DNA of 55,485 nt. Source: Candidatus Sericytochromatia bacterium (GTDB lineage: Bacteria; Cyanobacteriota; Sericytochromatia; S15B-MN24; UBA4093). Positions 1-55,485 of this stretch are shown here, one piece after another. How positions within the stretch are numbered: the first letter of the stretch is position 1; every line of letters begins with the position of its first letter. A program made the position numbers and the translations under genes. The notes under the pieces were generated by a model. The model was not told the origin of the DNA, did not search any database, and saw nothing but the letters and a program-made list of their open reading frames with translations. Location of the stretch: assembly GCA_036676495.1 (NCBI GenBank), contig JAKFCT010000057.1, positions 1-55,485 on the forward strand, read 5' to 3'.

Positions 1-210
1 TCTCTTCGGGCCAAAGCGTTGGGTATCAAGCCTACTCCCGGGCCCTCGTGACCTCCCCGACTCGTTGCGGCCCGGCACGCTAGTCGAGAGTCCGCTTGAG
101 GACTCGACCGCCCTTCCCTCGCCATCATTGCCCAAAGATTCCCCCGAGCTTCGGAAACATCCGGCGGGGAAACACCCGACGGTGCCCGTGCCTGCCTTCG
201 GGCGCATGAA

Positions 211-286
211 GGAAACCCGCCGGGTGTGTGACCGGCGGGCTCAGGTTCGAGAGGGGTGGTGTGTGATTGATCTACAGGATGCCACA
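211..286 (-). ncRNA. Putative small RNA, family F copy 1 (extended -10, C-rich tract, terminator hairpin)
   Basis: Minus strand TGTGGCATCCT..CACACCACCCCTCTC..GAGCCCGCCGGTCACACACCCGGCGGGTTTCC; homologous to 37187-37266 and 43159-43238. Confidence 0.55.
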
Positions 287-484
287 GTCCGGCCTGGGCG
301 GCTGTAGGTAAGGCCGCACCGGTGGTGTGAGCATGCATACGGTCGCTTACCTGGTATGCAAAACGGGGCACCGTGCGTCCCCCGGGCGAAATGGAGACGG
401 GGTGGGACCCCTTCTTCTCATGGCGAGGGAAGCGTTGGACCGTACCGCCCGGACCGAGCCGCTCCATATCCCTGGCCGTCAAGA

Positions 485-537
485 ATTGCTTGAGTAACCA
501 GACCTACGGTTATTGCTTGAGTAAACCGTTCTACGGT
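485..537. repeat. Tandem 26-bp direct repeat (period 27), probable regulator sites
   Basis: ATTGCTTGAGTAACCAGACCTACGGT (485-510) and ATTGCTTGAGTAAACCGTTCTACGGT (512-537). Confidence 0.75.
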
Positions 538-547
538 CGCTTCAAAA

Positions 548-622
548 TTAACTTCAGGATCAGGTGAATTTACCCGAGCCTTAAACGCAGAGGCACAAGC
601 CCCCGCGGAGATCGGCGGATAA
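548..622 (+). promoter_or_regulatory. 11-bp-phased TTAA/TTAC boxes plus sigma28-like promoter
   Basis: TTAA 548, TTAC 570, TTAA 581; CAAG(596)-N15-GCGGATAA(615). Confidence 0.45.
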
Positions 623-662
623 GAAATGCAGCAGAAGACCCTAAGGTGAGGAGGATGACGCC

Positions 663-2111
663 ATGATTTCCGGAGCTTCGCAGTCGAACCCCTATATGAT
701 CCGGTCCGTCGCAACTCCGGCCAGCAACCCGCTGGGCGTCGAGTGGGTGGGTGGCTCTTCCGCCCCGGCCGCTCCCGCCGCGACCTCGGCTCCCGCTCCG
801 GTTGCCGCTCAGCCCACCGCTCAGCAGCCCGTCGCCCAGAGCCAGGTTCAGCCGATGGCTCAGGTCCTCTCGCAGATCTTCTCGGGCCTGATGAACGCCC
901 TCAAGGGCATCGTGGGTTGGATCGCCAACCTCTTCAAGCAGCAGCCCGCCACCCAGCCTCCCGCTGGTCAGACCCAGCCCCCGGTGACCCAGCCCCCCGT
1001 CTCGCAGCCTCCCGTGGTGCAGCCCCCTGTTTCGCAGCCGCCTGCCACCGGCGTGGACTACACCGCGATCGCCCGCCAGTACAACCTCCTCGCCACCCCT
1101 GAGAACGTTCAGGCCTTCCTCAACGAGGTCAAGACCTACGAGACCGATGGCGCCCTCGGCCCCGGCTCGGCCAACGCTCAGGCCGTCAAGGATCTTCAGA
1201 CCGTCCTCGCCAAGTTCGGTTACGCCGTCCCTGCTACCGGCGTCTACGACAACGTCACCGCCCAGGCCGTTATCCAGTTCAAGACCCAGAACGGCATCCG
1301 TCAGAGCTACAAGGCCGCCAACGGCCAGCCTGCCGTCAACGAGTACGCCGACAAGCAGACCCTCGAGTTCATCATGAAGAAGCTGGAAGCCGCGATGGCT
1401 CAGCCCCCCGTGGCCCAGCCCCCGGTCGTTCAGCCCCCCGTTTCGCAGCCTCCCGTGGTCCAGCCCCCCGTGGTCCAGCCCCCCGTGGTCCAGCCCCCGG
1501 TCGTTCAGCCCCCCGTCGTCCAGCAGCCCACCCAGCCCGCCACCGGTGGCGTGAACGTCGCGGCCATCGCTCAGCAGTACAACCTCCTCGCCACTGCCGA
1601 GAACGTCCAGGCCTTCCTCAACGAGGTCAAGACCTACGAGACCGATGGCGCCCTCGGCCCCGGGACCACCAACACCTCCGCCGTCAAGGATCTGCAGACC
1701 ATCCTCGCCAAGTTCGGCTTCGCCATCCCCGCCACCGGTACCTACGACAACGCCACCGCTCAGGCCGTCATCCAGTTCAAGACCCAGAACGGCATCCGTC
1801 AGAGCTACAAGGCCGCCAACGGCCAGCCCGCCGTCAACGAGTACGCCGACAAGCAGACCCTCGAGTTCATCATGAAGAAGCTGGAAGCCGCGATGGCTCA
1901 GCCCGCTCAGCCCCAGACGGCACAGCCGCAAGCCCCGGTTCAGTCGGTTCCCGCCCCGGCTGCCGCCAGCAACCCCCTCGGGATGCAGTGGCAGGGTGGC
2001 GCCCCCGCCCAGGCCCCGGTTCAGCAGGCGCCCGTCCAGCAGGCCCCCGCGGCGGCTCCCGCGGCCCAGCCCCAGGCTCCCAACCCCCTCGGCATCGAGT
2101 GGGTCAGCTAA
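663..2111 (+). CDS. Pro/Gln-rich protein with two tandem peptidoglycan-binding-like domains
   Basis: RBS GAGGAGG; two near-identical domains containing AVKDLQTxLAKFG..TGxYDNxTAQAVIQFKTQNGI; QPPVV linkers. Confidence 0.8.
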   Translation: MISGASQSNPYMIRSVATPASNPLGVEWVGGSSAPAAPAATSAPAPVAAQPTAQQPVAQSQVQPMAQVLSQIFSGLMNALKGIVGWIANLFKQQPATQPPAGQTQPPVTQPPVSQPPVVQPPVSQPPATGVDYTAIARQYNLLATPENVQAFLNEVKTYETDGALGPGSANAQAVKDLQTVLAKFGYAVPATGVYDNVTAQAVIQFKTQNGIRQSYKAANGQPAVNEYADKQTLEFIMKKLEAAMAQPPVAQPPVVQPPVSQPPVVQPPVVQPPVVQPPVVQPPVVQQPTQPATGGVNVAAIAQQYNLLATAENVQAFLNEVKTYETDGALGPGTTNTSAVKDLQTILAKFGFAIPATGTYDNATAQAVIQFKTQNGIRQSYKAANGQPAVNEYADKQTLEFIMKKLEAAMAQPAQPQTAQPQAPVQSVPAPAAASNPLGMQWQGGAPAQAPVQQAPVQQAPAAAPAAQPQAPNPLGIEWVS

Positions 2112-2122
2112 ATCGACTCTCT

Positions 2123-2155
2123 AGCAGGCGCCCCGCAAGGGGCGCCTGCTTTTTT
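2123..2155 (+). terminator. Rho-independent terminator
   Basis: AGCAGGCGCCCC-GCAA-GGGGCGCCTGCT followed by T run. Confidence 0.9.
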
Positions 2156-2157
2156 GT

Positions 2158-2550
2158 TTAGCGGCCTGTCGATCGGTCGATCGGGGTGCGCCGGGTCTCG
2201 ATGACCCGATTCTGTCTCCGGTCGTAGGTGCCTTCGACCAGATAGCGGAGCGGCAGGCCGGGGCCGGCGATCCCGATCACCGTGATCCGGGCCCGAAACG
2301 CGTAGCGCTGCCCCGGGATGATCGGCCGGACGTTCAGGGCCTGCACGCTGGGACTGTAATCGGGGTAGCCGCGCTCCAACTCTTGGCGGATGCGTTGGCG
2401 CGCCATGCGGTTCACGTTGGGATAGAACTGCTGCACGTGGTAGGCGCTGTCCTGCGGGTCACCGCTCGGGAGGCCGGGCCCTGCCGTGCAGCCGAAGAGT
2501 GGGAGCGCCAGTGAGATCCCCAGGACCCCGATCAGCCATCGACCGTCCAT
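2158..2550 (-). CDS. Hypothetical lipoprotein
   Basis: Signal peptide with lipobox LFGC; AGGAGG upstream. Confidence 0.7.
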   Translation of the reverse strand: MDGRWLIGVLGISLALPLFGCTAGPGLPSGDPQDSAYHVQQFYPNVNRMARQRIRQELERGYPDYSPSVQALNVRPIIPGQRYAFRARITVIGIAGPGLPLRYLVEGTYDRRQNRVIETRRTPIDRSTGR

Positions 2551-2655
2551 CACTCGCTTCCTCCTTTGCTTCACCTCTCGCACTCAGCCTAGCGGGGCGA
2601 CAGAGGGGGAGGTTGGCCTTGAGGGCCGAACTTTGTCGGAGGATTGGCGCGGGGG

Positions 2656-4071
2656 TCAGGAGAAGGCGAGCTGCTTGGCGAGGGCGATCGCCCCCTCCCG
2701 GTCGCAGACGTCCCCGCGCACCTGGGCCTCGGTGACCGTGCGCAGGATCCGGGCGTAGGCGGGGCCCGGAGGCAGCCCCAGGGCCTTGAGATCGGCGCCG
2801 GTAAGGAGGCGCGGGGGATCGGTGAAGCGGGCGTCCTCGCGCCAGTAGGAGCGCATGAGGACCAAGACGCCCTCGAGGGTGGCCGCGACCTCGGCGTCGC
2901 TCACGGCGGGCCCGCGGGCGGCACCGCGATCGGCGATCGCCAGCAAGAGCAGACCCGGGGTCGTTTCGCCGGATTCCTGGAAGAGGCGATAGATCGCGAC
3001 CGGATCGAGCCCTCCCCGGATCACGGCCATCGGCTCCAGGTGAAGGCCGACCAGCCGCATCAGGTGCTCGCGCTCTTTGACGCTCAGGCGCATGCGCCCG
3101 GCGATCGCCTCCGCATGCGGGAGGCCCGCACGGTCGTGGCCAGTGTAATCGGCTTCCCCGAAGGCTCCGAGCACTCCGCGGAACTGCTTTCCGACGTCAT
3201 GGATGAGCGCTCCCAGGGTCAGGAGCGCCTTCAGGTTGGGAGCATGCGCGCTCGGAGCGTCGAGCCAGGCCTGAGCGCGCGGAGCGAGCGGGCCCGCCCA
3301 GTGCGGAAGGCTGGCGAGCAGGCGATCCAGCTGCCGAACGGTCTCCAGGGAATGGGCCAGGCCGTCGAGGTGATGCTCCAGAGAGGGAGGCACCTGGCTC
3401 AGGGCGTTGAGTTCCGGGACCAAGAGGTTCCAGATTCCCAATCCGAAGAGGCGATCCACCCATGTCGAGGCCTGCGGCAGGGCCAGGATGCGCATCAGCT
3501 CGGGGGTCGTGCGCTCGGGAGCGGCCTCCAGGATCTTGCGGCGGGAGGTCTCGACCCAGGTGAGGGTCTCGAAGTCGAGGGCGAAGTCCAGGGTGGCGGC
3601 GAAGCGCAGGACGCGCAGGGGGCGGACGGGATCGGCCAGCAAGTTCTCCAGGGAGATGGCCCGGACGCGGCGAAGGCGCAGGTCCTCCAGGCCGCCGGCC
3701 GGATCGATGAGGGCCTCGCTGCCGTCGAGAGGGACGGCCAGGGCGTTGAGGGCAAGATCGCGGCGCATGAGGTCGTCTTCGAGGCGATCGCCCTGCTGCT
3801 TGGCCAGATCGACGATGCGCCCGTCCGGGAGGACGACCCGGGCGATGCCCCAGTCGGCATCCAGCTCCACGGCGGAACCCTTCAGCTCCCGGGCAATCCG
3901 CTTGGCCAGGGGCATCGGAGGCGCGGCGACGACCAGGTCGAAGTCCGCCGGCGCCCGCCCGAGCCAGAGATCCCGCACGGCCCCCCCGACCAGCGCCGCA
4001 AAGACCCCTTCCGCCTGGGTGAGGCGGCGGAGATCGGCAAGGAGGGCATCGGAGGCAAGATCGATCGGCAT
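2656..4071 (-). CDS. Class II tRNA nucleotidyltransferase (probably CC-adding type) with HD domain
   Basis: VGGAVRD..DFD, RRDLALNA, DPVRPLRVLRF, HDVGK; flexible loop before RRD is short. Confidence 0.85.
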   Translation of the reverse strand: MPIDLASDALLADLRRLTQAEGVFAALVGGAVRDLWLGRAPADFDLVVAAPPMPLAKRIARELKGSAVELDADWGIARVVLPDGRIVDLAKQQGDRLEDDLMRRDLALNALAVPLDGSEALIDPAGGLEDLRLRRVRAISLENLLADPVRPLRVLRFAATLDFALDFETLTWVETSRRKILEAAPERTTPELMRILALPQASTWVDRLFGLGIWNLLVPELNALSQVPPSLEHHLDGLAHSLETVRQLDRLLASLPHWAGPLAPRAQAWLDAPSAHAPNLKALLTLGALIHDVGKQFRGVLGAFGEADYTGHDRAGLPHAEAIAGRMRLSVKEREHLMRLVGLHLEPMAVIRGGLDPVAIYRLFQESGETTPGLLLLAIADRGAARGPAVSDAEVAATLEGVLVLMRSYWREDARFTDPPRLLTGADLKALGLPPGPAYARILRTVTEAQVRGDVCDREGAIALAKQLAFS

Positions 4072-4172
4072 GGACGCTCACAGGCTCAAAGGCGAAAGGA
4101 ATACCGGAATGCTACAATTATGACAGATTGCCTCATGAACGGTGGCGCATCCCCGCCCAGAAAGGATGGACC

Positions 4173-5444
4173 ATGGCTGTGCAGTCCCAGTCCCTCGAAT
4201 CGAGCGTCGGCAGCCTGCAAAAGGCCCGTCAGCAACTCGCGCAGGCCGGACAGATCCTCGGCCTCCCCGCAGGCCTGATCGCGCGCCTCGGCGCTCCCGA
4301 CAAGCTGATCCAGACTTATAGCCCGGTTCGGATGGACGACGGGTCGATCCGCCAGTTCAGCGGCTACCGCGTCCAGCACTCCAACATCCTCGGCCCCTAC
4401 ACCGGAGGCGTTCGCTTCCATCCCAACGTCGATCTCGACCAGGTGACCGCGCATGCCATGCTGATGACCTGGCAGTGCTCCCTGGTGGGCCTGCCCTACG
4501 GCGGAGCCCGGGGCGGCGTGACGGTCGATCCCTACCAGCTCTCGGAAGCCGAGCTCGAGCGCCTCACCCGCCGCTACACCTCCGACATGATCCTGGTCTT
4601 CGACCCCAAGAAGGACATCCCGACGCCGGACGTGAACACCGGCTCGCGCGAGATGGCCTGGATCATGGACACCTGGAGCGTCAACCACGGCTTCGCGGCT
4701 CCCGGCGTCGTCACCGGCAAGCCCCTCGCGGTCGGTGGCACCATGGGGCGCCAGGACTCCACCGGCCGGGGCGTGATCCTGGCCCTGCAAGAGCTGCTCG
4801 CCTTCAAGGGGCGTGACCTGCAGGGCATGAAGGTCGCCCTGCAAGGCTTCGGCAAGCTGGGCCAGGCGGCGGCCCGCGTGGCGTACGAGGCGGGCGCGAA
4901 GGTGGTGGCGGTCAGCGACATCACCGGCGGCATCCACCATCCCGAGGGGCTGGACATCCTCGACGTGCTGGAGTACATCCAGGCCCACCGCTTCGTGAAG
5001 GGCTACCCCAAGGCCGAGCCCATCTCCGAGGAGGGCATCCTCTACCTGCCGGTCGACGTGCTCATCCCGGCCGCCTTCGGAGGCCAGATCCATCGGGATA
5101 ACGCCGAGCGGATCCAGGCGGAGTTCATCGTCGAAGGGGCGAACGGCCCCATCACTCCCGAAGCGGACGCCCTCCTCGAGGAGCGAGGCATCACCGTGCT
5201 CCCGGATATCCTCGCCAACTCCGGCGGGGTGATCGTGAGCTACTTCGAGTGGATCCAGGACAACCAGCAGCTCTTCTGGTCCGAAGAGGAGGTGAACGCG
5301 CGCCTCAAGGACGTGATCGCCCGCGCCTTCGCCAAGGTCGCGCGCAACGTGGAGCAGCGCGGCCTCTCCTTCCGGATGGGAGCCTACATCGAGGGAGTCG
5401 GCCGGGTCGCCGAGGCCCTCAGCCTGCGGGGCCTCTATCCCTAA
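4173..5444 (+). CDS. Glu/Leu/Phe/Val dehydrogenase family protein, likely non-catalytic GDH homolog
   Basis: GYRVQH, GGVRFHP, VVTGKP, QGFGKLG, EGANGP, PDILANSGGVIVSYFEW; three active-site Lys replaced. Confidence 0.9.
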   Translation: MAVQSQSLESSVGSLQKARQQLAQAGQILGLPAGLIARLGAPDKLIQTYSPVRMDDGSIRQFSGYRVQHSNILGPYTGGVRFHPNVDLDQVTAHAMLMTWQCSLVGLPYGGARGGVTVDPYQLSEAELERLTRRYTSDMILVFDPKKDIPTPDVNTGSREMAWIMDTWSVNHGFAAPGVVTGKPLAVGGTMGRQDSTGRGVILALQELLAFKGRDLQGMKVALQGFGKLGQAAARVAYEAGAKVVAVSDITGGIHHPEGLDILDVLEYIQAHRFVKGYPKAEPISEEGILYLPVDVLIPAAFGGQIHRDNAERIQAEFIVEGANGPITPEADALLEERGITVLPDILANSGGVIVSYFEWIQDNQQLFWSEEEVNARLKDVIARAFAKVARNVEQRGLSFRMGAYIEGVGRVAEALSLRGLYP

Positions 5445-5551
5445 CCCCCCCGCTCCGAGGGCCCGCAGGGATCTCCTGCGGGCACGGTAGCCCGAGGGGC
5501 GATCGGGGTATCATGAGGGTAATGGAATCCCCTTTTCGAGGAGGCACGTCG

Positions 5552-5710
5552 ATGTCCGAGGTCCTGGTGGTGACCTTTACCTGTCGCTCTTGCGGGAAGC
5601 CTTTTTCGTTCGAGTCCCCGGATCTGCGGATTCCCTTCCGCAAGATCCATTGCCCCGAGTGCAATTGGTGTCCGCTCGACCCGGTCAAGGACGATCCGCT
5701 GCGCACCTGA
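5552..5710 (+). CDS. Small zinc-ribbon protein (52 aa)
   Basis: RBS GAGGAGG; CRSC..CPEC. Confidence 0.65.
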   Translation: MSEVLVVTFTCRSCGKPFSFESPDLRIPFRKIHCPECNWCPLDPVKDDPLRT

Positions 5711-5903
5711 TCCGTCGCTGCCCCGCGTCCCGCCCGTGAGCTGGGACGCTCCAAGCCCGGTCGTGTCGGACGCCCCGAGCCCCTGAGCTCGGGGCTTTCA
5801 GTCCGCTCGATCGCCAACGGCCGCCCCCGTTCGTGCGTTGACCTCCCGCGCCCCCGCCTTTAGGATCGGGACGTGGGCCGCTGGCGCGCAAGGGAGGGTG
5901 GCC

Positions 5904-6860
5904 GTGTACTATCTCGTGGGCGTTGACCTGGGCGGGACCAAGATCGCCACCGCCCTCACCGACACCGACTGTCAGATCCTCAAGTACGAATCCGTCCTGA
6001 CCGAGGCCTCCCGGGGCCCCCAGGCCATCGTCGACCAGATGGTCGCGGAGATCCGCCAGATCACCGAAGGCCTGCCCAAGGAATCCATCCTGGGCATCGG
6101 GGTGGCCTGCGCCGGCCTGATCGAGCCCGGCACCGGCAAGGTGCTCTACTCCCCCAACCTCAACTGGCGCGATCTCCCCCTCCGGGAGATGATCGCCAGC
6201 CAGCTCCACTACCCGGTCTACGTCGGCAACGACGTGAACATGGCCGCCCTCGGCGAGCAGCATTACGGCGCGGGCATCGGCAAGAAGCAGGTGATCTCCG
6301 TCTTCGTCGGCACCGGGATCGGCGGGGGCATCATCATCGACGGGCACCTCTACGAGGGGGCCAACGGCTTCGCCGGAGAAGTCGGCCATGCCACCATCGA
6401 GTGGGACGGCCCCCCGTGCCCGAGCGGCAATCCCGGCTGCTGGGAAGGCTACGCCTCCGGCACGGCCATGCAGCGCCGCACGCTGGAAGCCCTCGCGCGC
6501 GGCGAGCCCTCCATGCTCACGGAGATGCTCCGGGGGGATGAGAGCCGCATGCGCGTGGAGCTGATCGCCGAGGCGGCCGCCAAGGGCGATGCCCTCGCGC
6601 AGCGCATCATCGCGGAGACCGGCGAACTGCTGGGGGCCGGCTGCGCCAACCTCGTTAATATCCTGAACCCCGAGCGGATCATCCTCGGGGGCGGCGTGAT
6701 CCGGGGCGTCCCCGAACTGGTGGACATGGTCCGGGAGTCGGTCAAGCGCCGGGCCCTGACGGATGCGGCCGAGGCCGTGGAGATCGTGAAGGCCCGCTTC
6801 GGCCGCGAGGCCGGCGTGATCGGCGGAGCCGTCCTGGCCAAGCTCGCGGGTAGACCCTAG
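5904..6860 (+). CDS. ROK family sugar kinase (glucokinase-like)
   Basis: GVDLGGTK, NDVNMAALGE, GTGIGGG, GEVGH, CPSGNPGCWE; GTG start after AGGGAGG. Confidence 0.9.
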   Translation: MYYLVGVDLGGTKIATALTDTDCQILKYESVLTEASRGPQAIVDQMVAEIRQITEGLPKESILGIGVACAGLIEPGTGKVLYSPNLNWRDLPLREMIASQLHYPVYVGNDVNMAALGEQHYGAGIGKKQVISVFVGTGIGGGIIIDGHLYEGANGFAGEVGHATIEWDGPPCPSGNPGCWEGYASGTAMQRRTLEALARGEPSMLTEMLRGDESRMRVELIAEAAAKGDALAQRIIAETGELLGAGCANLVNILNPERIILGGGVIRGVPELVDMVRESVKRRALTDAAEAVEIVKARFGREAGVIGGAVLAKLAGRP

Positions 6861-7691
6861 TTACTTGAAGAAGCCCTTGAGCTTCCCGAGAAGGCCGTTC
6901 GGCTCGGCGCTCGGAGGCTTGGGCGCCGCGGGGGCCGGCTTGGGCAATTGCCCCGAGCCGGGCGAGGGCAGGTTGCCCGAGTTCATGCTCAACGGCTGCG
7001 TGCCCCGCGTATTCTGGGGGGTCGGGGGCGGGAAGAGCTTGCAAATCACCGGATCGTTCTTGAAGTTGTCCCAGAAGCCGCAGACGGCGTAGGCCTTGCC
7101 CTTGGTCCGCTCGATGCCGAGCTCCTGGAGGCGCTCCCAGGCCTCTTCGAACGCGCAGGTCGCGATGCTATCGATGGTCTGATTGCCCTCTTCGTAGGCG
7201 CGGACCACCTCGTCGTACTGGTAAAGGGCCACCTGCGCCCGCTGCTTGACCCGGAGATCCCGAGCCAGCACGGTGGCGATGTCGAGGCCGAATTTCTTCT
7301 GGGGAGTGCCCAGGCCCGCGAAGGGATCCGGGGCCGGAGCCACGGGCTCGGCGTCCGCATTTTCCACCGTCGCCTCGGGCTCCGGCGGGAGGGCCGGCTG
7401 ATCGAAGGACTCCATCGTGGGGAGTTGCGGCAAGGTGGTCAGGTGGACCGCGAAGCGCAAGATCGCGATCGAGGGGGCGAAGAGCGTCATCAGGTGACGC
7501 ACGTAATCCAGCTCCCGCTTGACCTCGATCAGCTTGGCGGAAACCGCGTCCTTGAGGGGACCCGTCGGGGAGCGCAAGGGCCGGGTGACGTTGGGGGACG
7601 GACCTCCCCCCGAGGAGACGAAGGCGTCTCCGAAGGGCGTGGTCCGGGCCCGTTGAAAGGGCTGGGTGGGTTGTTTGGGATCGTGCTGCAT
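6861..7691 (-). CDS. Hypothetical protein with Pro-rich termini
   Basis: Long ORF with host-like codon bias; no recognised motif. Confidence 0.7.
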   Translation of the reverse strand: MQHDPKQPTQPFQRARTTPFGDAFVSSGGGPSPNVTRPLRSPTGPLKDAVSAKLIEVKRELDYVRHLMTLFAPSIAILRFAVHLTTLPQLPTMESFDQPALPPEPEATVENADAEPVAPAPDPFAGLGTPQKKFGLDIATVLARDLRVKQRAQVALYQYDEVVRAYEEGNQTIDSIATCAFEEAWERLQELGIERTKGKAYAVCGFWDNFKNDPVICKLFPPPTPQNTRGTQPLSMNSGNLPSPGSGQLPKPAPAAPKPPSAEPNGLLGKLKGFFK

Positions 7692-7832
7692 GATCCGTGC
7701 TCCCTGTCCCCCTCGGGTTGCTTCAGCCTACACCCTTGCGGCGTCGCCGCAGGCGCGTCGAAACAGCCGCAGGCCCCTGATCCATGGGGCTAGGGTCTCT
7801 TGTTCCCCGGCGGGCGGTTTTTTAACGGCCGC

Positions 7833-8078
7833 TTACTTGCGAGCGAAGCCAACGGGGCCGCGGGTTTTGGCCTCTTCGGGGGACTTCGGGCGCCGGAAGA
7901 CGTACGGCTTGGCGGTGATCAGCATCCAACCGTCATTGCCCAGCTCGTTGAGCTTGGCCTTGGGATCGCTTCCCAGGTCCTCCAGGATCTCGTACTCCCA
8001 CTTCAGCACCTTGTCTTCGGCCACGCTGGGCACGAGGGGGGCTCCGGAACCGGCTTCGGCGGCAATCGGGGTCTGCAT
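7833..8078 (-). CDS. Small DUF4177-like protein
   Basis: KWEYEI..LNELGNDGWML..YVFRRP pattern; AAGGAG RBS. Confidence 0.65.
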   Translation of the reverse strand: MQTPIAAEAGSGAPLVPSVAEDKVLKWEYEILEDLGSDPKAKLNELGNDGWMLITAKPYVFRRPKSPEEAKTRGPVGFARK

Positions 8079-8278
8079 GAGGGCTCCTTTCCGAAGAAAC
8101 GACGGTTATGGCATCACGATCGAAGGGACCGCACGTTCGGTCGGCCTCTGCTCCGATCTTAGTGCGCCCCCGTCCAAACCGCAAGGAAGAGAGGGCTCGC
8201 CGTCCGGCGCCTTGGAGGGGCGCGCGCGATCGGGTATCATGGCGGTCTCACTCGCTCCCCCCCTGGAAAGAGGTCCCG

Positions 8279-9589
8279 ATGTCCCTGCGCACGGAGTTCT
8301 GCGGCGTCACCTTCCCCAATCCCTTCACCCTCGCCTCGGCTCCCCCCACCACCACGGGGGAGATGATCATGCGCGCCTTCGAGGCGGGCTGGGGCGGAGC
8401 CATCATCAAGACCGTGACGACCGAACGGGAGCGGATCGACAACGTCTCTCCGCGCTTCGCCGCCCTCAACGTGGGAGCCCGCCGGATGTTCGGCTTCCAG
8501 AACATCGAGCTCATCTCGGATCGCCCCCTGGAAGTCTGGCTGGAGGAATGCCGCCGGATCAAGGACCGCTTCCCGGATCGCGTCCTGATTGGCTCGATCA
8601 TGGCGGCCGGCGACGCCATGGACGATTGGCAGGAACTGACCGAGCGCATGCAGGACGCGGGCGTCGACATGATCGAGTGCAACCTCGGCTGCCCCCACGG
8701 CATGCCCGAGCGCGGCATGGGCTCGGTCTGCTCGCAGAATCCCGAGATCACGGGCAACATCACGCGCTGGGTCACCTCGGTCGCCAAGGTTCCCATCCTC
8801 ATCAAGCTCTCGCCGAACGTCACCGACATCACGGTCCCGGCGGCGGCGGCGATCGCCAACGGCGCCCATGCCGTCTCGGCCATCAACACCGTCAACGTCA
8901 TGATGGGCGTGGACATCGAGTCCTTCGCGCCCCGTCCCTCGGTCGCCGGCCAGACCACCTACGGCGGCTACTCCGGCTCCGCCGTGCGCCCCATCGCCCT
9001 CAAGGCGGTCAGCGACATCGCCCGCCGGCACCCCGGCTTCCCCGTCTCGGCCACCGGCGGCATCGCCACCTGGAAGGACGGAGTCGAGTTCCTGCTCTCG
9101 GGCGCGAGCAACCTCCAGGTCTGCACCGAGGTCATGCTCAAGGGCTTCGGCGTCATCACCCCCATGCTGGCGGGGCTGGAGGAGTACCTGGAGCGCAAGG
9201 GCTTCAGCTCGGTCAACGACCTGGTCGGCCTCGCCCTGCCCCGGATCATGGATCACTCCCAGCTGAACTTCGACTACCGCCCCAAGGCCGTGATCGACGA
9301 GGCGCGCTGCATCAAGTGCGACAACTGCTTCACCGCCTGCCAGGACGGCGCTTACCAGGCCATCACCCTGCCTCATCCCCTGGGCACCCCCATCAAGCAG
9401 CGCGGCCTCCCCGAGGTTCACCTCGACCGCTGCACGGGCTGCTCGCTCTGCACCCACGTTTGCCCGGTCGACTGCATCGAGCTGATCGAGGTGGCCGGCG
9501 CCCCCCGTGACGTCACGGGCTACAAGCAGCTCTCGGTCGGGGACGACGCTCCCTACCGCGGGGCGGCCTGGACCTCCGCCCGGACGTGA
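8279..9589 (+). CDS. preA: Dihydropyrimidine dehydrogenase subunit PreA
   Basis: NPFTLASAPPT, NVSPRF, NIELISDR, NLGCPHGMPERGMG, two C-terminal 4Fe-4S motifs. Confidence 0.9.
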   Translation: MSLRTEFCGVTFPNPFTLASAPPTTTGEMIMRAFEAGWGGAIIKTVTTERERIDNVSPRFAALNVGARRMFGFQNIELISDRPLEVWLEECRRIKDRFPDRVLIGSIMAAGDAMDDWQELTERMQDAGVDMIECNLGCPHGMPERGMGSVCSQNPEITGNITRWVTSVAKVPILIKLSPNVTDITVPAAAAIANGAHAVSAINTVNVMMGVDIESFAPRPSVAGQTTYGGYSGSAVRPIALKAVSDIARRHPGFPVSATGGIATWKDGVEFLLSGASNLQVCTEVMLKGFGVITPMLAGLEEYLERKGFSSVNDLVGLALPRIMDHSQLNFDYRPKAVIDEARCIKCDNCFTACQDGAYQAITLPHPLGTPIKQRGLPEVHLDRCTGCSLCTHVCPVDCIELIEVAGAPRDVTGYKQLSVGDDAPYRGAAWTSART

Positions 9590-9637
9590 GCTCCCTGGAA
9601 GCTTGAGCGGATCATCCGGGGAGTCGCTTCGAGGTTC

Positions 9638-9666
9638 TTGATAAAACTTCATTAATCGACGATAAT
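9638..9666 (+). promoter_or_regulatory. Sigma70-type promoter of nrfHA overlapped by TTGAT-N8-ATTAA box
   Basis: TTGATA-N17-GATAAT; 18/21 identical to 31793-31813. Confidence 0.6.
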
Positions 9667-9791
9667 GGTCGCTGCTTTGCTTCCTAGAGCGAGCGGCGTT
9701 TCTACGGGGCAGCGGCGCGTTGCTTCAAAAGCCGCTGCCTGGCGAAAACGCTGCGGGCGCTAAGCGGGGGAACTCGCGTGAGGGAGGTTCC

Positions 9792-10250
9792 GTGAGGCTG
9801 ATTCCGTCGTCCTTCATGGCGCTCGTGGTCTTCAGCGTGGTGGTCGGCGTGGCCATCGGGCTGGGGACGCACACGTTCCTCTACGCGAAGGGCTGGTCCT
9901 ACTTCTCGAACGATCCGCAGGCCTGCGCCAACTGCCACGTCATGCAGGGGCACTTCGACTCCTGGATCAACTCCAGCCACCGGAACGTCGCGACATGCAA
10001 CTCCTGCCACACGCCCCATGGGTTGGTTCCCAAGTACGCCTCCAAGGCGTACAACGGCTTCTTCCATGCGATGGCCTTCACGACCGGCAACCACCCCAAC
10101 CCGATCCGGATCAAGCCGATCAACCATGCGATCACGGAGCATGCGTGCATCGGTTGCCATCAGGCGATCGTTCAGTCGATCAGCCCTCCGCACCAGGAGG
10201 CGCTCTCCTGTACCCGCTGCCACAGCGACGTCGGCCATGCCTTGCGCTGA
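9792..10250 (+). CDS. nrfH: Cytochrome c nitrite reductase small subunit
   Basis: N-terminal TM; four CxxCH (CANCH, CNSCH, CIGCH, CTRCH); directly upstream of nrfA. Confidence 0.92.
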   Translation: MRLIPSSFMALVVFSVVVGVAIGLGTHTFLYAKGWSYFSNDPQACANCHVMQGHFDSWINSSHRNVATCNSCHTPHGLVPKYASKAYNGFFHAMAFTTGNHPNPIRIKPINHAITEHACIGCHQAIVQSISPPHQEALSCTRCHSDVGHALR

Positions 10251-10278
10251 GGCCGCGTCTCGAGAGTCGAGGTGAGTC

Positions 10279-11700
10279 ATGAACCGATCCTCCGAACCGA
10301 CCCCGCCGCCCCCGAACGGGAAGCGCCGCTTCGTGCTCACGATCATGGGGCTGACGATCCTGGCCGCCGTGATCACGGCGGGGATCATGGCCTTGCTCTT
10401 CAATATCTTCGAGCGCCAGCAGGAGGCCCGTGAGCCCTACCAGCAGGTCGTCAAGGTGGACGACAACACGAGCGATCCGGCGATCTGGGGGCAGAACTTC
10501 CCGCTCGAGTACGACGACTACCTCAAGACGACGGATCAGGTGCGGACGATCTACGGGGGCTCCGAGGCGATCCGCCGCATCCCCACCGAGCGGGATCCGC
10601 GCGCGCAGGTGGCGCAGTCGCGCCTCGAGGAGGACCAGCGCCTGAAGACGCTCTGGGCGGGCTACGCCTTCTCCGAGGACTTCCGCGAGGAGCGCGGCCA
10701 CGCCTACATGCTCGAGGACCAAGAGTTCACCGGGCGTCAGGCGTTCTCCAAGCAGCCCGGCACCTGCATCAACTGCCATGCCTCGGTCTACACGGTCTAC
10801 AAAGGCCTGGGCAATGGCGATATCTTCGCAGGCTTCGAGAAGCTCAACCAGATGCCCTACCTGGAGGCGCGCAAGCAGGTCCAGCATCCGGTCGCTTGTA
10901 TCGACTGCCACACGCCGCAGACCATGGAGCTGCGGGTCACCCGCCCCGCCTTCATGGAGGCCATGAAGGCCCTGAAGGCATCCCAGGGAGTCCAGGACTA
11001 CGACGTGAACAAGATGGCCTCGCGCCAGGAGATGCGCTCGTTCGTCTGCGGGCAGTGCCACGTCGAGTACTACTTCCGCAAGGACGACAAGCGCCTGATC
11101 TATCCTTGGGGCAAGGGCCTCAAGATCGACGACATCTACGCCACCTACGCGGAGAACGGGCACTTCGACTGGCAGCACAAGCTGACCGGGGCGAAGGTCC
11201 TGAAGGCGCAGCACCCCGAGTTCGAGATGTTCAATCAGGGGGTGCATGCCAAGTCGGGGGTTTCCTGCGCGGACTGCCACATGGCCTACAAGCGCGTGGG
11301 CGCGCAGAAGATCAGCGATCACCACGTTCGCAGCCCGATGCTCAACGTGAACCGCTCCTGCCAGACCTGCCACAACATCCCCGAGGAGCAGCTCAAGGGG
11401 CGGGTGACCGAGCTCCAGCACCGGACCTACTTCATGCGGGACCGGGCCATGAACGCGGCGATGGACCTGATCGGGGACATCCAGGCGGCCAGCGCCTCCG
11501 GGATTCCTCAGGCCCAGCTCGCTCCGGCCCAGGAACTGCAGCGCAAGGGGCAGTTCTACCTGGACTTCGTGGAGGCCGAGAACTCCATGGGGTTCCATGC
11601 GCCGGAAGAGGCCCTGCGCATCCTCGGCGAGTCGATCGATTACCTGAGGCAGGGGCAGCTCAAGCTGCAGGAGGCGGGTTACCGGAAGGCCTCCCCATAG
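10279..11700 (+). CDS. nrfA: Ammonia-forming cytochrome c nitrite reductase, CxxCH-type heme 1
   Basis: Five CxxCH; WAGYAF..RGH, CGQCHVEYYF, KAQHPEFE, ENSMGFH. Confidence 0.95.
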   Translation: MNRSSEPTPPPPNGKRRFVLTIMGLTILAAVITAGIMALLFNIFERQQEAREPYQQVVKVDDNTSDPAIWGQNFPLEYDDYLKTTDQVRTIYGGSEAIRRIPTERDPRAQVAQSRLEEDQRLKTLWAGYAFSEDFREERGHAYMLEDQEFTGRQAFSKQPGTCINCHASVYTVYKGLGNGDIFAGFEKLNQMPYLEARKQVQHPVACIDCHTPQTMELRVTRPAFMEAMKALKASQGVQDYDVNKMASRQEMRSFVCGQCHVEYYFRKDDKRLIYPWGKGLKIDDIYATYAENGHFDWQHKLTGAKVLKAQHPEFEMFNQGVHAKSGVSCADCHMAYKRVGAQKISDHHVRSPMLNVNRSCQTCHNIPEEQLKGRVTELQHRTYFMRDRAMNAAMDLIGDIQAASASGIPQAQLAPAQELQRKGQFYLDFVEAENSMGFHAPEEALRILGESIDYLRQGQLKLQEAGYRKASP

Positions 11701-11761
11701 CTGTCCTGCAGCAACGACGAGCGCTCGAGGCCCGTCACGGAGTGACGGGCCTCGGCTTGGA

Positions 11762-13162
11762 TCAGGAGTGGGTCTTGATCGCCTGGAACTGGCGGACTTC
11801 GCGGGGGCTCCGGAGGAACTCGACCGTCGAGGCGGCCAGCGGATGGAGGCGCTCCTCGCTGGTGACGCTGCTCCATTCCTGGCCCTTGAAGACCAGGACC
11901 GTCGCGGTGAGATCGCGGAAGCCGCGGACGATCCGGCCATGCAGGAGGATCAGCGCCGACTGCATGCTGTAGCGGGCGGTCTGGTCGTCCTGTCGGGCGC
12001 TGGGACCGGCCCATCGCTCGAGGACGGGCAGGAAGTCCATGGCGGAGTCCAGCTCTTCGAGCGGGCGCTTGAGGGCATTTTCGAGCACCTGGATGACGGA
12101 CTCGCCGTCGAGAGGATAGAGGGCGAGGAAGAAGCTTCGGAGGATGCGGGCATCGTGCTGGGAGCCCAGTGCATGGGCCGCGTAGCGGACGACGTCCGCA
12201 TCCGGGTCCGAGAGGGCCCGGCAGAGGGCTTCGGTCACGCTGGGGGCGGAATGGCCCGCGAGCGCCGTGACGGCCGCGCGCCGCAGCTCCGGATCCGGAT
12301 CCGCCAGGACCTGGGCGATCGCCGCGATCCCCTGGGGATGGTCGATCGCGCGCAGCGCGGTGATGGCGTCCAGGCGGCCCAGGGCCTGGGGATCGAGCAC
12401 GATCTTGCAGAGGCGCTCGAGCAGATCGGGAGGGTTGAGGGCGCTCAGGGCGCGGATGGCGGCCTTGACCGTGGCTTCGACCCGGGCGGTCGCGAGCGTC
12501 TGCATGAGCGGCTCGATGCATGCCTCCGGGTTGATTTCCCGCATGACCTCGATCATGCGCTCGCCGGAGACGGCCCCGGCCTCGGGAAGCAGGCGGCAGA
12601 GCGTGTCGAAGGCCTCCATGCCGAACTTCGCTAGGGCCTTGGAGATGATGCGGGCGACCTCCGCGGAGCCGGACAGGGCGCGGCAGAGGGGCTCGATGGA
12701 GGTCGGATCCTTGCGGTGAGCCAACGCCAGGGCCGCCGCTCCCACCACCTGCTCGTCGGAATCCTTGAGGGCCTGGCAGAGGAGCTCGGTCGCGCGGGGC
12801 TCGTCGAAGGCGGCGAGCCCCATGGCGGCGGCCCGGCGAATGAAGGGGTTGGAGTCTTCAAGGACGGTTCCCAAGGGCTCGATGGCGCTCAGGGAGCCCG
12901 TCATCGCCAGGCTTTCGACGGCGACCCGCCGCATGTCGAGCTCGTGGTGATTCAGCAGCGAGCAAAGCAGGTTGAGCGGTTTGGCCCCGCCGAGGCGGCC
13001 GAGGCCCATGACGGCCGCGAGGCGATCCTGCTTGGACAGGGAGCGGACCTGCCGGCTGAGATAGGGGTAGGTGCCGGGAATGAGCCCCCCGATGAACAGG
13101 GAACTGACGACTCCCCCCCCGATGGTCAGGGCCATCAGTGGCATCAGCAAGCTCTCGTTCAT
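11762..13162 (-). CDS. HEAT/PBS-lyase repeat protein with N-terminal membrane anchor
   Basis: Repeated L.D.D..VR..AA.ALG units. Confidence 0.85.
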   Translation of the reverse strand: MNESLLMPLMALTIGGGVVSSLFIGGLIPGTYPYLSRQVRSLSKQDRLAAVMGLGRLGGAKPLNLLCSLLNHHELDMRRVAVESLAMTGSLSAIEPLGTVLEDSNPFIRRAAAMGLAAFDEPRATELLCQALKDSDEQVVGAAALALAHRKDPTSIEPLCRALSGSAEVARIISKALAKFGMEAFDTLCRLLPEAGAVSGERMIEVMREINPEACIEPLMQTLATARVEATVKAAIRALSALNPPDLLERLCKIVLDPQALGRLDAITALRAIDHPQGIAAIAQVLADPDPELRRAAVTALAGHSAPSVTEALCRALSDPDADVVRYAAHALGSQHDARILRSFFLALYPLDGESVIQVLENALKRPLEELDSAMDFLPVLERWAGPSARQDDQTARYSMQSALILLHGRIVRGFRDLTATVLVFKGQEWSSVTSEERLHPLAASTVEFLRSPREVRQFQAIKTHS

Positions 13163-13385
13163 CGTCCTCGACTCCAGCGTGGCAAGCTCTCCGAGGTGCG
13201 GAGCGCTTGCGATAGGGCTATATTCGCATTATGACACGATTTCAGCCCAGCGTAACCCCCCAAGAGGGTAGTTGCTCGGTCGCCTTTGGCGCTTTTGCCG
13301 CGCTTGGCGCCGATTCCCGCTATAATGGGGAAGGCCCTTGCGGGCCTGCTTTCGATTGACCAGCCCCTTAAGGAGACCTTCTTCG

Positions 13386-15176
13386 ATGAAACTGTCGCAG
13401 ATGCTCGCCCCCACGCTGCGGGAAGTTCCCGCCGAGGCCGAGATCGTCAGTCACCAGCTCTTGTTGCGCTCGGGACTGATCCGGCGGGTGACGCCCGGTG
13501 TCTACAACCTCTATCCCCTGATGTGGCGCGTGACCCGGAAGGTCGAGCAGATCGTCCGCGAGGAGATGGATCGTTCGGGTGCGCTCGAGCTGCGCATGCC
13601 GATCCTCAACCCGGCCGAGCTCTGGGAGCAGTCCGGGCGCTGGCAGGTCTACGGCAAGGAGATGTTCCGGCTGCAGAACCGTCACGAGCGCTGGGAACTG
13701 CTGGGGCCCACCCACGAGGAGACCGTGACGGCGATCGCCCGTGACGAGCTGCGCTCCTACCGCCAGCTCCCCATGAACCTCTACCAGATCCAGGCCAAGT
13801 TCCGCGACGAGATTCGCCCCCGCTTCGGCCTCCTGCGCGGCCGCGAGTTCATCATGAAGGACGCCTACTCCTTCCACCCCGACACGGAGAGCCTGGAGCA
13901 GACCTACGCGGTCATGTGCCGGACCTACACCCGGATCTTCGAGCGCTGCGGCCTCATGACCCGCATGGTGGAGTCGGACGTGGGCGCCATCGGCGGCTCC
14001 GCCGCGCATGAGTTCATGGTGGTCGTCGACACCGCCGGCGGCGAGAACGACCTGCTTTTCTGCGACGCCTGCGACTACGCGGCCAACGTCGAGCGCGCCG
14101 AGAGCTCCCTGGACGTCAAGCACCTCGCCGCGAAGCTGCCTCCCGAGGAGCTTGCCGCCCTCCAGAAGGTCTCGACGCCCGGCACCAAGACCATCGAGCA
14201 GCTCTCGAGCTTCCTCAAGGTCGCGCCGGCTCAGATCGTCAAGACCCTGGTCTACCGGATCGAGCAGCACCAGGAAGGCTCGGAGGCCCCCAAGGTCTCC
14301 TTCGTCGCCGCGCTGATCCGGGGCGACCTCGAGGTCAACGAGATCAAGCTCGGCAACGCGCTCGGCGGCGTGCTCGACATGCGCATGGCCAACGAGGCGG
14401 AGATCCAGGAACGGGCCGGCGCGCCTGCGGGCTTCGTGGGCCCCATGGGCCTGAAGGTCGATCGCGTGGTCGCCGACGAGTCCGTCCGCTCCATGCAGAA
14501 CTTCGTGATCGGCCCCAACGAGGCCGACATGCACTTCGTCAACGCCAACTGGTTCCGGGACTACACCCCCGAGCACTGGGTGGACGTGCGGCTCGCCAAG
14601 GCCGAGGAGATCTGCGGCCGCTGCCATGAGGGCCACCTCAAGGCCGCCAAGGGCATCGAGGTCGGCAACACCTTCAAGCTGGGCACCAAGTACTCGGCCA
14701 AGATGAACGCCACCTTCATGGACGCCGAAGGCAACGAGAAGCCCTTCGTGATGGGCTGCTACGGCATCGGCATCACCCGCACGGCGCAGGCCGCGGTCGA
14801 GAGCCTCCACGACGAGAACGGGATCAAGTGGCCGGTGGCGATCGCCCCCTACCACCTGCTCATCGTGCCGGTCAACGTGGCCGACGCCGAGGTCTCCAAG
14901 GTCGCCCAGGACCTCTACCAGGAAGCCCTGTCGGCCGGCGTCGAGGTCGTGATCGACGACCGCGACGAGCGCGCGGGCGTGAAGTTCAAGGATGCGGACC
15001 TGATCGGCTACCCGGTCCGGATCACGGTCGGCAAGACCATCAAGGACGGGCTGGTCGAGATGAAGTTCCGCATGGAAGGCAACACCGAGACCGTGGCCAT
15101 TCCCGAGGCGATCGCCCGGGCCCAGGCCTACGTCAAGGCCGCCCTCGAAGGCAAGCCCGTCGCTGCAATCGTCTAA
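13386..15176 (+). CDS. proS: Proline--tRNA ligase
   Basis: LGPTHEE, FRDEIRPRFGLLRGREFIMKDAYSF, MGCYGIG, editing insert, anticodon domain. Confidence 0.98.
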   Translation: MKLSQMLAPTLREVPAEAEIVSHQLLLRSGLIRRVTPGVYNLYPLMWRVTRKVEQIVREEMDRSGALELRMPILNPAELWEQSGRWQVYGKEMFRLQNRHERWELLGPTHEETVTAIARDELRSYRQLPMNLYQIQAKFRDEIRPRFGLLRGREFIMKDAYSFHPDTESLEQTYAVMCRTYTRIFERCGLMTRMVESDVGAIGGSAAHEFMVVVDTAGGENDLLFCDACDYAANVERAESSLDVKHLAAKLPPEELAALQKVSTPGTKTIEQLSSFLKVAPAQIVKTLVYRIEQHQEGSEAPKVSFVAALIRGDLEVNEIKLGNALGGVLDMRMANEAEIQERAGAPAGFVGPMGLKVDRVVADESVRSMQNFVIGPNEADMHFVNANWFRDYTPEHWVDVRLAKAEEICGRCHEGHLKAAKGIEVGNTFKLGTKYSAKMNATFMDAEGNEKPFVMGCYGIGITRTAQAAVESLHDENGIKWPVAIAPYHLLIVPVNVADAEVSKVAQDLYQEALSAGVEVVIDDRDERAGVKFKDADLIGYPVRITVGKTIKDGLVEMKFRMEGNTETVAIPEAIARAQAYVKAALEGKPVAAIV

Positions 15177-15248
15177 TTCCGGGTATAAGCCCTAGGGGGG
15201 ATTCCCCCTGGGGCTGACCGCCCCGTATCCCATGCCGGAGGAGAAATC

Positions 15249-16100
15249 GTGACCAACAAGCTTGAATCGTTCCTGATGCAGAAACTGGACAACCTGCCCC
15301 AGTTCGCCTTCTCCCCGGCAATGAACGACGTCATGGCCATGCTCGACGATCCCACCATCCCCATGGAGGCGATCGCCGAGAAGATCCAGGGAGACCCGAT
15401 CCTCTCCAAGGCCGTGCTCAACACCAGCTCCCAGACCGCCCACCGCACGATGCAGAACGTCCACCAGGCGATCCGCCTCACGGGACTCCAGACGGTCAAG
15501 GCCTTCATCACCTCGACCCTGGAGGCCGATACCCAGACCACGGTCGACGGCAACACCTTCGAGATCATGCAGGGACGCCTCTGGCAGCACTCCCAGCAGG
15601 TCGCCATCTGCTGCCAGCTCCTGGCGGCGGAGTGGGACTACCCCAACCTCTCGCAGGCCTACACGGCGGGCTTGTTCCACGACATCGGCGAAGCCGTCCT
15701 CAACGCCTTCGCCTACGACGAAATCTGCGACGCCATCAAGCTGACCCAGGCCAAGGCGATCGCCACCTACACGGCGGAAGACCGGGCCCTGGGCTTCAAC
15801 CACGCTTACTTCGGCGCCAAGGTCGCCGAGCGCTGGGGCCTGCCCCCGGCCATCGTGGAGCCCATCGCGCTCCACCACCAGCCCCGGGAAGCCACGCTCA
15901 ACAAGAAGCTGGTCAAGATCGTCCACCTCGCGGACGTCGCCGTCCACTGCAACCAGACCAAGCTCCCCCTGGGCATCACGCTCTTCCCGGTGGACAAGTC
16001 CGTCCTGGCCGAACTGCCCTTCCCCAAGGAGCACCTCCTGGAGCTGGCCCAGAAGGCCGCCGACCTGCTCGCCAAGATCGAGGCCTCGGCCCCGGCCTAG
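15249..16100 (+). CDS. HDOD domain signal transduction protein
   Basis: LP.F..DPILSKAVL, AGLFHDIG, H...GAKVAERWGLP..I..HH. Confidence 0.9.
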   Translation: MTNKLESFLMQKLDNLPQFAFSPAMNDVMAMLDDPTIPMEAIAEKIQGDPILSKAVLNTSSQTAHRTMQNVHQAIRLTGLQTVKAFITSTLEADTQTTVDGNTFEIMQGRLWQHSQQVAICCQLLAAEWDYPNLSQAYTAGLFHDIGEAVLNAFAYDEICDAIKLTQAKAIATYTAEDRALGFNHAYFGAKVAERWGLPPAIVEPIALHHQPREATLNKKLVKIVHLADVAVHCNQTKLPLGITLFPVDKSVLAELPFPKEHLLELAQKAADLLAKIEASAPA

Positions 16101-16113
16101 TCCCTTCGACAAG

Positions 16114-16155
16114 AAGGCTCTCCGACTGCCGTGAAGCGGTCGGAGAGCCTTTTTT
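16114..16155 (+). terminator. Terminator between convergent genes
   Basis: AAGGCTCTCCGAC..GTCGGAGAGCCTT plus T run. Confidence 0.85.
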
Positions 16156-16166
16156 GATGGCTTCGG

Positions 16167-16661
16167 CTACTTCGCGACCGGAAAGTCTTCCCGCTCCCAG
16201 GACAGCATGCCGCCCGTCACGTTGCGGAGGTGCTTGAAGCCCTTGGCTTCCAGCTCGGCGACGGCCTTGGCGGAGCGCTTGCCCGATCGGCAGATGATGA
16301 CGTAGGCTCCCTCGGGATCGAGCCCTTCGGACCAGGCGTCCAGCTGGCCCAGGGGGAGGTTGCGGGCGCCGGGAACGTGGCCGGCCGCGAACTCATGGGG
16401 CTCGCGCACGTCGATCACCGGGATGCCCAGGGTGCTGAGGTCGCGGGCCTCGGCGACGGGGACGTCCTGGACTCCCTGGAGCATGAGCGGGACGGAGCGC
16501 CCGGCGGCTGCCGGCGGTTCGGCCGCGGAACGCTGGGAGGCGCGCGGCGCGCAGGCCGAGACGCCGAGCGCCGAGAGGCAAAGCGCCGAGACGCAAAGCA
16601 TCGAAACGACGGGCCTCGAGGTGAAGCGCACCGGCAGGCGCGGGGTCGAGGGGCGGAGCAT
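16167..16661 (-). CDS. Rhodanese-like lipoprotein
   Basis: VIDVREPHEFAAGHVPGA, CRSGKRS, GGMLSW; lipobox VSAC. Confidence 0.88.
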   Translation of the reverse strand: MLRPSTPRLPVRFTSRPVVSMLCVSALCLSALGVSACAPRASQRSAAEPPAAAGRSVPLMLQGVQDVPVAEARDLSTLGIPVIDVREPHEFAAGHVPGARNLPLGQLDAWSEGLDPEGAYVIICRSGKRSAKAVAELEAKGFKHLRNVTGGMLSWEREDFPVAK

Positions 16662-16690
16662 GGGACCTCCTTCATCGAGAGCCGCGGGGG

Positions 16691-17143
16691 TCACGGCAGC
16701 GGATCGTCCTCATCGTAGAGGGCCAGGCCCGCCTGTTCAAGCATGGCGGCGGTGAGGCCCTTTCCGGGCTTGAGCGCGCCGCTGAAGCTGCCGTCGTAGA
16801 CCTGCTTGCCCCCGCAAGAGGGGCTGCGGGCCTTGAGGATGGCGGCGGTCGCGTTGCAGTCGCGAGCGATGGCCAGGGTCTCGCGGGCGCCCTTGAGGAA
16901 GGCCTCGGTCACGTCCGGGCCGTCGATGCGGGTGATCCGGGCGGTACCCGCCAGGACGTCCGCGCCGTCTCCCCCCTGGAGTTCGGCCGGGGGGCGCGGG
17001 GTGGGCAGTCCCCCCAGCTGTTCGGGGCAGACCGGAACGGCGCGGCCTTCCGAAACCAGGCGGGCGAGCTCGGGGTAGCGGTCGAAGCCGCCGCCGTCGT
17101 AGCGGCAGCGGTTGCCGACCAGGCAGGCGCTGATCAGGATCAT
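16691..17143 (-). CDS. DUF523 / 2-thiouracil desulfurase (TudS-like) family protein
   Basis: ISACLVG..CRYDG, VCPEQLGGLPTPR, LKARSPSCG. Confidence 0.9.
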   Translation of the reverse strand: MILISACLVGNRCRYDGGGFDRYPELARLVSEGRAVPVCPEQLGGLPTPRPPAELQGGDGADVLAGTARITRIDGPDVTEAFLKGARETLAIARDCNATAAILKARSPSCGGKQVYDGSFSGALKPGKGLTAAMLEQAGLALYDEDDPLP

Positions 17144-17928
17144 CGGGGGCCTCCGAATCGTTCGGCGAGGAAGCGGGCGATCGCCTCGTTGACGGCCCCC
17201 GGCCGCTCGAGCATGGGCACGTGGCCGGCGCGTTCGATCATGGCGAGGCGGGCCTCCGGGATGGCGGCGGCGAAGGTGTTCGCGTAGACCGGCGGGATGA
17301 TGCGATCGCCTTCTCCCCAGATCACCAGGGTGGGCGCCAGGATCTCGCCGAGGCGATCCTGCATGTCGTGGCGCAGGGGGCCCGCGGTGAGCCGGAGCAT
17401 GGTCTGGCGGGCCTGCTGTTGCTCGGGGGTGTCGACGAAGCGCTCGGCCAGCGCGGCCCGCGAATCGCCGGGCGCCCGGTAGAAGAGCTTGGCGGCGAAG
17501 TCGGCGGGATCGGTCTCGCGGACGTTGACCGTGGGGATGCCCGGAAGCTTCAGCCCCGAGCTGTTGATCAGCACCAGGCCGGCGACCCGCTCGGGATGGT
17601 CCAGGGCGAGCTGCAGCGCGACCCGGCCTCCCATGGAGTTGCCGACCAAGATGGCCTGCGAGAGGCCGAGCGCGTCCAAGAGGGCCAGGACGAAGGCCGG
17701 ATAGTCATCGACGGAGCGGATGAAGTCCGGCAGCGGGGTGCGGCCGTACCCGGGAAGATCCGGGGCGAGCACCCGGTAGTCGGCCTCGAACCGGCGCAGC
17801 TGGTTGAACCAGACCTTCCCCGATCCTCCGGTCCCGTGGATAAAGACGATCGCGGGGCCCTGTCCCGCGGCGAGGAGGCGGGTGGGGACTCCTTGGACGA
17901 TCCATTCCTGCTTCGATGTACTGGCCAT
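17140..17928 (-). CDS. Alpha/beta hydrolase
   Basis: FIHG, PDLPGYG, GNSMGG nucleophile, WGEGD, AGH. Confidence 0.9.
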   Translation of the reverse strand: MASTSKQEWIVQGVPTRLLAAGQGPAIVFIHGTGGSGKVWFNQLRRFEADYRVLAPDLPGYGRTPLPDFIRSVDDYPAFVLALLDALGLSQAILVGNSMGGRVALQLALDHPERVAGLVLINSSGLKLPGIPTVNVRETDPADFAAKLFYRAPGDSRAALAERFVDTPEQQQARQTMLRLTAGPLRHDMQDRLGEILAPTLVIWGEGDRIIPPVYANTFAAAIPEARLAMIERAGHVPMLERPGAVNEAIARFLAERFGGPR

Positions 17929-18115
17929 GCGCGTTTCCTCCCGATCCAATTCTACACCATCGGGGAGACGAGACGGGCGAGCCTTTCCGGAGAGCCCCGC
18001 CGGGCGTTGTTCCGCCATGGGACTTGGGATAGGCTGTGCCCAGTTCCATGCCGGTCGTGGCGTCAAGATCGCGCCCGCGGCTCTCCGAGCCCCGGCGCTG
18101 GCGGAGGAGGTCACC

Positions 18116-18379
18116 ATGGGAAAGCGGGTCATCGACGGGACGGGCGGGGGAGATCCCCGCGTCCAGGTGGACAAGGAGCGCGCGGACTCCTTGATTTCCG
18201 AGAATCCGGGCTGGGAGTCGGAGGCGGCCTTCCGCCACCATGAGCGTTCGCTGGCGGAAGATCCGGAGCTCTCGCCCAACCAGAGCATCCCGACCCCCAT
18301 GGGGGAGACGCCTGAGGAGCCCCGGATGCATTTCGAGCAGATCGGCTTCCGCGAGCCGACGGATCACGCGCCCTCCTGA
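18116..18379 (+). CDS. Small acidic hypothetical protein
   Basis: Strong RBS GGAGGAGG; 87 aa. Confidence 0.6.
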   Translation: MGKRVIDGTGGGDPRVQVDKERADSLISENPGWESEAAFRHHERSLAEDPELSPNQSIPTPMGETPEEPRMHFEQIGFREPTDHAPS

Positions 18380-18468
18380 GCCGGATCCGCCTCGGGGACT
18401 GCTCCGCGACCCCCTGCTTCCGCTGCGGCGGGCGCGGGGGGTCGCCTCATGGGGCTTGCCCTTTGAGG

Positions 18469-18625
18469 TTAAGGAATTTATACTGACGATTAACCTAAGC
18501 TTAACCCCTTGGGCGTCCCCGGCCGCGCCGCCCCATGATCGGGCCTCGGTTTAACCCAAATCTTGCTAAAAATTAGCCGCGCGTTGACCCAAGGGGGTTC
18601 AGGAAGCGGCGACCGGGGGCGATAC
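18469..18625 (+). promoter_or_regulatory. TTAA-N7-TTAA boxes and sigma28-like promoter
   Basis: TTAA 18490/18501; TTAA 18551, TTAG 18573, TTGA 18584; TCAG(18599)-N15-GGCGATAC(18618). Confidence 0.5.
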
Positions 18626-18667
18626 AGGAGTTAACGGCTTATTCAAAGTCGAGGAGGGGAGACCACG

Positions 18668-19684
18668 ATGCAGCCTAAAACCAAGTTGCTAGCCGGAGCC
18701 ATGGCGCTCCTGACGCTTCTGGCCTCCGGTTGCGGCCAGGCTCCCAACGCCGCCCCCACCGACAAGGGGGATCGGATCGTCATGAAGATCCCCGCCGGCC
18801 GCGTGACGGGCTTCTACACCAAGAACGTGATCTACCGGGTCGACGAGGACATCACGATCGGCATGCCCAACCTCAATGCCGACATCCAGGTCTACGAGCC
18901 GAACCAGCCGTTCATCCCCGCCAACCGCGAGGACTACGTCGTCCGCATCCATACCGGCGACATGGTCATCGACCAGGATGCGATGGCCAAGATCTTCAAC
19001 AAGTACGAGCTCACCTATCCCGGCTGCCCGCTGAGCAACCTCTCCATCGAGGCCAAGCAGGGCAAGCTCAAGATGTCTGGTACCCTCCGTAAGGGCATTC
19101 CGCTTCCCTTCGAGATGGAAGGCTCCCTTCGCCCCAACGGCAACGGGCAGGTCGTGCTGACGCCGGATTCCGTGAAGTCCGCCGGCATCCCGGTCAAGGG
19201 CCTGATGAACCTCATCGGCCTCGAGGTCGCCAGCCTGATGAACTCCCGGCCCAACGGCGGCATGAAGATCGACGGCAACGACATCATCATCTATCCCGAC
19301 AAGCTGCTTCCCGCCCCGGCCATCAGCGGCTTCGTCTCCGGCGTCCGGGTCGAGCCCGGCAAGGTCATCATGGTCTTCGACGACCAGGTCCGCCGCGACG
19401 TCCCGCCCCTGCCCGAGCCCTGGGCCCAGAACTGGATCCTCATGCACGGCGGCAACGTCCTGATCAACAGCCACCTGATCCTCGACGCCTCGCTGCACAT
19501 GATCGACCTCAACCCCAAGGACCCCATGCACTACTACATGCCGCTCTACCGCGAGCAGCTCGAGGCCGGCTTCACCGTTGCCACCCGCAACTCCACCATC
19601 GCCTACCTGCCGGATCTCTACGACATCCACGCGCCCTTGCCCCGCTACCGCCCCCAGATGCCGGGCTCGCCGGGCGCTTATTAG
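18668..19684 (+). CDS. Hypothetical beta-rich lipoprotein
   Basis: Lipobox LASGC; RBS GAGGAGG; strong codon bias. Confidence 0.75.
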   Translation: MQPKTKLLAGAMALLTLLASGCGQAPNAAPTDKGDRIVMKIPAGRVTGFYTKNVIYRVDEDITIGMPNLNADIQVYEPNQPFIPANREDYVVRIHTGDMVIDQDAMAKIFNKYELTYPGCPLSNLSIEAKQGKLKMSGTLRKGIPLPFEMEGSLRPNGNGQVVLTPDSVKSAGIPVKGLMNLIGLEVASLMNSRPNGGMKIDGNDIIIYPDKLLPAPAISGFVSGVRVEPGKVIMVFDDQVRRDVPPLPEPWAQNWILMHGGNVLINSHLILDASLHMIDLNPKDPMHYYMPLYREQLEAGFTVATRNSTIAYLPDLYDIHAPLPRYRPQMPGSPGAY

Positions 19685-19778
19685 CGCCCGCGGCTGTTGC
19701 GTGAGGCCGCGAGCGATAGCCGTGAGTCGCATGATAGGGGTTGGTTTTTTGCGCGCGGTCCTGTAGCAACGTTTCGCA

Positions 19779-20549
19779 CTAAGAAACGACTTCGTAGACC
19801 ATCCTCAGGGCCGTCACCAGAATGGTGGCGGCCAAAAGCTTGCGCAGCACGCTCACCGGCAAACGATGGCTGACCTTGGCGCCCTGGGGGGCGCCGACGA
19901 GCGCTCCCAGCACCAGGAAGATCGACTCCTGCCACGGGATCTGGTGGGCCAGGGCCTTGCCCAGGGTGCCCATCAGGCCGGCGACGAAGACCACGGCGAT
20001 CGACGTCCCGATCACCAGGCGAATCGGAAGCCGGAAGAAGGTCGTCAGGAGCGGGATCATCAGGACGCCGCCTCCGATCCCCACCAGCCCGGAGGCCAGG
20101 CCGACGCCCAGCGCCAGCACCGCCGCGAGCTTGAACCGGAAGTCCTTCGGAACCTCCGTGCCCTCGTCGGAGCCCGCGGCCGGGACCATCATCAGCAGGG
20201 CCGCGACGACGGCGATCGCCGCGAAAACGAGCGTCAGCGCGCGTTCGGAAACCATCCCCGAGGCGACTCCCCCGATGAGGGCCCCGATCGCGACGGCGAT
20301 CCCCAGGGGAACGACCAACTCCCGGGGCACGGACCCCCACCGGGCATGGGCGCGCATGCCCATCAGCGACGCGGCGAGCACCTGCACCATGCTCATCCCG
20401 ACCACCTGCGCCATAGAGTAAGGGCCGATGCCGAAGAGGGGCGGCACGTAGAGGGCCAGGGGAATCAGGATCACGCCGCCCCCGATTCCCAGCAAACCGG
20501 AGGCGAAGGCTCCCAGAAAGCCGATCGCCACCAAGAGCAATTCCGCCAC
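19779..20549 (-). CDS. TSUP (TauE/SafE) family permease
   Basis: Duplicated SGLxGIGGGVxxIP motifs; multiple TM. Confidence 0.9.
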   Translation of the reverse strand: MAELLLVAIGFLGAFASGLLGIGGGVILIPLALYVPPLFGIGPYSMAQVVGMSMVQVLAASLMGMRAHARWGSVPRELVVPLGIAVAIGALIGGVASGMVSERALTLVFAAIAVVAALLMMVPAAGSDEGTEVPKDFRFKLAAVLALGVGLASGLVGIGGGVLMIPLLTTFFRLPIRLVIGTSIAVVFVAGLMGTLGKALAHQIPWQESIFLVLGALVGAPQGAKVSHRLPVSVLRKLLAATILVTALRMVYEVVS

Positions 20550-20637
20550 GCCAAACTCTCCTCTCGAACCCGCGCGTCCCCATGATACTCCTCCTGCGGC
20601 GCGGGGCTCCCCCTTGCGCGGGCCGGGGGAAGGCCTT

Positions 20638-21810
20638 ATGCTCGAACTCATGTTCCCTATCGTCGGCTACAAGACCCGCAAGTCCCCCCTCTCCCGTTTC
20701 AAGGCTCCCTTGATCGCCGGTGGCATCGGGCTGAGCGTGCTGGGCCTCCTGGGGGCGCTCATCTACCATCCCTTCTCCGGAGCGCTCGGACCGCAATCTC
20801 GCTCGGTGCAGGCGCTTCCCGCCATCGCGGCCGAGGTGCCCCCGGACCTGGTCTGGGGCGTTTCCTGGCATCCCGAGCGCCTCATGGATCTGCCGGGCGG
20901 CTACCGGAGTCAGCTGAAGGCGGTCGAGGACCTCGGAGTCGGGCTGATCCGCTTCGACGTCCACTGGAACCGCATGCAGCCGCAGGCCGGACAGCCCCTG
21001 GACGTGAAGGAGCTGCCTTATTTCCGCGCGCTGATCGCGGACGCCCGGGCCCGAAACCTCCAGGTGAAGGTCAACCTCGGCGGCTACCCTTCCTGGGCCG
21101 TGGAGCGGATCCACCAGGATCCGGAGGCCTTCTATGCCGCGTACCGGCCGTACGTGAGGACGGTGGTCGAGGCGCTCGGCACCGGCGTGGACTACTACCA
21201 GATGGGCAACGAGTTCAACACCATCCTGGATCCGATCCCGGAGGCCCAGGACGGGCGGCTCTTCCGCGAGGCGCGCGCCGAGATCGATCGGGCCAGGGCG
21301 GCGCGGCCGGGCTGGGGCGTCAAGACGGTGATCAACGCGTGCGACACCTTCTACCTGCCCTGGAAGGACGACCTGGAGCGGGTGCTGGAGGAGGCGTCGG
21401 CGTCGATCGACGTGATCGGCTACGACTTCTACCCGGGGAACTACTCGCATCCCCACGACTGGAGCGCCTGGCATACGCTCGATTACCTGTCGGGCCTCAT
21501 GGAGCGCTACGACAAGGAGGGGGCCATCTGCGAGACGGGCTGCCCCGCGTTCCTCGGGGAAGGCCGGCAGGCGAGGTGGATCACGGAGTCGGCGACGGCG
21601 CTGCGGCAGGCGATCGCGGCCAGCCCCGCGCGGGATCGCTTCCGTTTCGCCGTCTTCTATGAGCTGGCGGACGATCCGCATATCAAGGCCTGGCCTCCGC
21701 CGACGGAGAACACGTTCGGGCTTGTGGCCTCCGACGGCCGGCGCAAGCCCGGTTTCGAGGCGTTCCGGCAGGTCGTTCAGGCGCCGCGGGCGCCGGGGGG
21801 TGGGAGTTGA
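20638..21810 (+). CDS. Clan GH-A glycoside hydrolase (GH5/GH39-like), membrane-anchored
   Basis: IRFDVHW, GNEFN acid/base, ICETG nucleophile, FGL. Confidence 0.75.
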   Translation: MLELMFPIVGYKTRKSPLSRFKAPLIAGGIGLSVLGLLGALIYHPFSGALGPQSRSVQALPAIAAEVPPDLVWGVSWHPERLMDLPGGYRSQLKAVEDLGVGLIRFDVHWNRMQPQAGQPLDVKELPYFRALIADARARNLQVKVNLGGYPSWAVERIHQDPEAFYAAYRPYVRTVVEALGTGVDYYQMGNEFNTILDPIPEAQDGRLFREARAEIDRARAARPGWGVKTVINACDTFYLPWKDDLERVLEEASASIDVIGYDFYPGNYSHPHDWSAWHTLDYLSGLMERYDKEGAICETGCPAFLGEGRQARWITESATALRQAIAASPARDRFRFAVFYELADDPHIKAWPPPTENTFGLVASDGRRKPGFEAFRQVVQAPRAPGGGS

Positions 21811-22004
21811 ACTTCGAGACCGTCTACGCCACGCTGGCCGAGGCCATCCGGCTGGGGCCGCATCAGCAGATCGCGCTGGTCCAGGCCGTCGACGAGGCCT
21901 ATGCGCTGATGGACGCCGAGGAGCTGTCGGACGAGCAGATCCTGTCCTTGAAGGTCCTGATTTCCCATGCCGAAGGCTTGATTGGCCGTTACTTCGGGAT
22001 GTGA
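21807..22004 (+). CDS. Small helical hypothetical protein
   Basis: TTG start overlapping upstream stop, GGGAG RBS; 65 aa. Confidence 0.5.
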   Translation: MNFETVYATLAEAIRLGPHQQIALVQAVDEAYALMDAEELSDEQILSLKVLISHAEGLIGRYFGM

Positions 22005-22096
22005 GCGGGAGGCGGCCTGAGATTTCCTTTGGCCGTTCGACCATGGCCTCCACGCCCTCCTTTCGCCTACGGTGAGGGACGGTAAAGGAGAGCACC

Positions 22097-22558
22097 ATGC
22101 GCGCCACCCAGTTTCGGATCGGGATCGCGTTCGGGCTGGCTCTCGGTCTCGGGGGCTGTGAGCCCGGCGGGACCGTCGGAGGCCCCAACCCGCAGCAAAT
22201 CCCGATCATCACGCGCTTCGAGGTCTTCCCGAACCCCCAGGCTCCGGGCACGGGACCGTTCGAGATCCTGGCCCATGCGAGCGGGGAGGGCGTGCTGCAG
22301 TTCACGTGGAGCGCGACCGGAGGCTGGCTTTCGGTGGCCAGCCAGAGCGCGACGGCCTCGGGGATGGTCCTGGTTCCCAGCTTCAGCGCATGGCAACCTC
22401 CCGAGACCATGGGCACGTACGAAGTCTCGCTCGTCGTTCAGGACTCGGGGGGAGGCACTTACCGCCGGATCGCTCGTTTTCAGGTCGAGCGCAACGCCAC
22501 GCGGATCCTGGCTCCGCAGCCTTCCCAGGTGGGGCCTCCGGATCGGGGGAGCTTCTAA
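22097..22558 (+). CDS. Lipoprotein with Ig/PKD-like beta domain
   Basis: Lipobox LGGC; [25 protein letters not shown]. Confidence 0.7.
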
Positions 22559-22614
22559 AAACCGTCCAATCGGGGCATACTGGGTTTTGCAAACCTCTTT
22601 GGCGGGAGAAGAAC

Positions 22615-24000
22615 GTGGACCCAAGTACGCTTAACGAATTCCTGATCGTCCTCGGGGTGACGGGCGGCCTGGTGGCCGCCGTGAACCTCTTGCATTACAT
22701 GCGGCACGGCACCGGCCTCCAGTTCAAGCTGGCCATCATCACGGCTCCGCTTCTGCTCACCGTGACCCCGGCCGGCTGGCTCATCGGCAAGTACGGGCTC
22801 AACCCGCGGGTGATCCTGGTCGCGGCCGTGCTCGCCTTGCTGGCGGCGGCCCTCAAGGACTACGCGACCCGGCGCTGGGTGATCCGCCCGATCCAGGCGC
22901 TCAAGACCTACAGCCAGGCGATCGCCCAGGGTCACCTCTCCGCCTCCCTGGAGCTTGACCAGCGCGACGAGATCGGCGAGATGGCCGCCACGCTGCGCGA
23001 CATGCGCGCGACCCTGCAAGGCATCATGGCCGAGGTCCGCTCGGCCTCCGACACCGTCGCCGCGGCCGCCGAGCAAGCCCACGCCCGCATCCAGGAAACC
23101 ACCGACGCCATGGGCCAGCTGGGCGATCGGACCCATCGCGTGGCCCAGAGCGCCGAGGTGCTTTCCGGGGACGTCTCCAAGACCACGGCCCTCATGCAGG
23201 AGATCATCACCAGCATCCAGGGCGTCGCCCAGACCGCCGAGGAGACCTCCGCGGTCAAGACCCTCGCCTCCCAGGCCGCCGAGTCGGGCAGCCACGCCGT
23301 CACCAAGACCGTCCAGGCCATGGGGGGCATCGAGCAGTCCATGCAGCGGATCGTCGCGGTGATCGAGGAGCTGGGCCGCAGCTCGGCCGAGATCGGCACC
23401 ATCATGGGCCTGATCGACGGGATCGCCAAGAAGACCAACCTCCTCGCCCTCAACGCCGCCATCGAGGCGGCGCGCGCCGGCGAGCACGGCAAGGGCTTCG
23501 CGGTCGTCGCCGACGAGGTCCGCCGCCTCGCCGAGCACTCGGCGCAGGCCACCGGGGATTCCGCCAAGCTGCTTCTCGAGATTCAAAACCAGATCGACGA
23601 GGCCCTGCTCTTGACGCGCCAGGGCAGCGACTCGATCCAGGGCGGCATGGCCCTGGCCCAGTCGACCGGCCTCGCGCTCGACGATATCGTCGCTTCCATG
23701 GCCCAGGTGGCCGACCGCCTGGAGGTGATCCGCCTGGCGACGCGCGAACAAGCCAGCAGCGGAAACGGCGTCCTCCGCTCCGTCGAATCCATGACCCGTC
23801 TCACCCAGCAGGTCTCCGCGGCCACCTCGGAGCAGGAGCGCGACGGAGCCCGCATGCACGACGCCCTGGGCGATATCCGCCGGATGGCGGCCAGCCTGCA
23901 GCATGAGGCCCATGCCCTCCGCGAGGCCATCGCCTTCTTCAAGCAGGAAGAGGCGCAGCGCAAGGTCCCACAGGCCTTGACCGTCCTTCCGAGGGATTGA
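22615..24000 (+). CDS. Methyl-accepting chemotaxis protein
   Basis: TM segments, HAMP (DEIGEMA), [37 protein letters not shown]. Confidence 0.95.
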
Positions 24001-24026
24001 CGAAACAAAACTTCATAAAGTAGAAT
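23997..24026 (+). promoter_or_regulatory. Sigma70-type promoter
   Basis: TTGACG-N18-TAGAAT; spacer contains AAAACTTCATAAA. Confidence 0.55.
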
Positions 24027-24086
24027 TCTCTTGGCGCTTGCACCCTTGCCGTCCGTCGGCACCGTGAGCTGAAAGGAGTTTCGACT

Positions 24087-24287
24087 ATGCTGTTGATCTT
24101 AGCTTCGGCCTTCTTGATGGTGGGGGGCGTTCTGGGATTCGGCCTCTGCGCCCTCTTCGCGGGAACGGCCCTCAGCCAGTCCAACTCCGAGCTCGAGAGC
24201 GCCAAGGCGCAGGTCGAAATCCTCAAGGCCCTGCTCGAGGAGGGCAAGGCCACTTTCAAGGATTTCGCCCCAGCCCCCAGCCCCTGA
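24087..24287 (+). CDS. Small membrane protein with coiled tail
   Basis: AAAGGAG RBS; N-terminal TM helix. Confidence 0.6.
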   Translation: MLLILASAFLMVGGVLGFGLCALFAGTALSQSNSELESAKAQVEILKALLEEGKATFKDFAPAPSP

Positions 24288-24438
24288 GCCCCATCGGCCG
24301 CCAGAACGCCCGCCCAGCAGATCCTGAAGGCCGCGTGTGAGGCGGCCTTCGCCCCGATCCTCCGGCTTGACTCCTTTTGGGGGCTGGACATTCGCCAGGC
24401 ATTCGTAGCAAAATCAAGTTGGCGTCAATGAGGATGCG

Positions 24439-26019
24439 ATGGCGATGGACGACCAGCTTAAATCCCGCGAGCAGCTTATCGCGGAACTCGACCAGCTCCG
24501 GGCCGAACGTGAGACGCTCGACCATCTGGAGGTGGTTCCGGATCAGATCTTTCGGCTTGCCCCCGATTTCACCCTGATCGGCTACCTGGGGGGCAAGGAC
24601 GCCACGCCGATGATTCCCCCCGAGCAATTCCTCGGGCGGCACCTCCTCGAGGTCTTCCCCGGCGCCCTGGGCCGCCAGTTCCTGGCCACCCTCGAAGCCG
24701 CGCAGCAGACCGGTGACGTCCAGTCCCTCGAATACCAGCTCGAGCTCGACGGCCAGTTCCAAACCTTCGAGGTTCGTGCGCTTCGCGCCAGCCACGGAGA
24801 GGTGCTCGCCTTCGTCCGGGATATCACGGAGCGCGTGCGCACCGAGGAGAGCCTTCGCACCAGCCAGCAGCTGCTGACGGACTCTCAGCGGATCGCCCAT
24901 ATCGGATCCTGGCGCTGGGAGCTCAAGACCGGCGCAATCATGTGGACCGACGAGCAGTACCGGATCTTCGGCTACGCCCCCTGCGAGATCATGCCGACGC
25001 CCGAGGCCTTCCTCTCCCATGTGCCGCTGGACGAACGCGAGGGGGTCAAGGGAAAGCTTCTTTCCTCGGCGAAGAGCGGCGAGCCCTACAGCTGCGAGCA
25101 CCACATCGTGCGCCGGGACGGCGAGGTTCGCGTGGTCCTCTGCACCGCCCATGTCCTGCGCGACGCCACCGGCCGCCCGCATGCCATGGTCGGCACCACC
25201 CAGGACATCACGGAACGAAAGGCCCTCGAAGAGGCCCTCAGAGCTCAGAACGACCAGCTCCTGGAGCTGGATCGCCTCAAGAGCAGCTTCGTCAATTCCG
25301 TCACCCACGAGCTGCGCACCCCGCTCACCTCGATCATGGGCTACGCCGAGTTCCTCGAGGACGAGGTGGCCGGCGGCCTCAACCCGGACCAGCACGCCTT
25401 CGTCACCCAGATCCAGCGTGGCGCGGTCCGCCTCGGCAACCTGGTGGACGACCTGCTCGACTTCGCGCGTCTGCAATCCGGAGCCTTCAAGCTCCTGATC
25501 CGAGAGGTCGACCTGGGAGGGAAGCTTGCGGAGACGCTCGACGCCTTGTATCCCCAGGCGCAGGAGGCTCAAGTGGCTCTCGGTCACGCCCTCTGCGCGG
25601 ACCTGCCCGCGTTTCGCGGGGACCCCGAGCGCATCGGGCAGGTGCTCACCAATTTGATCGGAAATGCCATCAAGTTCACGCCCCCGGGAGGGCGCGTCGA
25701 TGTCGCGGTCTCCGTCTCGGGCGGGGAGATCCGCGTGGAGGTCCGGGACACGGGCATCGGGATCTCCCCTCAGCATCAGGCCAAGCTCTTCCAGAAGTTT
25801 TATCAGATCGACCCCAGCACCACCCGCGAGAAGGGCGGGGCGGGCCTGGGGCTTTCCATCTCGAAGGCCCTCGTCGAGGCCCACGGCGGCCAGATTGGCG
25901 TGACGAGCACGCTTGGCGAGGGCTCCTGCTTCTGGTTCATGTTGCCGATTGAGCCTCCGTCCTGCTACTCCGAGCGCTCCTTCAAGGCCCGTCCCTCGGC
26001 GCCTTCGCGCCGGGACTAG
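24439..26019 (+). CDS. Cytoplasmic PAS-PAS histidine kinase
   Basis: Two PAS domains; THELRTPLTSI, NLIGNAIKFT, DTGIGI, GAGLGL. Confidence 0.95.
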   Translation: MAMDDQLKSREQLIAELDQLRAERETLDHLEVVPDQIFRLAPDFTLIGYLGGKDATPMIPPEQFLGRHLLEVFPGALGRQFLATLEAAQQTGDVQSLEYQLELDGQFQTFEVRALRASHGEVLAFVRDITERVRTEESLRTSQQLLTDSQRIAHIGSWRWELKTGAIMWTDEQYRIFGYAPCEIMPTPEAFLSHVPLDEREGVKGKLLSSAKSGEPYSCEHHIVRRDGEVRVVLCTAHVLRDATGRPHAMVGTTQDITERKALEEALRAQNDQLLELDRLKSSFVNSVTHELRTPLTSIMGYAEFLEDEVAGGLNPDQHAFVTQIQRGAVRLGNLVDDLLDFARLQSGAFKLLIREVDLGGKLAETLDALYPQAQEAQVALGHALCADLPAFRGDPERIGQVLTNLIGNAIKFTPPGGRVDVAVSVSGGEIRVEVRDTGIGISPQHQAKLFQKFYQIDPSTTREKGGAGLGLSISKALVEAHGGQIGVTSTLGEGSCFWFMLPIEPPSCYSERSFKARPSAPSRRD

Positions 26020-26022
26020 GCG

Positions 26023-27546
26023 ATGACTGACTCCTCCTGGCCGCACGTGACGGCTGCCCTGCGGGCCCTGAGCGACCATAGCAGCGACCCGATGATCGTG
26101 AAGGACCTGGAAGGGCGCTTTCAGTACATGAACGCCGCGGGGCGCGCCTTCTTCGGCGTCGCTCCCGACGCGGTGCTCGACAAGACCCTGGGGGATCTGC
26201 TCGGGGCCGACTGGGGCTGGGAGGCGCGAGAAACCGATCTTGCGGCGATCGCCAGCGGAGCGCCCCAGCAAGCCGAGCTGGAACTCCCGGATCGCACGGG
26301 ATGCCTGCGCACCTTCACGGTCACCAAGCATGCCGTCCGGGATCCCGAGGGAGCCATCCAGGCGATCGGGCTTCTCATGCGGGAGATCTCCCAGCGCAAG
26401 GAGGCTGAGAACCTCCTCCTGCAGAGCCAGTCCACTTTCCTTAGCCTGCTCGGGTCAGCCTTCGAGGGTTTCGCGATCCATGAAAACGGCATCTTTCTTG
26501 AGGTCAGCGAAGGCCTGGCCCAGATGTTCGGCTATTCGACCGAGGAGTTGATCGGCATGTACGCCGTCAACATCGCGATCCCCGAGCACCGTGAACAGAT
26601 CGTCCAGTACATCCGCACGGGCTACGACAAGCCCTACGAGGCGGAGGGCTTGCGGCCGGACGGGACCCGCATCTATGTCGAGATGATCGGTCGTCCGTTC
26701 TATCATCAGGGGCGCTGGCTCCGAGTCACGGCCTTCCGGGACATTACCGAGCGCAAGCAGCTCGAGGCCACCTTGCGCGAGCAGAACGAGAAACTCAAGG
26801 ATCTCGACCGCCTCAAGAACGGCTTCATCAGCTCGGTTTCTCACGAGTTGCGCACGCCGCTGGCGTCGATCATGGGGTATTCGGAGTTCCTCGAGGACGA
26901 GGTCGCCGGCGCCCTGAACCCCGATCAACAGACCTTCGTGCGCCAGATCGCGGAGGGAGCCCGCCGCTTGCAGCTGCTGGTGGATGATTTGCTGGATTTC
27001 GCGCGGTTCGATTCCGGGGCGTTTCGGATTCACCCGCGGGAGGCCGACCTGGCGGAAAAGGTCGCGGAGATCGTGAACAGCTTGCAGCCGCAAGCGATCG
27101 AGGCGGCGCTTCGGCTCACCGTCCAGCTTCCAGGCGAGGAAGTGCCCCTGGCGTTCGATCCCGAGCGGATCGGCCAGGTGCTGCTCAATCTCTTGGGGAA
27201 CGCCATCAAGTTCACGCCCCGGGGAGGACGCATCGAGGTGCGGCTCCTGCCTGCGGAAGCAGACGTGCGCATCGAGGTGGAGGACAGCGGCATCGGCATC
27301 GACCCGGAGAATCTCCCCAAGCTCTTCCAGAAGTTCTTTCAGATCGACCCCAGCACCACCCGCGAGAAGGGCGGGGCGGGTCTGGGGCTTTCCATCTCGA
27401 AGGCCCTGGTCGAGGCCCACGGCGGCCGGATTGGGGTCGAGAGCCGCCGGGGCGCCGGCTCGCTCTTCTGGTTCACCTTGCCCCGGGGCCAGGCCACCGG
27501 CGGCGTCCCCGACGTCCCCGGAGCTCCGGATCGGATCTCGCGCTGA
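26023..27546 (+). CDS. Cytoplasmic PAS-PAS histidine kinase (paralog)
   Basis: [33 protein letters not shown]. Confidence 0.95.
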
Positions 27547-27559
27547 CCCGTCAAGCGGA

Positions 27560-27844
27560 TCAGGGGCGGTAGTCCAGCGCGGAGAGACTGTCACGCTCCA
27601 GCGCCTCGCCCCTGAGCGCCTTGCGGAGCCAGAACTCGGTGACCTTTCCAGCCATCACCACCCGACCGTCGAGCGCGATCACCGGGATGGCGTACCGGTA
27701 GCGGTCGTAGAGCTCCGGCTCCCGGGTGATGTCCACTTCCTCAACCGTCAGGGGCACGTCCTGGGCCACCCGCTCCACGAGGAGCTTGGCCTTGTCGCAA
27801 AGCGAGCAGCCAGGACCGGAGTAGAGCGTCAATCGAACGGGCAA
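27560..27844 (-). CDS. Glutaredoxin-like (DUF836-type) protein
   Basis: [17 protein letters not shown]. Confidence 0.8.
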
Positions 27845-27907
27845 CCGGAACCTCCCAGGATGGGCCGATGGAGCGAAGCCGCGGGCGCCTTGGCTGCGCC
27901 CAGGGCG

Positions 27908-28615
27908 CTAGAGCTTGAAGAGATCGTCGGAGAGCTTGGGATTGAGCGCCATTCCGGAGAGCTGGGCCCGGAAGACCACGGTCGTTCCCTCGAAGCCCTC
28001 GACTTGCAGGGGCATGCGGTTCTGGCGATCGATGGCGAGCTGCATCTTGGAGCATCCGGGCAGCACGCCGGAGCCCTTGGTGACGTCGAGCAGGTCCGCG
28101 GGGCGCCCGGCGATCGTCACCGTGCCGGCATGGCGCACGGAGGCCGCCGGATCCAGGAGGCCTTCGATAATGGAGGTGAGGCTCGTCTGGTCGATCCGAT
28201 AGCCGCGCAGCGAGAGCACCTGCGGATCGTCGTAGGGGAGGGTCCGCTTGATGAAGCCGAGCTTGGCGGTGATGCGGCCGTCGCCGAGGTAGACGAGCTT
28301 GGCGCCGCGCTTGGTGACGGAGTCGGCCTCGGTGATGTTCGCGCGGAGCTTCTGGGGACGGGCCCAGAAGAACTCGGCCTTGCTGGTCGTGGTCTCGCGC
28401 CCCTTCTGCTCGAAGAAGGCCACGACGCCCGAGGCGCTCGTCGTCTTGCTCCAGGTCTGGCGGACGGCTTCCACCACCGCGCCCGCCTGGGCGTCCTTGG
28501 CACGAAGGCCCTGCTCCGAGCCTTGGTTCAGCTGAGGAAGGAACGGGCTGACGCCGCAACCGGTCATAAAGGCGGCCAGGGTGACGCCTGCCAGCAGGAT
28601 TCTGAGCTTTCGCAT
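27908..28615 (-). CDS. LolA-like lipoprotein
   Basis: Lipobox MTGC; FFWARPQKLRA, LAIDRQNRMP, C-terminal NPKLSDDLF. Confidence 0.7.
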   Translation of the reverse strand: MRKLRILLAGVTLAAFMTGCGVSPFLPQLNQGSEQGLRAKDAQAGAVVEAVRQTWSKTTSASGVVAFFEQKGRETTTSKAEFFWARPQKLRANITEADSVTKRGAKLVYLGDGRITAKLGFIKRTLPYDDPQVLSLRGYRIDQTSLTSIIEGLLDPAASVRHAGTVTIAGRPADLLDVTKGSGVLPGCSKMQLAIDRQNRMPLQVEGFEGTTVVFRAQLSGMALNPKLSDDLFKL

Positions 28616-28649
28616 GAGGCCTCCATCGCTAAAGGACGAACGCCTAATT

Positions 28650-28664
28650 TTAACTTATTTTTAA
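28650..28664. promoter_or_regulatory. TTAA-N7-TTAA box
   Basis: TTAACTTATTTTTAA 35 bp upstream of the 28615 start. Confidence 0.5.
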
Positions 28665-28707
28665 GCGAATGAAAACATATCGGGATCCCTGCCGCGCATG
28701 CGGGGGC

Positions 28708-29427
28708 TCAGGGGCGCTTCCGGGTGGCGGTGCGGCGCAGCATCATGCAGATCGTGAGCCAGAAGCAAGCGACCAGGGCTCCGGCGACGACGTCGGTGAA
28801 CCAGTGGACACCGAGGTAGAGCCGGCTCCACATGATGCCTGCGGGGATCGCGAGCAGGGCCAGGGCGGCCGGCCAGGTCTTCCGGGGATTCTCCATGAGC
28901 ACGAGCAGGCTCAGGAAGCCGTAGAGGCAGACGCTCAGCAGGGAGTGCCCGCTCGGAAAGGAGTAGCTGGTCTCGGGGGCCAGGCTTTCGAAGAGGGCGG
29001 GGCGGGGCTGCTGGAAGAGCTGTTTCAGGACGACGGTGAGGGTGCCGGCGCCGGCGAGCACGATCATCAGGGTCGCGGCCTCGATCGGCCGCCTGAGCAC
29101 GGCCAGCAGGGTCAGGACGCCGCCGGCGATCAGCAGGCTTCCCATGATGCCCCCGAGGGCGCTCAGGGACAGGGCCAGCTGATCGAGCCAGGGGGAGGCA
29201 TGCGCGTGAAGCAGGTGGAGGATGGCATGGTTGAGGGTGGTGAACTCTCCCTCGAGGACGTCCTCGGCGAGGCTGGCGAAGAGGCCCAGCAAGGCGAGCG
29301 CCATCCCCCAGCCCAGGGCGTAGAACCATCCCAGGCGTCGGATCAGGCGGAAAAGGCCTGCGAGAGTGGCCGAGAGGATCCCGCTGAGGGTGCCTCCTCG
29401 GGGGCTAGGGCTTTCGGGCGGTTTCAA
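28708..29427 (-). CDS. PAP2 family phosphatase
   Basis: KQLFQQPRP, SFPSGH, SRLYLGVHWFTDV. Confidence 0.92.
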   Translation of the reverse strand: MKPPESPSPRGGTLSGILSATLAGLFRLIRRLGWFYALGWGMALALLGLFASLAEDVLEGEFTTLNHAILHLLHAHASPWLDQLALSLSALGGIMGSLLIAGGVLTLLAVLRRPIEAATLMIVLAGAGTLTVVLKQLFQQPRPALFESLAPETSYSFPSGHSLLSVCLYGFLSLLVLMENPRKTWPAALALLAIPAGIMWSRLYLGVHWFTDVVAGALVACFWLTICMMLRRTATRKRP

Positions 29428-29598
29428 GGGATGGGGACTCCGATCGACATGAGGGCCCTTTTATTCAACCACGTCCGAGCGCTTGAGTCGGGTGGGGGAG
29501 GGAAAAGCTAATCGGATTGAAACCTGGAGTTCATCTTGCGGAGGCAAGGAGCCCGTAACCTGGGGGGCGAAGGCGTTCCGACGAGAGAGGAGAGAGCG

Positions 29599-29820
29599 AT
29601 GCGACGCTGGTTGATGGTCATGGTGGCCGGGACGATGCTGCTCACGGGCTGCGTCACGCACCATACCTACCGCTCGGAGGCCCCGGGGCATTACAAGGGG
29701 TACTACCTCCAGGATGGCACCTACGTGAAGGTTCATCCGAAGAAGAGCTACGTCCAGGGCTACGTGCTCAGGGACGGGCGTCACGTCAAGGTGCACCCGA
29801 AGAAGGGCAAGAAGAAGTAG
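29599..29820 (+). CDS. Small basic lipoprotein with tandem GY.L.DG..VKVHPKK repeat
   Basis: Lipobox LTGC; two 18-aa repeats; GAGGAG RBS. Confidence 0.7.
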   Translation: MRRWLMVMVAGTMLLTGCVTHHTYRSEAPGHYKGYYLQDGTYVKVHPKKSYVQGYVLRDGRHVKVHPKKGKKK

Positions 29821-29830
29821 CTTGCCAAGC

Positions 29831-29912
29831 AAAAAGGTCCCCGTCTTGCGACGGGGACCGGAGGGGCTGATTGACCGTCCTCGCTTCCACTCGTTTCAGG
29901 TCTCACCTCTCT
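29831..29912 (-). ncRNA. Putative ncRNA E1
   Basis: Box 29948-29964, -10 TACCTT 29919-29924, TGAGACC-N18-GGACGG, GGTCCCCGTC-GCAA-GACGGGGACC-T5 terminator. Confidence 0.65.
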
Positions 29913-29947
29913 ACCTTTAAGGTAGCGGATCAGGGCCACATGCTCCA

Positions 29948-29964
29948 TCCGTAGTTGTTACTGA
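29948..29964. promoter_or_regulatory. Palindromic TCCGTA-N5-TACGGA box (E1)
   Basis: TCCGTA GTTGT TACTGA, 23 bp from -10. Confidence 0.65.
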
Positions 29965-30021
29965 AACTTTGCGGGCGGCTTTGCGGGTTTTTCATGCCTG
30001 AAAGCCGCTTTTCGTGGTCCC

Positions 30022-30156
30022 GGAGAAGGCGCCGGCCCCCGCTGAAACAGCGGGGGCCGCGTTGGTGAATATTCGGTTGGTTTCGACCAGTGGCTGATTC
30101 ATGGTGACGGGTGGGGGCCCGTCCAGTGAACGCTCCTTTCGGGTCTCAACGCTGAC
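30022..30156 (-). ncRNA. Putative ncRNA E2
   Basis: Box 30192-30208, -10 TACGGT 30163-30168, TGAGACC-N17-GGACGG, GGCCCCCGCTG/CAGCGGGGGCC hairpin. Confidence 0.55.
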
Positions 30157-30191
30157 GAACCTACCGTACCTCCGTCCGGTCACGGCGGCTA

Positions 30192-30208
30192 TCCGGAGAG
30201 AGTACTGA
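30192..30208. promoter_or_regulatory. Palindromic box (E2)
   Basis: TCCGGA GAGAG TACTGA, 23 bp from -10. Confidence 0.6.
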
Positions 30209-30251
30209 TGTTTAATCAGGCGAGCGTCACGAAGTCATGGCGGGGCGTTCG

Positions 30252-30411
30252 GGAGAAGGGTGGCCCCCGCCAGGGCTGGCGGGGGCCGGAGGGGCTGTTT
30301 GACCCGTTGAAGCGTGATGACAACGCGGCGGTGTCGATTGAGCGGCCCGGGTTACGGGTGCTGGGTGTTTGACCGTCCTCTTGGGTTCGGTTTTAGGGTC
30401 TCACCCCTCGC
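30252..30411 (-). ncRNA. Putative ncRNA E3
   Basis: Box 30446-30462, -10 TACGTT 30418-30423, TGAGACC-N18-GGACGG, GGCCCCCGCCAG/CTGGCGGGGGCC hairpin. Confidence 0.65.
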
Positions 30412-30445
30412 ATGCTTAACGTACCACCGCGGCGCGATCCAGGCA

Positions 30446-30462
30446 TCCGCACGGACTACGGA
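30446..30462. promoter_or_regulatory. Palindromic box (E3)
   Basis: TCCGCA CGGAC TACGGA, 22 bp from -10. Confidence 0.65.
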
Positions 30463-30481
30463 ACTTGCGAGCGTGCCGGGA

Positions 30482-30916
30482 TCAGGTGCCGCCCAGCCTT
30501 GCGAGCAGCCAGTAGACGGCGCCGAGGGCGAGGAGAGCGACGGCGAGGGTCAGCATGGCGTTGCGCATGTTTCGGGCCCATGGTCGGGGCGTCAGCACCA
30601 TGGTTTTCGGGCTGGCGACCCAGCGGATCACCTTCCCGGCGTCGTTCTGGACGGGGAAGAAGCCGGCGACCGTGCCGTATCGCGGGTAGCGCCCATCCTT
30701 TCGCTGGATGACGACGGGCTGCTCGTCGCTGGCGAAGTGCTGATCCCCACGGTAGGTGGCGGGGACGGGGAGGATGACGTAGGGGAAGCCCTGGGATTTC
30801 GGTTCTTCCGGGAAGCGGAAGCGCGCTCCGACGGGAAGGGAGCCGAGGGGGAGGGTTCGGGTCAGCATGGGAGGCCTCATCGGAGCGGGCGTCTGGGGCG
30901 CGGGTCGCGCGTCCAT
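30482..30916 (-). CDS. Hypothetical protein with C-terminal membrane anchor
   Basis: 144 aa; beta-rich core and C-terminal TM; lies between E3 and E4. Confidence 0.65.
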   Translation of the reverse strand: MDARPAPQTPAPMRPPMLTRTLPLGSLPVGARFRFPEEPKSQGFPYVILPVPATYRGDQHFASDEQPVVIQRKDGRYPRYGTVAGFFPVQNDAGKVIRWVASPKTMVLTPRPWARNMRNAMLTLAVALLALGAVYWLLARLGGT

Positions 30917-30928
30917 GCTCATCCTAGC

Positions 30929-31067
30929 AAAAAAGTCCCCCGCCGGGATCGGCGGGGGAGCATGAGGCGTATCGACCTTCTTTAACCTTAGTAAGGCTAC
31001 GTGGCGGGGCTCCCAGGTGGGTGCTTTACCGTCCTCAGAGTCACTGATTGAAGGTCTCAGCTCTCTC
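30929..31067 (-). ncRNA. Putative ncRNA E4
   Basis: Box 31102-31118, -10 TATGAT 31074-31079, TGAGACC-N18-GGACGG, TCCCCCGCCG/CGGCGGGGGA-T6 terminator. Confidence 0.65.
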
Positions 31068-31101
31068 CCTTTCATCATACCCACGCTTTTTGGGGCAACA
31101 C

Positions 31102-31118
31102 CCCGTGGAATCTACGGA
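31102..31118. promoter_or_regulatory. Palindromic box (E4)
   Basis: CCCGTG GAATC TACGGA, 22 bp from -10. Confidence 0.55.
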
Positions 31119-31359
31119 TCTTTGCCGGAGGTGCGAGGCCGATTCCCGTCGGGGCTGAATCGAGGGATATGGCGGGATTTTCGCGCGGATGCGCGCCAGG
31201 CCGGCCCGATTGGCCGCATCGGGGCGAAATCCCCGAGGATTCTCACCTCGAGAGGATCCTATGGTTTGATTCGCTGAAATCGACAGACAATATTGTCCAT
31301 TGCTTCTCGGCGCGAGACTTGTTACCCTTTTTGATAGAGACGTGTTAGAGGAGGGGAAA

Positions 31360-31716
31360 ATGCCTCGAGTCAAAAGTGTTGCTACCATTGAAAAGCCGGT
31401 TTCGGGCTCCCCTAAGGGGCGCCGGGCCAAAGCGTTTGAGACCGGCGAGGCGGTCGTCACCCAGCGTCGGCCCCGTCGTTCGCCCTATGACGTGGTCAAG
31501 GAGCTCAAGGCGCGGCGTGAGGAGCTGGCCCAGACCTACCAAGCGCGTCTCGCCAAGCTCGATCTTCGCATCGAGCGTTTGGAGGCCCGCTACGAAAAAA
31601 AGATCATGGTGACCCAGTTGCTCAACACCCGGACGCCTGAGGAGCTGGAGCGCGAGCTGGCCGCGGTCAAGAAGCAGCAAGCGATCCTCAAGAAAGCCCT
31701 CAAAACCCAACGGTAA
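31360..31716 (+). CDS. Basic coiled-coil hypothetical protein
   Basis: GAGGAGGGG RBS; Lys/Arg-rich N-terminus, heptad-rich C-terminus; hairpin follows at 31734-31765. Confidence 0.7.
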   Translation: MPRVKSVATIEKPVSGSPKGRRAKAFETGEAVVTQRRPRRSPYDVVKELKARREELAQTYQARLAKLDLRIERLEARYEKKIMVTQLLNTRTPEELERELAAVKKQQAILKKALKTQR

Positions 31717-31859
31717 CGGCCTTCCGACGCGTCGAGGCCCGCCGGCTCTTTAGCCGGCGGGCCTTCGGCTTGAAGGGCTTGGCGTCCGAGCGTTGATATT
31801 GCTTCATTAATCGCGGGTAAGGTAGGCATGGCAGTCCCGGAAGTGATGCGGGGGAACGG

Positions 31860-32231
31860 ATCATCAGGATTCTGGTCGTCGATGACTCGCGCTTCGCGCG
31901 GGAACTGGCAGTTGAGATCATCACGGAGCAAGGCTGGAGCGTGGTCGCGGAGGCCCAGAACGGCTATGAGGCGATCGCCAAGTACCGCCAGTACCTCCCG
32001 GACCTCGTCGTGATGGATATCAACACCCCGGAGATGGACGGCCTCTCCGCCCTGCAAGAAATCAAGCAGCAGTTTCCGGACGCCAAGGTCCTCATGTGCA
32101 CGGCTCTCGGCACCACGGATAACCTCAAATCCGCCCTGGCCCTGGGCGCGGCCGATTTTGTGGTCAAGCCCTTCCTCAAAGAGCGCCTGGTCATGGCCAT
32201 CCAGCGCATCCACCGTCAGCGGAGCCACTAG
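31860..32231 (+). CDS. Single-domain CheY-like response regulator lacking a canonical in-frame start
   Basis: IRILVVDDS.., PDLVVMDINTPEMDG, CTA, DFVVKPF; frame closed by TAA at 31818 with no ATG/GTG/TTG before the domain. Confidence 0.8.
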   Translation: MIRILVVDDSRFARELAVEIITEQGWSVVAEAQNGYEAIAKYRQYLPDLVVMDINTPEMDGLSALQEIKQQFPDAKVLMCTALGTTDNLKSALALGAADFVVKPFLKERLVMAIQRIHRQRSH

Positions 32232-32462
32232 CGCCACGAAAAAACCGCCGACAGACTTTCATCTGCCGGCGGCGGTTGGATTTTCACCAACTGAGATCTT
32301 TACCGTCCATCAGGATTGTGAAAGACCTCGCCCTCAACTCTATCTCCACCCCCTCAATCCGCAACAAGCCACGAAGCGTTTTCTTGGCGGCGACCTCCGC
32401 CTCCTTGGCGACTCCGGGAGGCTTCCGGCATAAGATGAGCCCGGGTCCGGAAGGAGGGGCAC

Positions 32463-32633
32463 ATGGAATGGCTGGCGGGATTGGCGGGGCTTTGGCTCTT
32501 CTTTCAGTGGGTTTTGCCCATCGCGGTGCTGCTCGTGATCGCGTTTTTCGCCTACCGCTGGGCGCAGCGCCGGAACGCGCAGTTCACGTCGAGCGCGCCG
32601 CCGCCGCGGCGGGATCGCGACGATCGCCTCTGA
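32463..32633 (+). CDS. Small membrane protein (56 aa, not in ORF track)
   Basis: AAGGAGGGG RBS; MEWLAGLAGLWLFFQWVLPIAVLLVIAFFAYRWAQRRNAQ.. Confidence 0.7.
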   Translation: MEWLAGLAGLWLFFQWVLPIAVLLVIAFFAYRWAQRRNAQFTSSAPPPRRDRDDRL

Positions 32634-32689
32634 GCGCGGGCGCGCCGCTGGGCCTGCCGCGGAACCCTCGCATGCCGTAGAATGGGCGC

Positions 32690-33067
32690 ATGACCATTCA
32701 TTACCTGCACACCAAGCTTCAAGTGAGCGACCTCGACGTCGCCATTCGCTTCTACGAGAACGCTTTCGGCTATGCGCTGCGCAGCCGGCGTCCCGGCCCC
32801 CAGGACAGCGAGATCGCCTTCATGCGCCTCCCCGACGAGGCCACCGAAATTCAGCTCTGCCGCTATCCGGAAGAGGATGTCGTCGTCCCCGAGCGGCTCA
32901 TGCACCTGGCCTTTCGCGTGGACGACCTGGACGCGGTCCTCTCGGGGGCGCTGGCGGCCGGGGCCTCCCTCACCTCCGAGCCCTACACGCTGCCTTCGGG
33001 CTCGCGCGTGGCCTTCATCCGGGATCCTCAGGGGTACGATATCGAGCTGATCCAGAAACCCGAGTAA
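32690..33067 (+). CDS. VOC family / lactoylglutathione lyase-like protein
   Basis: YLHTKLQVSDL..FY, HLAFRVDD, FIRDPQGYDIELI; TAGAAT 6 nt before ATG (possibly leaderless). Confidence 0.88.
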   Translation: MTIHYLHTKLQVSDLDVAIRFYENAFGYALRSRRPGPQDSEIAFMRLPDEATEIQLCRYPEEDVVVPERLMHLAFRVDDLDAVLSGALAAGASLTSEPYTLPSGSRVAFIRDPQGYDIELIQKPE

Positions 33068-33147
33068 TGGCGCCCGACCATCCCATGCGACCCGCCTCCG
33101 ACTTTGCTAGGATGCGGCGTACAGGGCTTCGTCCCGGGAGGTGAAGG

Positions 33148-33429
33148 ATGACGCAATCGATAGTGGTTTACTCGATGGAAGGCTGTCCGCCTTGCGCCAT
33201 GGTGAAGCAGTTCCTGACCCGCATGGGCGTGGACTTTCAGGTCAAGGACGTGAGGAAGGACGCGCAGGCGCGCGAGGAGTTCATGCGCATGGGCTTTCGC
33301 GGGACGCCGGTGACGGTGATCGACGGCCGCGCGATCGTGGGCTTCGACCAGACGCGGCTGATGGCGGCGCTTCGCGATCGTCCCGCCGCGTCACCGCCCA
33401 GGAAGCAACCCGTCAAGATCGAGTGGTGA
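33148..33429 (+). CDS. Glutaredoxin/NrdH-redoxin family protein
   Basis: CPPC, GTPV, IVGFD. Confidence 0.88.
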   Translation: MTQSIVVYSMEGCPPCAMVKQFLTRMGVDFQVKDVRKDAQAREEFMRMGFRGTPVTVIDGRAIVGFDQTRLMAALRDRPAASPPRKQPVKIEW

Positions 33430-33453
33430 CGCGCTCCGAGCCCCGCGGCGCCC

Positions 33454-33885
33454 TCAGGGCTTCTTCATGACGAGCAGGTGGAGCGGTCTGCCTTCGTCGT
33501 CCTGATCCTTGCGGGCGATTTCCGTGAACCCGCATCGCTGGTAGAAGGCGGGGGCGATCGGGTTGTCGGCGTAGACCTCGACGGTCAAAGGCCCCTTGAG
33601 CTGGTGGGCATGCGCGATCAGCGCTCGGCCGATCCCTTTGCCGTGCGCGTCCGGAGCGACGAAGAGCCCTCCGATGAAGCTGTCGAGGAGGCCGATGAAG
33701 CCGACGACGCGCCCCTCGTCCACCGCCAACCAGGTCTCCGAGTTGGGAAGGTAGACGTCGGCGACGAGCTTTTGCTGGCGCATGAGGTCGTCGTGGGGAA
33801 GAAACGGATGTCCGACTTTCGAAGCCTCGAGCCAGATCGTCAGGACGACGGCTTGATCGGATTTTTCATAGGGTCGAATCTGCAT
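33454..33885 (-). CDS. GNAT acetyltransferase (YjaB/YhbS-like)
   Basis: HPFL, LFVAP..HGKGIGRAL, FYQRCGF. Confidence 0.9.
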   Translation of the reverse strand: MQIRPYEKSDQAVVLTIWLEASKVGHPFLPHDDLMRQQKLVADVYLPNSETWLAVDEGRVVGFIGLLDSFIGGLFVAPDAHGKGIGRALIAHAHQLKGPLTVEVYADNPIAPAFYQRCGFTEIARKDQDDEGRPLHLLVMKKP

Positions 33886-34076
33886 GGGGTTCCTCGATAC
33901 GCCGGGGACTTGGCATGGGACGACGGCCACTTCTCCTGAGAGTCATTCTCCAATACCGGGGGCAAGGGCCTTCCGTCAAGCATGGGGGCGCTCCAAACGC
34001 CCCCATGACCGCTCCATCCCTTGCTAGAACGTGGCATAATCCATCAAGAGCCCCCATGACCCGTGAGGAGACTGCC

Positions 34077-34562
34077 GTGAGTAATCGTTATCCGGAAGAG
34101 GGACGCGCGAAGCCCGAGTGGGAGAAGATCCGGCGCGAGGTCCCCGAGTTCGTCGAGGACGTCGTGGCAGCGGCCGTTCGGGGCTACCGGAAGGGAAAGC
34201 AGAGGGATGGAGTCTCTCCTCCTCCCGCCGCGGAAGCCGTCGTCATTTCCGGTGAGCGCGAGGTGACGATTCCCGTCGAGCCGCGCGATAACTCGCGACA
34301 GGACGTCGTATCCGTCCTGCCGCGCCGCAGCCCCGCCACCTTGATCATTTTGGTCGCCGCGTTGCTGGTCGCCGCCCTGGTCCTTTCGCTGGCCTTCAAC
34401 GTGATCGGCTTCGTCTTCACGCTCTTGAGCGTGGTCTTCGGCTTCCTCTCGGGGCTCTTCAAGGTGCTGGCCGGCTTGAAAGGACTCGCCATGGCGGTGT
34501 TCTTCCCCGTGGCGGTCATTGCGATCGTGCTGTTCGTCGTGGGGCGTTTCCAGCGGCGCTAG
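34077..34562 (+). CDS. Hypothetical membrane protein
   Basis: GAGGAG RBS, GTG start; C-terminal TM helices. Confidence 0.65.
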   Translation: MSNRYPEEGRAKPEWEKIRREVPEFVEDVVAAAVRGYRKGKQRDGVSPPPAAEAVVISGEREVTIPVEPRDNSRQDVVSVLPRRSPATLIILVAALLVAALVLSLAFNVIGFVFTLLSVVFGFLSGLFKVLAGLKGLAMAVFFPVAVIAIVLFVVGRFQRR

Positions 34563-34831
34563 ACGGGGAGCGCGTAGCTCGAATTGCCTTTGTCCGTTTC
34601 CTTGGCCGAACGTTTGCGGAAGGCCATCAGCAGGGACTCCACCTGCCAGAAGAGGTACTTCCGGCGCTTCTCGATCACGAAATGGACGAGTTCGTAGCCT
34701 TTCGCCGCCATTTGATTCGCGGCCTCCTCGCAGCTCGTCTCCCGGATGAAACTCGCGCCGAGCAGCAACGTGCCGAGGAAGCCTTCTTCGACCCGGACGA
34801 ACTTGTAGGGGCCGGTTCCGTGGTTGATCAT
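34559..34831 (-). CDS. DUF4177-like protein
   Basis: YKFVRVEEGFLGTLLLGAS..N..A.KGYELV..E.RR. Confidence 0.65.
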   Translation of the reverse strand: MINHGTGPYKFVRVEEGFLGTLLLGASFIRETSCEEAANQMAAKGYELVHFVIEKRRKYLFWQVESLLMAFRKRSAKETDKGNSSYALPV

Positions 34832-34902
34832 GGTGCGCTCACTCTCTTTGTGACCCGAATCGCCTTGCGTGCATGGACGTCACGAGCCTTATACCCGAGC
34901 AG

Positions 34903-34920
34903 CGAGCAGCCGTTAGCAAC
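34903..34920 (+). repeat. 18-bp direct repeat copy 1
   Basis: CGAGCAGCCGTTAGCAAC, identical at 37124-37141. Confidence 0.8.
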
Positions 34921-34976
34921 TTTCCCTCGTCCAGGCACGAACCCGCCGGCGATTGAACCGGCGGGTTTCTCATTGG

Positions 34977-35360
34977 TCAAAGCGTCCCTTGATAGAGGGC
35001 GTATCCCACCCAGAGCGCGAGCAAGACCCAAACGACGATGATCAGCCCTCCGACAATCCAGTTCCTGGGCTTTTCGTTTCCCAGCCGGGCCGCCGCTTTT
35101 TCCCGGCAATCCATGAGGACGGGCTGCGGAATCAGCTTGAGCAGGAGGAAGACGCCGAGGGGCACGAGGATCAGGTCATCGAGGTAGCCCAGCACGGGAA
35201 TGAAGTCGGGAATCAAGTCGATGGGGCTGAACGCGTAGGCGACGAGGCCGATCGTCAGGAGCCGGACCACCCAGGGGACGCGCGGATCCTGGTAGGCGAA
35301 GTACAGGGCGTACACGTCTTGTTTGAGCTCCCGGGCCCAGCGCTTCAGGGATTGCAACAT
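34977..35360 (-). CDS. YkvA/DUF1232 family protein
   Basis: YAFSPIDLIPDFIPVLGYLDD. Confidence 0.92.
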   Translation of the reverse strand: MLQSLKRWARELKQDVYALYFAYQDPRVPWVVRLLTIGLVAYAFSPIDLIPDFIPVLGYLDDLILVPLGVFLLLKLIPQPVLMDCREKAAARLGNEKPRNWIVGGLIIVVWVLLALWVGYALYQGTL

Positions 35361-35376
35361 CGCTTCTCCAGGGAAA

Positions 35377-36150
35377 TTAGCCGCCGGTGGAGACCTGCCA
35401 GACCATGGAGGCCGCAGAGAGGTCGATGAGGGCATGAACCGCCATGAGGTAGGGCAGCAGCCGGGGCCGCCAGCGCAGGACGAAGCCGAGCAGCAGGGCG
35501 AAGGGAATGAACATCCCCAGCCGCCACAGGATGAAGCGCGGATCCGGGATCAAGGGCAGGGTCACATGCTGGGCGGCCAGGACGAAGGCCGGAAGTATCA
35601 CGGGCCATCCGTACCCGGGGCGGCCGGCGGCCAGACGGGGCATGACGTAGCCGAAGTAGAAGGGGAGTTCGGCAAACGCGATGGTGAGCGGGAAGAGCAC
35701 CATGGCCATGAGCGCGACGGCAACGGGCAAGGGCTGCGCGAACATCGCGACCGGGGCCATGGGATCGCCGAAGAGGAGCTGCGCCAAGCCGATATTGGGC
35801 AGCATGGCGGCAGGGGCTGCGGCAATTAGGACTCCGAGCACGGTCAAGAGATCCCGCGTCACGTGCTGCCGGTCGAACACGGCGCCGATCAACTGCCAGT
35901 AACTGACGCCCTCACGGGCCGCTTGGCGGCGCAGGTACGCAATGGTGACGAGGTTGGTCAACGTCACGGAGACAGGCCACCAGGCTGCCGAGGCCGACCA
36001 CGGTGCGGAGTGGCCCATCACCAGGTACCCCACCGCGATCAGGGCCTGCCAGATGAGAAAAAGAACGAGTCGGTGAGCCAGCACCAAGCCGGCTTCGGTT
36101 CCCTTCACCTGAATCTGCTGCCCTGCGTGGCTGTCATGCGCTTGTATCAC
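35377..36150 (-). CDS. CPBP (Abi-like) intramembrane metalloprotease-like protein
   Basis: Multi-TM; AELPFYFGY, AAQH, MAVHALID. Confidence 0.6.
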   Translation of the reverse strand: MIQAHDSHAGQQIQVKGTEAGLVLAHRLVLFLIWQALIAVGYLVMGHSAPWSASAAWWPVSVTLTNLVTIAYLRRQAAREGVSYWQLIGAVFDRQHVTRDLLTVLGVLIAAAPAAMLPNIGLAQLLFGDPMAPVAMFAQPLPVAVALMAMVLFPLTIAFAELPFYFGYVMPRLAAGRPGYGWPVILPAFVLAAQHVTLPLIPDPRFILWRLGMFIPFALLLGFVLRWRPRLLPYLMAVHALIDLSAASMVWQVSTGG

Positions 36151-36495
36151 GGATATCCCCTGAGTGTGTCGAATGCGGCTAAACGTGCTATTTCAGCATA
36201 CCCTGCCGCGAATAAGGCAGGCAATTGCTCAGTTTCAGGGTGGCAAGGGTTTCTATCTGAGTAAGTGTCGTCCGCTGGCAAATCTGACCCGAGGGGGTAG
36301 ACGAAGCTAATCGCAGGCTGGCTTTTCGAGATGATGTAGTCCTTGGTCTGCTGCCCTAAACATTGGGCGTTACAAATCCTGCAACTTGTTGAATGATGAC
36401 ACTAGGGATATCACTACCAAGACAAAGGGGAGACCATTCTCTTGATTGCCGCAACACCCCCAACCCCCTCACTCCCCTCATCCTTGGATCCGCTC

Positions 36496-37137
36496 ATGGA
36501 CTTAATCACGGGCCTTTTTTGGCTGGTCATCCTCCTGGGAATCGGAATGATCGCCTTGAGAATCCTGAGTCGCAGGCCGGGAGTGTTAGGAAAGGTTTCA
36601 AGCATCATTCTAGAAGTGCTGGCAGAGGCGGGAGGAGGGCGCTCTCGAAAGCCTTCGTCTCGGAGAGCACTCGAGCGGGCGTATGAAAAGAGTTCAAACC
36701 TCTCATCGGAGGATTTCCCTTTCAAGGTAGACTCAAAGGCCTACTTCTTCACTAAATCTGAGGGCATTTTCTATCCCGAAATCGTGAAAGCCGCCGCAGA
36801 ACTTGAACTGTTGGTTTTTCCAAAGGTTGGCCTATGCGACATCTTCATTGACAAGCGAGGCGCCGATCGCAGTCAACATGCGCGGTACTCGCAGATGCAC
36901 GTAGACTATCTGCTGGTGCGCAGATCAGATTATTCACCCGTTGTAGGCATCGAGTTGAACGGGGCGAGCCACCTTGCCGAGAAGCAGCAATCGAACGACC
37001 GCAAGAAGAAGGCGGTTTTCGATGCGGCAGGTCTCCCGCTGGTGACCTTTTACAATCAGCCCTCTTATTCGGCGTGGGAGGTTCAGACGAAGTTGCAAGA
37101 CGTACTAGGCCTCAACTACCGTCCGAGCAGCCGTTAG
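36496..37137 (+). CDS. DUF2726 domain protein
   Basis: N-terminal TM; T.SE..FY, VFPKV.L.D, HVDYLL, IELNG.SH, D..K..VF..AGLPL. Confidence 0.8.
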   Translation: MDLITGLFWLVILLGIGMIALRILSRRPGVLGKVSSIILEVLAEAGGGRSRKPSSRRALERAYEKSSNLSSEDFPFKVDSKAYFFTKSEGIFYPEIVKAAAELELLVFPKVGLCDIFIDKRGADRSQHARYSQMHVDYLLVRRSDYSPVVGIELNGASHLAEKQQSNDRKKKAVFDAAGLPLVTFYNQPSYSAWEVQTKLQDVLGLNYRPSSR

Positions 37138-37141
37138 CAAC
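37124..37141 (+). repeat. 18-bp direct repeat copy 2
   Basis: CGAGCAGCCGTTAGCAAC overlapping the DUF2726 stop. Confidence 0.8.
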
Positions 37142-37186
37142 CTCACGGTCGGAGGGAGATCACCCGTACGCCGCATCGAAGCGCGG

Positions 37187-37266
37187 TATGGCATTCTAAG
37201 AGCATCAACCACACCACCCCTCTCTGAGCCGAGCCCGCCGGTCACACCCCGGCGGGTTTTCCCTTT
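37187..37266 (+). ncRNA. Putative small RNA, family F copy 2
   Basis: TATGGCATTCT..ACCACACCACCCCTCTC..GAGCCCGCCGGTCACACCCCGGCGGGTTTT. Confidence 0.55.
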
Positions 37267-37438
37267 GATTTGCCTAAAAAGCCCCTTTAATTGCCGACAG
37301 GCACTAAGACACTTACAGGCATTTTTTCGCCTGCTCTAGAGGCACCAGCATGGTCTGAAAGGCTTCCGTTCGATGGTCTGACCCTCGCCGAATTGCTGGG
37401 TATGAGACAAGAAGCGTCACCATCAAATGGGGGGAACG

Positions 37439-37678
37439 ATGCGGATTCTCGATAACGACACGAACAGAGCATTGGCTAACATCTCCGTCTTTCTAACCCC
37501 AGCGGATGCGAAGGAGATGATCGGGTATTTGGAGCACCTTCTCGAAGAGCCTCTTCTGCATCATGCTCACCTGAGCGACGAGGAATACAAGCGAGAGATC
37601 ACGCTCGCCGTTTACTCGGAATCGAACCTGAACGAGTTCGACGAGCGTTCCAGAAAGCTCATCATTGAAGGTCAGTAG
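37439..37678 (+). CDS. Small acidic hypothetical protein
   Basis: GGGGG RBS; 79 aa MRILDNDT.. Confidence 0.65.
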   Translation: MRILDNDTNRALANISVFLTPADAKEMIGYLEHLLEEPLLHHAHLSDEEYKREITLAVYSESNLNEFDERSRKLIIEGQ

Positions 37679-38555
37679 CAGGCTCAGCTTGGAGAGGCAT
37701 AAATTTGCCTACAACAGTAAGGACTTGCTAGTGCAAAAGCTTGAAGATTTAAGCCCATTTGAGTGGATAGAGAATAGCCTCCCGCCCGCACCCAAGAAGT
37801 TCGAAGCTGAGGTCGGCATTACGGTATCCGACTACCTGCCACCCAACTTTCAGGCCTACTGTAAGATCTTCCACCCCATCTACGTCGATCTTTCCGTCAA
37901 AGATAAGCACCTGGCCTGGGATGAGGAAGCCCGAAGGCAGTCTACTGAACTGCCCCATGATTTACCCCCTGAGATTAGGCCCGTTTTGGCGGAGATGCAA
38001 TCACGGGCAACATTGATTTGGGGATTGCCAGACGAGCCGTTTGAGGGGAAGAGGATTCTGTGGAAGGAAGTGGCACGTGAGTACGGCCTGCACTTTCATC
38101 CTGAATTTAGTGAAAGGTCGCTGACAAGCAGTTTTCCAACGCGAAGTTGGCCTCGTTACCTCATTGGGCCTGATGAAGGGCTATTAGATGCAGAGAGCAC
38201 GCACCAGCTCATTCTTCTACTAACGCCGTTTACCGGTAGGCAAGAGTGCTTCTTCTATTATGACAACTTTGCCACACGGAAAGTCGAGACGCTCATTTAC
38301 CGAGGTGCTCTTGAAGAGGTTGCTGATTTCGTTGCAGGAAACCGAGTAGTCTTTGGAACGCCAACCTACTGGTGGCCAGGGGATCGAAGTTGGTGTCTGA
38401 AAACGGATTACGACTCTACGTTCACTCTGGTGGGAGGATCGCAACAGCTTGTTCAGACGATACTCGCTGACCGTGTTTTGGAGGCAGTTGAAGTCTTACC
38501 TTCAACAAGGATCGACGGTCACGCCGACCAAATCAACTTCGAGCGCCAAGGTTAG
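37665..38555 (+). CDS. Hypothetical protein (C-terminal WWP.DRSWC..TD.D motif)
   Basis: 296-aa ORF; start uncertain. Confidence 0.7.
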   Translation: MKVSSRLSLERHKFAYNSKDLLVQKLEDLSPFEWIENSLPPAPKKFEAEVGITVSDYLPPNFQAYCKIFHPIYVDLSVKDKHLAWDEEARRQSTELPHDLPPEIRPVLAEMQSRATLIWGLPDEPFEGKRILWKEVAREYGLHFHPEFSERSLTSSFPTRSWPRYLIGPDEGLLDAESTHQLILLLTPFTGRQECFFYYDNFATRKVETLIYRGALEEVADFVAGNRVVFGTPTYWWPGDRSWCLKTDYDSTFTLVGGSQQLVQTILADRVLEAVEVLPSTRIDGHADQINFERQG

Positions 38556-38910
38556 AGCGGAGCTTCATGGCGTCTACAGCATCGGGCTTGCGGAAGGCGA
38601 GTTACCGCCCGAGCCAGATAACTGCTCGGTTAACGTATGGGCTGACATTGCCCCAGTCGGTAAACCAGGCGCGGAACAGTTCGTTTTCGAAGTTTGCACC
38701 CCGCAGTATCTCCAAGAGCACATCAAAGGAATTGACTATCGCTTCGGAAGGCACCTGCTCATTGTCGAGAATTTCAGCTGGCCGCTCGTCAGGAACGCCA
38801 TCGAAAAGATCTGCCACACCTTTGAGGGGGACACGTGGGATGAAGTCGCCAACAAGATAGGGCGCTACGGATACTGGGAATTTGAGGATTACCGTCCCTC
38901 CAGCGAGTAG
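38551..38910 (+). CDS. Imm8-like immunity protein; start codon unclear (GTT at expected position)
   Basis: RAEL.., F.F.VCTP..L, GRHLLIV, GDTWDEVA.KI.R...WEFEDY. Confidence 0.7.
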   Translation, partial: VRAELHGVYSIGLAEGELPPEPDNCSVNVWADIAPVGKPGAEQFVFEVCTPQYLQEHIKGIDYRFGRHLLIVENFSWPLVRNAIEKICHTFEGDTWDEVANKIGRYGYWEFEDYRPSSE

Positions 38911-38977
38911 CGGTACCCTGTCTGCCAGTGTAGTTGAATCTTGTCTGAGCTATGTTTCCGCTGAAGAAAAAGACCTA

Positions 38978-39166
38978 CTAGGTCTCCCCGGCGGATCTCG
39001 ATGAAACGCGTTTCGTTTCATTCCGAATACGAAAATTCCTCCCCAGCTTCTTGGCTGGCATCTTACCCCCCCTTATCCACCTGAAGCAGATAGTCCTGCC
39101 GATCCCAAGCTCCTTACTGGCTTCAACGGTTGATAAATACTCGCTTTGGCTCTTCGTCTCCACCAC
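38978..39166 (-). pseudogene. Excisionase-family (HTH_17) DNA-binding remnant
   Basis: YLSTVEASKELGIGRTICFRWIRGGKMPAKKLGRNFRI; 3' end runs into a repeated hairpin element. Confidence 0.65.
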
Positions 39167-39463
39167 CGTAGAAGCGAATGCAGTACGAACATAGAGTTCT
39201 TTCCTCCGGAAGTGAAGCAGCACCACGGAAGCTCAATTAATCACAAGCATGTCCAGGCCGTATTGTTTGCTGCATATTTTTCCACGTCAATAATTTGCGA
39301 CAGTATAGCCGTAAGCCAAGTAATTGAGCGCGTCTAAAGTTCTGTTACTGGTTCAAAATATTGGACTTTCAAATGGTGTGGCGTTTGGTGTACAACTGAG
39401 TGGCCGCATAATCTATGGGGTGCTTTATTGGCAGGCATAGAACCAGAACGCAGAAGGAAAGAA

Positions 39464-41296
39464 ATGAGACGCATTACACTCCTAATCACCGCTACGCTTT
39501 TAGCATCAAGTTGTTCGCTTCGTCCTACGCCGCATCAGGTGGTCACTCTAGCGAATGACCACCAAACAGCCCTTAGTCAGTACCATAAACCGCTCTCACC
39601 CGAAGAACTTTCAGAGATTTCTCGTCGCCTACAAGCACTTAAGACACAGCAAGAGCACGGTGACTACTCCGTGCAAGCATCAAAGCCGAAATACGCATAC
39701 AAAGGCATTCCAGGTCACCGTCACATTGATCAATTTTCGAAAGATGAATTAAATAAAGCTTCAGAAAATGAGCTAGTCGTAATTTTATTTGATAATGCAA
39801 AATTGGATAAACTTAGGTATAGGTTGGCTAATATGGGGTATTTCATTAGTGATTATTATTATGACACAATAATTGTACGCCTTGCGGATTCCGGGGAAAT
39901 CGGCATAAAAAAACATTTTAAAATATTAGAAGGCTTCCCAGAGGTAAAGGTAGTTTCACCGAGGTTCTATATAGATGCTTCTTTAAATAGCTCTGATGCA
40001 AATTTGCCGGCTCAATGGGGGGTAAGTCGGATTAATGCTCAAACTGCTTGGGAGTATCCTGGAATTCGTGAGTCTACGTTTAAGATTGCCATGCTTGATA
40101 CAGGAGTCGATTGGTTTCATGGTGATTTATCAAGCAAAGTTTCTCCAGATAGTATAAGGATTGTTCGTAATACTTCCGCGGGGCACCCTCAATTTGCTTA
40201 CGATGTGTATGATCAGAACGGTCATGGAACTCGTGTAGCTGGAATTGCAGCAGCAGCGACAAATAATAGTTTAGGAATTGCAGGGGCTGGATGGGGTTCG
40301 CTCATTCTGGCGCTTGCTACTGAAGAGCCAATAGGGGCCGATAATTTTCCACACGATTTTCTTAGGTATGCAACCCAGCTTGCGACTGAAAAAGGCGCTA
40401 AAGTTATCAACCTTAGTGCCCGTTCAACTGTGGATTCATGGATGTTGAGAGATATGGTTGCCAGAGCAGAAAGTAGCGGAATTCCAATAATTTCAGCATC
40501 AGGCAATGATAACTCCGCAAGTTTATATTACCCATCTGGATATAATAATCAGAACATTATTTCTGTCGGTGCTATCGACGAGAGTAATAACAGGGCTTCA
40601 TTTAGTAACTACGGTCCAAGTCTTGATCTTGTTGCGCCAGGTACAAATATCCTCAGTACAACAAAATACAACACCTACTCTTCTGCGTCTGGAACTAGCA
40701 TGGCTGCCCCGTTTGTCTCAGGCGCTTTTGCCAGTCTTTGGTATGCTTGCCGGGCATTGCCTTACGGGCAAATTCGAGATGTTCTATACATGACGGCAAT
40801 TAAGCCCAGTAATTATACTTTTACCAATGATTTTGGTTGGAATCAAGAAGTCGGATATGGGATTTTGAATTTTGGGAACGCGGCTAAATTTTTGCTTGAT
40901 TCAGGTGTAGTTTATCAATGGAGCACATCTGTGCGCGGTATTACGGCTTGGTCGAACAATCCGGCAGAGAGCTTTTCTGGGACATACCAGCGCATGAAAT
41001 TTGGATTAAGTGTCACGCAAGTTCCAGGTACAGTTCCTGTCTACCGTCGTTACTATCCCCCTAACGGTGACCGAATACTGACGACGGATATTAATAAAGA
41101 TAGTTATTACGATTATGAAGGCATTATTGGATATATTGCACAATCTCCTTTACCGTCAGAGGGAATGGTTCACGCATTGCACCATTTCTGGAAAGCAGGG
41201 CAAGGTCATTACTACACCACAGAGTATTCGGAAAGCGATTACCTTTTTAGTAATGGGTGGAATTACGCTCAAGTTATGGGATATGTTCGTTACTAA
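39464..41296 (+). CDS. S8 subtilisin-family lipoprotein protease with C-terminal aromatic-rich domain
   Basis: Lipobox LASSC; LDTGV, GHGTRVAG, SGTSMAAP; tail VYRRY..HYYT; strongly AT-rich. Confidence 0.92.
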   Translation: MRRITLLITATLLASSCSLRPTPHQVVTLANDHQTALSQYHKPLSPEELSEISRRLQALKTQQEHGDYSVQASKPKYAYKGIPGHRHIDQFSKDELNKASENELVVILFDNAKLDKLRYRLANMGYFISDYYYDTIIVRLADSGEIGIKKHFKILEGFPEVKVVSPRFYIDASLNSSDANLPAQWGVSRINAQTAWEYPGIRESTFKIAMLDTGVDWFHGDLSSKVSPDSIRIVRNTSAGHPQFAYDVYDQNGHGTRVAGIAAAATNNSLGIAGAGWGSLILALATEEPIGADNFPHDFLRYATQLATEKGAKVINLSARSTVDSWMLRDMVARAESSGIPIISASGNDNSASLYYPSGYNNQNIISVGAIDESNNRASFSNYGPSLDLVAPGTNILSTTKYNTYSSASGTSMAAPFVSGAFASLWYACRALPYGQIRDVLYMTAIKPSNYTFTNDFGWNQEVGYGILNFGNAAKFLLDSGVVYQWSTSVRGITAWSNNPAESFSGTYQRMKFGLSVTQVPGTVPVYRRYYPPNGDRILTTDINKDSYYDYEGIIGYIAQSPLPSEGMVHALHHFWKAGQGHYYTTEYSESDYLFSNGWNYAQVMGYVRY

Positions 41297-41312
41297 CAAG
41301 TAGTCGAGAATC

Positions 41313-41343
41313 GAGGCCTGCTAGTCATTGATCAGCAGGCCTC
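41313..41343 (+). terminator. Hairpin after S8 gene
   Basis: GAGGCCTGCT..AGCAGGCCTC. Confidence 0.6.
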
Positions 41344-41380
41344 CGCATTTCCGAATGTTATATCCCTCCTAAATTGAAAT

Positions 41381-41522
41381 ACTTATGGGTGTTTTTCACT
41401 CGTCCAAGAGGTTCCTGCATGGTCTGAGTGGCATCCGAAGGAATTCCCCCTATCCAAAATCAGCGACTCCCATGCCTCAAAGCAGGACAGCGGGAAGGTT
41501 TGGCCGAAAACGCAATAGTTTA
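41381..41522 (+). repeat. Degenerate ~140-bp intergenic repeat H
   Basis: Aligns with 43278-43412 and partially with 37311-37363. Confidence 0.75.
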
Positions 41523-41583
41523 GAAAATTGATTCTTAGATAATACCTCGTTATTTGTTTGGTTTTTCTGGGGACGTAGCACAT

Positions 41584-43107
41584 ATGAGAGCCATTTTTGA
41601 TGCCGCCAGATTCCTACGCTTACTCGCTTTGACGCTAACCATTGCGACAGGCGTGACAGCGGCAATACCGCCTTATCGCTCTCCCTTTCAATTGCCCATA
41701 ACCCTCGGCTGTATTGCTCTGGCATTCGTCATCTTTCGCTTGAAGCAGCCGCTTTGTGATATCGAGGCGAAGCTTGGAAGCCCCCGTGAAAAGCACAATC
41801 GAGGCGTCGAATACTATTACGGGCTTGGAGTAGCTTTAGACTACGAGAAAGCCTTTAGCTGGTTCAGTGCGGCGGTTGAAGAGGGCTTAACGCTAGCTAA
41901 TTTTTCCCTGGCAATCATGTACGAACAAGGCAAAGGTAGACACAAGGACTTGGCCGCAGCGATTGATTTGTACGAGAGCAGCGCAAAGGATGGGTTTGGC
42001 CCAGCGATGCTTCATCTTGGTAGTTTTTATGAGCGAGGCGAGGTTGTGGCCAAGAATCCCGAGGTGGCCATTTCTTGGTACAAGAAGGCCGCTGAGCAAG
42101 GCTGGCCCGAGGCCCAGGTAACTCTCGGGGTCAAGAATGAGTACGGAGTAGGTACCCAAATTGACTTCTCTGCCGCGCACGCCTTGTACGAGAAGGCCGC
42201 AAACGCGGGGTGCGCCGAGGCATTCTTTCATCTCGGCAGACTTAGCGAAATGGGCAAAGGCGTTGCAAAGGATCTAGAGAAAGCCGTTGATCTGTATCAC
42301 AAGGCAGCCAAGCGGGGCAGCACCGATGGCATGACCGCTCTTGGGTACAAGCTTTACCATGGCGTCGGAATACGTAAGAGCCGAAGGACTTCAGTACGTT
42401 GGCTGACAAAAGCCGCCGAACAGGGTAGTGAACTGGCTTGCTATTACCTGGGCGCGATCCACCAGCAGTCTGGTACAGAGAGAGGACTCGCTGAAGCTCT
42501 ACGCTGGTACCGCAGAGCGGCAGATAGAGGCTATGCAGACGCACTTGCACTTGCTGGTCGAATAGAGGAGAACCTTTCGGAACGAGGGCTCTCTGGTTTT
42601 CAGCCGTTCGAGACTTTCCAGGAGGCAGCTCGAAACGGCAGTAGTCTTGGGATGTACGAACTCGGCAGGTATTACCTAACCGGTAAGCATATTAGCCAAG
42701 ACTATCCCGAGGCGTTGAAGTGGTTCCGGAAGTCAGCACGGATTGGCAATACCGACGCGAAAACCAGCTTGGGAACGATGTACGCTGAAGGGCTTGGAGT
42801 CCCCAAGAACCTCCTTGCTGCGAGGAATCTGTTTGAACCTGCTGCCAATGTGAACAACTCAACAGCACAGTTCAGCTTGGGAGAACTGTTCGCGAAGGGC
42901 TTTGGTGTTGAGAAGAGTCTGATCACCGCGTTGAAATGGTACTTGATTGCCGCTGCTCAAGGAGATGACGACGCTCGAGAAGCTGCTGACCGATTGAGCA
43001 CAGAGATGGACTCCGTCCAAACCGAAGATGCCCGACGCCTTGCCTTGAGTTGGAGAGAAGCGCATCCAGTAGAAACGGCTATCTGGCCGCCCTACCCGTT
43101 GGTGTAA
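41584..43107 (+). CDS. Sel1-like repeat protein with N-terminal TM segments
   Basis: Many A...LG..Y..G.GV..D...A..WY..AA.QG repeats. Confidence 0.92.
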   Translation: MRAIFDAARFLRLLALTLTIATGVTAAIPPYRSPFQLPITLGCIALAFVIFRLKQPLCDIEAKLGSPREKHNRGVEYYYGLGVALDYEKAFSWFSAAVEEGLTLANFSLAIMYEQGKGRHKDLAAAIDLYESSAKDGFGPAMLHLGSFYERGEVVAKNPEVAISWYKKAAEQGWPEAQVTLGVKNEYGVGTQIDFSAAHALYEKAANAGCAEAFFHLGRLSEMGKGVAKDLEKAVDLYHKAAKRGSTDGMTALGYKLYHGVGIRKSRRTSVRWLTKAAEQGSELACYYLGAIHQQSGTERGLAEALRWYRRAADRGYADALALAGRIEENLSERGLSGFQPFETFQEAARNGSSLGMYELGRYYLTGKHISQDYPEALKWFRKSARIGNTDAKTSLGTMYAEGLGVPKNLLAARNLFEPAANVNNSTAQFSLGELFAKGFGVEKSLITALKWYLIAAAQGDDDAREAADRLSTEMDSVQTEDARRLALSWREAHPVETAIWPPYPLV

Positions 43108-43158
43108 GAGGGATCTCCACGTGGCAAAGAAAGCCCCTAACTTCCCGAACCGCCTGGG

Positions 43159-43238
43159 TGTGGCATTTTAAGAGCATTAACCACACCACCCCTCTCTGAA
43201 TCGAGCCCGCCGGTCACAACCCGGCGGGTTCCTCTTTT
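43159..43238 (+). ncRNA. Putative small RNA, family F copy 3
   Basis: TGTGGCATTTT..ACCACACCACCCCTCTC..GAGCCCGCCGGTCACAACCCGGCGGGTTCCTCTTTT. Confidence 0.55.
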
Positions 43239-43277
43239 GAGCTTGTTTATAACCCGCTCATATCTTGAGATACCGAA

Positions 43278-43412
43278 AGGTGTTTTTCCGCCCACCCAAT
43301 AGGCTCCAGCATGTTCTGAAGGGCAACGAGGAGAATTTGCTCTGTCCATAATTTGCGACTCCCATACATCAAAGCCAGACAAAGAGAAGATTTCGGCGAA
43401 GAGCATTAGTTC
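43278..43412 (+). repeat. Degenerate repeat H copy
   Basis: Shared blocks GGTGTTTTTC, AGGYTCCWGCATGKTCTGA, GCGACTCCCAT, TCAAAGC. Confidence 0.75.
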
Positions 43413-43519
43413 AATAGAATAGAAGATTAGATGTATTGATGGTGTATCGTTAGGTGTGTAGCTGGGTGTGCAGCGTAACTAGATAACCAACAACACATGA
43501 TGGCCAGAGGGGTTTCCCG

Positions 43520-44149
43520 GTGAATGTAGAACCGCCAGACCTTGAAGAATTCTCGCGTGACGTTTTTGATCTCGCAGGGGAGCCGCTGGCTCGGCTGTTC
43601 TTCTCAGTGGACGTCGAAGCATCCGCGCGCAAGAGAAGCCACCTAGTCTCTGGCTACTGCGATCAGGTTCTCATCGTACTGGGTAACGATAAGGTTCTAA
43701 CCTTCGAGCAACGGCAGATCCGTTTCTCAAACGAGAATGGGGAAACCGAGGTATTCTTCGACTACGGACTCGAAAGTACTGTCGAGGAGTGGATTCAGCC
43801 CTTCTCCTTCGGTGATTACCTTAGTGCCGAAGAGATGACGGGAACTTATCCCTGGGTCCGAACAGCAGGACAAACGATAGAAAGGGTAGAGTTTTGCGTA
43901 AGCAGTACATCCCTCTGCTTCGAGAGAGACCTTTTCATTCGTAAGAGAATCCTATGGCCTCCACCGTTTGACCTGGCCATCCCAGCAGGCGACTCAGTCT
44001 CTGTCTACTACCCAAGGGAAGTTACTCTTTTCCTCTCATCAGGCTCGAAGCTGGTGATCGAGGGCTTGCTATCGACCGACGGCACCGATTTCTTGGCAAT
44101 AGGTGGAGTAAAGGCGACTCTGCTTGACGAGGGCTCATTGCGAGGATGA
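43520..44149 (+). CDS. Hypothetical acidic protein
   Basis: GAGGGG RBS, GTG start, 209 aa. Confidence 0.6.
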   Translation: MNVEPPDLEEFSRDVFDLAGEPLARLFFSVDVEASARKRSHLVSGYCDQVLIVLGNDKVLTFEQRQIRFSNENGETEVFFDYGLESTVEEWIQPFSFGDYLSAEEMTGTYPWVRTAGQTIERVEFCVSSTSLCFERDLFIRKRILWPPPFDLAIPAGDSVSVYYPREVTLFLSSGSKLVIEGLLSTDGTDFLAIGGVKATLLDEGSLRG

Positions 44150-44382
44150 ACAATCAACGGCCCACCTAGATTCTGTAGGCCTTCCTAAGCACGTCGAAGG
44201 ATACTGGTACCCCATCGAGTTTCCGATCGTGCCGCTTCTGGGATTGTTACTGGGGGCGATCGTCTTACTTGTTTTGAGGCGCCGAAGAAAATTGCGTTGA
44301 CGTGGCGAATACCACCCTTGATCGCATTGCTCCAGGGAGTAGCAAGTTGGCTCGTCGTAAAGCTAATCCGCAAGGGGAACAA

Positions 44383-44730
44383 ATGACCAAGTTAACAAGC
44401 TGGGATCAGCTAATCGGCAAGAGAATCAGTATTGCCATCCAGCAGCCCCCAGACAGATGGCTTAGGCTGATGTTCACCGATGGAACCTATGCTGAGTTAG
44501 AAGCAGAACTTGAACCGCTAACGCTAGACTTCTACTCGGCATCTAGTAATCCGAGGTTTGAGGTGCCACTTCCACTTGGTCGAGTAGCTGGCAAGAAGGT
44601 CGAGAAGCTAGTCGTCCCGTTCTTGGCTCCCGACGTTAGCGACGCGGGCTGGATCACCTTTGGCTTTGACGACAACACGGACGTATTCCTTGCCGCAGAA
44701 CATCCCTATAGAGCTATCAAGCTTAAGTAG
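44383..44730 (+). CDS. Hypothetical protein
   Basis: AAGGGG RBS before ATG 44383; possible internal two-fold repeat (L.GK.I/V..). Confidence 0.6.
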   Translation: MTKLTSWDQLIGKRISIAIQQPPDRWLRLMFTDGTYAELEAELEPLTLDFYSASSNPRFEVPLPLGRVAGKKVEKLVVPFLAPDVSDAGWITFGFDDNTDVFLAAEHPYRAIKLK

Positions 44731-44796
44731 CAAGCCATCCCATGGTGGTAATGAATGTCCGAAAGAAGAAGACCCGCAAAGCCTCCAGGGATGCCA

Positions 44797-45321
44797 CTAT
44801 CCTTCCTCTATTCCATATTCGACAGTCAAATCTCTTAGTAGCGCCAGATGATGGGGCGTTAGAATTCGCTTAGGGGACGCGTCCCACTGCGCGTTAAATT
44901 CATCTAGTCCAACTTCATCGATCAAGTTAAAGACAGCGGATGAAAAGGCTTTCAGGAATTAGGTCGCCTCACAGACTTCATCAAACTCTGGTGGTTCGTC
45001 CTCATTCCCCCAGTTCCATTCCCAACCGACCATTGATGGCTGGTTTTCGCCGATCCGAACGCGAACCTGCTTCGCCTGAAAGAGTTGGTCGCCGTACCAA
45101 TCAATCCGGAAGACCGGGTTTCCTGGCTCAAGCTCAAACAAGACAGACTGCGATGTCCGAAGGAAAAAGAATGCAATAACCGCAATGGTCATTTCAGCAA
45201 GACCGTCAGCAACGTACGAGATTTGGAACTTAGTTCGCTTTTCTCGCACCCGAACATTCACATCAAGCCACCCATGAGAATCAGGAGGCAGGCTGAACTG
45301 GATCTCGCAGGTTGGGACCAT
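44797..45321 (-). pseudogene. Hypothetical (possibly immunity-like) gene with in-frame TAA at 44959-44961
   Basis: HGWL..ISY..D.L..ELEPG; frame continues 53 codons past TAA (FLKAFSSAVFNLIDEVGLDEFNAQW..). Confidence 0.55.
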
Positions 45322-45585
45322 ACTGTACCTTGCCTTCGTTAATGGGGGCTCTGATGTTCGGATGCCAGCTAGAAACATCCTACCCTTGTGAAGCTATGTG
45401 GGCTCCCTATGCAAAAGAACGACCCGCCAGGTCTCCCCGGCGGGTCTCAGAGAAACAATACGCGTTCCATCTGTTTCAGTGGTTTCACGTTCAGACGTGA
45501 GCCGGCCTGACTCACGCCCGTGGGAGAAAAGAAAAAGGGAGACCACCGATCCAGGCGAATGCCATAAAGGAAACGGGGCTCCCAG

Positions 45586-45657
45586 AGCCGGATGTGGGAA
45601 TCGAACCCACGACCTTTCGATTACGAATCGAATGCACTACCGCTGTGCTAATCCGGC
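45586..45657 (-). tRNA. tRNA-Thr(CGT), CCA not encoded
   Basis: GCCGGAT/ATCCGGC acceptor stem, TTCGA-TTCGTAA-TCGAA anticodon arm, GGTTCGATT T-loop. Confidence 0.97.
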
Positions 45658-45881
45658 TTGAACACGTAGGGGATAGTTTATCAAAGCCCACGCCCGCTGT
45701 AAAGGACTTCCACGCTAGCGTTTCATTAACGTGCCCGCTATGCTCGTGACATCCGGCAAGGGTACGTTAAAGGCGGGCGCCTAGCGGGTAGACGGGATCT
45801 AGCGCCTGCTGCTGTTGCGCAAGGCAGCGAAGCTGTCCTGAGGCAACGTTACCGGCTATTGGAGCGATGACGGGAGGCGGA

Positions 45882-46994
45882 ATGCGGGTCGATCCGAGAT
45901 TCCAAGTCGAGGTCACCCACGTCAACCGCCAGCCCATCGGCAGCGCGGCCGCGCCGCCCATGCCGGCCCCCGGGCCGACCCTGCCCGGCGACCATAGCCG
46001 CATTACCCGCGGCTTCCGGACCACCCTCCAGTGGTCCCAGACCAAGCTCACGCGCCCCCTCGAAAGCCAGACCCCCACCGATCGCCTCCAGTTCTCGGAG
46101 TCATGGCGCAAGGCCCGCGACAAGTTCCAGGATCCCGATCTTGCCAACCTCAGCCAGGCCGAGTCCGATCTCGCCGGCTTCCTGGCCGAGCTCGACGCCC
46201 GCGGCCTCAAGAACCATCCCCAGTACCAGCAGCTCTCCCGCCTGAGGGACTCCCTGCGCCGCCTCGCCGAGCGCGAGGAAGCCCGCCAAGCCCCCAAGGG
46301 CCAATCCGAAGGCCTCCTGGCCGAGATGGAGGAAGCCTGGAACCAGCTACTCGGCGTCGTGATCGGCCCCGGCCACCATCAGCAGCGCCTCCAGCGCCTA
46401 CTTCAAGATGGGACGACCATGGCTGCGACCGGCCGCAGGGACTCCGCCATCAAGGCGTTCAAGCGGGCCCTCACGCTCAACCCCGACCATGCCGAGGCCA
46501 ACGCCCGCATCGGTAAGCTCCTGCTCGAGGCCCAGCGGTACCCCGAGGCCGAAGCCCATCTTCAGCGCGCCGTCACCTACCGGCCGCGCGACTTCGACCT
46601 CCACGTCTCACTCGGAGAGCTCTATTACCATCTGGGGGAGAGCCAGCTCTCCGAGCAGGCCTTCGGCCAAGCGCTGATCCTCAACTCCCGGCACTCGGAT
46701 CCTCACGCCTGGCTGGGCATCCTGGCCTACGAGGACAACCGCATGCCCGAAGCCGCCCGAAGTCTCGAGCACGCCGTCGCGCTCGACCCGGCCAACGCCG
46801 TGGCTCGCTTCTACCTGGCCCAGCTCGCTTACCAGCTCAACGACCCGCTGCGCGCCAATTACCAGCTCCAGATGGTCAACCGCCTGGAGCCCCTGGCCGA
46901 TCTCAAGCGCTTTGCCTCCGACAAGCCCGCCCTGCCCTCCGGAAACCCGGATCCGCAGCTCGACGCCCATCGCTGGATTCCGCCCAACCGGTAA
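45882..46994 (+). CDS. TPR repeat protein
   Basis: Several TPR units (A..F.RAL.L.P..A....G); GGGAGG RBS. Confidence 0.85.
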   Translation: MRVDPRFQVEVTHVNRQPIGSAAAPPMPAPGPTLPGDHSRITRGFRTTLQWSQTKLTRPLESQTPTDRLQFSESWRKARDKFQDPDLANLSQAESDLAGFLAELDARGLKNHPQYQQLSRLRDSLRRLAEREEARQAPKGQSEGLLAEMEEAWNQLLGVVIGPGHHQQRLQRLLQDGTTMAATGRRDSAIKAFKRALTLNPDHAEANARIGKLLLEAQRYPEAEAHLQRAVTYRPRDFDLHVSLGELYYHLGESQLSEQAFGQALILNSRHSDPHAWLGILAYEDNRMPEAARSLEHAVALDPANAVARFYLAQLAYQLNDPLRANYQLQMVNRLEPLADLKRFASDKPALPSGNPDPQLDAHRWIPPNR

Positions 46995-47042
46995 CGACCC
47001 GTCAATGCGCGAAGGGATTCCCCTGCGCGACCGCCCTGGGCG

Positions 47043-48218
47043 CTAGGCGACCCAGAGCTTCTGTGCGATCCGGATGGCCAGGCTTCCGAGGGTGATCCCG
47101 AAGTAGAGCATCACCGCCCACCCCCAGCGCTTGTGACGAGCGAGAAAGAGGCCGAACGCCATTGAAATGGTGACCACGCCGTAGGCATAGCGCTCCACCG
47201 AGGCGAGGCTACCGGAAAGCAAAATGAGCAACACTGCCCCGGCGCCATAGACCAAGGCAACGGGCGGAAGGGGCTTTCGGTACTTCCATAGGAGGAATCC
47301 TCCCCCCAAGAGCATGAGGGCCTTCGTCGCGCCGTTCCACGTCGGAGTGCCAAGCGCCCCGAACGAGAGGATGCTCAGCCAGCCTTGCCAGTCGAAGCCC
47401 AGGCTGTCGCGCCATCCGCTTTGCGCCTTGATGAACGCCAGGGGTTCTCCGAAGCGAACGGCGCAGTACCCGATGAAAAGCAAGAGCCCGAGGCTGGCGC
47501 CCAGGGCGGCCACGTACGCGAAGGGCGTCCGGCGCTCCCGCCAGGCGACGAAAAGCATGGCCGGCAAGAGGGGCGCTGCCGTGATGCGCGTGGCCGTGGC
47601 CAGGGCCCCCGTGACCATGGCGATCCCGTAGCGCTTCCGATCGAAGGCCCACAAGGAGGCGGTCGTGAGGAGCAGGAAGAGCCCTTCCGTGTAGATGATG
47701 GTGTTGAACAACGAGTAGGGGCAAAACGCCAGGATGGCGGTCGACCACCGGGCGATGCTCACGTCGAAGCGCTCTTTCATCCACCGGTAAAGCAGGAGCA
47801 AGGCCCCGAGGAACGCGAGGTTGTTGATCAGGGCCCCGGCAATGTTGAAGGGGACGCCGAGTGCGACGACGCCCTTGATCAGGAACGGGAAGACTGGGAA
47901 GAAGACGATGGAGTGCTGACCGCCATCGGGCGCGTAATCGTAGCCGTTCTGAACGATGTGGTGGTACCAGTTGCTGTCCCAGCGCGAGAAGAGATCCCAG
48001 CCGAGCGTGACGCTTTCTCCCGGGGCGATGACGGGCTGCGTCGGGGCGATCGCCATCATCGACACGAGGACGACCATCCGGCTCAGCAGCCACATCAAGG
48101 CAGGGAACGCGAGGTCCCTCGCCCAGCCTGACGGTGATAGGCGTGTCGAGTCGCCCCCGGGCGACTCCGCAAGGGGTTCTACGGCGAGGGGATCGTTGAT
48201 CACGAAGGGGTCTCCCAT
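47043..48218 (-). CDS. PIG-V/GT76-like membrane mannosyltransferase
   Basis: RWDSNWY..I...GY, FFP.FP, YTEGLF, AFIKAQ..W, RY. Confidence 0.85.
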   Translation of the reverse strand: MGDPFVINDPLAVEPLAESPGGDSTRLSPSGWARDLAFPALMWLLSRMVVLVSMMAIAPTQPVIAPGESVTLGWDLFSRWDSNWYHHIVQNGYDYAPDGGQHSIVFFPVFPFLIKGVVALGVPFNIAGALINNLAFLGALLLLYRWMKERFDVSIARWSTAILAFCPYSLFNTIIYTEGLFLLLTTASLWAFDRKRYGIAMVTGALATATRITAAPLLPAMLFVAWRERRTPFAYVAALGASLGLLLFIGYCAVRFGEPLAFIKAQSGWRDSLGFDWQGWLSILSFGALGTPTWNGATKALMLLGGGFLLWKYRKPLPPVALVYGAGAVLLILLSGSLASVERYAYGVVTISMAFGLFLARHKRWGWAVMLYFGITLGSLAIRIAQKLWVA

Positions 48219-48243
48219 TCTTACGAGGTCGTTTGTTGCGTTC

Positions 48244-49563
48244 TTAGAAGGTCCAGGTCGCGCCCGCACGGGCGAAGGCTCCGCCGATCACCGGGCTCGG
48301 CATCGGCTCGGTCACCGGCTTCGACTTGTCTGCTCCCATATCCTGGGTCCAGCCTCCCACCTGCCAGGGCGACATGTAGCCCCCGTCCAGGAAGAGGTTC
48401 AGGCCGCCGAAGGGCGAGACGTTCGCACCCACCGAAGCCAGGGCGTTGAGCGAGCCCGAGGTGCCCGTCGCTCCGGCGTTCGGGATGTTGGCCAGGAGCA
48501 GATTGCCGCCACCGCCCAGCGTGAGGTAGAACCAGAAGCGCTCGGGAACGATCTCGAGCTGGGGCTCCAGGCGCACGAAGGCTCCGAAGCCGTTGATGCC
48601 GCCCCGGTGCGAGACATGGCCCAGCTCAACGCCCCAGCCCAGGCCGTATCCGGACTGGTTGAAGTGGAGGTCGAGGCCGTTGAAGGCTCCTTCGATCTGG
48701 CCATCACGGGTCAAGAGCGAGCGGTTGGAGTAACCCACGCCGAAGGGCATGCCTCCGTAGGGCTGCTCGACGGCCGAAGCGCCGGTCTTGATGCTGTAGT
48801 AGCCGCGCACGATCTCGCCGACCGAGTAGGCGTCGTTCACCTCCACCACGCGGAGGCGGCCCTGTTCCTCGCCGTGACGGCCCACGGCCTGGAAGAAGAG
48901 GTCGGACTTCATGCCCTTGTTGCGGCCCTGATCGAGAATGAGGCGCCGGCCGTCCCGGCTGGTGATGAGGGCGTTCAGCTTCGCGCGATCCCGCACGCCT
49001 CTCACGATGTCGCTCACGAGGTTGTCCATGGCACGCATCTGCGCCTGCTCGCGGGAGGTCGAGTCGCTCGCCTCGGCGCTCACCTCGAACGCGTCATACG
49101 CCACGCCCGTCGCGACATCGATGAAGCGGATGCTCGCCCGCGCGTAGCTCTGATACCGGTAGCCCTTGTCTTCCCGGATGGCCTGGGCCGTCGGGTCGCT
49201 GGTCATCTCCGCCACGAGCAGCTTGTTCGCGTTGAGCAGCTTCCCGATCTCCTGGGCCCGGGCGTAGCCGCCACGCACCAGGTCGCGCTCGTTGACCAGC
49301 GACTGGACCCGCGAGCGCTCCAGCATGTTGAAGCGGTCGAGCTGGATGAGGGCCGTCTGAAGCTTGCCGAAGAGAATGTCGTTGTGGGGGCTGTAGATGC
49401 CGCCCCCGGGGAGGATCGCCAGCGTCGGCTTGTTGTCGGGGACCACCGCTTCCGAGAAGGACTGGATGCTCGGAGAGCGCTTCATCTGGGCGAGGGCCGC
49501 TTCGGGAAGGAGCGCTCCAAGGGTGGCGAGGCCGAGCGAGAGGGCCAACAAGCGTCTGAACAT
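48244..49563 (-). CDS. Secreted CsgG/HfaB-like domain protein with probable C-terminal outer-membrane beta-barrel
   Basis: Signal peptide; RFNMLERS..L..E..IGKLLNA..RFIDVATG; ILDQG...GM; alternating strands ending ATWTF. Confidence 0.7.
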   Translation of the reverse strand: MFRRLLALSLGLATLGALLPEAALAQMKRSPSIQSFSEAVVPDNKPTLAILPGGGIYSPHNDILFGKLQTALIQLDRFNMLERSRVQSLVNERDLVRGGYARAQEIGKLLNANKLLVAEMTSDPTAQAIREDKGYRYQSYARASIRFIDVATGVAYDAFEVSAEASDSTSREQAQMRAMDNLVSDIVRGVRDRAKLNALITSRDGRRLILDQGRNKGMKSDLFFQAVGRHGEEQGRLRVVEVNDAYSVGEIVRGYYSIKTGASAVEQPYGGMPFGVGYSNRSLLTRDGQIEGAFNGLDLHFNQSGYGLGWGVELGHVSHRGGINGFGAFVRLEPQLEIVPERFWFYLTLGGGGNLLLANIPNAGATGTSGSLNALASVGANVSPFGGLNLFLDGGYMSPWQVGGWTQDMGADKSKPVTEPMPSPVIGGAFARAGATWTF

Positions 49564-49920
49564 GCGAATAAACCTCCTATGACACTACGGCCCCATTGTT
49601 CCCAGGGGAGCCGCGCCCTAATCGGAAAACCCTTCGGGAGGGCGTGCGTCCGGCAAACGCCTGGTCGCTTCCACCTTGGAGACGAGCCGGGTAGGCCCTG
49701 GGTTCCGTTGTGACCAATACCCTTGCGGGATTGCCAGACGGGGACTTACGCTTTTTCCGGGTCAATGCCGCGCGGCACTCCGGCCGTCAGAGCGGCTGGC
49801 GGCCCTCAGCGCAGGGAAAGGCTCCTGTTAGGCGCTCTTAGAGCCGTTTGGCGACCTTGCGCCCAGGGTAGAATACCCAGGGCTAACCGGCTTCCGGTGC
49901 AAATTTAGAGGAGAATCTTC

Positions 49921-50757
49921 GTGGGTTCGATGTTCGGCTTGGTGGTCATGGCCTTCTTCATCCTCGTCACCATGGCGATGCAGGGGCCCACCGTTAGTTC
50001 GCTCTTTTCCACGCACGCCCTCGTGATCGTCATCGGCGGCTCGATCGCGGCGACGTTCCTGGCGTTCCCCGCCGACATCGTCATGAAGGTCCCCCGGCTG
50101 ATGTGGGAGGCCGTGCGCCCCACCAAGCTGGAGCTTCCCTCGGTCGTCGCCTCGCTGGTCCGCATCTCGGACCGGGTGCGGCAATCCGGCCTCAACGGCA
50201 TCATGGCCGAACTCAAGCATATCGAGGACCCGTTCATGCGCCGCGGCCTCCAGTACGTGGCCGAAGGCTTCGACTCCAAGGAGATCGAGGAGCTGATGGA
50301 GGCGGATCTCGTCTCGATCCGCGGCCGGCACCGCAACAACATCGGCGTGTTCGACACCTTGGGTGGCTTCGCACCGACGCTGGGCATCTTGGGCACCGTC
50401 CTGTCGATGGTGGCGGTGCTGGGGAACCTCGCGAACCCCGAGGAACTCGGTCCCGAGATCGCCGAGGCCATGCTCGCCACCCTCTACGGCGTCGGCGCCG
50501 CCAACCTGGTCTTCATTCCCATCGGCAGCAAGCTCAAGAAGCTCAGCGAGGAAGAGCTGCGCATCCGCTGGGTCATGATCGAGGCCATCCTCCTGATCCA
50601 GGGCGGCGCGCATCCGCGGGTGATCCGCGAGCGCCTGAAGGTCGCCCTGCCCCCCAAGACCCGCAAGATGATCCAGGACGTGAAGGGCAAGCGCAAGCGC
50701 GGCACGGCGTCGCTGGGCAACGACGAGATGGTCGTCCCCCAGATGGACGAGGGCTAA
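49921..50757 (+). CDS. motA: MotA-family stator subunit
   Basis: IVIGGS, APTLGILGTV, A.LATLYG..ANL..IP...KL, IQ.G.HP. Confidence 0.88.
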   Translation: MGSMFGLVVMAFFILVTMAMQGPTVSSLFSTHALVIVIGGSIAATFLAFPADIVMKVPRLMWEAVRPTKLELPSVVASLVRISDRVRQSGLNGIMAELKHIEDPFMRRGLQYVAEGFDSKEIEELMEADLVSIRGRHRNNIGVFDTLGGFAPTLGILGTVLSMVAVLGNLANPEELGPEIAEAMLATLYGVGAANLVFIPIGSKLKKLSEEELRIRWVMIEAILLIQGGAHPRVIRERLKVALPPKTRKMIQDVKGKRKRGTASLGNDEMVVPQMDEG

Positions 50758-50760
50758 GCC

Positions 50761-51567
50761 TTGAAAGCCCGGGATTGGCGCCTGGAGCGCGACGGCGAGG
50801 AGGAGCACAAGGACTCCGAACGCTGGCTGATCACCTACGCGGACTTGATCACGCTCCTGATGATCTTCTTCGTGGTCATGTACGCGCTCTCTGCGCGCAT
50901 CTCCGGCTCCAACTTCGAGAAGCTTCAGCAGTCGCTCGCCAGCAGCCTCAAGAAGACCCCCAAGGACCTCTTCGCCTCGACCCCGTCGTCCAACCAGGAG
51001 CTCACCGACCTCCAGGACAAGGTCAAGCGGGCCGTCACCGAGTTCGAGGGCAAGAGCCAGGTCAAGGTCGACATGACCTCCCGGGGTCTCGTCATCTCGC
51101 TCTACGACACCGCCTTCTTCGACGTGGGACAATCCAGCATCAGCCCCGCGGGCTACCCCGCGCTCGCCAAGATCGCCACCACCATCGCCACGATGTCGAA
51201 TGCCGTCAGCATCGAAGGCCATACCGACAACGTCCCTTCGCCCAACAAGACCAACTGGGTCCTCGCCGCGGAACGCGCCGCGAGCATCGTCGACTTCATG
51301 GTGAAGCGGGGCGTTCCCGCCAAGCGCTTCCAGATCGTCTCCTACGCCGAGTACAAGCCGCTCTTTCCCAATGACACCCCCGAGCACCGGGCCCTCAACC
51401 GGCGCGTGGACATCGTGATCCAGGAGCACGCTCCCAAGGCGGCCCTCACCCCCACCCCGACGCCCGCCGACCAGTTGCTGAGTCCGGTCATGACCCCGCC
51501 TCCGCCGGCCTTCCAGAACCCCTTCGGGAACGGCGGCATGACCAATCCCTTCGGCAACAACTTCTAG
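50761..51567 (+). CDS. motB: MotB-family stator subunit
   Basis: ERWLITYADLITLLMIFFVVMY, IEGHTD, NRRVDI. Confidence 0.9.
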   Translation: MKARDWRLERDGEEEHKDSERWLITYADLITLLMIFFVVMYALSARISGSNFEKLQQSLASSLKKTPKDLFASTPSSNQELTDLQDKVKRAVTEFEGKSQVKVDMTSRGLVISLYDTAFFDVGQSSISPAGYPALAKIATTIATMSNAVSIEGHTDNVPSPNKTNWVLAAERAASIVDFMVKRGVPAKRFQIVSYAEYKPLFPNDTPEHRALNRRVDIVIQEHAPKAALTPTPTPADQLLSPVMTPPPPAFQNPFGNGGMTNPFGNNF

Positions 51568-51581
51568 CTCCGATCGCTGAT

Positions 51582-51645
51582 TTAGCGTCACCTTAAATCA
51601 AGTTTGAGGCCTCGTTTACCCTCATGCGGAGGGAACGGGCGATAA
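51582..51645 (+). promoter_or_regulatory. 11-bp-phased TTAG/TTAA/TTGA boxes and GGCGATAA element
   Basis: TTAG 51582, TTAA 51593, TTGA 51604; GGCGATAA 51638. Confidence 0.45.
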
Positions 51646-51678
51646 CTCACTAGCGCAAGTTGCGTCAGGAGGTTCGCC

Positions 51679-52212
51679 ATGGCCATCAGCTTGAATTCCA
51701 CGCCCTATCCTCCCAACACCCGTCCGCAGGTGCAGACGCCTCCGCTGGGCGTCGTGGCCGGGGCGGCCACTCCGGTGGTGCGGGTCGGCCAGATGTACAA
51801 GGCGGCGACCCTCAACGCCTCGCTCGGCGCCGGCACGATCACCAAGGCGGGCCTCTTCGGGAAGCTCGCGCAGTCGCTCAACCCCATGGGCTGGCTCAAA
51901 TCCGGGCTGGTGGGCGCGCTCATCTCGTTTCCCCTGGCCGCCGTCCAGAACTTCATGGACCTGAAGGCCGGCAACGTCACCGAGAAGCAGTTCTTCGCCG
52001 CCACGGTGGCCGACGGCGCCGCCTACACGGTCGCGGGCGTCGCGGGCAGCACGCTCGGCGCCATGCTGGGAAGCATCATCCCCGTGGCGGGAACCTTCCT
52101 CGGGATGGCCATCGGCGGCATCATCGGCATGGGCCTCAGCCACTTCTACGACACCCAGTTCAAGCCCAAGATGCGCCAGGAGGTCGAGGCCGCCATGTTC
52201 GGCGGTGCCTGA
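51679..52212 (+). CDS. Glycine-zipper hydrophobic protein
   Basis: AGGAGG RBS; GVAGSTLGAMLGSIIPVAGTFLGMAIGGIIG. Confidence 0.75.
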   Translation: MAISLNSTPYPPNTRPQVQTPPLGVVAGAATPVVRVGQMYKAATLNASLGAGTITKAGLFGKLAQSLNPMGWLKSGLVGALISFPLAAVQNFMDLKAGNVTEKQFFAATVADGAAYTVAGVAGSTLGAMLGSIIPVAGTFLGMAIGGIIGMGLSHFYDTQFKPKMRQEVEAAMFGGA

Positions 52213-52283
52213 TCCCGCCAATCGAATCAAAAAGGCTGTCTCACACGCGTGAGACAGCCCGTTTCAGTTGCGCAGCGCCCTCC

Positions 52284-52382
52284 CGTCATTCCCGCCCCCC
52301 GTTTTCACGGGGGTGACGGCGGGAATCCAGGCCCCTGGAGGCATGTGGCACTCACTGGACTCCCGCTTTCGCGGGAGTGACG
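52284..52382. repeat. CGTC-type REP-like inverted doublet
   Basis: CGTCATTCCCGC..GCGGGAATCCAG-spacer-CTGGACTCCCGCTTTCGCGGGAGTGACG. Confidence 0.8.
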
Positions 52383-52429
52383 TCTGAAGGTGCGTCTCTA
52401 CTTCTGAGACAGTCCCATTTTTTGGGGGG

Positions 52430-53941
52430 TTATTCGGAGCGCTGGGAGGCCACGTCGACGGGGTTGCCCTTCGGCATTCTCCAGGCGATGAAGACTCCGA
52501 CCGCCATCAAGACCAGCGACAGCACGAAGACCATGTGAATCGAGTCGGCCAGCGACTGCGAGAGCACGCCGATCACGTTCGGCGGCAGCTGGGCGTGGAC
52601 GGCCGGATCGAGGATCCGGTGGGGCTCCGCGGCGAGCTGCTTCAGTTCGGGGGCGGGGTTCGTCCTCTGGAGCAGGCGCAGCTGGATCGCGAAGATGCCC
52701 AGCTGGATGCCCCCCAGGACGGCGAGTCCCAGGGTCCCTCCGATGCCGCGGAAGAGCTGGTTGCCGGAGGTCGCCGCGCCGATCATGCGCTGGGGCGCGG
52801 CCGACTGGACGGCCAGTACCGTGGTGGTGGCCACGAAGCCCATGCCGAGGCCCAGGATCACGTTGAAGGCCGTGAGCTGCCAGGACGAGGTCTGGGGGGT
52901 GGCGGTGGCGAAGAGCGCGAAGCCGGTGGCCATCAGGGCGGCTCCCATGACGGTGAGGTTGCGGAAGCCATAGCGGTTGAGCAGTCGCCCGCAGAGCGTG
53001 GCGCCGGTGACCCAGCCGATGGACATGGACGTGAGGACGCGGCCCGCGACGCCGGCCGATTCACCGAGCACTCCCTGGACCCAAAGGGGAACGAAGCTGG
53101 AGGTCGAGAAGACGGCTGCGCCGGCCAGGAAGCCGAGGCTCACCGAGGCGGTGAAGACCGGGTTCTTGAAGAGCGCGACGGGGAGGATGGGATCCGGCAC
53201 CCGGCGCTCGTAGACGATCAGGGCGAGGGTGAGGGCCAGGCCGAGCGCGATGGCCGCGATCTCCCAGGGGTAGACGGGGCCCTGTCCGATTTCGAGGAAG
53301 CCGTAGAGCAGGAGGAGGATGGCGCTCGAGAAGAGGGCGGCGCCGATCCAGTCGACCTTCGGGCGGGCTTCGCGGTGTTCGGGGACCTGGAGGAAGACCC
53401 AGATGAGCCAGGCGGCGAGGACGCCGAGGGGCAGGTTGACGTAGAAGGCCCAGCGCCAGGAGAGGGCTTCGATGAAGAAGGCGCCGGCGACGGGGCCGAC
53501 GACCGAGGCGACGCCCCAGACCGAGCTGAGGAGGCCCTGCATCTTGCCGCGGGTTTCGGGGGGGAAGAGGACGCCGAACATGATGAAGCTCATGGTGAGC
53601 AGGCCGCCGGCCCCGATGCCCTGGACGGCGCGGAAGATGACGAGCTGGAGCATGGTCTGGGCCATGCCGCAGAGGACCGAGCCGATGGCGAAGATGGCGA
53701 TCGCCAGCAAGATGAAGCGCTTGTGGCCGTAGATGTCCGAGAGCTTGCCGTAGATCGGCGTGGCCACGGTCGATGCCAGGTTAAACGCGGTCGGAGCCCA
53801 GGGGTAGAGGGAGAGGCCACCGATCGAGGAGATGACAGTGGGCATGAGGGTGCCGATGATGGTGCCGTCGAGGGCGGCCAGGAACATCACCATGAGGATA
53901 CCGGCCACGACGGCGCGTTGCCGGGCGTCCATTCGGTTCAC
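52430..53941 (-). CDS. MFS DHA2 (EmrB/QacA-like) transporter
   Basis: FLAALDGTI, YGKLSDIYG, FRAVQGIGAG, WRWAFYVNLP. Confidence 0.93.
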   Translation of the reverse strand: MNRMDARQRAVVAGILMVMFLAALDGTIIGTLMPTVISSIGGLSLYPWAPTAFNLASTVATPIYGKLSDIYGHKRFILLAIAIFAIGSVLCGMAQTMLQLVIFRAVQGIGAGGLLTMSFIMFGVLFPPETRGKMQGLLSSVWGVASVVGPVAGAFFIEALSWRWAFYVNLPLGVLAAWLIWVFLQVPEHREARPKVDWIGAALFSSAILLLLYGFLEIGQGPVYPWEIAAIALGLALTLALIVYERRVPDPILPVALFKNPVFTASVSLGFLAGAAVFSTSSFVPLWVQGVLGESAGVAGRVLTSMSIGWVTGATLCGRLLNRYGFRNLTVMGAALMATGFALFATATPQTSSWQLTAFNVILGLGMGFVATTTVLAVQSAAPQRMIGAATSGNQLFRGIGGTLGLAVLGGIQLGIFAIQLRLLQRTNPAPELKQLAAEPHRILDPAVHAQLPPNVIGVLSQSLADSIHMVFVLSLVLMAVGVFIAWRMPKGNPVDVASQRSE

Positions 53942-53963
53942 GGGGGTCCTTTCGTGGAAGGGG

Positions 53964-54680
53964 TTACTCGGTGGGACTGGGACCGAGCAGCTCGGGGTAG
54001 ACGCGCTCGGCGAAGAGGCTGACCAGCCAGGCATCGTAGGAGAGGCCGGCGAGGCGTTGGAGTTCGGCGAGGGCCTCGTCGGGTTCGAGGGCTTCGCGGT
54101 AGGGGCGGCGGTGGGTGAAGGCTTCGTAGGCCTCGGCGATCGCCAGCACCCGGGCGGGAAGCGGGATCGCTTCACCCATCAGGCCGTCCGGGTAGCCGGT
54201 GCCGTCCACTTTTTCGTGATGCCAGCGGACCCAAAGGGCGGGGGCGTCGCTCAGGCCGATCTCATGGACCATGCGTTCACCCTGGAGGGGGTGTTCGCGC
54301 AGGGCGTCGCGTTCGGCGGGGGTGAGGGGGGCGGCTTTGGCGAGGATGGGGGCGAGGTCTTCCTCTCCCAGGTCGTGGAGGTAGCCGGCTTCTGCCAGGG
54401 AGTCGAGGACGTCGGGGGGGAGGCCGGCGGCGCGGCCGAGCTTGCGGGCGAGCATGGCGATGCGGGCGGCGTGCTCGGAGTCGTAGCCTTCGAGGTCCGA
54501 CATGTAGCGTCCCCAGGCGGGGAGGTCGAGCGGGTTCTCCGCCTCGGTGCCAAAGCGCGGCAGGCGGAGCTGTTTGAGTCGCTCGAGGACGGCCGGGGGG
54601 GCGAAGAGGTAGAAGAGGTAGGCGATGGCGGCCAAAAGGCTGAGGTAGCCAATCACACGGAGCGCGAGCTCGATGGTCAT
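53964..54680 (-). CDS. HD-GYP domain phosphohydrolase with N-terminal TM
   Basis: LHDLG, HHEKVDGTGYPDGL, IPLPARVLAIA, RPYR. Confidence 0.9.
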   Translation of the reverse strand: MTIELALRVIGYLSLLAAIAYLFYLFAPPAVLERLKQLRLPRFGTEAENPLDLPAWGRYMSDLEGYDSEHAARIAMLARKLGRAAGLPPDVLDSLAEAGYLHDLGEEDLAPILAKAAPLTPAERDALREHPLQGERMVHEIGLSDAPALWVRWHHEKVDGTGYPDGLMGEAIPLPARVLAIAEAYEAFTHRRPYREALEPDEALAELQRLAGLSYDAWLVSLFAERVYPELLGPSPTE

Positions 54681-54704
54681 GGCTACCTCAGGGTTTCCGA
54701 TGGG

Positions 54705-55484
54705 TTAGGGAACGAGGGTCGCGGCCATGGCCGTGACGGCCAGCAGCGCGACGATGTTCACGATCTTGATCATCGGGTTGAGCGCGGGGCCGGCGGTGTC
54801 CTTGAAGGGGTCACCGACGGTGTCACCGACGACCGCGGCCTTGTGGGCATCGCTGCCCTTGCCGCCGAAGTGGCCCAGCTCGATGTACTTCTTGGCGTTA
54901 TCCCACGCGCCGCCGCCGGTGGCCATCATGAGGGCCATGAGGAGGCCGGTGATGATGACGCCGACGAGCATGCCGCCCAGGGCGCGGGCGCCCATGAAGG
55001 CGACGGCGATGGGCACGGCGATGGAGAGGAAGCCAGGAAGGAGCATCTGCCGGATGGCGGCGGCGGTGACGATGTCGACCGCGCGGCCGTAATCGGGCTT
55101 GTCGGTGCCCTGCATGATGCCGGGCTTCTCGCGGAACTGGCGGCGGACTTCCTGGATGACGGCCTGCGCGGCCTTCCCGACGGACTCCATGAAGAGCGAC
55201 GAGAAGAAGAAGGGCAGGACGCCACCGATGAAGAGGCCGATGATGACCTTGGGATCCTGGAGGGTGTACTGGATGTTGGTGAGGGCGGGGTTGAACTCGC
55301 CCATCTCCTGGACGCGCTGCGTGAAGGTGATGAAGAGCGCGAGCGCGGCGAGGCCGGCCGAACCGATGGCGTAGCCCTTGGTGACGGCCTTGGTGGTGTT
55401 GCCGACGGCGTCGAGGGCGTCGGTGGTGTGGCGGACCGATTCGGGCAGCTCCGACATCTCGGCGATGCCGCCGGCGTTGTCGGT
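54705..55484 (-). CDS. hppA: Membrane proton-translocating pyrophosphatase, 3' part (K+-independent signature)
   Basis: [33 protein letters not shown]; runs off window edge. Confidence 0.95.
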
Positions 55485-55485
55485 G

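Follow-up and report, generated by a model that had tools for sequence, protein, structure and literature searches.

A tandem array of four structured RNA genes in Candidatus Sericytochromatia belongs to a new RNA family of putative sibling sRNAs

Our data show that four minus-strand units (E1-E4) in the window, i.e., the whole 55,485-base stretch of Candidatus Sericytochromatia DNA analyzed here, belong to a new family of structured RNAs, which is well supported and shows covariation. The units are homologous and multicopy, have a conserved structure, share an upstream palindromic box at fixed spacing, and have a narrow taxonomic range. In the literature searched, we found neither a description of this sRNA family nor any described regulatory RNA of Sericytochromatia, which are uncultured, non-photosynthetic relatives of cyanobacteria. 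The family is suitable for Rfam, and together with its box it offers a tangible starting point for studying how genes are regulated in this lineage.

The motif TGAGACC-N(15-20)-GGACGG occurs four times in the window, on the minus strand throughout; shuffled sequences average 0.01 occurrences, and none of 100 shuffles reaches four. Alignment of the units and scripted measurement revealed the same order in all of them, i.e., a hexamer, 13-14 nt, TGAGACC, 17-18 nt, and GGACGG. A preliminary description of this DNA had proposed four minus-strand units of rigid geometry, encoding RNAs of about 80, 135, 160, and 140 nt with 5' ends at 29912 (E1), 30156 (E2), 30411 (E3), and 31067 (E4). The motif count, the alignment, and the measurements confirm this geometry, and our predicted ends and lengths (83, 133, 156, and 138 nt, respectively) agree with the earlier ones. 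The features are as follows:

29875-29905, minus strand: core motif of E1
30119-30148, minus strand: core motif of E2
30373-30403, minus strand: core motif of E3
31029-31059, minus strand: core motif of E4
29830-29912, minus strand: predicted E1 RNA, short form, 83 nt, with P1/P2 closing helix, 22-nt loop, and terminator hairpin (29836-29859) followed by a U-tract
30024-30156, minus strand: predicted E2 RNA, variant form, 133 nt, with terminator hairpin (~30030-30061) and U-poor tail
30256-30411, minus strand: predicted E3 RNA, long form, 156 nt, with P1, P2, variable segment, P3, and enlarged P3a
30930-31067, minus strand: predicted E4 RNA, long form, 138 nt, with terminator (30936-30959) followed by a U-tract
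29919-29964, minus strand: predicted E1 promoter region, with box 29948-29964, 23-bp spacer, and TACCTT (29919-29924)
30163-30208, minus strand: predicted E2 promoter region, with box 30192-30208, 23-bp spacer, and TACGGT
30418-30462, minus strand: predicted E3 promoter region, with box 30446-30462, 22-bp spacer, and TACGTT
31074-31118, minus strand: predicted E4 promoter region, with box 31102-31118, 22-bp spacer, and TATGAT

That these units are homologous non-coding RNA genes, as had been suggested, is supported by their conserved structure and by compensatory changes. On the model alignment of 20 confident members, 91.9% of positions in the helices are paired (slid controls, 41-55%), and variation on both sides is seen for 16 of the 27 pairs; none of 500 shuffles comes up to this. 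An unfitted MAFFT alignment gave a similar picture, with 88.8% of cells pairing (41-52% when slid) and a covariation of 0.253 (controls, ≤0.119). In addition, pairing is stronger between cognate 5' and 3' strands than between non-cognate ones (mean, -15.1 vs -12.5 kcal/mol), with the most divergent members ranking 2 of 21 in this strand-pairing test. MAFFT combined with RNAalifold on 15 long forms missed P1 and P2 because the 3' strands were misaligned, and both helices were recovered by the strand-pairing test and a hand-specified structure. The 3' arm, previously described as variable, has to be redrawn as structured, and the 5' end pairs with the segment immediately ahead of the terminator. 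An alternative by-eye reading, in which the 5' strand pairs with the proximal GGUC-AACACC, was rejected, as no compensatory change backs it. In the 17-18 aligned long forms, GGACGG and CCGCC are invariant together with the flanking loop nucleotides, and in the corresponding fourth helix (P3), four of the five pairs never vary.

The fold z-scores of E1-E4 range from -3.05 to -4.91. E1 (z, -3.05) is matched by model R2 with an E value of 4.7e-7. E2 (z, -3.44) scores 63 bits with model R1 and only 17.3 bits with R2, and its GGACGG pairs locally (GACGGG/CCCGUC) around a C-rich loop. In E3 (z, -3.77; R2, 58.6 bits), P1, P2, and P3 are all visible in the MFE fold, P3 being formed by GG-A-CGG with CCGCC, and the terminator hairpin lies at ~30262-30287. 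E4 has the lowest z-score (-4.91) and scores 31.2 bits with R2 and 67.5 bits with R1. The GC-rich hairpin reported at the end of each unit is present in E1-E4, and 21 of 21 copies have a hairpin. A simple terminator scan scores E1 (29836-29859) and E4 (30936-30959) only; the tails of E2 and E3 are C/U-rich with few U, and their weak or missing U-tract counts against the sibling-sRNA reading.

Each unit is preceded by a promoter-proximal palindrome and a -10-like hexamer at a fixed distance, as scripted measurement bore out. The box is a 17-bp palindrome, TCCGTA-N5-TACGGA, with one, two, one, and two mismatches in E1, E2, E3, and E4, respectively. The spacing between box and hexamer is fixed in 21 of 21 copies (22 bp in 18, 23 bp in 3), and the hexamer reads TAnnnT in 19 of them. 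A promoter scan found no sigma-70 -35/-10 pair, which fits dependence on an activator. The genome carries four perfect boxes, all intergenic and upstream of genes, and the box also precedes chemoreceptor and PAS/GAF sensor genes, among others. In genera g1 and g2, each genome carries 3-4 perfect boxes, and g3 and g4 have 0; the 37 genomes that do not belong to family f1 have 5 in all. Two arrangements of box and gene are seen again in sister genomes. One control palindrome of the same composition has perfect matches in the genome as well (6 counted), so the enrichment of the box rests on its location and its pattern across genomes. As a candidate regulon motif, the box ties the RNA family to genes for chemoreceptors, PAS/GAF sensors, and redox- or sulfur-related functions.

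With regard to the box-binding factor, genes for NarL-type response regulators at C24:1578-2216 and C94:31168-31851 adjoin boxes. These candidate regulators could not be tied to the box, given their many paralogues, a distribution that is not diagnostic, and a box that is not consistently kept upstream of orthologues. In genus g2, three copies have a histidine-kinase gene immediately upstream, but the gene before the kinase gene encodes GTP cyclohydrolase I and not a regulator.

The covariance-model search proposed in the preliminary description found homologues both in this genome and in its relatives. The count of four copies holds for the array and not for the genome, which has six in total, with one further copy at C10:61132-61264 (plus strand) and a divergent one at C77:28466-28570 (minus strand). 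Sibling sRNAs imply at least two homologous sRNA genes per genome, and six are found here; five relatives have 1-5 copies each. Model R1 gave 20 matches in 6 of the 10 genomes of the family. Searches with R2 picked up members in 6 of 47 class genomes and in 6 of 151 genomes sampled across the phylum; apart from one genome of f4, all of these belong to family f1. A housekeeping protein was uninformative on taxonomy, its matches being only 45-56% identical and spread over many phyla. A strict DNA pattern scanned over 185,579 species genomes returned 21 matches. R1 confirmed just 4 of these loci (3 named Candidatus Sericytochromatia and 1 a Stenomitos sp. MAG), and the remaining 17 are regarded as chance. 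The metagenome pattern scan returned at least 119 matches, and among the matches listed were 3 true members, which have the same box and hexamer. Collectively, the family comprises ~24 homologues from a single family of Sericytochromatia-like genomes and from 3 metagenome contigs, with RNA lengths of 64-165 nt. The short form, present in three genomes of the genus, consists of the promoter, P1/P2, the variable segment, and the terminator only. The core motif stretch of E1 is letter-identical in its short-form counterpart in the relative G002, and the promoter spacer differs.

No known RNA family matched the motif in Rfam scans by gathering score and by E value, in line with its having gone unrecognized in the preliminary description. 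At gathering thresholds, only a tRNA in the whole window passes in Rfam 15, and the best scores in 29500-31500 are well below threshold (Spot_42, 18.6 vs 80; NsiR1, 18.4 vs 39; BjrC68, 16.9 vs 39; CcsR1, 13.5 vs 65.3). The sub-threshold scores of Spot_42, NsiR1, and BjrC68 owe mostly to the terminator hairpin. NsiR1 (RF02399) is an RNA of ~60 nt, and its alignment covers the E4 terminator hairpin only. NsiR1 of heterocystous cyanobacteria is described as HetR-dependent in PMC9045159, and its promoter motif, structure, and lineage are all unlike those of the E1-E4 family.

Given this organization, we think it somewhat likely that E1-E4 and the two further copies are co-regulated, trans-acting sibling sRNAs under one putative activator; it is from sequence that we infer their transcription, activation, action in trans, and targets. 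Each gene would have its own promoter, with the palindrome centered at about -43, a TAnnnT -10 element, and no -35 element. A single dimeric transcription factor would most likely activate all copies together and would also act on the box-bearing chemoreceptor, PAS/GAF sensor, and other genes. In the predicted RNA, the purine-rich 5' end would pair with a C/U-rich stretch before the terminator (P1), followed by GACC/GGUC (P2), and this closing helix may present the 17-18 nt segment that differs between paralogues; in long forms, an additional invariant helix, GG-A-CGG/CCGCC, would be formed with a conserved internal loop. We postulate that the RNAs pair with mRNAs in trans and recognize them chiefly through the paralogue-specific segment. 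A further recognition element, of anti-Shine-Dalgarno-like character, could be provided by the C/U-rich strand, but this strand is base-paired in P1, and in E2 and E4 it has no C/U richness.

To predict targets, RNAduplex was run on 12,181 candidate start regions. The top duplex (-39.6 kcal/mol) pairs the E1 loop with 19-20 complementary nt in the 5'UTR of a gene for an outer-membrane protein (C82:122251-123237), and it is not significant, as 1 of 12 shuffled queries gave a lower energy on half the windows. The target site is partly kept in the relatives G002 and G001.

Among known systems, one of those closest to the array is LhrC of Listeria monocytogenes, which has four copies in tandem and one elsewhere, mirroring the four plus two here. 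According to PMC5880928, the multicopy sRNAs LhrC1-5 require the response regulator LisR, and their C/U-rich stretches pair with Shine-Dalgarno regions. In both systems, a genome has a set of homologous sRNA genes controlled by a common regulator (here putative). However, they belong to different phyla and share no sequence or structural homology, and no Rfam family reaches its gathering score here. Moreover, the C/U-rich stretch lies in loops in LhrC and is paired with the 5' end here, and the invariant internal helix and loop are absent from LhrC.

Other paralogous sRNAs, such as Qrr1-5, OmrA-B, and PrrF, have a common transcription-factor site and act additively or redundantly; they are Hfq-dependent, and their seeds are conserved between siblings. 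In contrast, no Hfq gene was found in the present genome (92% complete), a point against the sibling-sRNA reading, and it is the single-stranded segment that differs between siblings. Among sibling sRNAs, it is unusual for an invariant core to be combined with a segment that is paralogue-specific and set in a fixed geometry.

The invariant GGACGGU-AACA / CGACACCGCC core is unexplained by a pure base-pairing model, which counts against the sibling-sRNA reading. It could instead form a platform on which a protein is bound or sequestered, with the copies titrating a regulator in the manner of CsrB/Rsm, 6S, or GlmY-type RNAs, a possibility that we consider rather unlikely. In its favor, the invariance of GGACGG, CCGCC, and the adjacent loop nucleotides in the long forms exceeds what a helix requires. 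Short forms, however, do not have the 3' half of the core, yet they are kept in three genomes, and two of them share an identical core motif stretch. CsrA is one candidate partner, since its gene is present in the genome and a GGA lies within the invariant motif, and CsrB, RsmY, and RsmZ are likewise multicopy, with a palindromic upstream activator site for the NarL-type response regulator GacA. Instead of the many exposed-loop GGA motifs of CsrB/Rsm, we found just one or two GGA per RNA, with the conserved one predicted to be paired in helix P3. In addition, the CsrA gene here adjoins FliW, and all 10 genomes of the family encode CsrA, even the 4 that do not have the RNA. A CsrA sponge was therefore rejected on GGA count, FliW pairing, and phyletic distribution.

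A bolder reading, which we hold to be distinctly unlikely, is that of a modular "scaffold plus programmable loop" RNA. In it, the invariant P1/P2/P3 and internal-loop core would recruit a protein, and the paralogue-specific 17-18 nt segment, rigidly spaced between GAGACC and GGACGG, would guide the complex to different nucleic-acid targets. One regulator would switch the set on together with the chemoreceptor and sensor genes. If true, this would be a guide-RNA-like regulatory system native to Sericytochromatia.

The genes next to the array are as follows:

30482-30868, minus strand: conserved ORF of unknown function downstream of E4, with a hydrophobic C-terminal stretch and no Pfam match
29536-29820, plus strand: small lipoprotein-like gene, convergent with E1, with the E1 terminator in between
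31360-31716, plus strand: basic coiled-coil protein gene (118 aa), divergent from E4, with no Pfam match

It is very unlikely that the units are riboswitch- or attenuator-like leaders in which ligand-dependent termination controls downstream genes. The multi-helix junction with invariant unpaired nucleotides is aptamer-like, and the conserved ORF begins ~60 nt past the E4 terminator, as it also does in G002. A same-strand gene directly downstream is, however, found only for E4 and its G002 counterpart. As first proposed, E1-E3 have none, since the gene beyond E1 is convergent with it, and nothing but the next unit follows E2 and E3. The C10 copy faces a convergent permease gene, the downstream genes differ at every locus, and most of the would-be aptamer is missing from the short forms. 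Hardly credible is the view that the units are non-functional repeats, be they decayed mobile-element or coding fragments (which the preliminary description had named as grounds for refutation) or REP-like intergenic repeats: the units do occur in several tandem copies that are rich in G+C and contain hairpins, and an integrase gene lies ~0.8 kb downstream of a tandem pair in one relative, but four helices are maintained by compensatory changes, the promoter elements keep their spacing in every copy, array synteny is kept between two genomes, homologue lengths do not differ by multiples of three, and no ORF inside the units passes a codon-position test, in keeping with the earlier view that none is credible.

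The coiled-coil protein was considered as a dedicated RNA partner and rejected, as 18 of the 27 genomes of the order have it, a range much wider than that of the RNA. Its gene shows 75% identity in G002 and adjoins an sRNA in G001 too. The ORF downstream of E4 has an alternative upstream start that extends it to 30934, and it is 63% identical to the syntenic ORF of G002, where the convergent arrangement of E1 and the lipoprotein-like gene is also present.

A search of the window for TGAGACC-N(15-20)-GGACGG returned four matches, all on the minus strand (29875-29905, 30119-30148, 30373-30403, and 31029-31059), and no further ones elsewhere in the window; shuffled sequences averaged 0.01 matches, and 0 of 100 shuffles reached four. 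Unit alignments and scripted measurement bore out the four-unit geometry claimed in the preliminary description: each unit comprises a 17-bp palindrome close to TCCGTA-N5-TACGGA (the box), a spacer of 22-23 bp, a TAnnnT hexamer, 13-14 nt, TGAGACC, 17-18 nt, GGACGG, and a G+C-rich hairpin.

Boxes and RNAs of units E1-E4 (boxes from alignment and scripted measurement; RNAs predicted from an alignment column and a hairpin search)
29948, 30192, 30446, and 31102, minus strand: boxes of E1, E2, E3, and E4
29830-29912, minus strand: E1 RNA, 83 nt
30024-30156, minus strand: E2 RNA, 133 nt
30256-30411, minus strand: E3 RNA, 156 nt
30930-31067, minus strand: E4 RNA, 138 nt

A simple scan of the region scored terminators for E1 and E4 only, and a scan of the E1-E4 region found no sigma-70-type -35/-10 pair. 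The folds of all four RNAs beat 200 of 200 shuffles (z from -3.05 to -4.91).

The source genome (G000; 4.14 Mb, 66% G+C, 106 contigs, 92% complete) hosts two copies beyond E1-E4, so the four units originally noted stand for the window and the genome total becomes six.

Additional copies in G000
C10:61132-61264, plus strand: fifth copy
C77:28466-28570, minus strand: sixth, divergent copy with its own box and hexamer, found with the structural model R2

The C77 member (noted over 28466-28599) lies upstream of a SnoaL-like gene; its box has one mismatch, its hexamer is TATCCT, its closing helix P2 is AUCC/GGAU in place of GACC/GGUC, and GGACGG is absent from it. Contig C11 of the related genome G002 carries a box whose hexamer and spacing are the same.

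A sequence-only model of the promoter and 5' domain (R1) yielded 20 matches in 6 of the 10 genomes of the taxonomic family f1 (five in G000, one in G001, five in G002, three in G003, two in G005, and four in G006) and none in the three genus g3 genomes or in G008. Across the order, 7 of 27 genomes matched, the additional one being a weak match in G018. The covariance search of this genome and its relatives proposed in the preliminary description, run as R2, recovered members in both; of 47 class genomes, 6 had a match, as did 6 of the 151 phylum genomes sampled, and apart from G018 every matching genome belongs to family f1. The strict pattern hit 21 stretches in the named species-genome collection, among which R1 confirmed only 4 loci, three on Candidatus Sericytochromatia bacterium contigs and one on a Stenomitos sp. 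MAG contig; by this result the lineage falls with the cyanobacterial relatives that do not photosynthesize. A metagenome pattern scan gave at least 119 stretches, with 3 true members among the matches listed; these have the box, hexamer, and architecture of the family. So far, the range of the RNA family is limited to one family of Sericytochromatia-like bacteria.

The array of G002 is syntenic with that of G000: it too has four units and the convergent small gene, the ORF that follows its E4-like unit is 63% identical, and the divergent coiled-coil gene is 75% identical. In genus g2, three members (G003:C76, G006:C149, and G006:C304) directly follow, in the same orientation, a gene for a HisKA/HATPase histidine kinase of ~490 aa, and at two of the three loci GTP cyclohydrolase I precedes this gene.

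When 21 members were folded singly, the 5' end recurrently paired with sequence immediately ahead of the terminator. Duplexes computed between the first 17 nt and the 26 nt preceding the hairpin showed this pairing directly, with clear compensatory pairs in closing helix P1 (GAGGGG/CCCCUC, AAGGAGG/CCUCCUU, AAAGAG/CUCUUU, and GAAGAG/CUCUUC) and in P2 (GACCC/GGGUC, GACCUG/CAGGUC, GACCUU/AAGGUC, GGCCUU/AAGGCC, and GCCUG/CAGGC). Mean duplex energy was -15.1 kcal/mol for cognate strands versus -12.5 for non-cognate ones, and in the most divergent members the cognate strand ranked 2 of 21. We then scored a hand-specified structure (P1, P1b, P2, P3 [GG-A-CGG with CCGCC], a 2-bp P3a, and the terminator) in three alignments, bearing in mind that model-fitted alignments are biased toward the model and the unfitted A3 is not.

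Support for the specified structure, compared with slid versions
A3 (9 sequences, MAFFT, unfitted): 88.8% of cells paired (slid, 41-52%); covariation 0.253 (slid, at most 0.119), reached by 0 of 500 shuffles; 8 of 27 pairs changed on both sides
A5 (20 members, E at most 1e-4, model-aligned): 91.9% of cells paired (slid, 41-55%); covariation 0.276 (slid, at most 0.107), reached by 0 of 500 shuffles; 16 of 27 pairs changed on both sides
A4 (25 rows, including two spurious weak matches): 91.3% of cells paired (slid, 41-53%); covariation 0.291 (slid, at most 0.107), reached by 0 of 500 shuffles; 19 of 27 pairs changed on both sides

P3 is invariant in 4 of 5 pairs, the remaining one being G-U, and because it never varies, covariation argues neither for nor against it. 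The modeled P3 pairing is favored by E4-type members, where it is still possible and the rival local hairpin GGCG-ACAC-CGCC is broken, and by E2-type members, where GGACGG pairs with another partner (GACGGG/CCCGUC). Long forms comprise P1, P2, and P3, with the joining nucleotides U-AACA and CGACA conserved; their P3a varies, as does a hairpin ahead of the P2 return strand. Besides the promoter, nothing but P1/P2, the variable segment, and the terminator is retained in the short forms, which are E1, the corresponding units of G002 and G001, and one 64-nt unit of G002; their P2 return strand is the GGUC of GGACGGUC. Between G000 and G002, the core motif stretch of E1 does not differ, whereas the promoter spacers do. 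Collectively, the four units belong to a real, structurally conserved sRNA family and are not a local repeat.

The members share a regulatory palindrome, from which we infer a regulator. The consensus of the box in 21 units reads TC(C/G)GTA-N5-TACGGA (positions 1, 2, 4, 14, and 15 invariant). Box and hexamer are separated by 22 bp in 18 units and by 23 bp in the other 3, and TAnnnT is present in 19. With transcription assumed to start 6 nt past the hexamer, the box is centered near -43 and spans the -35 position; this placement, together with the missing -35 element, fits a class-II-type activator site, and the box might instead be a repressor site. In G000, it occurs at 4 places with no mismatch, 11 with one, and 78 with two. 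Three control patterns had zero perfect matches and the same-composition palindrome CCTGAT-N5-ATCAGG had 6, probably 3 sites counted on both strands. Since the control counts are mixed, the case for the box rests on its location and cross-genome pattern. All 4 perfect boxes in G000 are intergenic, each 50-110 bp ahead of a gene. Genera g1 and g2, with five genomes, contain 4, 4, 3, 3, and 4 perfect boxes per genome versus 2 backward-control matches, genera g3 and g4 contain none, and the 37 genomes outside family f1 contain 5 versus 13 control matches.

G000 genes preceded by a box with no or one mismatch, besides the sRNA copies themselves
C14: PAS/GAF sensor
C19, C24, and C94: three methyl-accepting chemotaxis proteins
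C37: methyltransferase / rhodanese-metallo-beta-lactamase pair
C56: isoamylase
C80: NuoA-like subunit

The box-PAS/GAF arrangement recurs in G001 and the box-methyltransferase arrangement in G002. Boxes of genus g2 precede different genes (MFS transporter, short-chain dehydrogenase, YtkA/COX1, and P-type ATPase neighborhoods), and the putative regulon is therefore only partly conserved, without a single clear theme. Near-identical intergenic 17-mers at C22:22659, C48:43900, and C80:110526 in G000 are box-like with two mismatches (right half, CCCGGA) and could be either a variant of the site or a repeat in its own right. A box-like palindrome within a conserved coding region (G000:C10:21130 and G001:C43:183584) is probably a coding coincidence, not a regulatory site.

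Every member, short forms included, has the box promoter, a closing helix made of P1 and P2, a segment of 17-18 nt, and the terminator. The segment is conserved among orthologues and differs among paralogues, as expected of target-recognition regions in diverging sibling sRNAs. These features favor co-regulated, trans-acting base-pairing RNAs, the reading toward which we lean, if only slightly, under a putative common regulator; the closing helix would present the paralogue-specific segment for target recognition. A protein-binding role of the long forms' core, additional or alternative, is suggested by the invariance of that core, and we consider it rather unlikely. A target search turned up one notable site, a match of 19-20 nt with one bulge between the E1 loop and the 5'UTR (123238-123300) of a MetA-family outer-membrane protein gene (C82:122251-123237, minus strand), just upstream of the ribosome-binding site. 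A similar site is partly retained in G002 and, more weakly, in G001. The pairing was not significant (1 of 12 shuffled queries gave lower energy, on half the windows only), and part of the UTR element also occurs in G003, a genome that yielded no E1-type RNA. We regard this predicted pairing as a lead, not evidence. The same 5'UTR also carries a repeated CCACUCG. As to candidate protein partners, Hfq was not found in G000 (92% complete), and CsrA is encoded in 10 of the 10 genomes of the family; in G000, fliW and csrA are adjacent (C23:33737-34284).

In kind, the family most resembles multicopy sibling sRNAs. LhrC1-5 of Listeria is LisR-dependent and pairs through C/U-rich regions with Shine-Dalgarno sequences (PMC5880928), and NsiR1 of heterocystous cyanobacteria (2010 study as cited in PMC4030482) is HetR-dependent (PMC9045159). 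Neither LhrC nor NsiR1 is homologous to the present family, and both lack equivalents of its closing helix, which sequesters a C/U-rich strand, and of its invariant internal helix and loop. The claim that the motif matches no known RNA family held in an Rfam check, where scores were far below threshold, and no paper listed by a full-text literature search on Sericytochromatia and sRNA described such RNAs. The family's sequence, fold, and regulon motif are new, and its kind, sibling sRNAs, is known.

Neighbors of the array in the window
24439-27546, plus strand: two PAS histidine kinases
Listed between these kinases and the small convergent gene: glutaredoxin-like gene and PAP2 gene
29536-29820: small gene convergent with the array
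31360-31716: coiled-coil gene
31821-32231, plus strand: CheY-like receiver gene
Listed after the receiver gene: glyoxalase, glutaredoxin, and GNAT genes

None of these listed neighbors is a DNA-binding regulator. The receiver gene has no in-frame ATG/GTG/TTG before 31941, typical N-terminal receiver sequence begins near 31860, and an out-of-frame ATG at 31846 lies just ahead of a five-G run (31850-31854); this anomaly could stem from misassembly of the homopolymer or from a start that is non-canonical. A low-G+C stretch (36150-45600; 43-55% versus ~65% around it), whose ORFs fail the genome's codon-position G+C pattern, ends at a tRNA gene (45586-45657, minus strand); it is probably an island gained by horizontal transfer and inserted at this tRNA.

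Follow-up and report, generated by a model that had tools for sequence, protein, structure and literature searches.

Four tandem motifs in a non-photosynthetic cyanobacterial lineage as the likely cores of genes for small structured RNAs

Introduction

What does a locus encode in which two constant hexamers, GAGACC and GGACGG, repeatedly enclose a segment that differs in sequence and is conserved in length? The question is raised by a part of the window, by which we mean the whole stretch of 55,485 bases that was analysed, and for which a preliminary description had proposed a hairpin displaying a programmable, guide-like loop, with a CsrA-type GGA decoy or a DNA element of two hexamers as alternatives. 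Families of sibling small RNAs (sRNAs) with a shared regulator-dependent promoter are well known from other bacteria, e.g., Qrr1-5 of Vibrio, LhrC1-5 of Listeria, the NsiR1 tandem array of Nostocales and CcsR1-4 of Rhodobacter. For the non-photosynthetic relatives of cyanobacteria, a limited full-text search of the literature revealed no paper on regulatory RNAs. Here, we arrive at the reading, to which we assign a probability of roughly 0.6, that each of the four motifs forms the core of a minus-strand gene of its own, with the four genes arranged in tandem, transcribed independently and encoding new small structured RNAs of ~85-160 nt, which as siblings of one regulon are likely to act in trans.

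Four copies of a motif with narrow distribution

The pattern GAGACC-N{15,20}-GGACGG occurs four times in the window, always on the minus strand and within 1.2 kb, and the segments between both hexamers comprise 18, 17, 18 and 18 nt in coordinate order (Table 1). Dinucleotide shuffles of the window contain on average 0.06 matches, and none of 100 shuffles reaches four, so that the constant scaffold around a length-conserved variable segment, as first described, is confirmed. The whole 4.14-Mb assembly of the window's own genome (G000) has 28 matches to the bare pattern versus 11 to a control pattern read backwards. Only five of these 28 are true relatives according to nhmmer with a profile of 108 columns, namely the four copies of the window and a fifth copy on another contig (G000:C10:61076-61175), all with E-values of 1e-18 to 1e-22, the next match being at 0.078. 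The likeness among the copies is not restricted to the hexamers: it reaches ~70 nt upstream, covering a palindrome and a -10-like box, and up to ~130 nt downstream, covering a second GGUC, a C-rich strand and a GC hairpin. The shared parts of the units, designated E1 to E4, are 55-70% identical, and the units are irregularly spaced, with starts 244, 254 and 656 nt apart.

Table 1. Features of the four units and of their surroundings in the window. Motif copies were found by pattern search, the terminators of E1 and E4 by a terminator scan and the tRNA gene by Rfam.
Feature	Position	Strand	Sequence or remark
E1	29826..29964	minus	short form
E1 palindrome	29947-29964	minus	
E1 -10 box	29919-29924	minus	TACCTT
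E1 predicted RNA	~29913 to 29826	minus	
E1 motif copy	29875-29904	minus	
E1 P1 5' strand	29906-29911	minus	GAGAGG
E1 P2 5' strand	29899-29902	minus	GACC
E1 variable segment	29881-29898	minus	
E1 second hexamer	29875-29880	minus	GGACGG
E1 P2 3' strand	29873-29876	minus	GGTC, overlapping the GGACGG motif
E1 P1 3' strand	29861-29866	minus	CCCCTC
E1 terminator hairpin	29836-29859	minus	followed by TTTTT
E2	30030..30208	minus	divergent form
E2 palindrome	30191-30208	minus	
E2 -10 box	30163-30168	minus	TACGGT
E2 predicted RNA	~30157 to ~30030	minus	
E2 motif copy	30119-30147	minus	
E2 tentative P1	30149-30152 with 30059-30062	minus	GCGT with ACGC
E2 first hexamer	30142-30147	minus	GAGACC
E2 variable segment	30125-30141	minus	
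E2 second hexamer	30119-30124	minus	GGACGG
E2 distal GGTC	30085-30088	minus	
E2 GC hairpin	30033-30059	minus	without T-run
E3	30254..30462	minus	long form
E3 palindrome	30445-30462	minus	
E3 -10 box	30418-30423	minus	TACGTT
E3 predicted RNA	~30412 to ~30254	minus	
E3 motif copy	30373-30402	minus	
E3 P1 5' strand	30404-30409	minus	GAGGGG
E3 P2 5' strand	30396-30400	minus	GACCC
E3 variable segment	30379-30396	minus	
E3 second hexamer	30373-30378	minus	GGACGG
E3 P2 3' strand	30301-30305	minus	GGGTC
E3 P1 3' strand	30289-30294	minus	CCCCTC
E3 GC hairpin	30262-30287	minus	
E4	30928..31118	minus	long form
E4 palindrome	31101-31118	minus	
E4 -10 box	31074-31079	minus	TATGAT
E4 predicted RNA	~31068 to 30928	minus	
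E4 motif copy	31029-31058	minus	
E4 P1 5' strand	31060-31065	minus	GAGAGC
E4 P2 5' strand	31050-31056	minus	GACCTTC
E4 variable segment	31035-31052	minus	
E4 second hexamer	31029-31034	minus	GGACGG
E4 P2 3' strand	30974-30980	minus	GAAGGTC
E4 P1 3' strand	30964-30968	minus	GCCTC
E4 terminator hairpin	30936-30959	minus	followed by TTTTTT
Conserved 128-aa ORF	30482-30868	minus	60 nt downstream of E4; same arrangement in the related genome G002
tRNA gene	45586-45657		

The taxonomic range of the RNA family is narrow. A sequence-only model (R1) has matches in six of the nine other genomes of the taxonomic family of G000, the match in one of them (G007) being to the promoter only, and in none of 51 genomes outside this family. 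A structural covariance model (CM; R2) has matches in five of the nine and one marginal match (E 0.002) among 17 other genomes of the order, and it confirms 7 of 47 pattern matches from metagenomes at E<=0.001. When the whole window was searched with Rfam 15 at gathering thresholds, solely the tRNA gene was recovered; a search of the region 29400-31500 at E<=10 gave seven weak matches, the best with 19.1 bits against a threshold of 35 and all far below gathering.

An RNA body closed by two covarying helices

In the model, two covarying helices, P1 and P2, enclose the RNA body. P1 consists of a purine-rich 5' strand (GAGGGG/CCCCUC type) paired with a CCCCUC-like stretch just before the terminator. 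P2 consists of the GACC of GAGACC plus zero to three further bases, paired with a GGUC that lies ~70-90 nt downstream in E3 and E4 and that only in the short E1 form is the one adjoining GGAC. GAGA of GAGACC covers the internal loop and the start of P2, and GGACGG is part of a conserved internal element, GGACGGUnAACACC, which is the most conserved part of the RNA.

Given a plain MAFFT alignment, RNAalifold retrieved no more than an inner GGCG/CGCC hairpin and the terminator, a consequence of misaligned 3' strands in P1 and P2; the structure was therefore entered by hand into the CM and the sequences were then re-aligned, in a version with 18 sequences and later in one with 25. In the latter, 89.2% of the cells are paired versus 79.2% in shuffles and 18 of the 25 modelled pairs changed on both sides versus 7.8 in shuffles (reached in 0 of 500), figures to be read with the fact that Infernal aligned the sequences to the model, a procedure that favours the structure. 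Slid controls of the same alignment are paired to at most 55%. Broken down by helix, double changes affect five of six pairs in P1, three of six in P2 and eight of nine in the terminator. Examples can also be read directly from the sequences (GACCC/GGGTC, GACCTG/CAGGTC, GACCTTC/GAAGGTC, GGCCTTC/GAAGGCC, GCCTG/CAGGC and GAGACC/GGTCTC), and cognate 5' and 3' ends pair better than non-cognate ones (-16.6 versus -13.9 kcal/mol). The minimum free energy fold of E3 yields P1 and P2 unaided; that of E1 alone contains neither of them, and E1 scores E 5e-7 with R2. The counts of G-U (18) and A-C (15) among the modelled pairs are not enough, taken alone, to decide on the strand. E2 fits the model poorly (E 0.016 with R2, and 0.0067 for its orthologue), and both were left out of the covariation alignments and counts. 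Its GGACGG forms the 5' arm of a hairpin GACGGG/CCCGTC, and in the orthologue, G002c, the tentative P1 pairing is replaced by GCGGT/ACCGC.

The fold originally proposed was a proximal hairpin, in which GACC pairs with the GGTC/GGTA next to GGAC and which is flanked by stems such as GGGTG/CACCC and GCT/AGC. All these pairings are present in the sequence, but they are not covarying pairs in the long forms. The proximal GACC/GGUC hairpin fits the family model in the short E1, where it has a loop of ~22 nt; for the long forms, which comprise E3, E4 and most homologues, the same 25-sequence alignment gives 72.7% paired cells versus 73.0% in shuffles and 2 double-change pairs versus 1.8. There, GAGACC covaries with the distal GGUC instead, and the outer helix P1 closes the RNA.

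A further inner hairpin, (A/G)AGG...CCU(U/C) around ACGGUnAACA, is possible by eye in about half of the long forms; since its register shifts between sequences, it was left out of the counts. The junction of P1 and P2 is a conserved asymmetric internal loop with UGA opposite AAnCA. Kink-turns have a 3-nt bulge followed by tandem sheared G.A/A.G pairs, and this identity was rejected for the junction, because the bulged strand, read by eye, has CA where GA is required. Likewise, a hammerhead-like CUGANGA in E4 and the homologue G006a is not conserved in the homologue G002d and has no match in Rfam.

Each RNA is followed by a GC hairpin, mostly with a T-run, and the terminator scan detects minus-strand terminators after E1 and E4. 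Among 19 homologues, the 8 bases after the hairpin contain two to seven T (at least four in 14 of the 19) and the 8 bases before it zero to three A.

A promoter architecture shared with stress and redox genes

Each unit has a conserved palindrome of the type TCCGTAG-N3-CTACGGA at 21-22 nt upstream of a TAnnnT box, and both elements can be aligned in 22 of 22 units, including two upstream of ORFs. The same architecture also precedes protein-coding genes elsewhere in G000 and in relatives, in G000 among others two Usp genes and those for cytochrome c' and a ferredoxin. The palindrome is centred ~31 nt upstream of the -10 box, which corresponds to about -43. In class II activator-dependent promoters of the CRP/FNR/NtcA kind, the activator site is centred near -41.5, a -35 box is absent and the -10 box is TAnnnT. 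The units resemble them in the fixed distance between palindrome and TAnnnT, in the absence of a recognisable -35 box and in that the site is common to a set of genes, whereas the site itself, with 17 bp and centred on a base, differs from TGTGA-N6-TCACA or GTA-N8-TAC. The palindrome may be the site of a dimeric activator, which would co-regulate the RNAs with a gene set of stress and redox type.

With an own promoter, no coding capacity, a GC hairpin followed by a U-run, a conserved fold and varied neighbourhoods, the units have the generic features of genes for intrinsically terminated trans-acting sRNAs, transcripts with their starts and 3' ends being predicted from the sequence. Like Qrr1-5, LhrC1-5, NsiR1 and CcsR1-4, they are several short paralogous genes, here four head-to-tail, of ~85-160 nt, which are non-coding, narrow in range and each equipped with an own intrinsic terminator and an own promoter with the same upstream site. 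Rfam gives no sequence or structure match to these families, with NsiR1 and CcsR1 at chance level (E 1.6 and 6.2, far below gathering). The units share a scaffold and differ in the presumed seed, whereas the known siblings mostly share the seed; moreover, closure of the RNA by a pair of 5'/3' helices is unusual for those families. An hfq gene (PF17209) was not found by Pfam in G000, whose assembly is 92% complete. A bacterial Y RNA/Ro system was considered as well and rejected, as neither a TROVE domain (PF05731) was found in this 92% complete assembly nor a Y_RNA match in the Rfam search of 29400-31500.

The variable segment and candidate targets

The notion that the element works at the RNA level, is read from the minus strand and has a paralogue-specific, predicted single-stranded variable segment is borne out. 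The segment is purine-rich and partly conserved among orthologues, where it changes by point drift and not by wholesale replacement, like ordinary sRNA sequence. The loop of E1 is identical in three species, i.e., also in the orthologues of G001 and G002, while P1, junction and terminator differ there.

Candidate mRNA targets are present, none of them significant. E1 is complementary over 17 nt to codons 4-9 of a cytochrome c lipoprotein gene (G000:C82:10731), and 15 nt of this site are kept in G002 though the proteins are only 54% identical. A second site, which matches at 18 of 19 positions and is situated in the 5' UTR of an outer-membrane-type gene (G000:C82:123237, minus strand), is retained in G002 only in part and is weak in G001. 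A further candidate target of E1 is a gene for a 46-aa membrane protein (G000:C36:54136, minus strand). Altogether, three candidate sites of E1 have partial conservation in these two genomes. One stretch of this E1 complementarity, ACCGTCCTCGC, corresponds to a frequent coding of T-V-L-A in hydrophobic segments. At 12,196 start regions preceded by a Shine-Dalgarno sequence, the best E1 duplex (-33.7 kcal/mol) narrowly beats all of 11 shuffled seeds (-27.7 to -32.5), shuffles having been made for E1 only, and the number of strong E1 sites (<=-27 kcal/mol) is six versus 3-41 in shuffles and thus not in excess. At k=11-16, the five segments have no more exact complementary matches elsewhere in the genome than reversed controls do, except weakly for E1, and complementarity to the 52 tRNAs is at chance level, with shuffles being at least as good at frequencies of 0.09 to 1.0. 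For 16S rRNA, a universal primer motif has no site in the assembly. In phage and viral collections, given their size, segments of 17-18 nt would be expected to have exact matches by chance alone.

We propose that the RNAs act in trans and that the purine-rich single-stranded segment between P2 and GGACGG, together with GAGGACGGU, would contact the targets, which would most likely be pyrimidine-rich sites close to the start of mRNAs that encode envelope or respiratory proteins. The scaffold might then serve for stability, for presentation of the segment or as a handle for a protein.

Other explanations

Titration of an RNA-binding protein such as CsrA by the scaffold or by the GGA-containing GAGGACGG, with the variable segment as a mere linker, is unlikely, even though it fits several observations. 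CsrA is encoded in G000 (75 bits) and in 26 of 27 genomes of the order, the GGA within (A/G)(A/G)GGACGG is kept in every copy and lies in the RNA's most conserved part, several co-regulated siblings would suit titration, and the evidence for mRNA targets from E1 duplexes is weak. Known Csr/Rsm decoys, however, have many GGA motifs (roughly 5-20), mostly in hairpin loops. Like CsrB and RsmX-Y-Z, the RNAs described here are small, present in multiple copies and preceded by a palindromic activator site, but E1-E4 and the C10 copy have only one or two GGA motifs each, the conserved one being at a stem-loop junction or in a stem, and Rfam gives no match. The csrA gene sits in a flagellin-FliW-CsrA-FlhF cluster; we take its product to be of the FliW partner-switch type, which is not known to have an sRNA sponge. 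CsrA is also not co-distributed with the RNA: the four genomes of the family in which the RNA was not found all encode it, as do, elsewhere in the order, 16 of 17 genomes with a marginal match or none. Finally, the identical E1 loop amid variable flanks suggests a sequence-specific use of the supposed linker. The decoy that had been offered as an alternative is thereby weakened.

Two related views assign an address function to the segment. In one, which we regard as quite unlikely, the RNA is modular: the P1-loop-P2 clamp and the invariant GGACGGUnAACACC recruit an unlinked protein, and the paralogue-specific segment of 17-18 nt programmes the nucleic acid that is bound. In the other, which is very improbable, the RNAs are guide-like in the strict sense, a dedicated effector encoded elsewhere binding the constant scaffold and the ~17-nt segment programming a nucleic-acid target. 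As in crRNA/tracrRNA, OMEGA/TnpB RNAs and C/D-box sRNAs, a constant, covarying structured part adjoins a segment of conserved length (17-18 nt in the window) that differs between paralogues, and the asymmetric P1-P2 loop could be a protein site. Unlike in those systems, identical repeats, regular spacing and a linked effector are absent, and the searches of the genome and its tRNAs gave no foreign or host target matches. At 12 loci, 33 neighbouring ORFs were scanned, 15 of them with a Pfam match, and no family is common across loci or is a nuclease or Cas family; the 41 scanned ORFs of the window contain no Cas or nuclease family either. Against a guide also stand the drift-like change of partly conserved segments, the complementarity that exceeds chance only weakly and only for E1, and the fact that each unit has its own promoter and terminator and is not processed from an array. 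The programmable guide first suggested stays unproven. A CRISPR array or guide RNA locus was rejected on account of the irregular starts, the absence of near-identical repeats, the separate promoters and terminators and the lack of Cas or nuclease families among the scanned ORFs. The weak C/D-box matches in Rfam are at chance level (E 1.5-3.2).

It is highly improbable that the RNAs are cis-acting leaders, i.e., riboswitches or attenuators of a same-strand downstream gene. The terminator of E4 indeed precedes the conserved 128-aa ORF, but downstream of E1 lies a convergent gene, downstream of both E2 and E3 the promoter of the next unit, and the C10 copy and the homologues lie in unrelated contexts with no common downstream gene. 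A DNA-level element, in which the hexamers are the -35 and -10 boxes of an alternative-sigma promoter or a bipartite operator, is barely tenable and was dismissed: the spacing of 17-18 bp is promoter-like and the plus strand has TTGACC at the GGACGG end in two of four copies, but a consensus promoter scan gives 0 sites in 29000-32000, GGACGG of E1 (minus strand) is followed after 15 nt by the terminator hairpin and by no gene, a separate and better-conserved promoter architecture lies upstream of each unit, and the covariation of the bases next to GAGACC with a remote partner is of the kind seen in RNA helices and is not accounted for by a protein-DNA site.

Conclusion

The RNAs of this locus are most likely regulatory RNAs of the ordinary kind and not programmable guides, and nothing so far points beyond a new family of ordinary bacterial sRNAs. 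If the modular reading were true, a scaffold-plus-address RNA would represent a guide-type system that has no effector gene linked to it, in a cyanobacterial lineage incapable of photosynthesis. What is new is an sRNA family that is supported by covariation and comes with a usable covariance model, and for which Rfam 15 has none, together with a few testable target candidates. The layout of a constant scaffold and a variable segment is unusual among siblings, and the promoter architecture connects these RNAs with a set of stress and redox genes.

The repeat and its probable transcription unit

The four tandem minus-strand genes E1 to E4 and a fifth copy, C10, on another contig of the same genome (G000) make up what is probably a genuine family of small structured RNAs that had not been filed before. 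Exactly the four segments between GAGACC and GGACGG that had been listed in the preliminary description were recovered by a pattern search of the window, for which shuffles yield 0.06 matches to GAGACC-N15-20-GGACGG and never reached four (0/100). In the whole 4.14-Mb assembly the bare GAGACC/GGACGG pattern has 28 matches, compared to 11 for the backwards control, and only five of the 28 are mutually related according to an nhmmer profile with 108 aligned columns. These are the four window copies and C10, with E-values from 1e-18 to 1e-22, and the next match in the assembly has an E-value of only 0.078. Based on the shuffle counts, the backwards control and the profile search, the motif is therefore real and non-random, and the two hexamers merely stand out most within a repeat that is longer.

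Each unit ends with a GC-rich hairpin, which a terminator scan identified in E1 and E4 as a minus-strand intrinsic terminator with a T-run, whereas the hairpins of E2 and E3 have no clear T-run. Among 19 homologues, the eight bases following the hairpin on the transcribed strand contain two to seven T (at least four in 14 of them), and the eight bases preceding it zero to three A. The transcribed strand is better fixed by these T-runs than by the wobble pairs in the modelled helices (18 G-U versus 15 A-C). Convergent with E1, and having the hairpin in common with it, lies a gene for a predicted 73-aa lipoprotein, which harbors the internal motif Y.QGY.L.DG..VKVHPKK twice and has no Pfam match; the same gene adjoins the E1 orthologue in the congener G002. 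A single weak match to the CRISPR direct-repeat model CRISPR-DR56 in the window (19.1 bits versus a threshold of 35, E 1.9) is probably due to chance, since there is one copy and no array. Farther along, close in front of a tRNA gene, a DUF2726 protein, a DUF5648-containing subtilase and a Sel1-repeat protein are encoded in what may be an island.

Positions and sequences of the features discussed. The five features of the unit, from palindrome-like site to GC-rich hairpin, are given as read on the minus strand
Feature	Location	Strand	Sequence or remark
GAGACC-N15-20-GGACGG copies	window 29875-29904, 30119-30147, 30373-30402, 31029-31058	minus	pattern search
C10	61076-61175, another G000 contig		fifth copy
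Palindrome-like site	~45-65 nt upstream of GAGACC	minus	TC(C/A/G)GTA-N5-(T/C)(A/C)CGGAT; best copies TCCGTAG-N3-CTACGGA
TAnnnT box	21-22 nt after palindrome		TACCTT, TACGGT, TACGTT, TATGAT; usually GG or G before
GAGACC	14-15 nt after TAnnnT box	minus
3' elements	downstream of GGACGG		in order TnAACACC, variable stretch, second GGTC, short A-rich junction, C-rich run (CCCCTC or variant)
GC-rich hairpin	immediately 3' of C-rich run
P2 covarying pairs			GACCC/GGGUC (E3), GACCUG/CAGGUC (C10), GACCUUC/GAAGGUC (E4, G002d), GGCCUUC/GAAGGCC (G006a), GCCUG/CAGGC (G003a), GAGACC/GGUCUC (G006d)
P1 covarying pairs			GAGGGG/CCCCUC, AGAGG/CCUCU, AAGGAGG/CCUCCUU, GAAGAG/CUCUUC, AAAGAG/CUCUUU, GAGnGC/GCCUC
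Example promoter sites, G000	C37:35496, C103:20320, C14:124951, C19:2025, C23:14753, C33:46380, C66:35176, C22:22658		TCCGTAG-N3-CTACGGA or TCCGTAGTTTnCCCGGAT, then TAnnnT 21-22 nt on
Marginal homologue, G013	G013:C61:53408-53535 = L136:1501-1628	minus
Divergent relative, G002	G002:C31:~32923-33019 = L142:2785-2881	minus
Second sRNA-like unit	G000:C77:~28460-28604	minus
Flagellin-FliW-CsrA-FlhF cluster	L149 = G000:C23:32632-35784
Histidine kinase genes	window 24439-27546	plus
CRISPR-DR56 match	window 29487-29523	plus
Lipoprotein gene	window 29599-29820	plus
Possible island	window 36442-45657
tRNA gene	window 45586-45657	minus

Secondary structure and covariation

When the homologues are compared side by side, the bases after GACC change together with the bases before GGUC (helix P2), and the purine run before UGAGACC covaries with the C-rich run before the terminator (outer helix P1). 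The structural model R2 encodes P1, P2, an inner GGCG/CGCC hairpin and the terminator, and all matches were re-aligned with Infernal. In this alignment, which is fitted to the R2 model and leaves out the divergent E2, its orthologue G002c, the degenerate G002e and one more weak G002 match (E 0.003-0.016), 88.3% of the cells pair in 18 sequences compared to 79.1% after shuffling, with double changes at 14 pairs versus 7.2 (0/500), and in 25 sequences 89.2% pair versus 79.2%, with double changes in 18 of 25 pairs versus 7.8 (0/500). Sliding the 3' partner by one to three columns lowers pairing in the 25 sequences to 42-55%, and their compensatory changes affect 5/6 pairs of P1, 3/6 of P2, 2/4 of the inner hairpin and 8/9 of the terminator. 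RNAalifold on plain MAFFT alignments did not recover P1 and P2. An alignment-free check points in the same direction as the model: cognate 5' and 3' ends form duplexes of -16.6 kcal/mol compared to -13.9 kcal/mol for non-cognate ones, and for the most divergent members, their own partner comes out best or second-best of 19. In unconstrained MFE folds, P1 and P2 are present in E3, E4 and C10 and absent in E1.

Within GAGACC, GACC supplies the 5' strand of P2, and the GA ahead of it falls in an asymmetric internal loop that is conserved (UGA opposite AAnCA). A proximal hairpin, in which GACC closes a loop around the variable segment, had been proposed before. It holds for the short form, i.e., E1 and its two orthologues, with a loop of ~22 nt and a GGUC overlapping GGACGGUC as P2 partner, but not for the long forms, in which the partner is the second GGUC, in E3 and E4 ~70-90 nt downstream. 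The proximal GGUCAAACACCC seems to duplicate the distal GGUC-AAACA-CCCCUC. The proximal hairpin can be drawn for the long forms but shows no covariation there (72.7% of cells pair versus 73.0% shuffled; double changes at 2 pairs versus 1.8); it may exist as an alternative conformer, but is unsupported. The covariation-supported fold probably differs from the one proposed earlier in three of four copies. Among the internal elements GGACGGUnAACACC, which includes GGACGG, is the most conserved; E2 departs from this in using GGACGG as the 5' arm of a GACGGG/CCCGUC hairpin.

The variable segment

The purine- and A-rich variable segment is situated between P2 and GGACGG and shows no consistent pairing in any fold. 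It varies between paralogues, but within limits. Three species of the genus have exactly the same E1 segment together with GAGGACGG, although they differ in P1, junction and terminator; E2 and its orthologue have the first 9 nt of their segment in common; and E4 differs from its orthologue at 9 of 24 positions. In seven metagenome members, recognisable themes are varied by point drift, e.g., UGAAACGAG, UGAAAGAAG and UGCAACGAA. The segment evolves as seed or linker regions of sRNAs do, unlike exchanged spacers or guides. A guide-like RNA with a programmable loop is conceivable but has no positive support, and the search of the segments for tRNA complementarity yielded nothing.

Distribution

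R1, a sequence-only covariance model of promoter and core that was run on 61 genomes, matches six of the nine other genomes of the same taxonomic family (in G007 the promoter only) and none of 51 genomes from other families of the order, class and phylum. R2, applied to 27 genomes from the order, matched the same ones again (5/9 in the family). The congener G002 has kept the tandem array in unchanged order, with a bare P1 hairpin only as E3 counterpart. It also harbors another, divergent relative with GAGGTC in place of GAGACC, which has kept GGACGGTAAAG, has a strong terminator and lacks a counterpart in the window. One marginal R2 match (E 0.002) in G013, from a neighbouring taxonomic family, contains GAACGAG and CGGTCGGATCAACGCC and may mark the outer limit of the RNA family. 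One metagenome scan for TGAGACC-N16-20-GGACGG-N2-3-AACACC gave 47 loci, seven of which R2 confirmed at E<=0.001; all six confirmed loci with enough upstream sequence have the same palindrome and -10 box.

The RNA units have no match in Rfam, and a full-text literature search found no paper on small RNAs of this lineage. Several photosystem reaction-centre genes are present in each of seven large genomes sampled from another class of the phylum, and among the named controls only in Synechococcus elongatus; none of the 47 genomes of the window's own class has such a set, and the genome thus comes from a non-photosynthetic class of Cyanobacteriota. As a system, sibling bacterial sRNAs are of a kind already known; the family is new.

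Possible modes of action

By analogy and from the conservation pattern, the RNAs would most likely act in trans by base-pairing. For E1 there are three candidate sites. The first is perfectly complementary over 17 nt to codons 4-9 of a cytochrome c lipoprotein gene, of which 15 nt are kept in G002 (the lipoproteins being 54% identical). The second matches at 18/19 positions immediately upstream of the ribosome-binding site of an outer-membrane-type gene (Phenol_MetA_deg family), and is partial in G002 and weak in G001. The third, partly kept in relatives, is a match of 13+3 nt directly next to the ribosome-binding site of a gene for a 46-aa membrane protein. The best E1 duplex (-33.7 kcal/mol) narrowly beats 11/11 shuffled seeds (-27.7 to -32.5), strong E1 sites are not enriched compared to shuffled seeds, and part of the match reflects how T-V-L-A is commonly encoded; the target statistics for E1 are not convincing. 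For E2-E4 and C10 there is no enrichment of k-mer complementarity, and 16S rRNA was not found in the assembly. The 92%-complete G000 assembly yielded neither Hfq nor Ro (TROVE).

A linked effector protein is unlikely, since no protein gene is common to the neighbourhoods of 12 loci (33 ORFs scanned), where Pfam matches include a transposase pair, a hydrolase, a permease, a glyoxalase, kinases, an ATPase and others. The suggestion of a CsrA decoy is weak, each RNA having only 1-2 GGA. CsrA is encoded in G000, but within a flagellin-FliW-CsrA-FlhF cluster, and of the 27 genomes from the order 26 have it, with or without the RNA. By this cluster, G000, from a non-photosynthetic relative of cyanobacteria, has flagellar genes and a FliW-type CsrA system.

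Proposed promoter and candidate regulon

All copies have a common promoter architecture, with palindrome and TAnnnT box at fixed spacing in 22/22 aligned units. In two of these units, one in G006 and one in G007, what follows is not an RNA but an ORF that has a ribosome-binding site. A sigma-70 consensus scan of 29000-32000 on both strands found no promoter, and the proposed promoter is therefore non-canonical at the -35 region. The palindrome centre is ~31 nt upstream of the -10 box, i.e., at about -43, the position at which class II activators of the CRP/FNR/NtcA kind typically bind; the palindrome resembles their sites in position but differs in sequence, and would be bound by a dimeric activator. 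Two adjoining PAS-domain histidine kinase genes are located upstream of the RNA cluster in the window, and in G003 one homologous RNA gene has a histidine kinase gene directly upstream. Behind the same palindrome and a TATCCT promoter, G000 has a second sRNA-like unit without GAGACC and GGACGG, in which GAGGGGG pairs with UCCCUC to close an RNA of ~80 nt, ahead of a strong terminator that has UUUUU.

A promoter-region profile found more such sites in G000 ahead of protein-coding genes, according to Pfam for two universal stress proteins (Usp), cytochrome c', ferredoxin, a rhodanese/metallo-beta-lactamase protein, two chemoreceptors, PAS/GAF and histidine-kinase sensors, a secretin and others. 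As most of these sites score weakly (E>0.01), the membership of single genes is uncertain. Together with the RNAs, the palindrome-bearing genes would form a stress or redox regulon.
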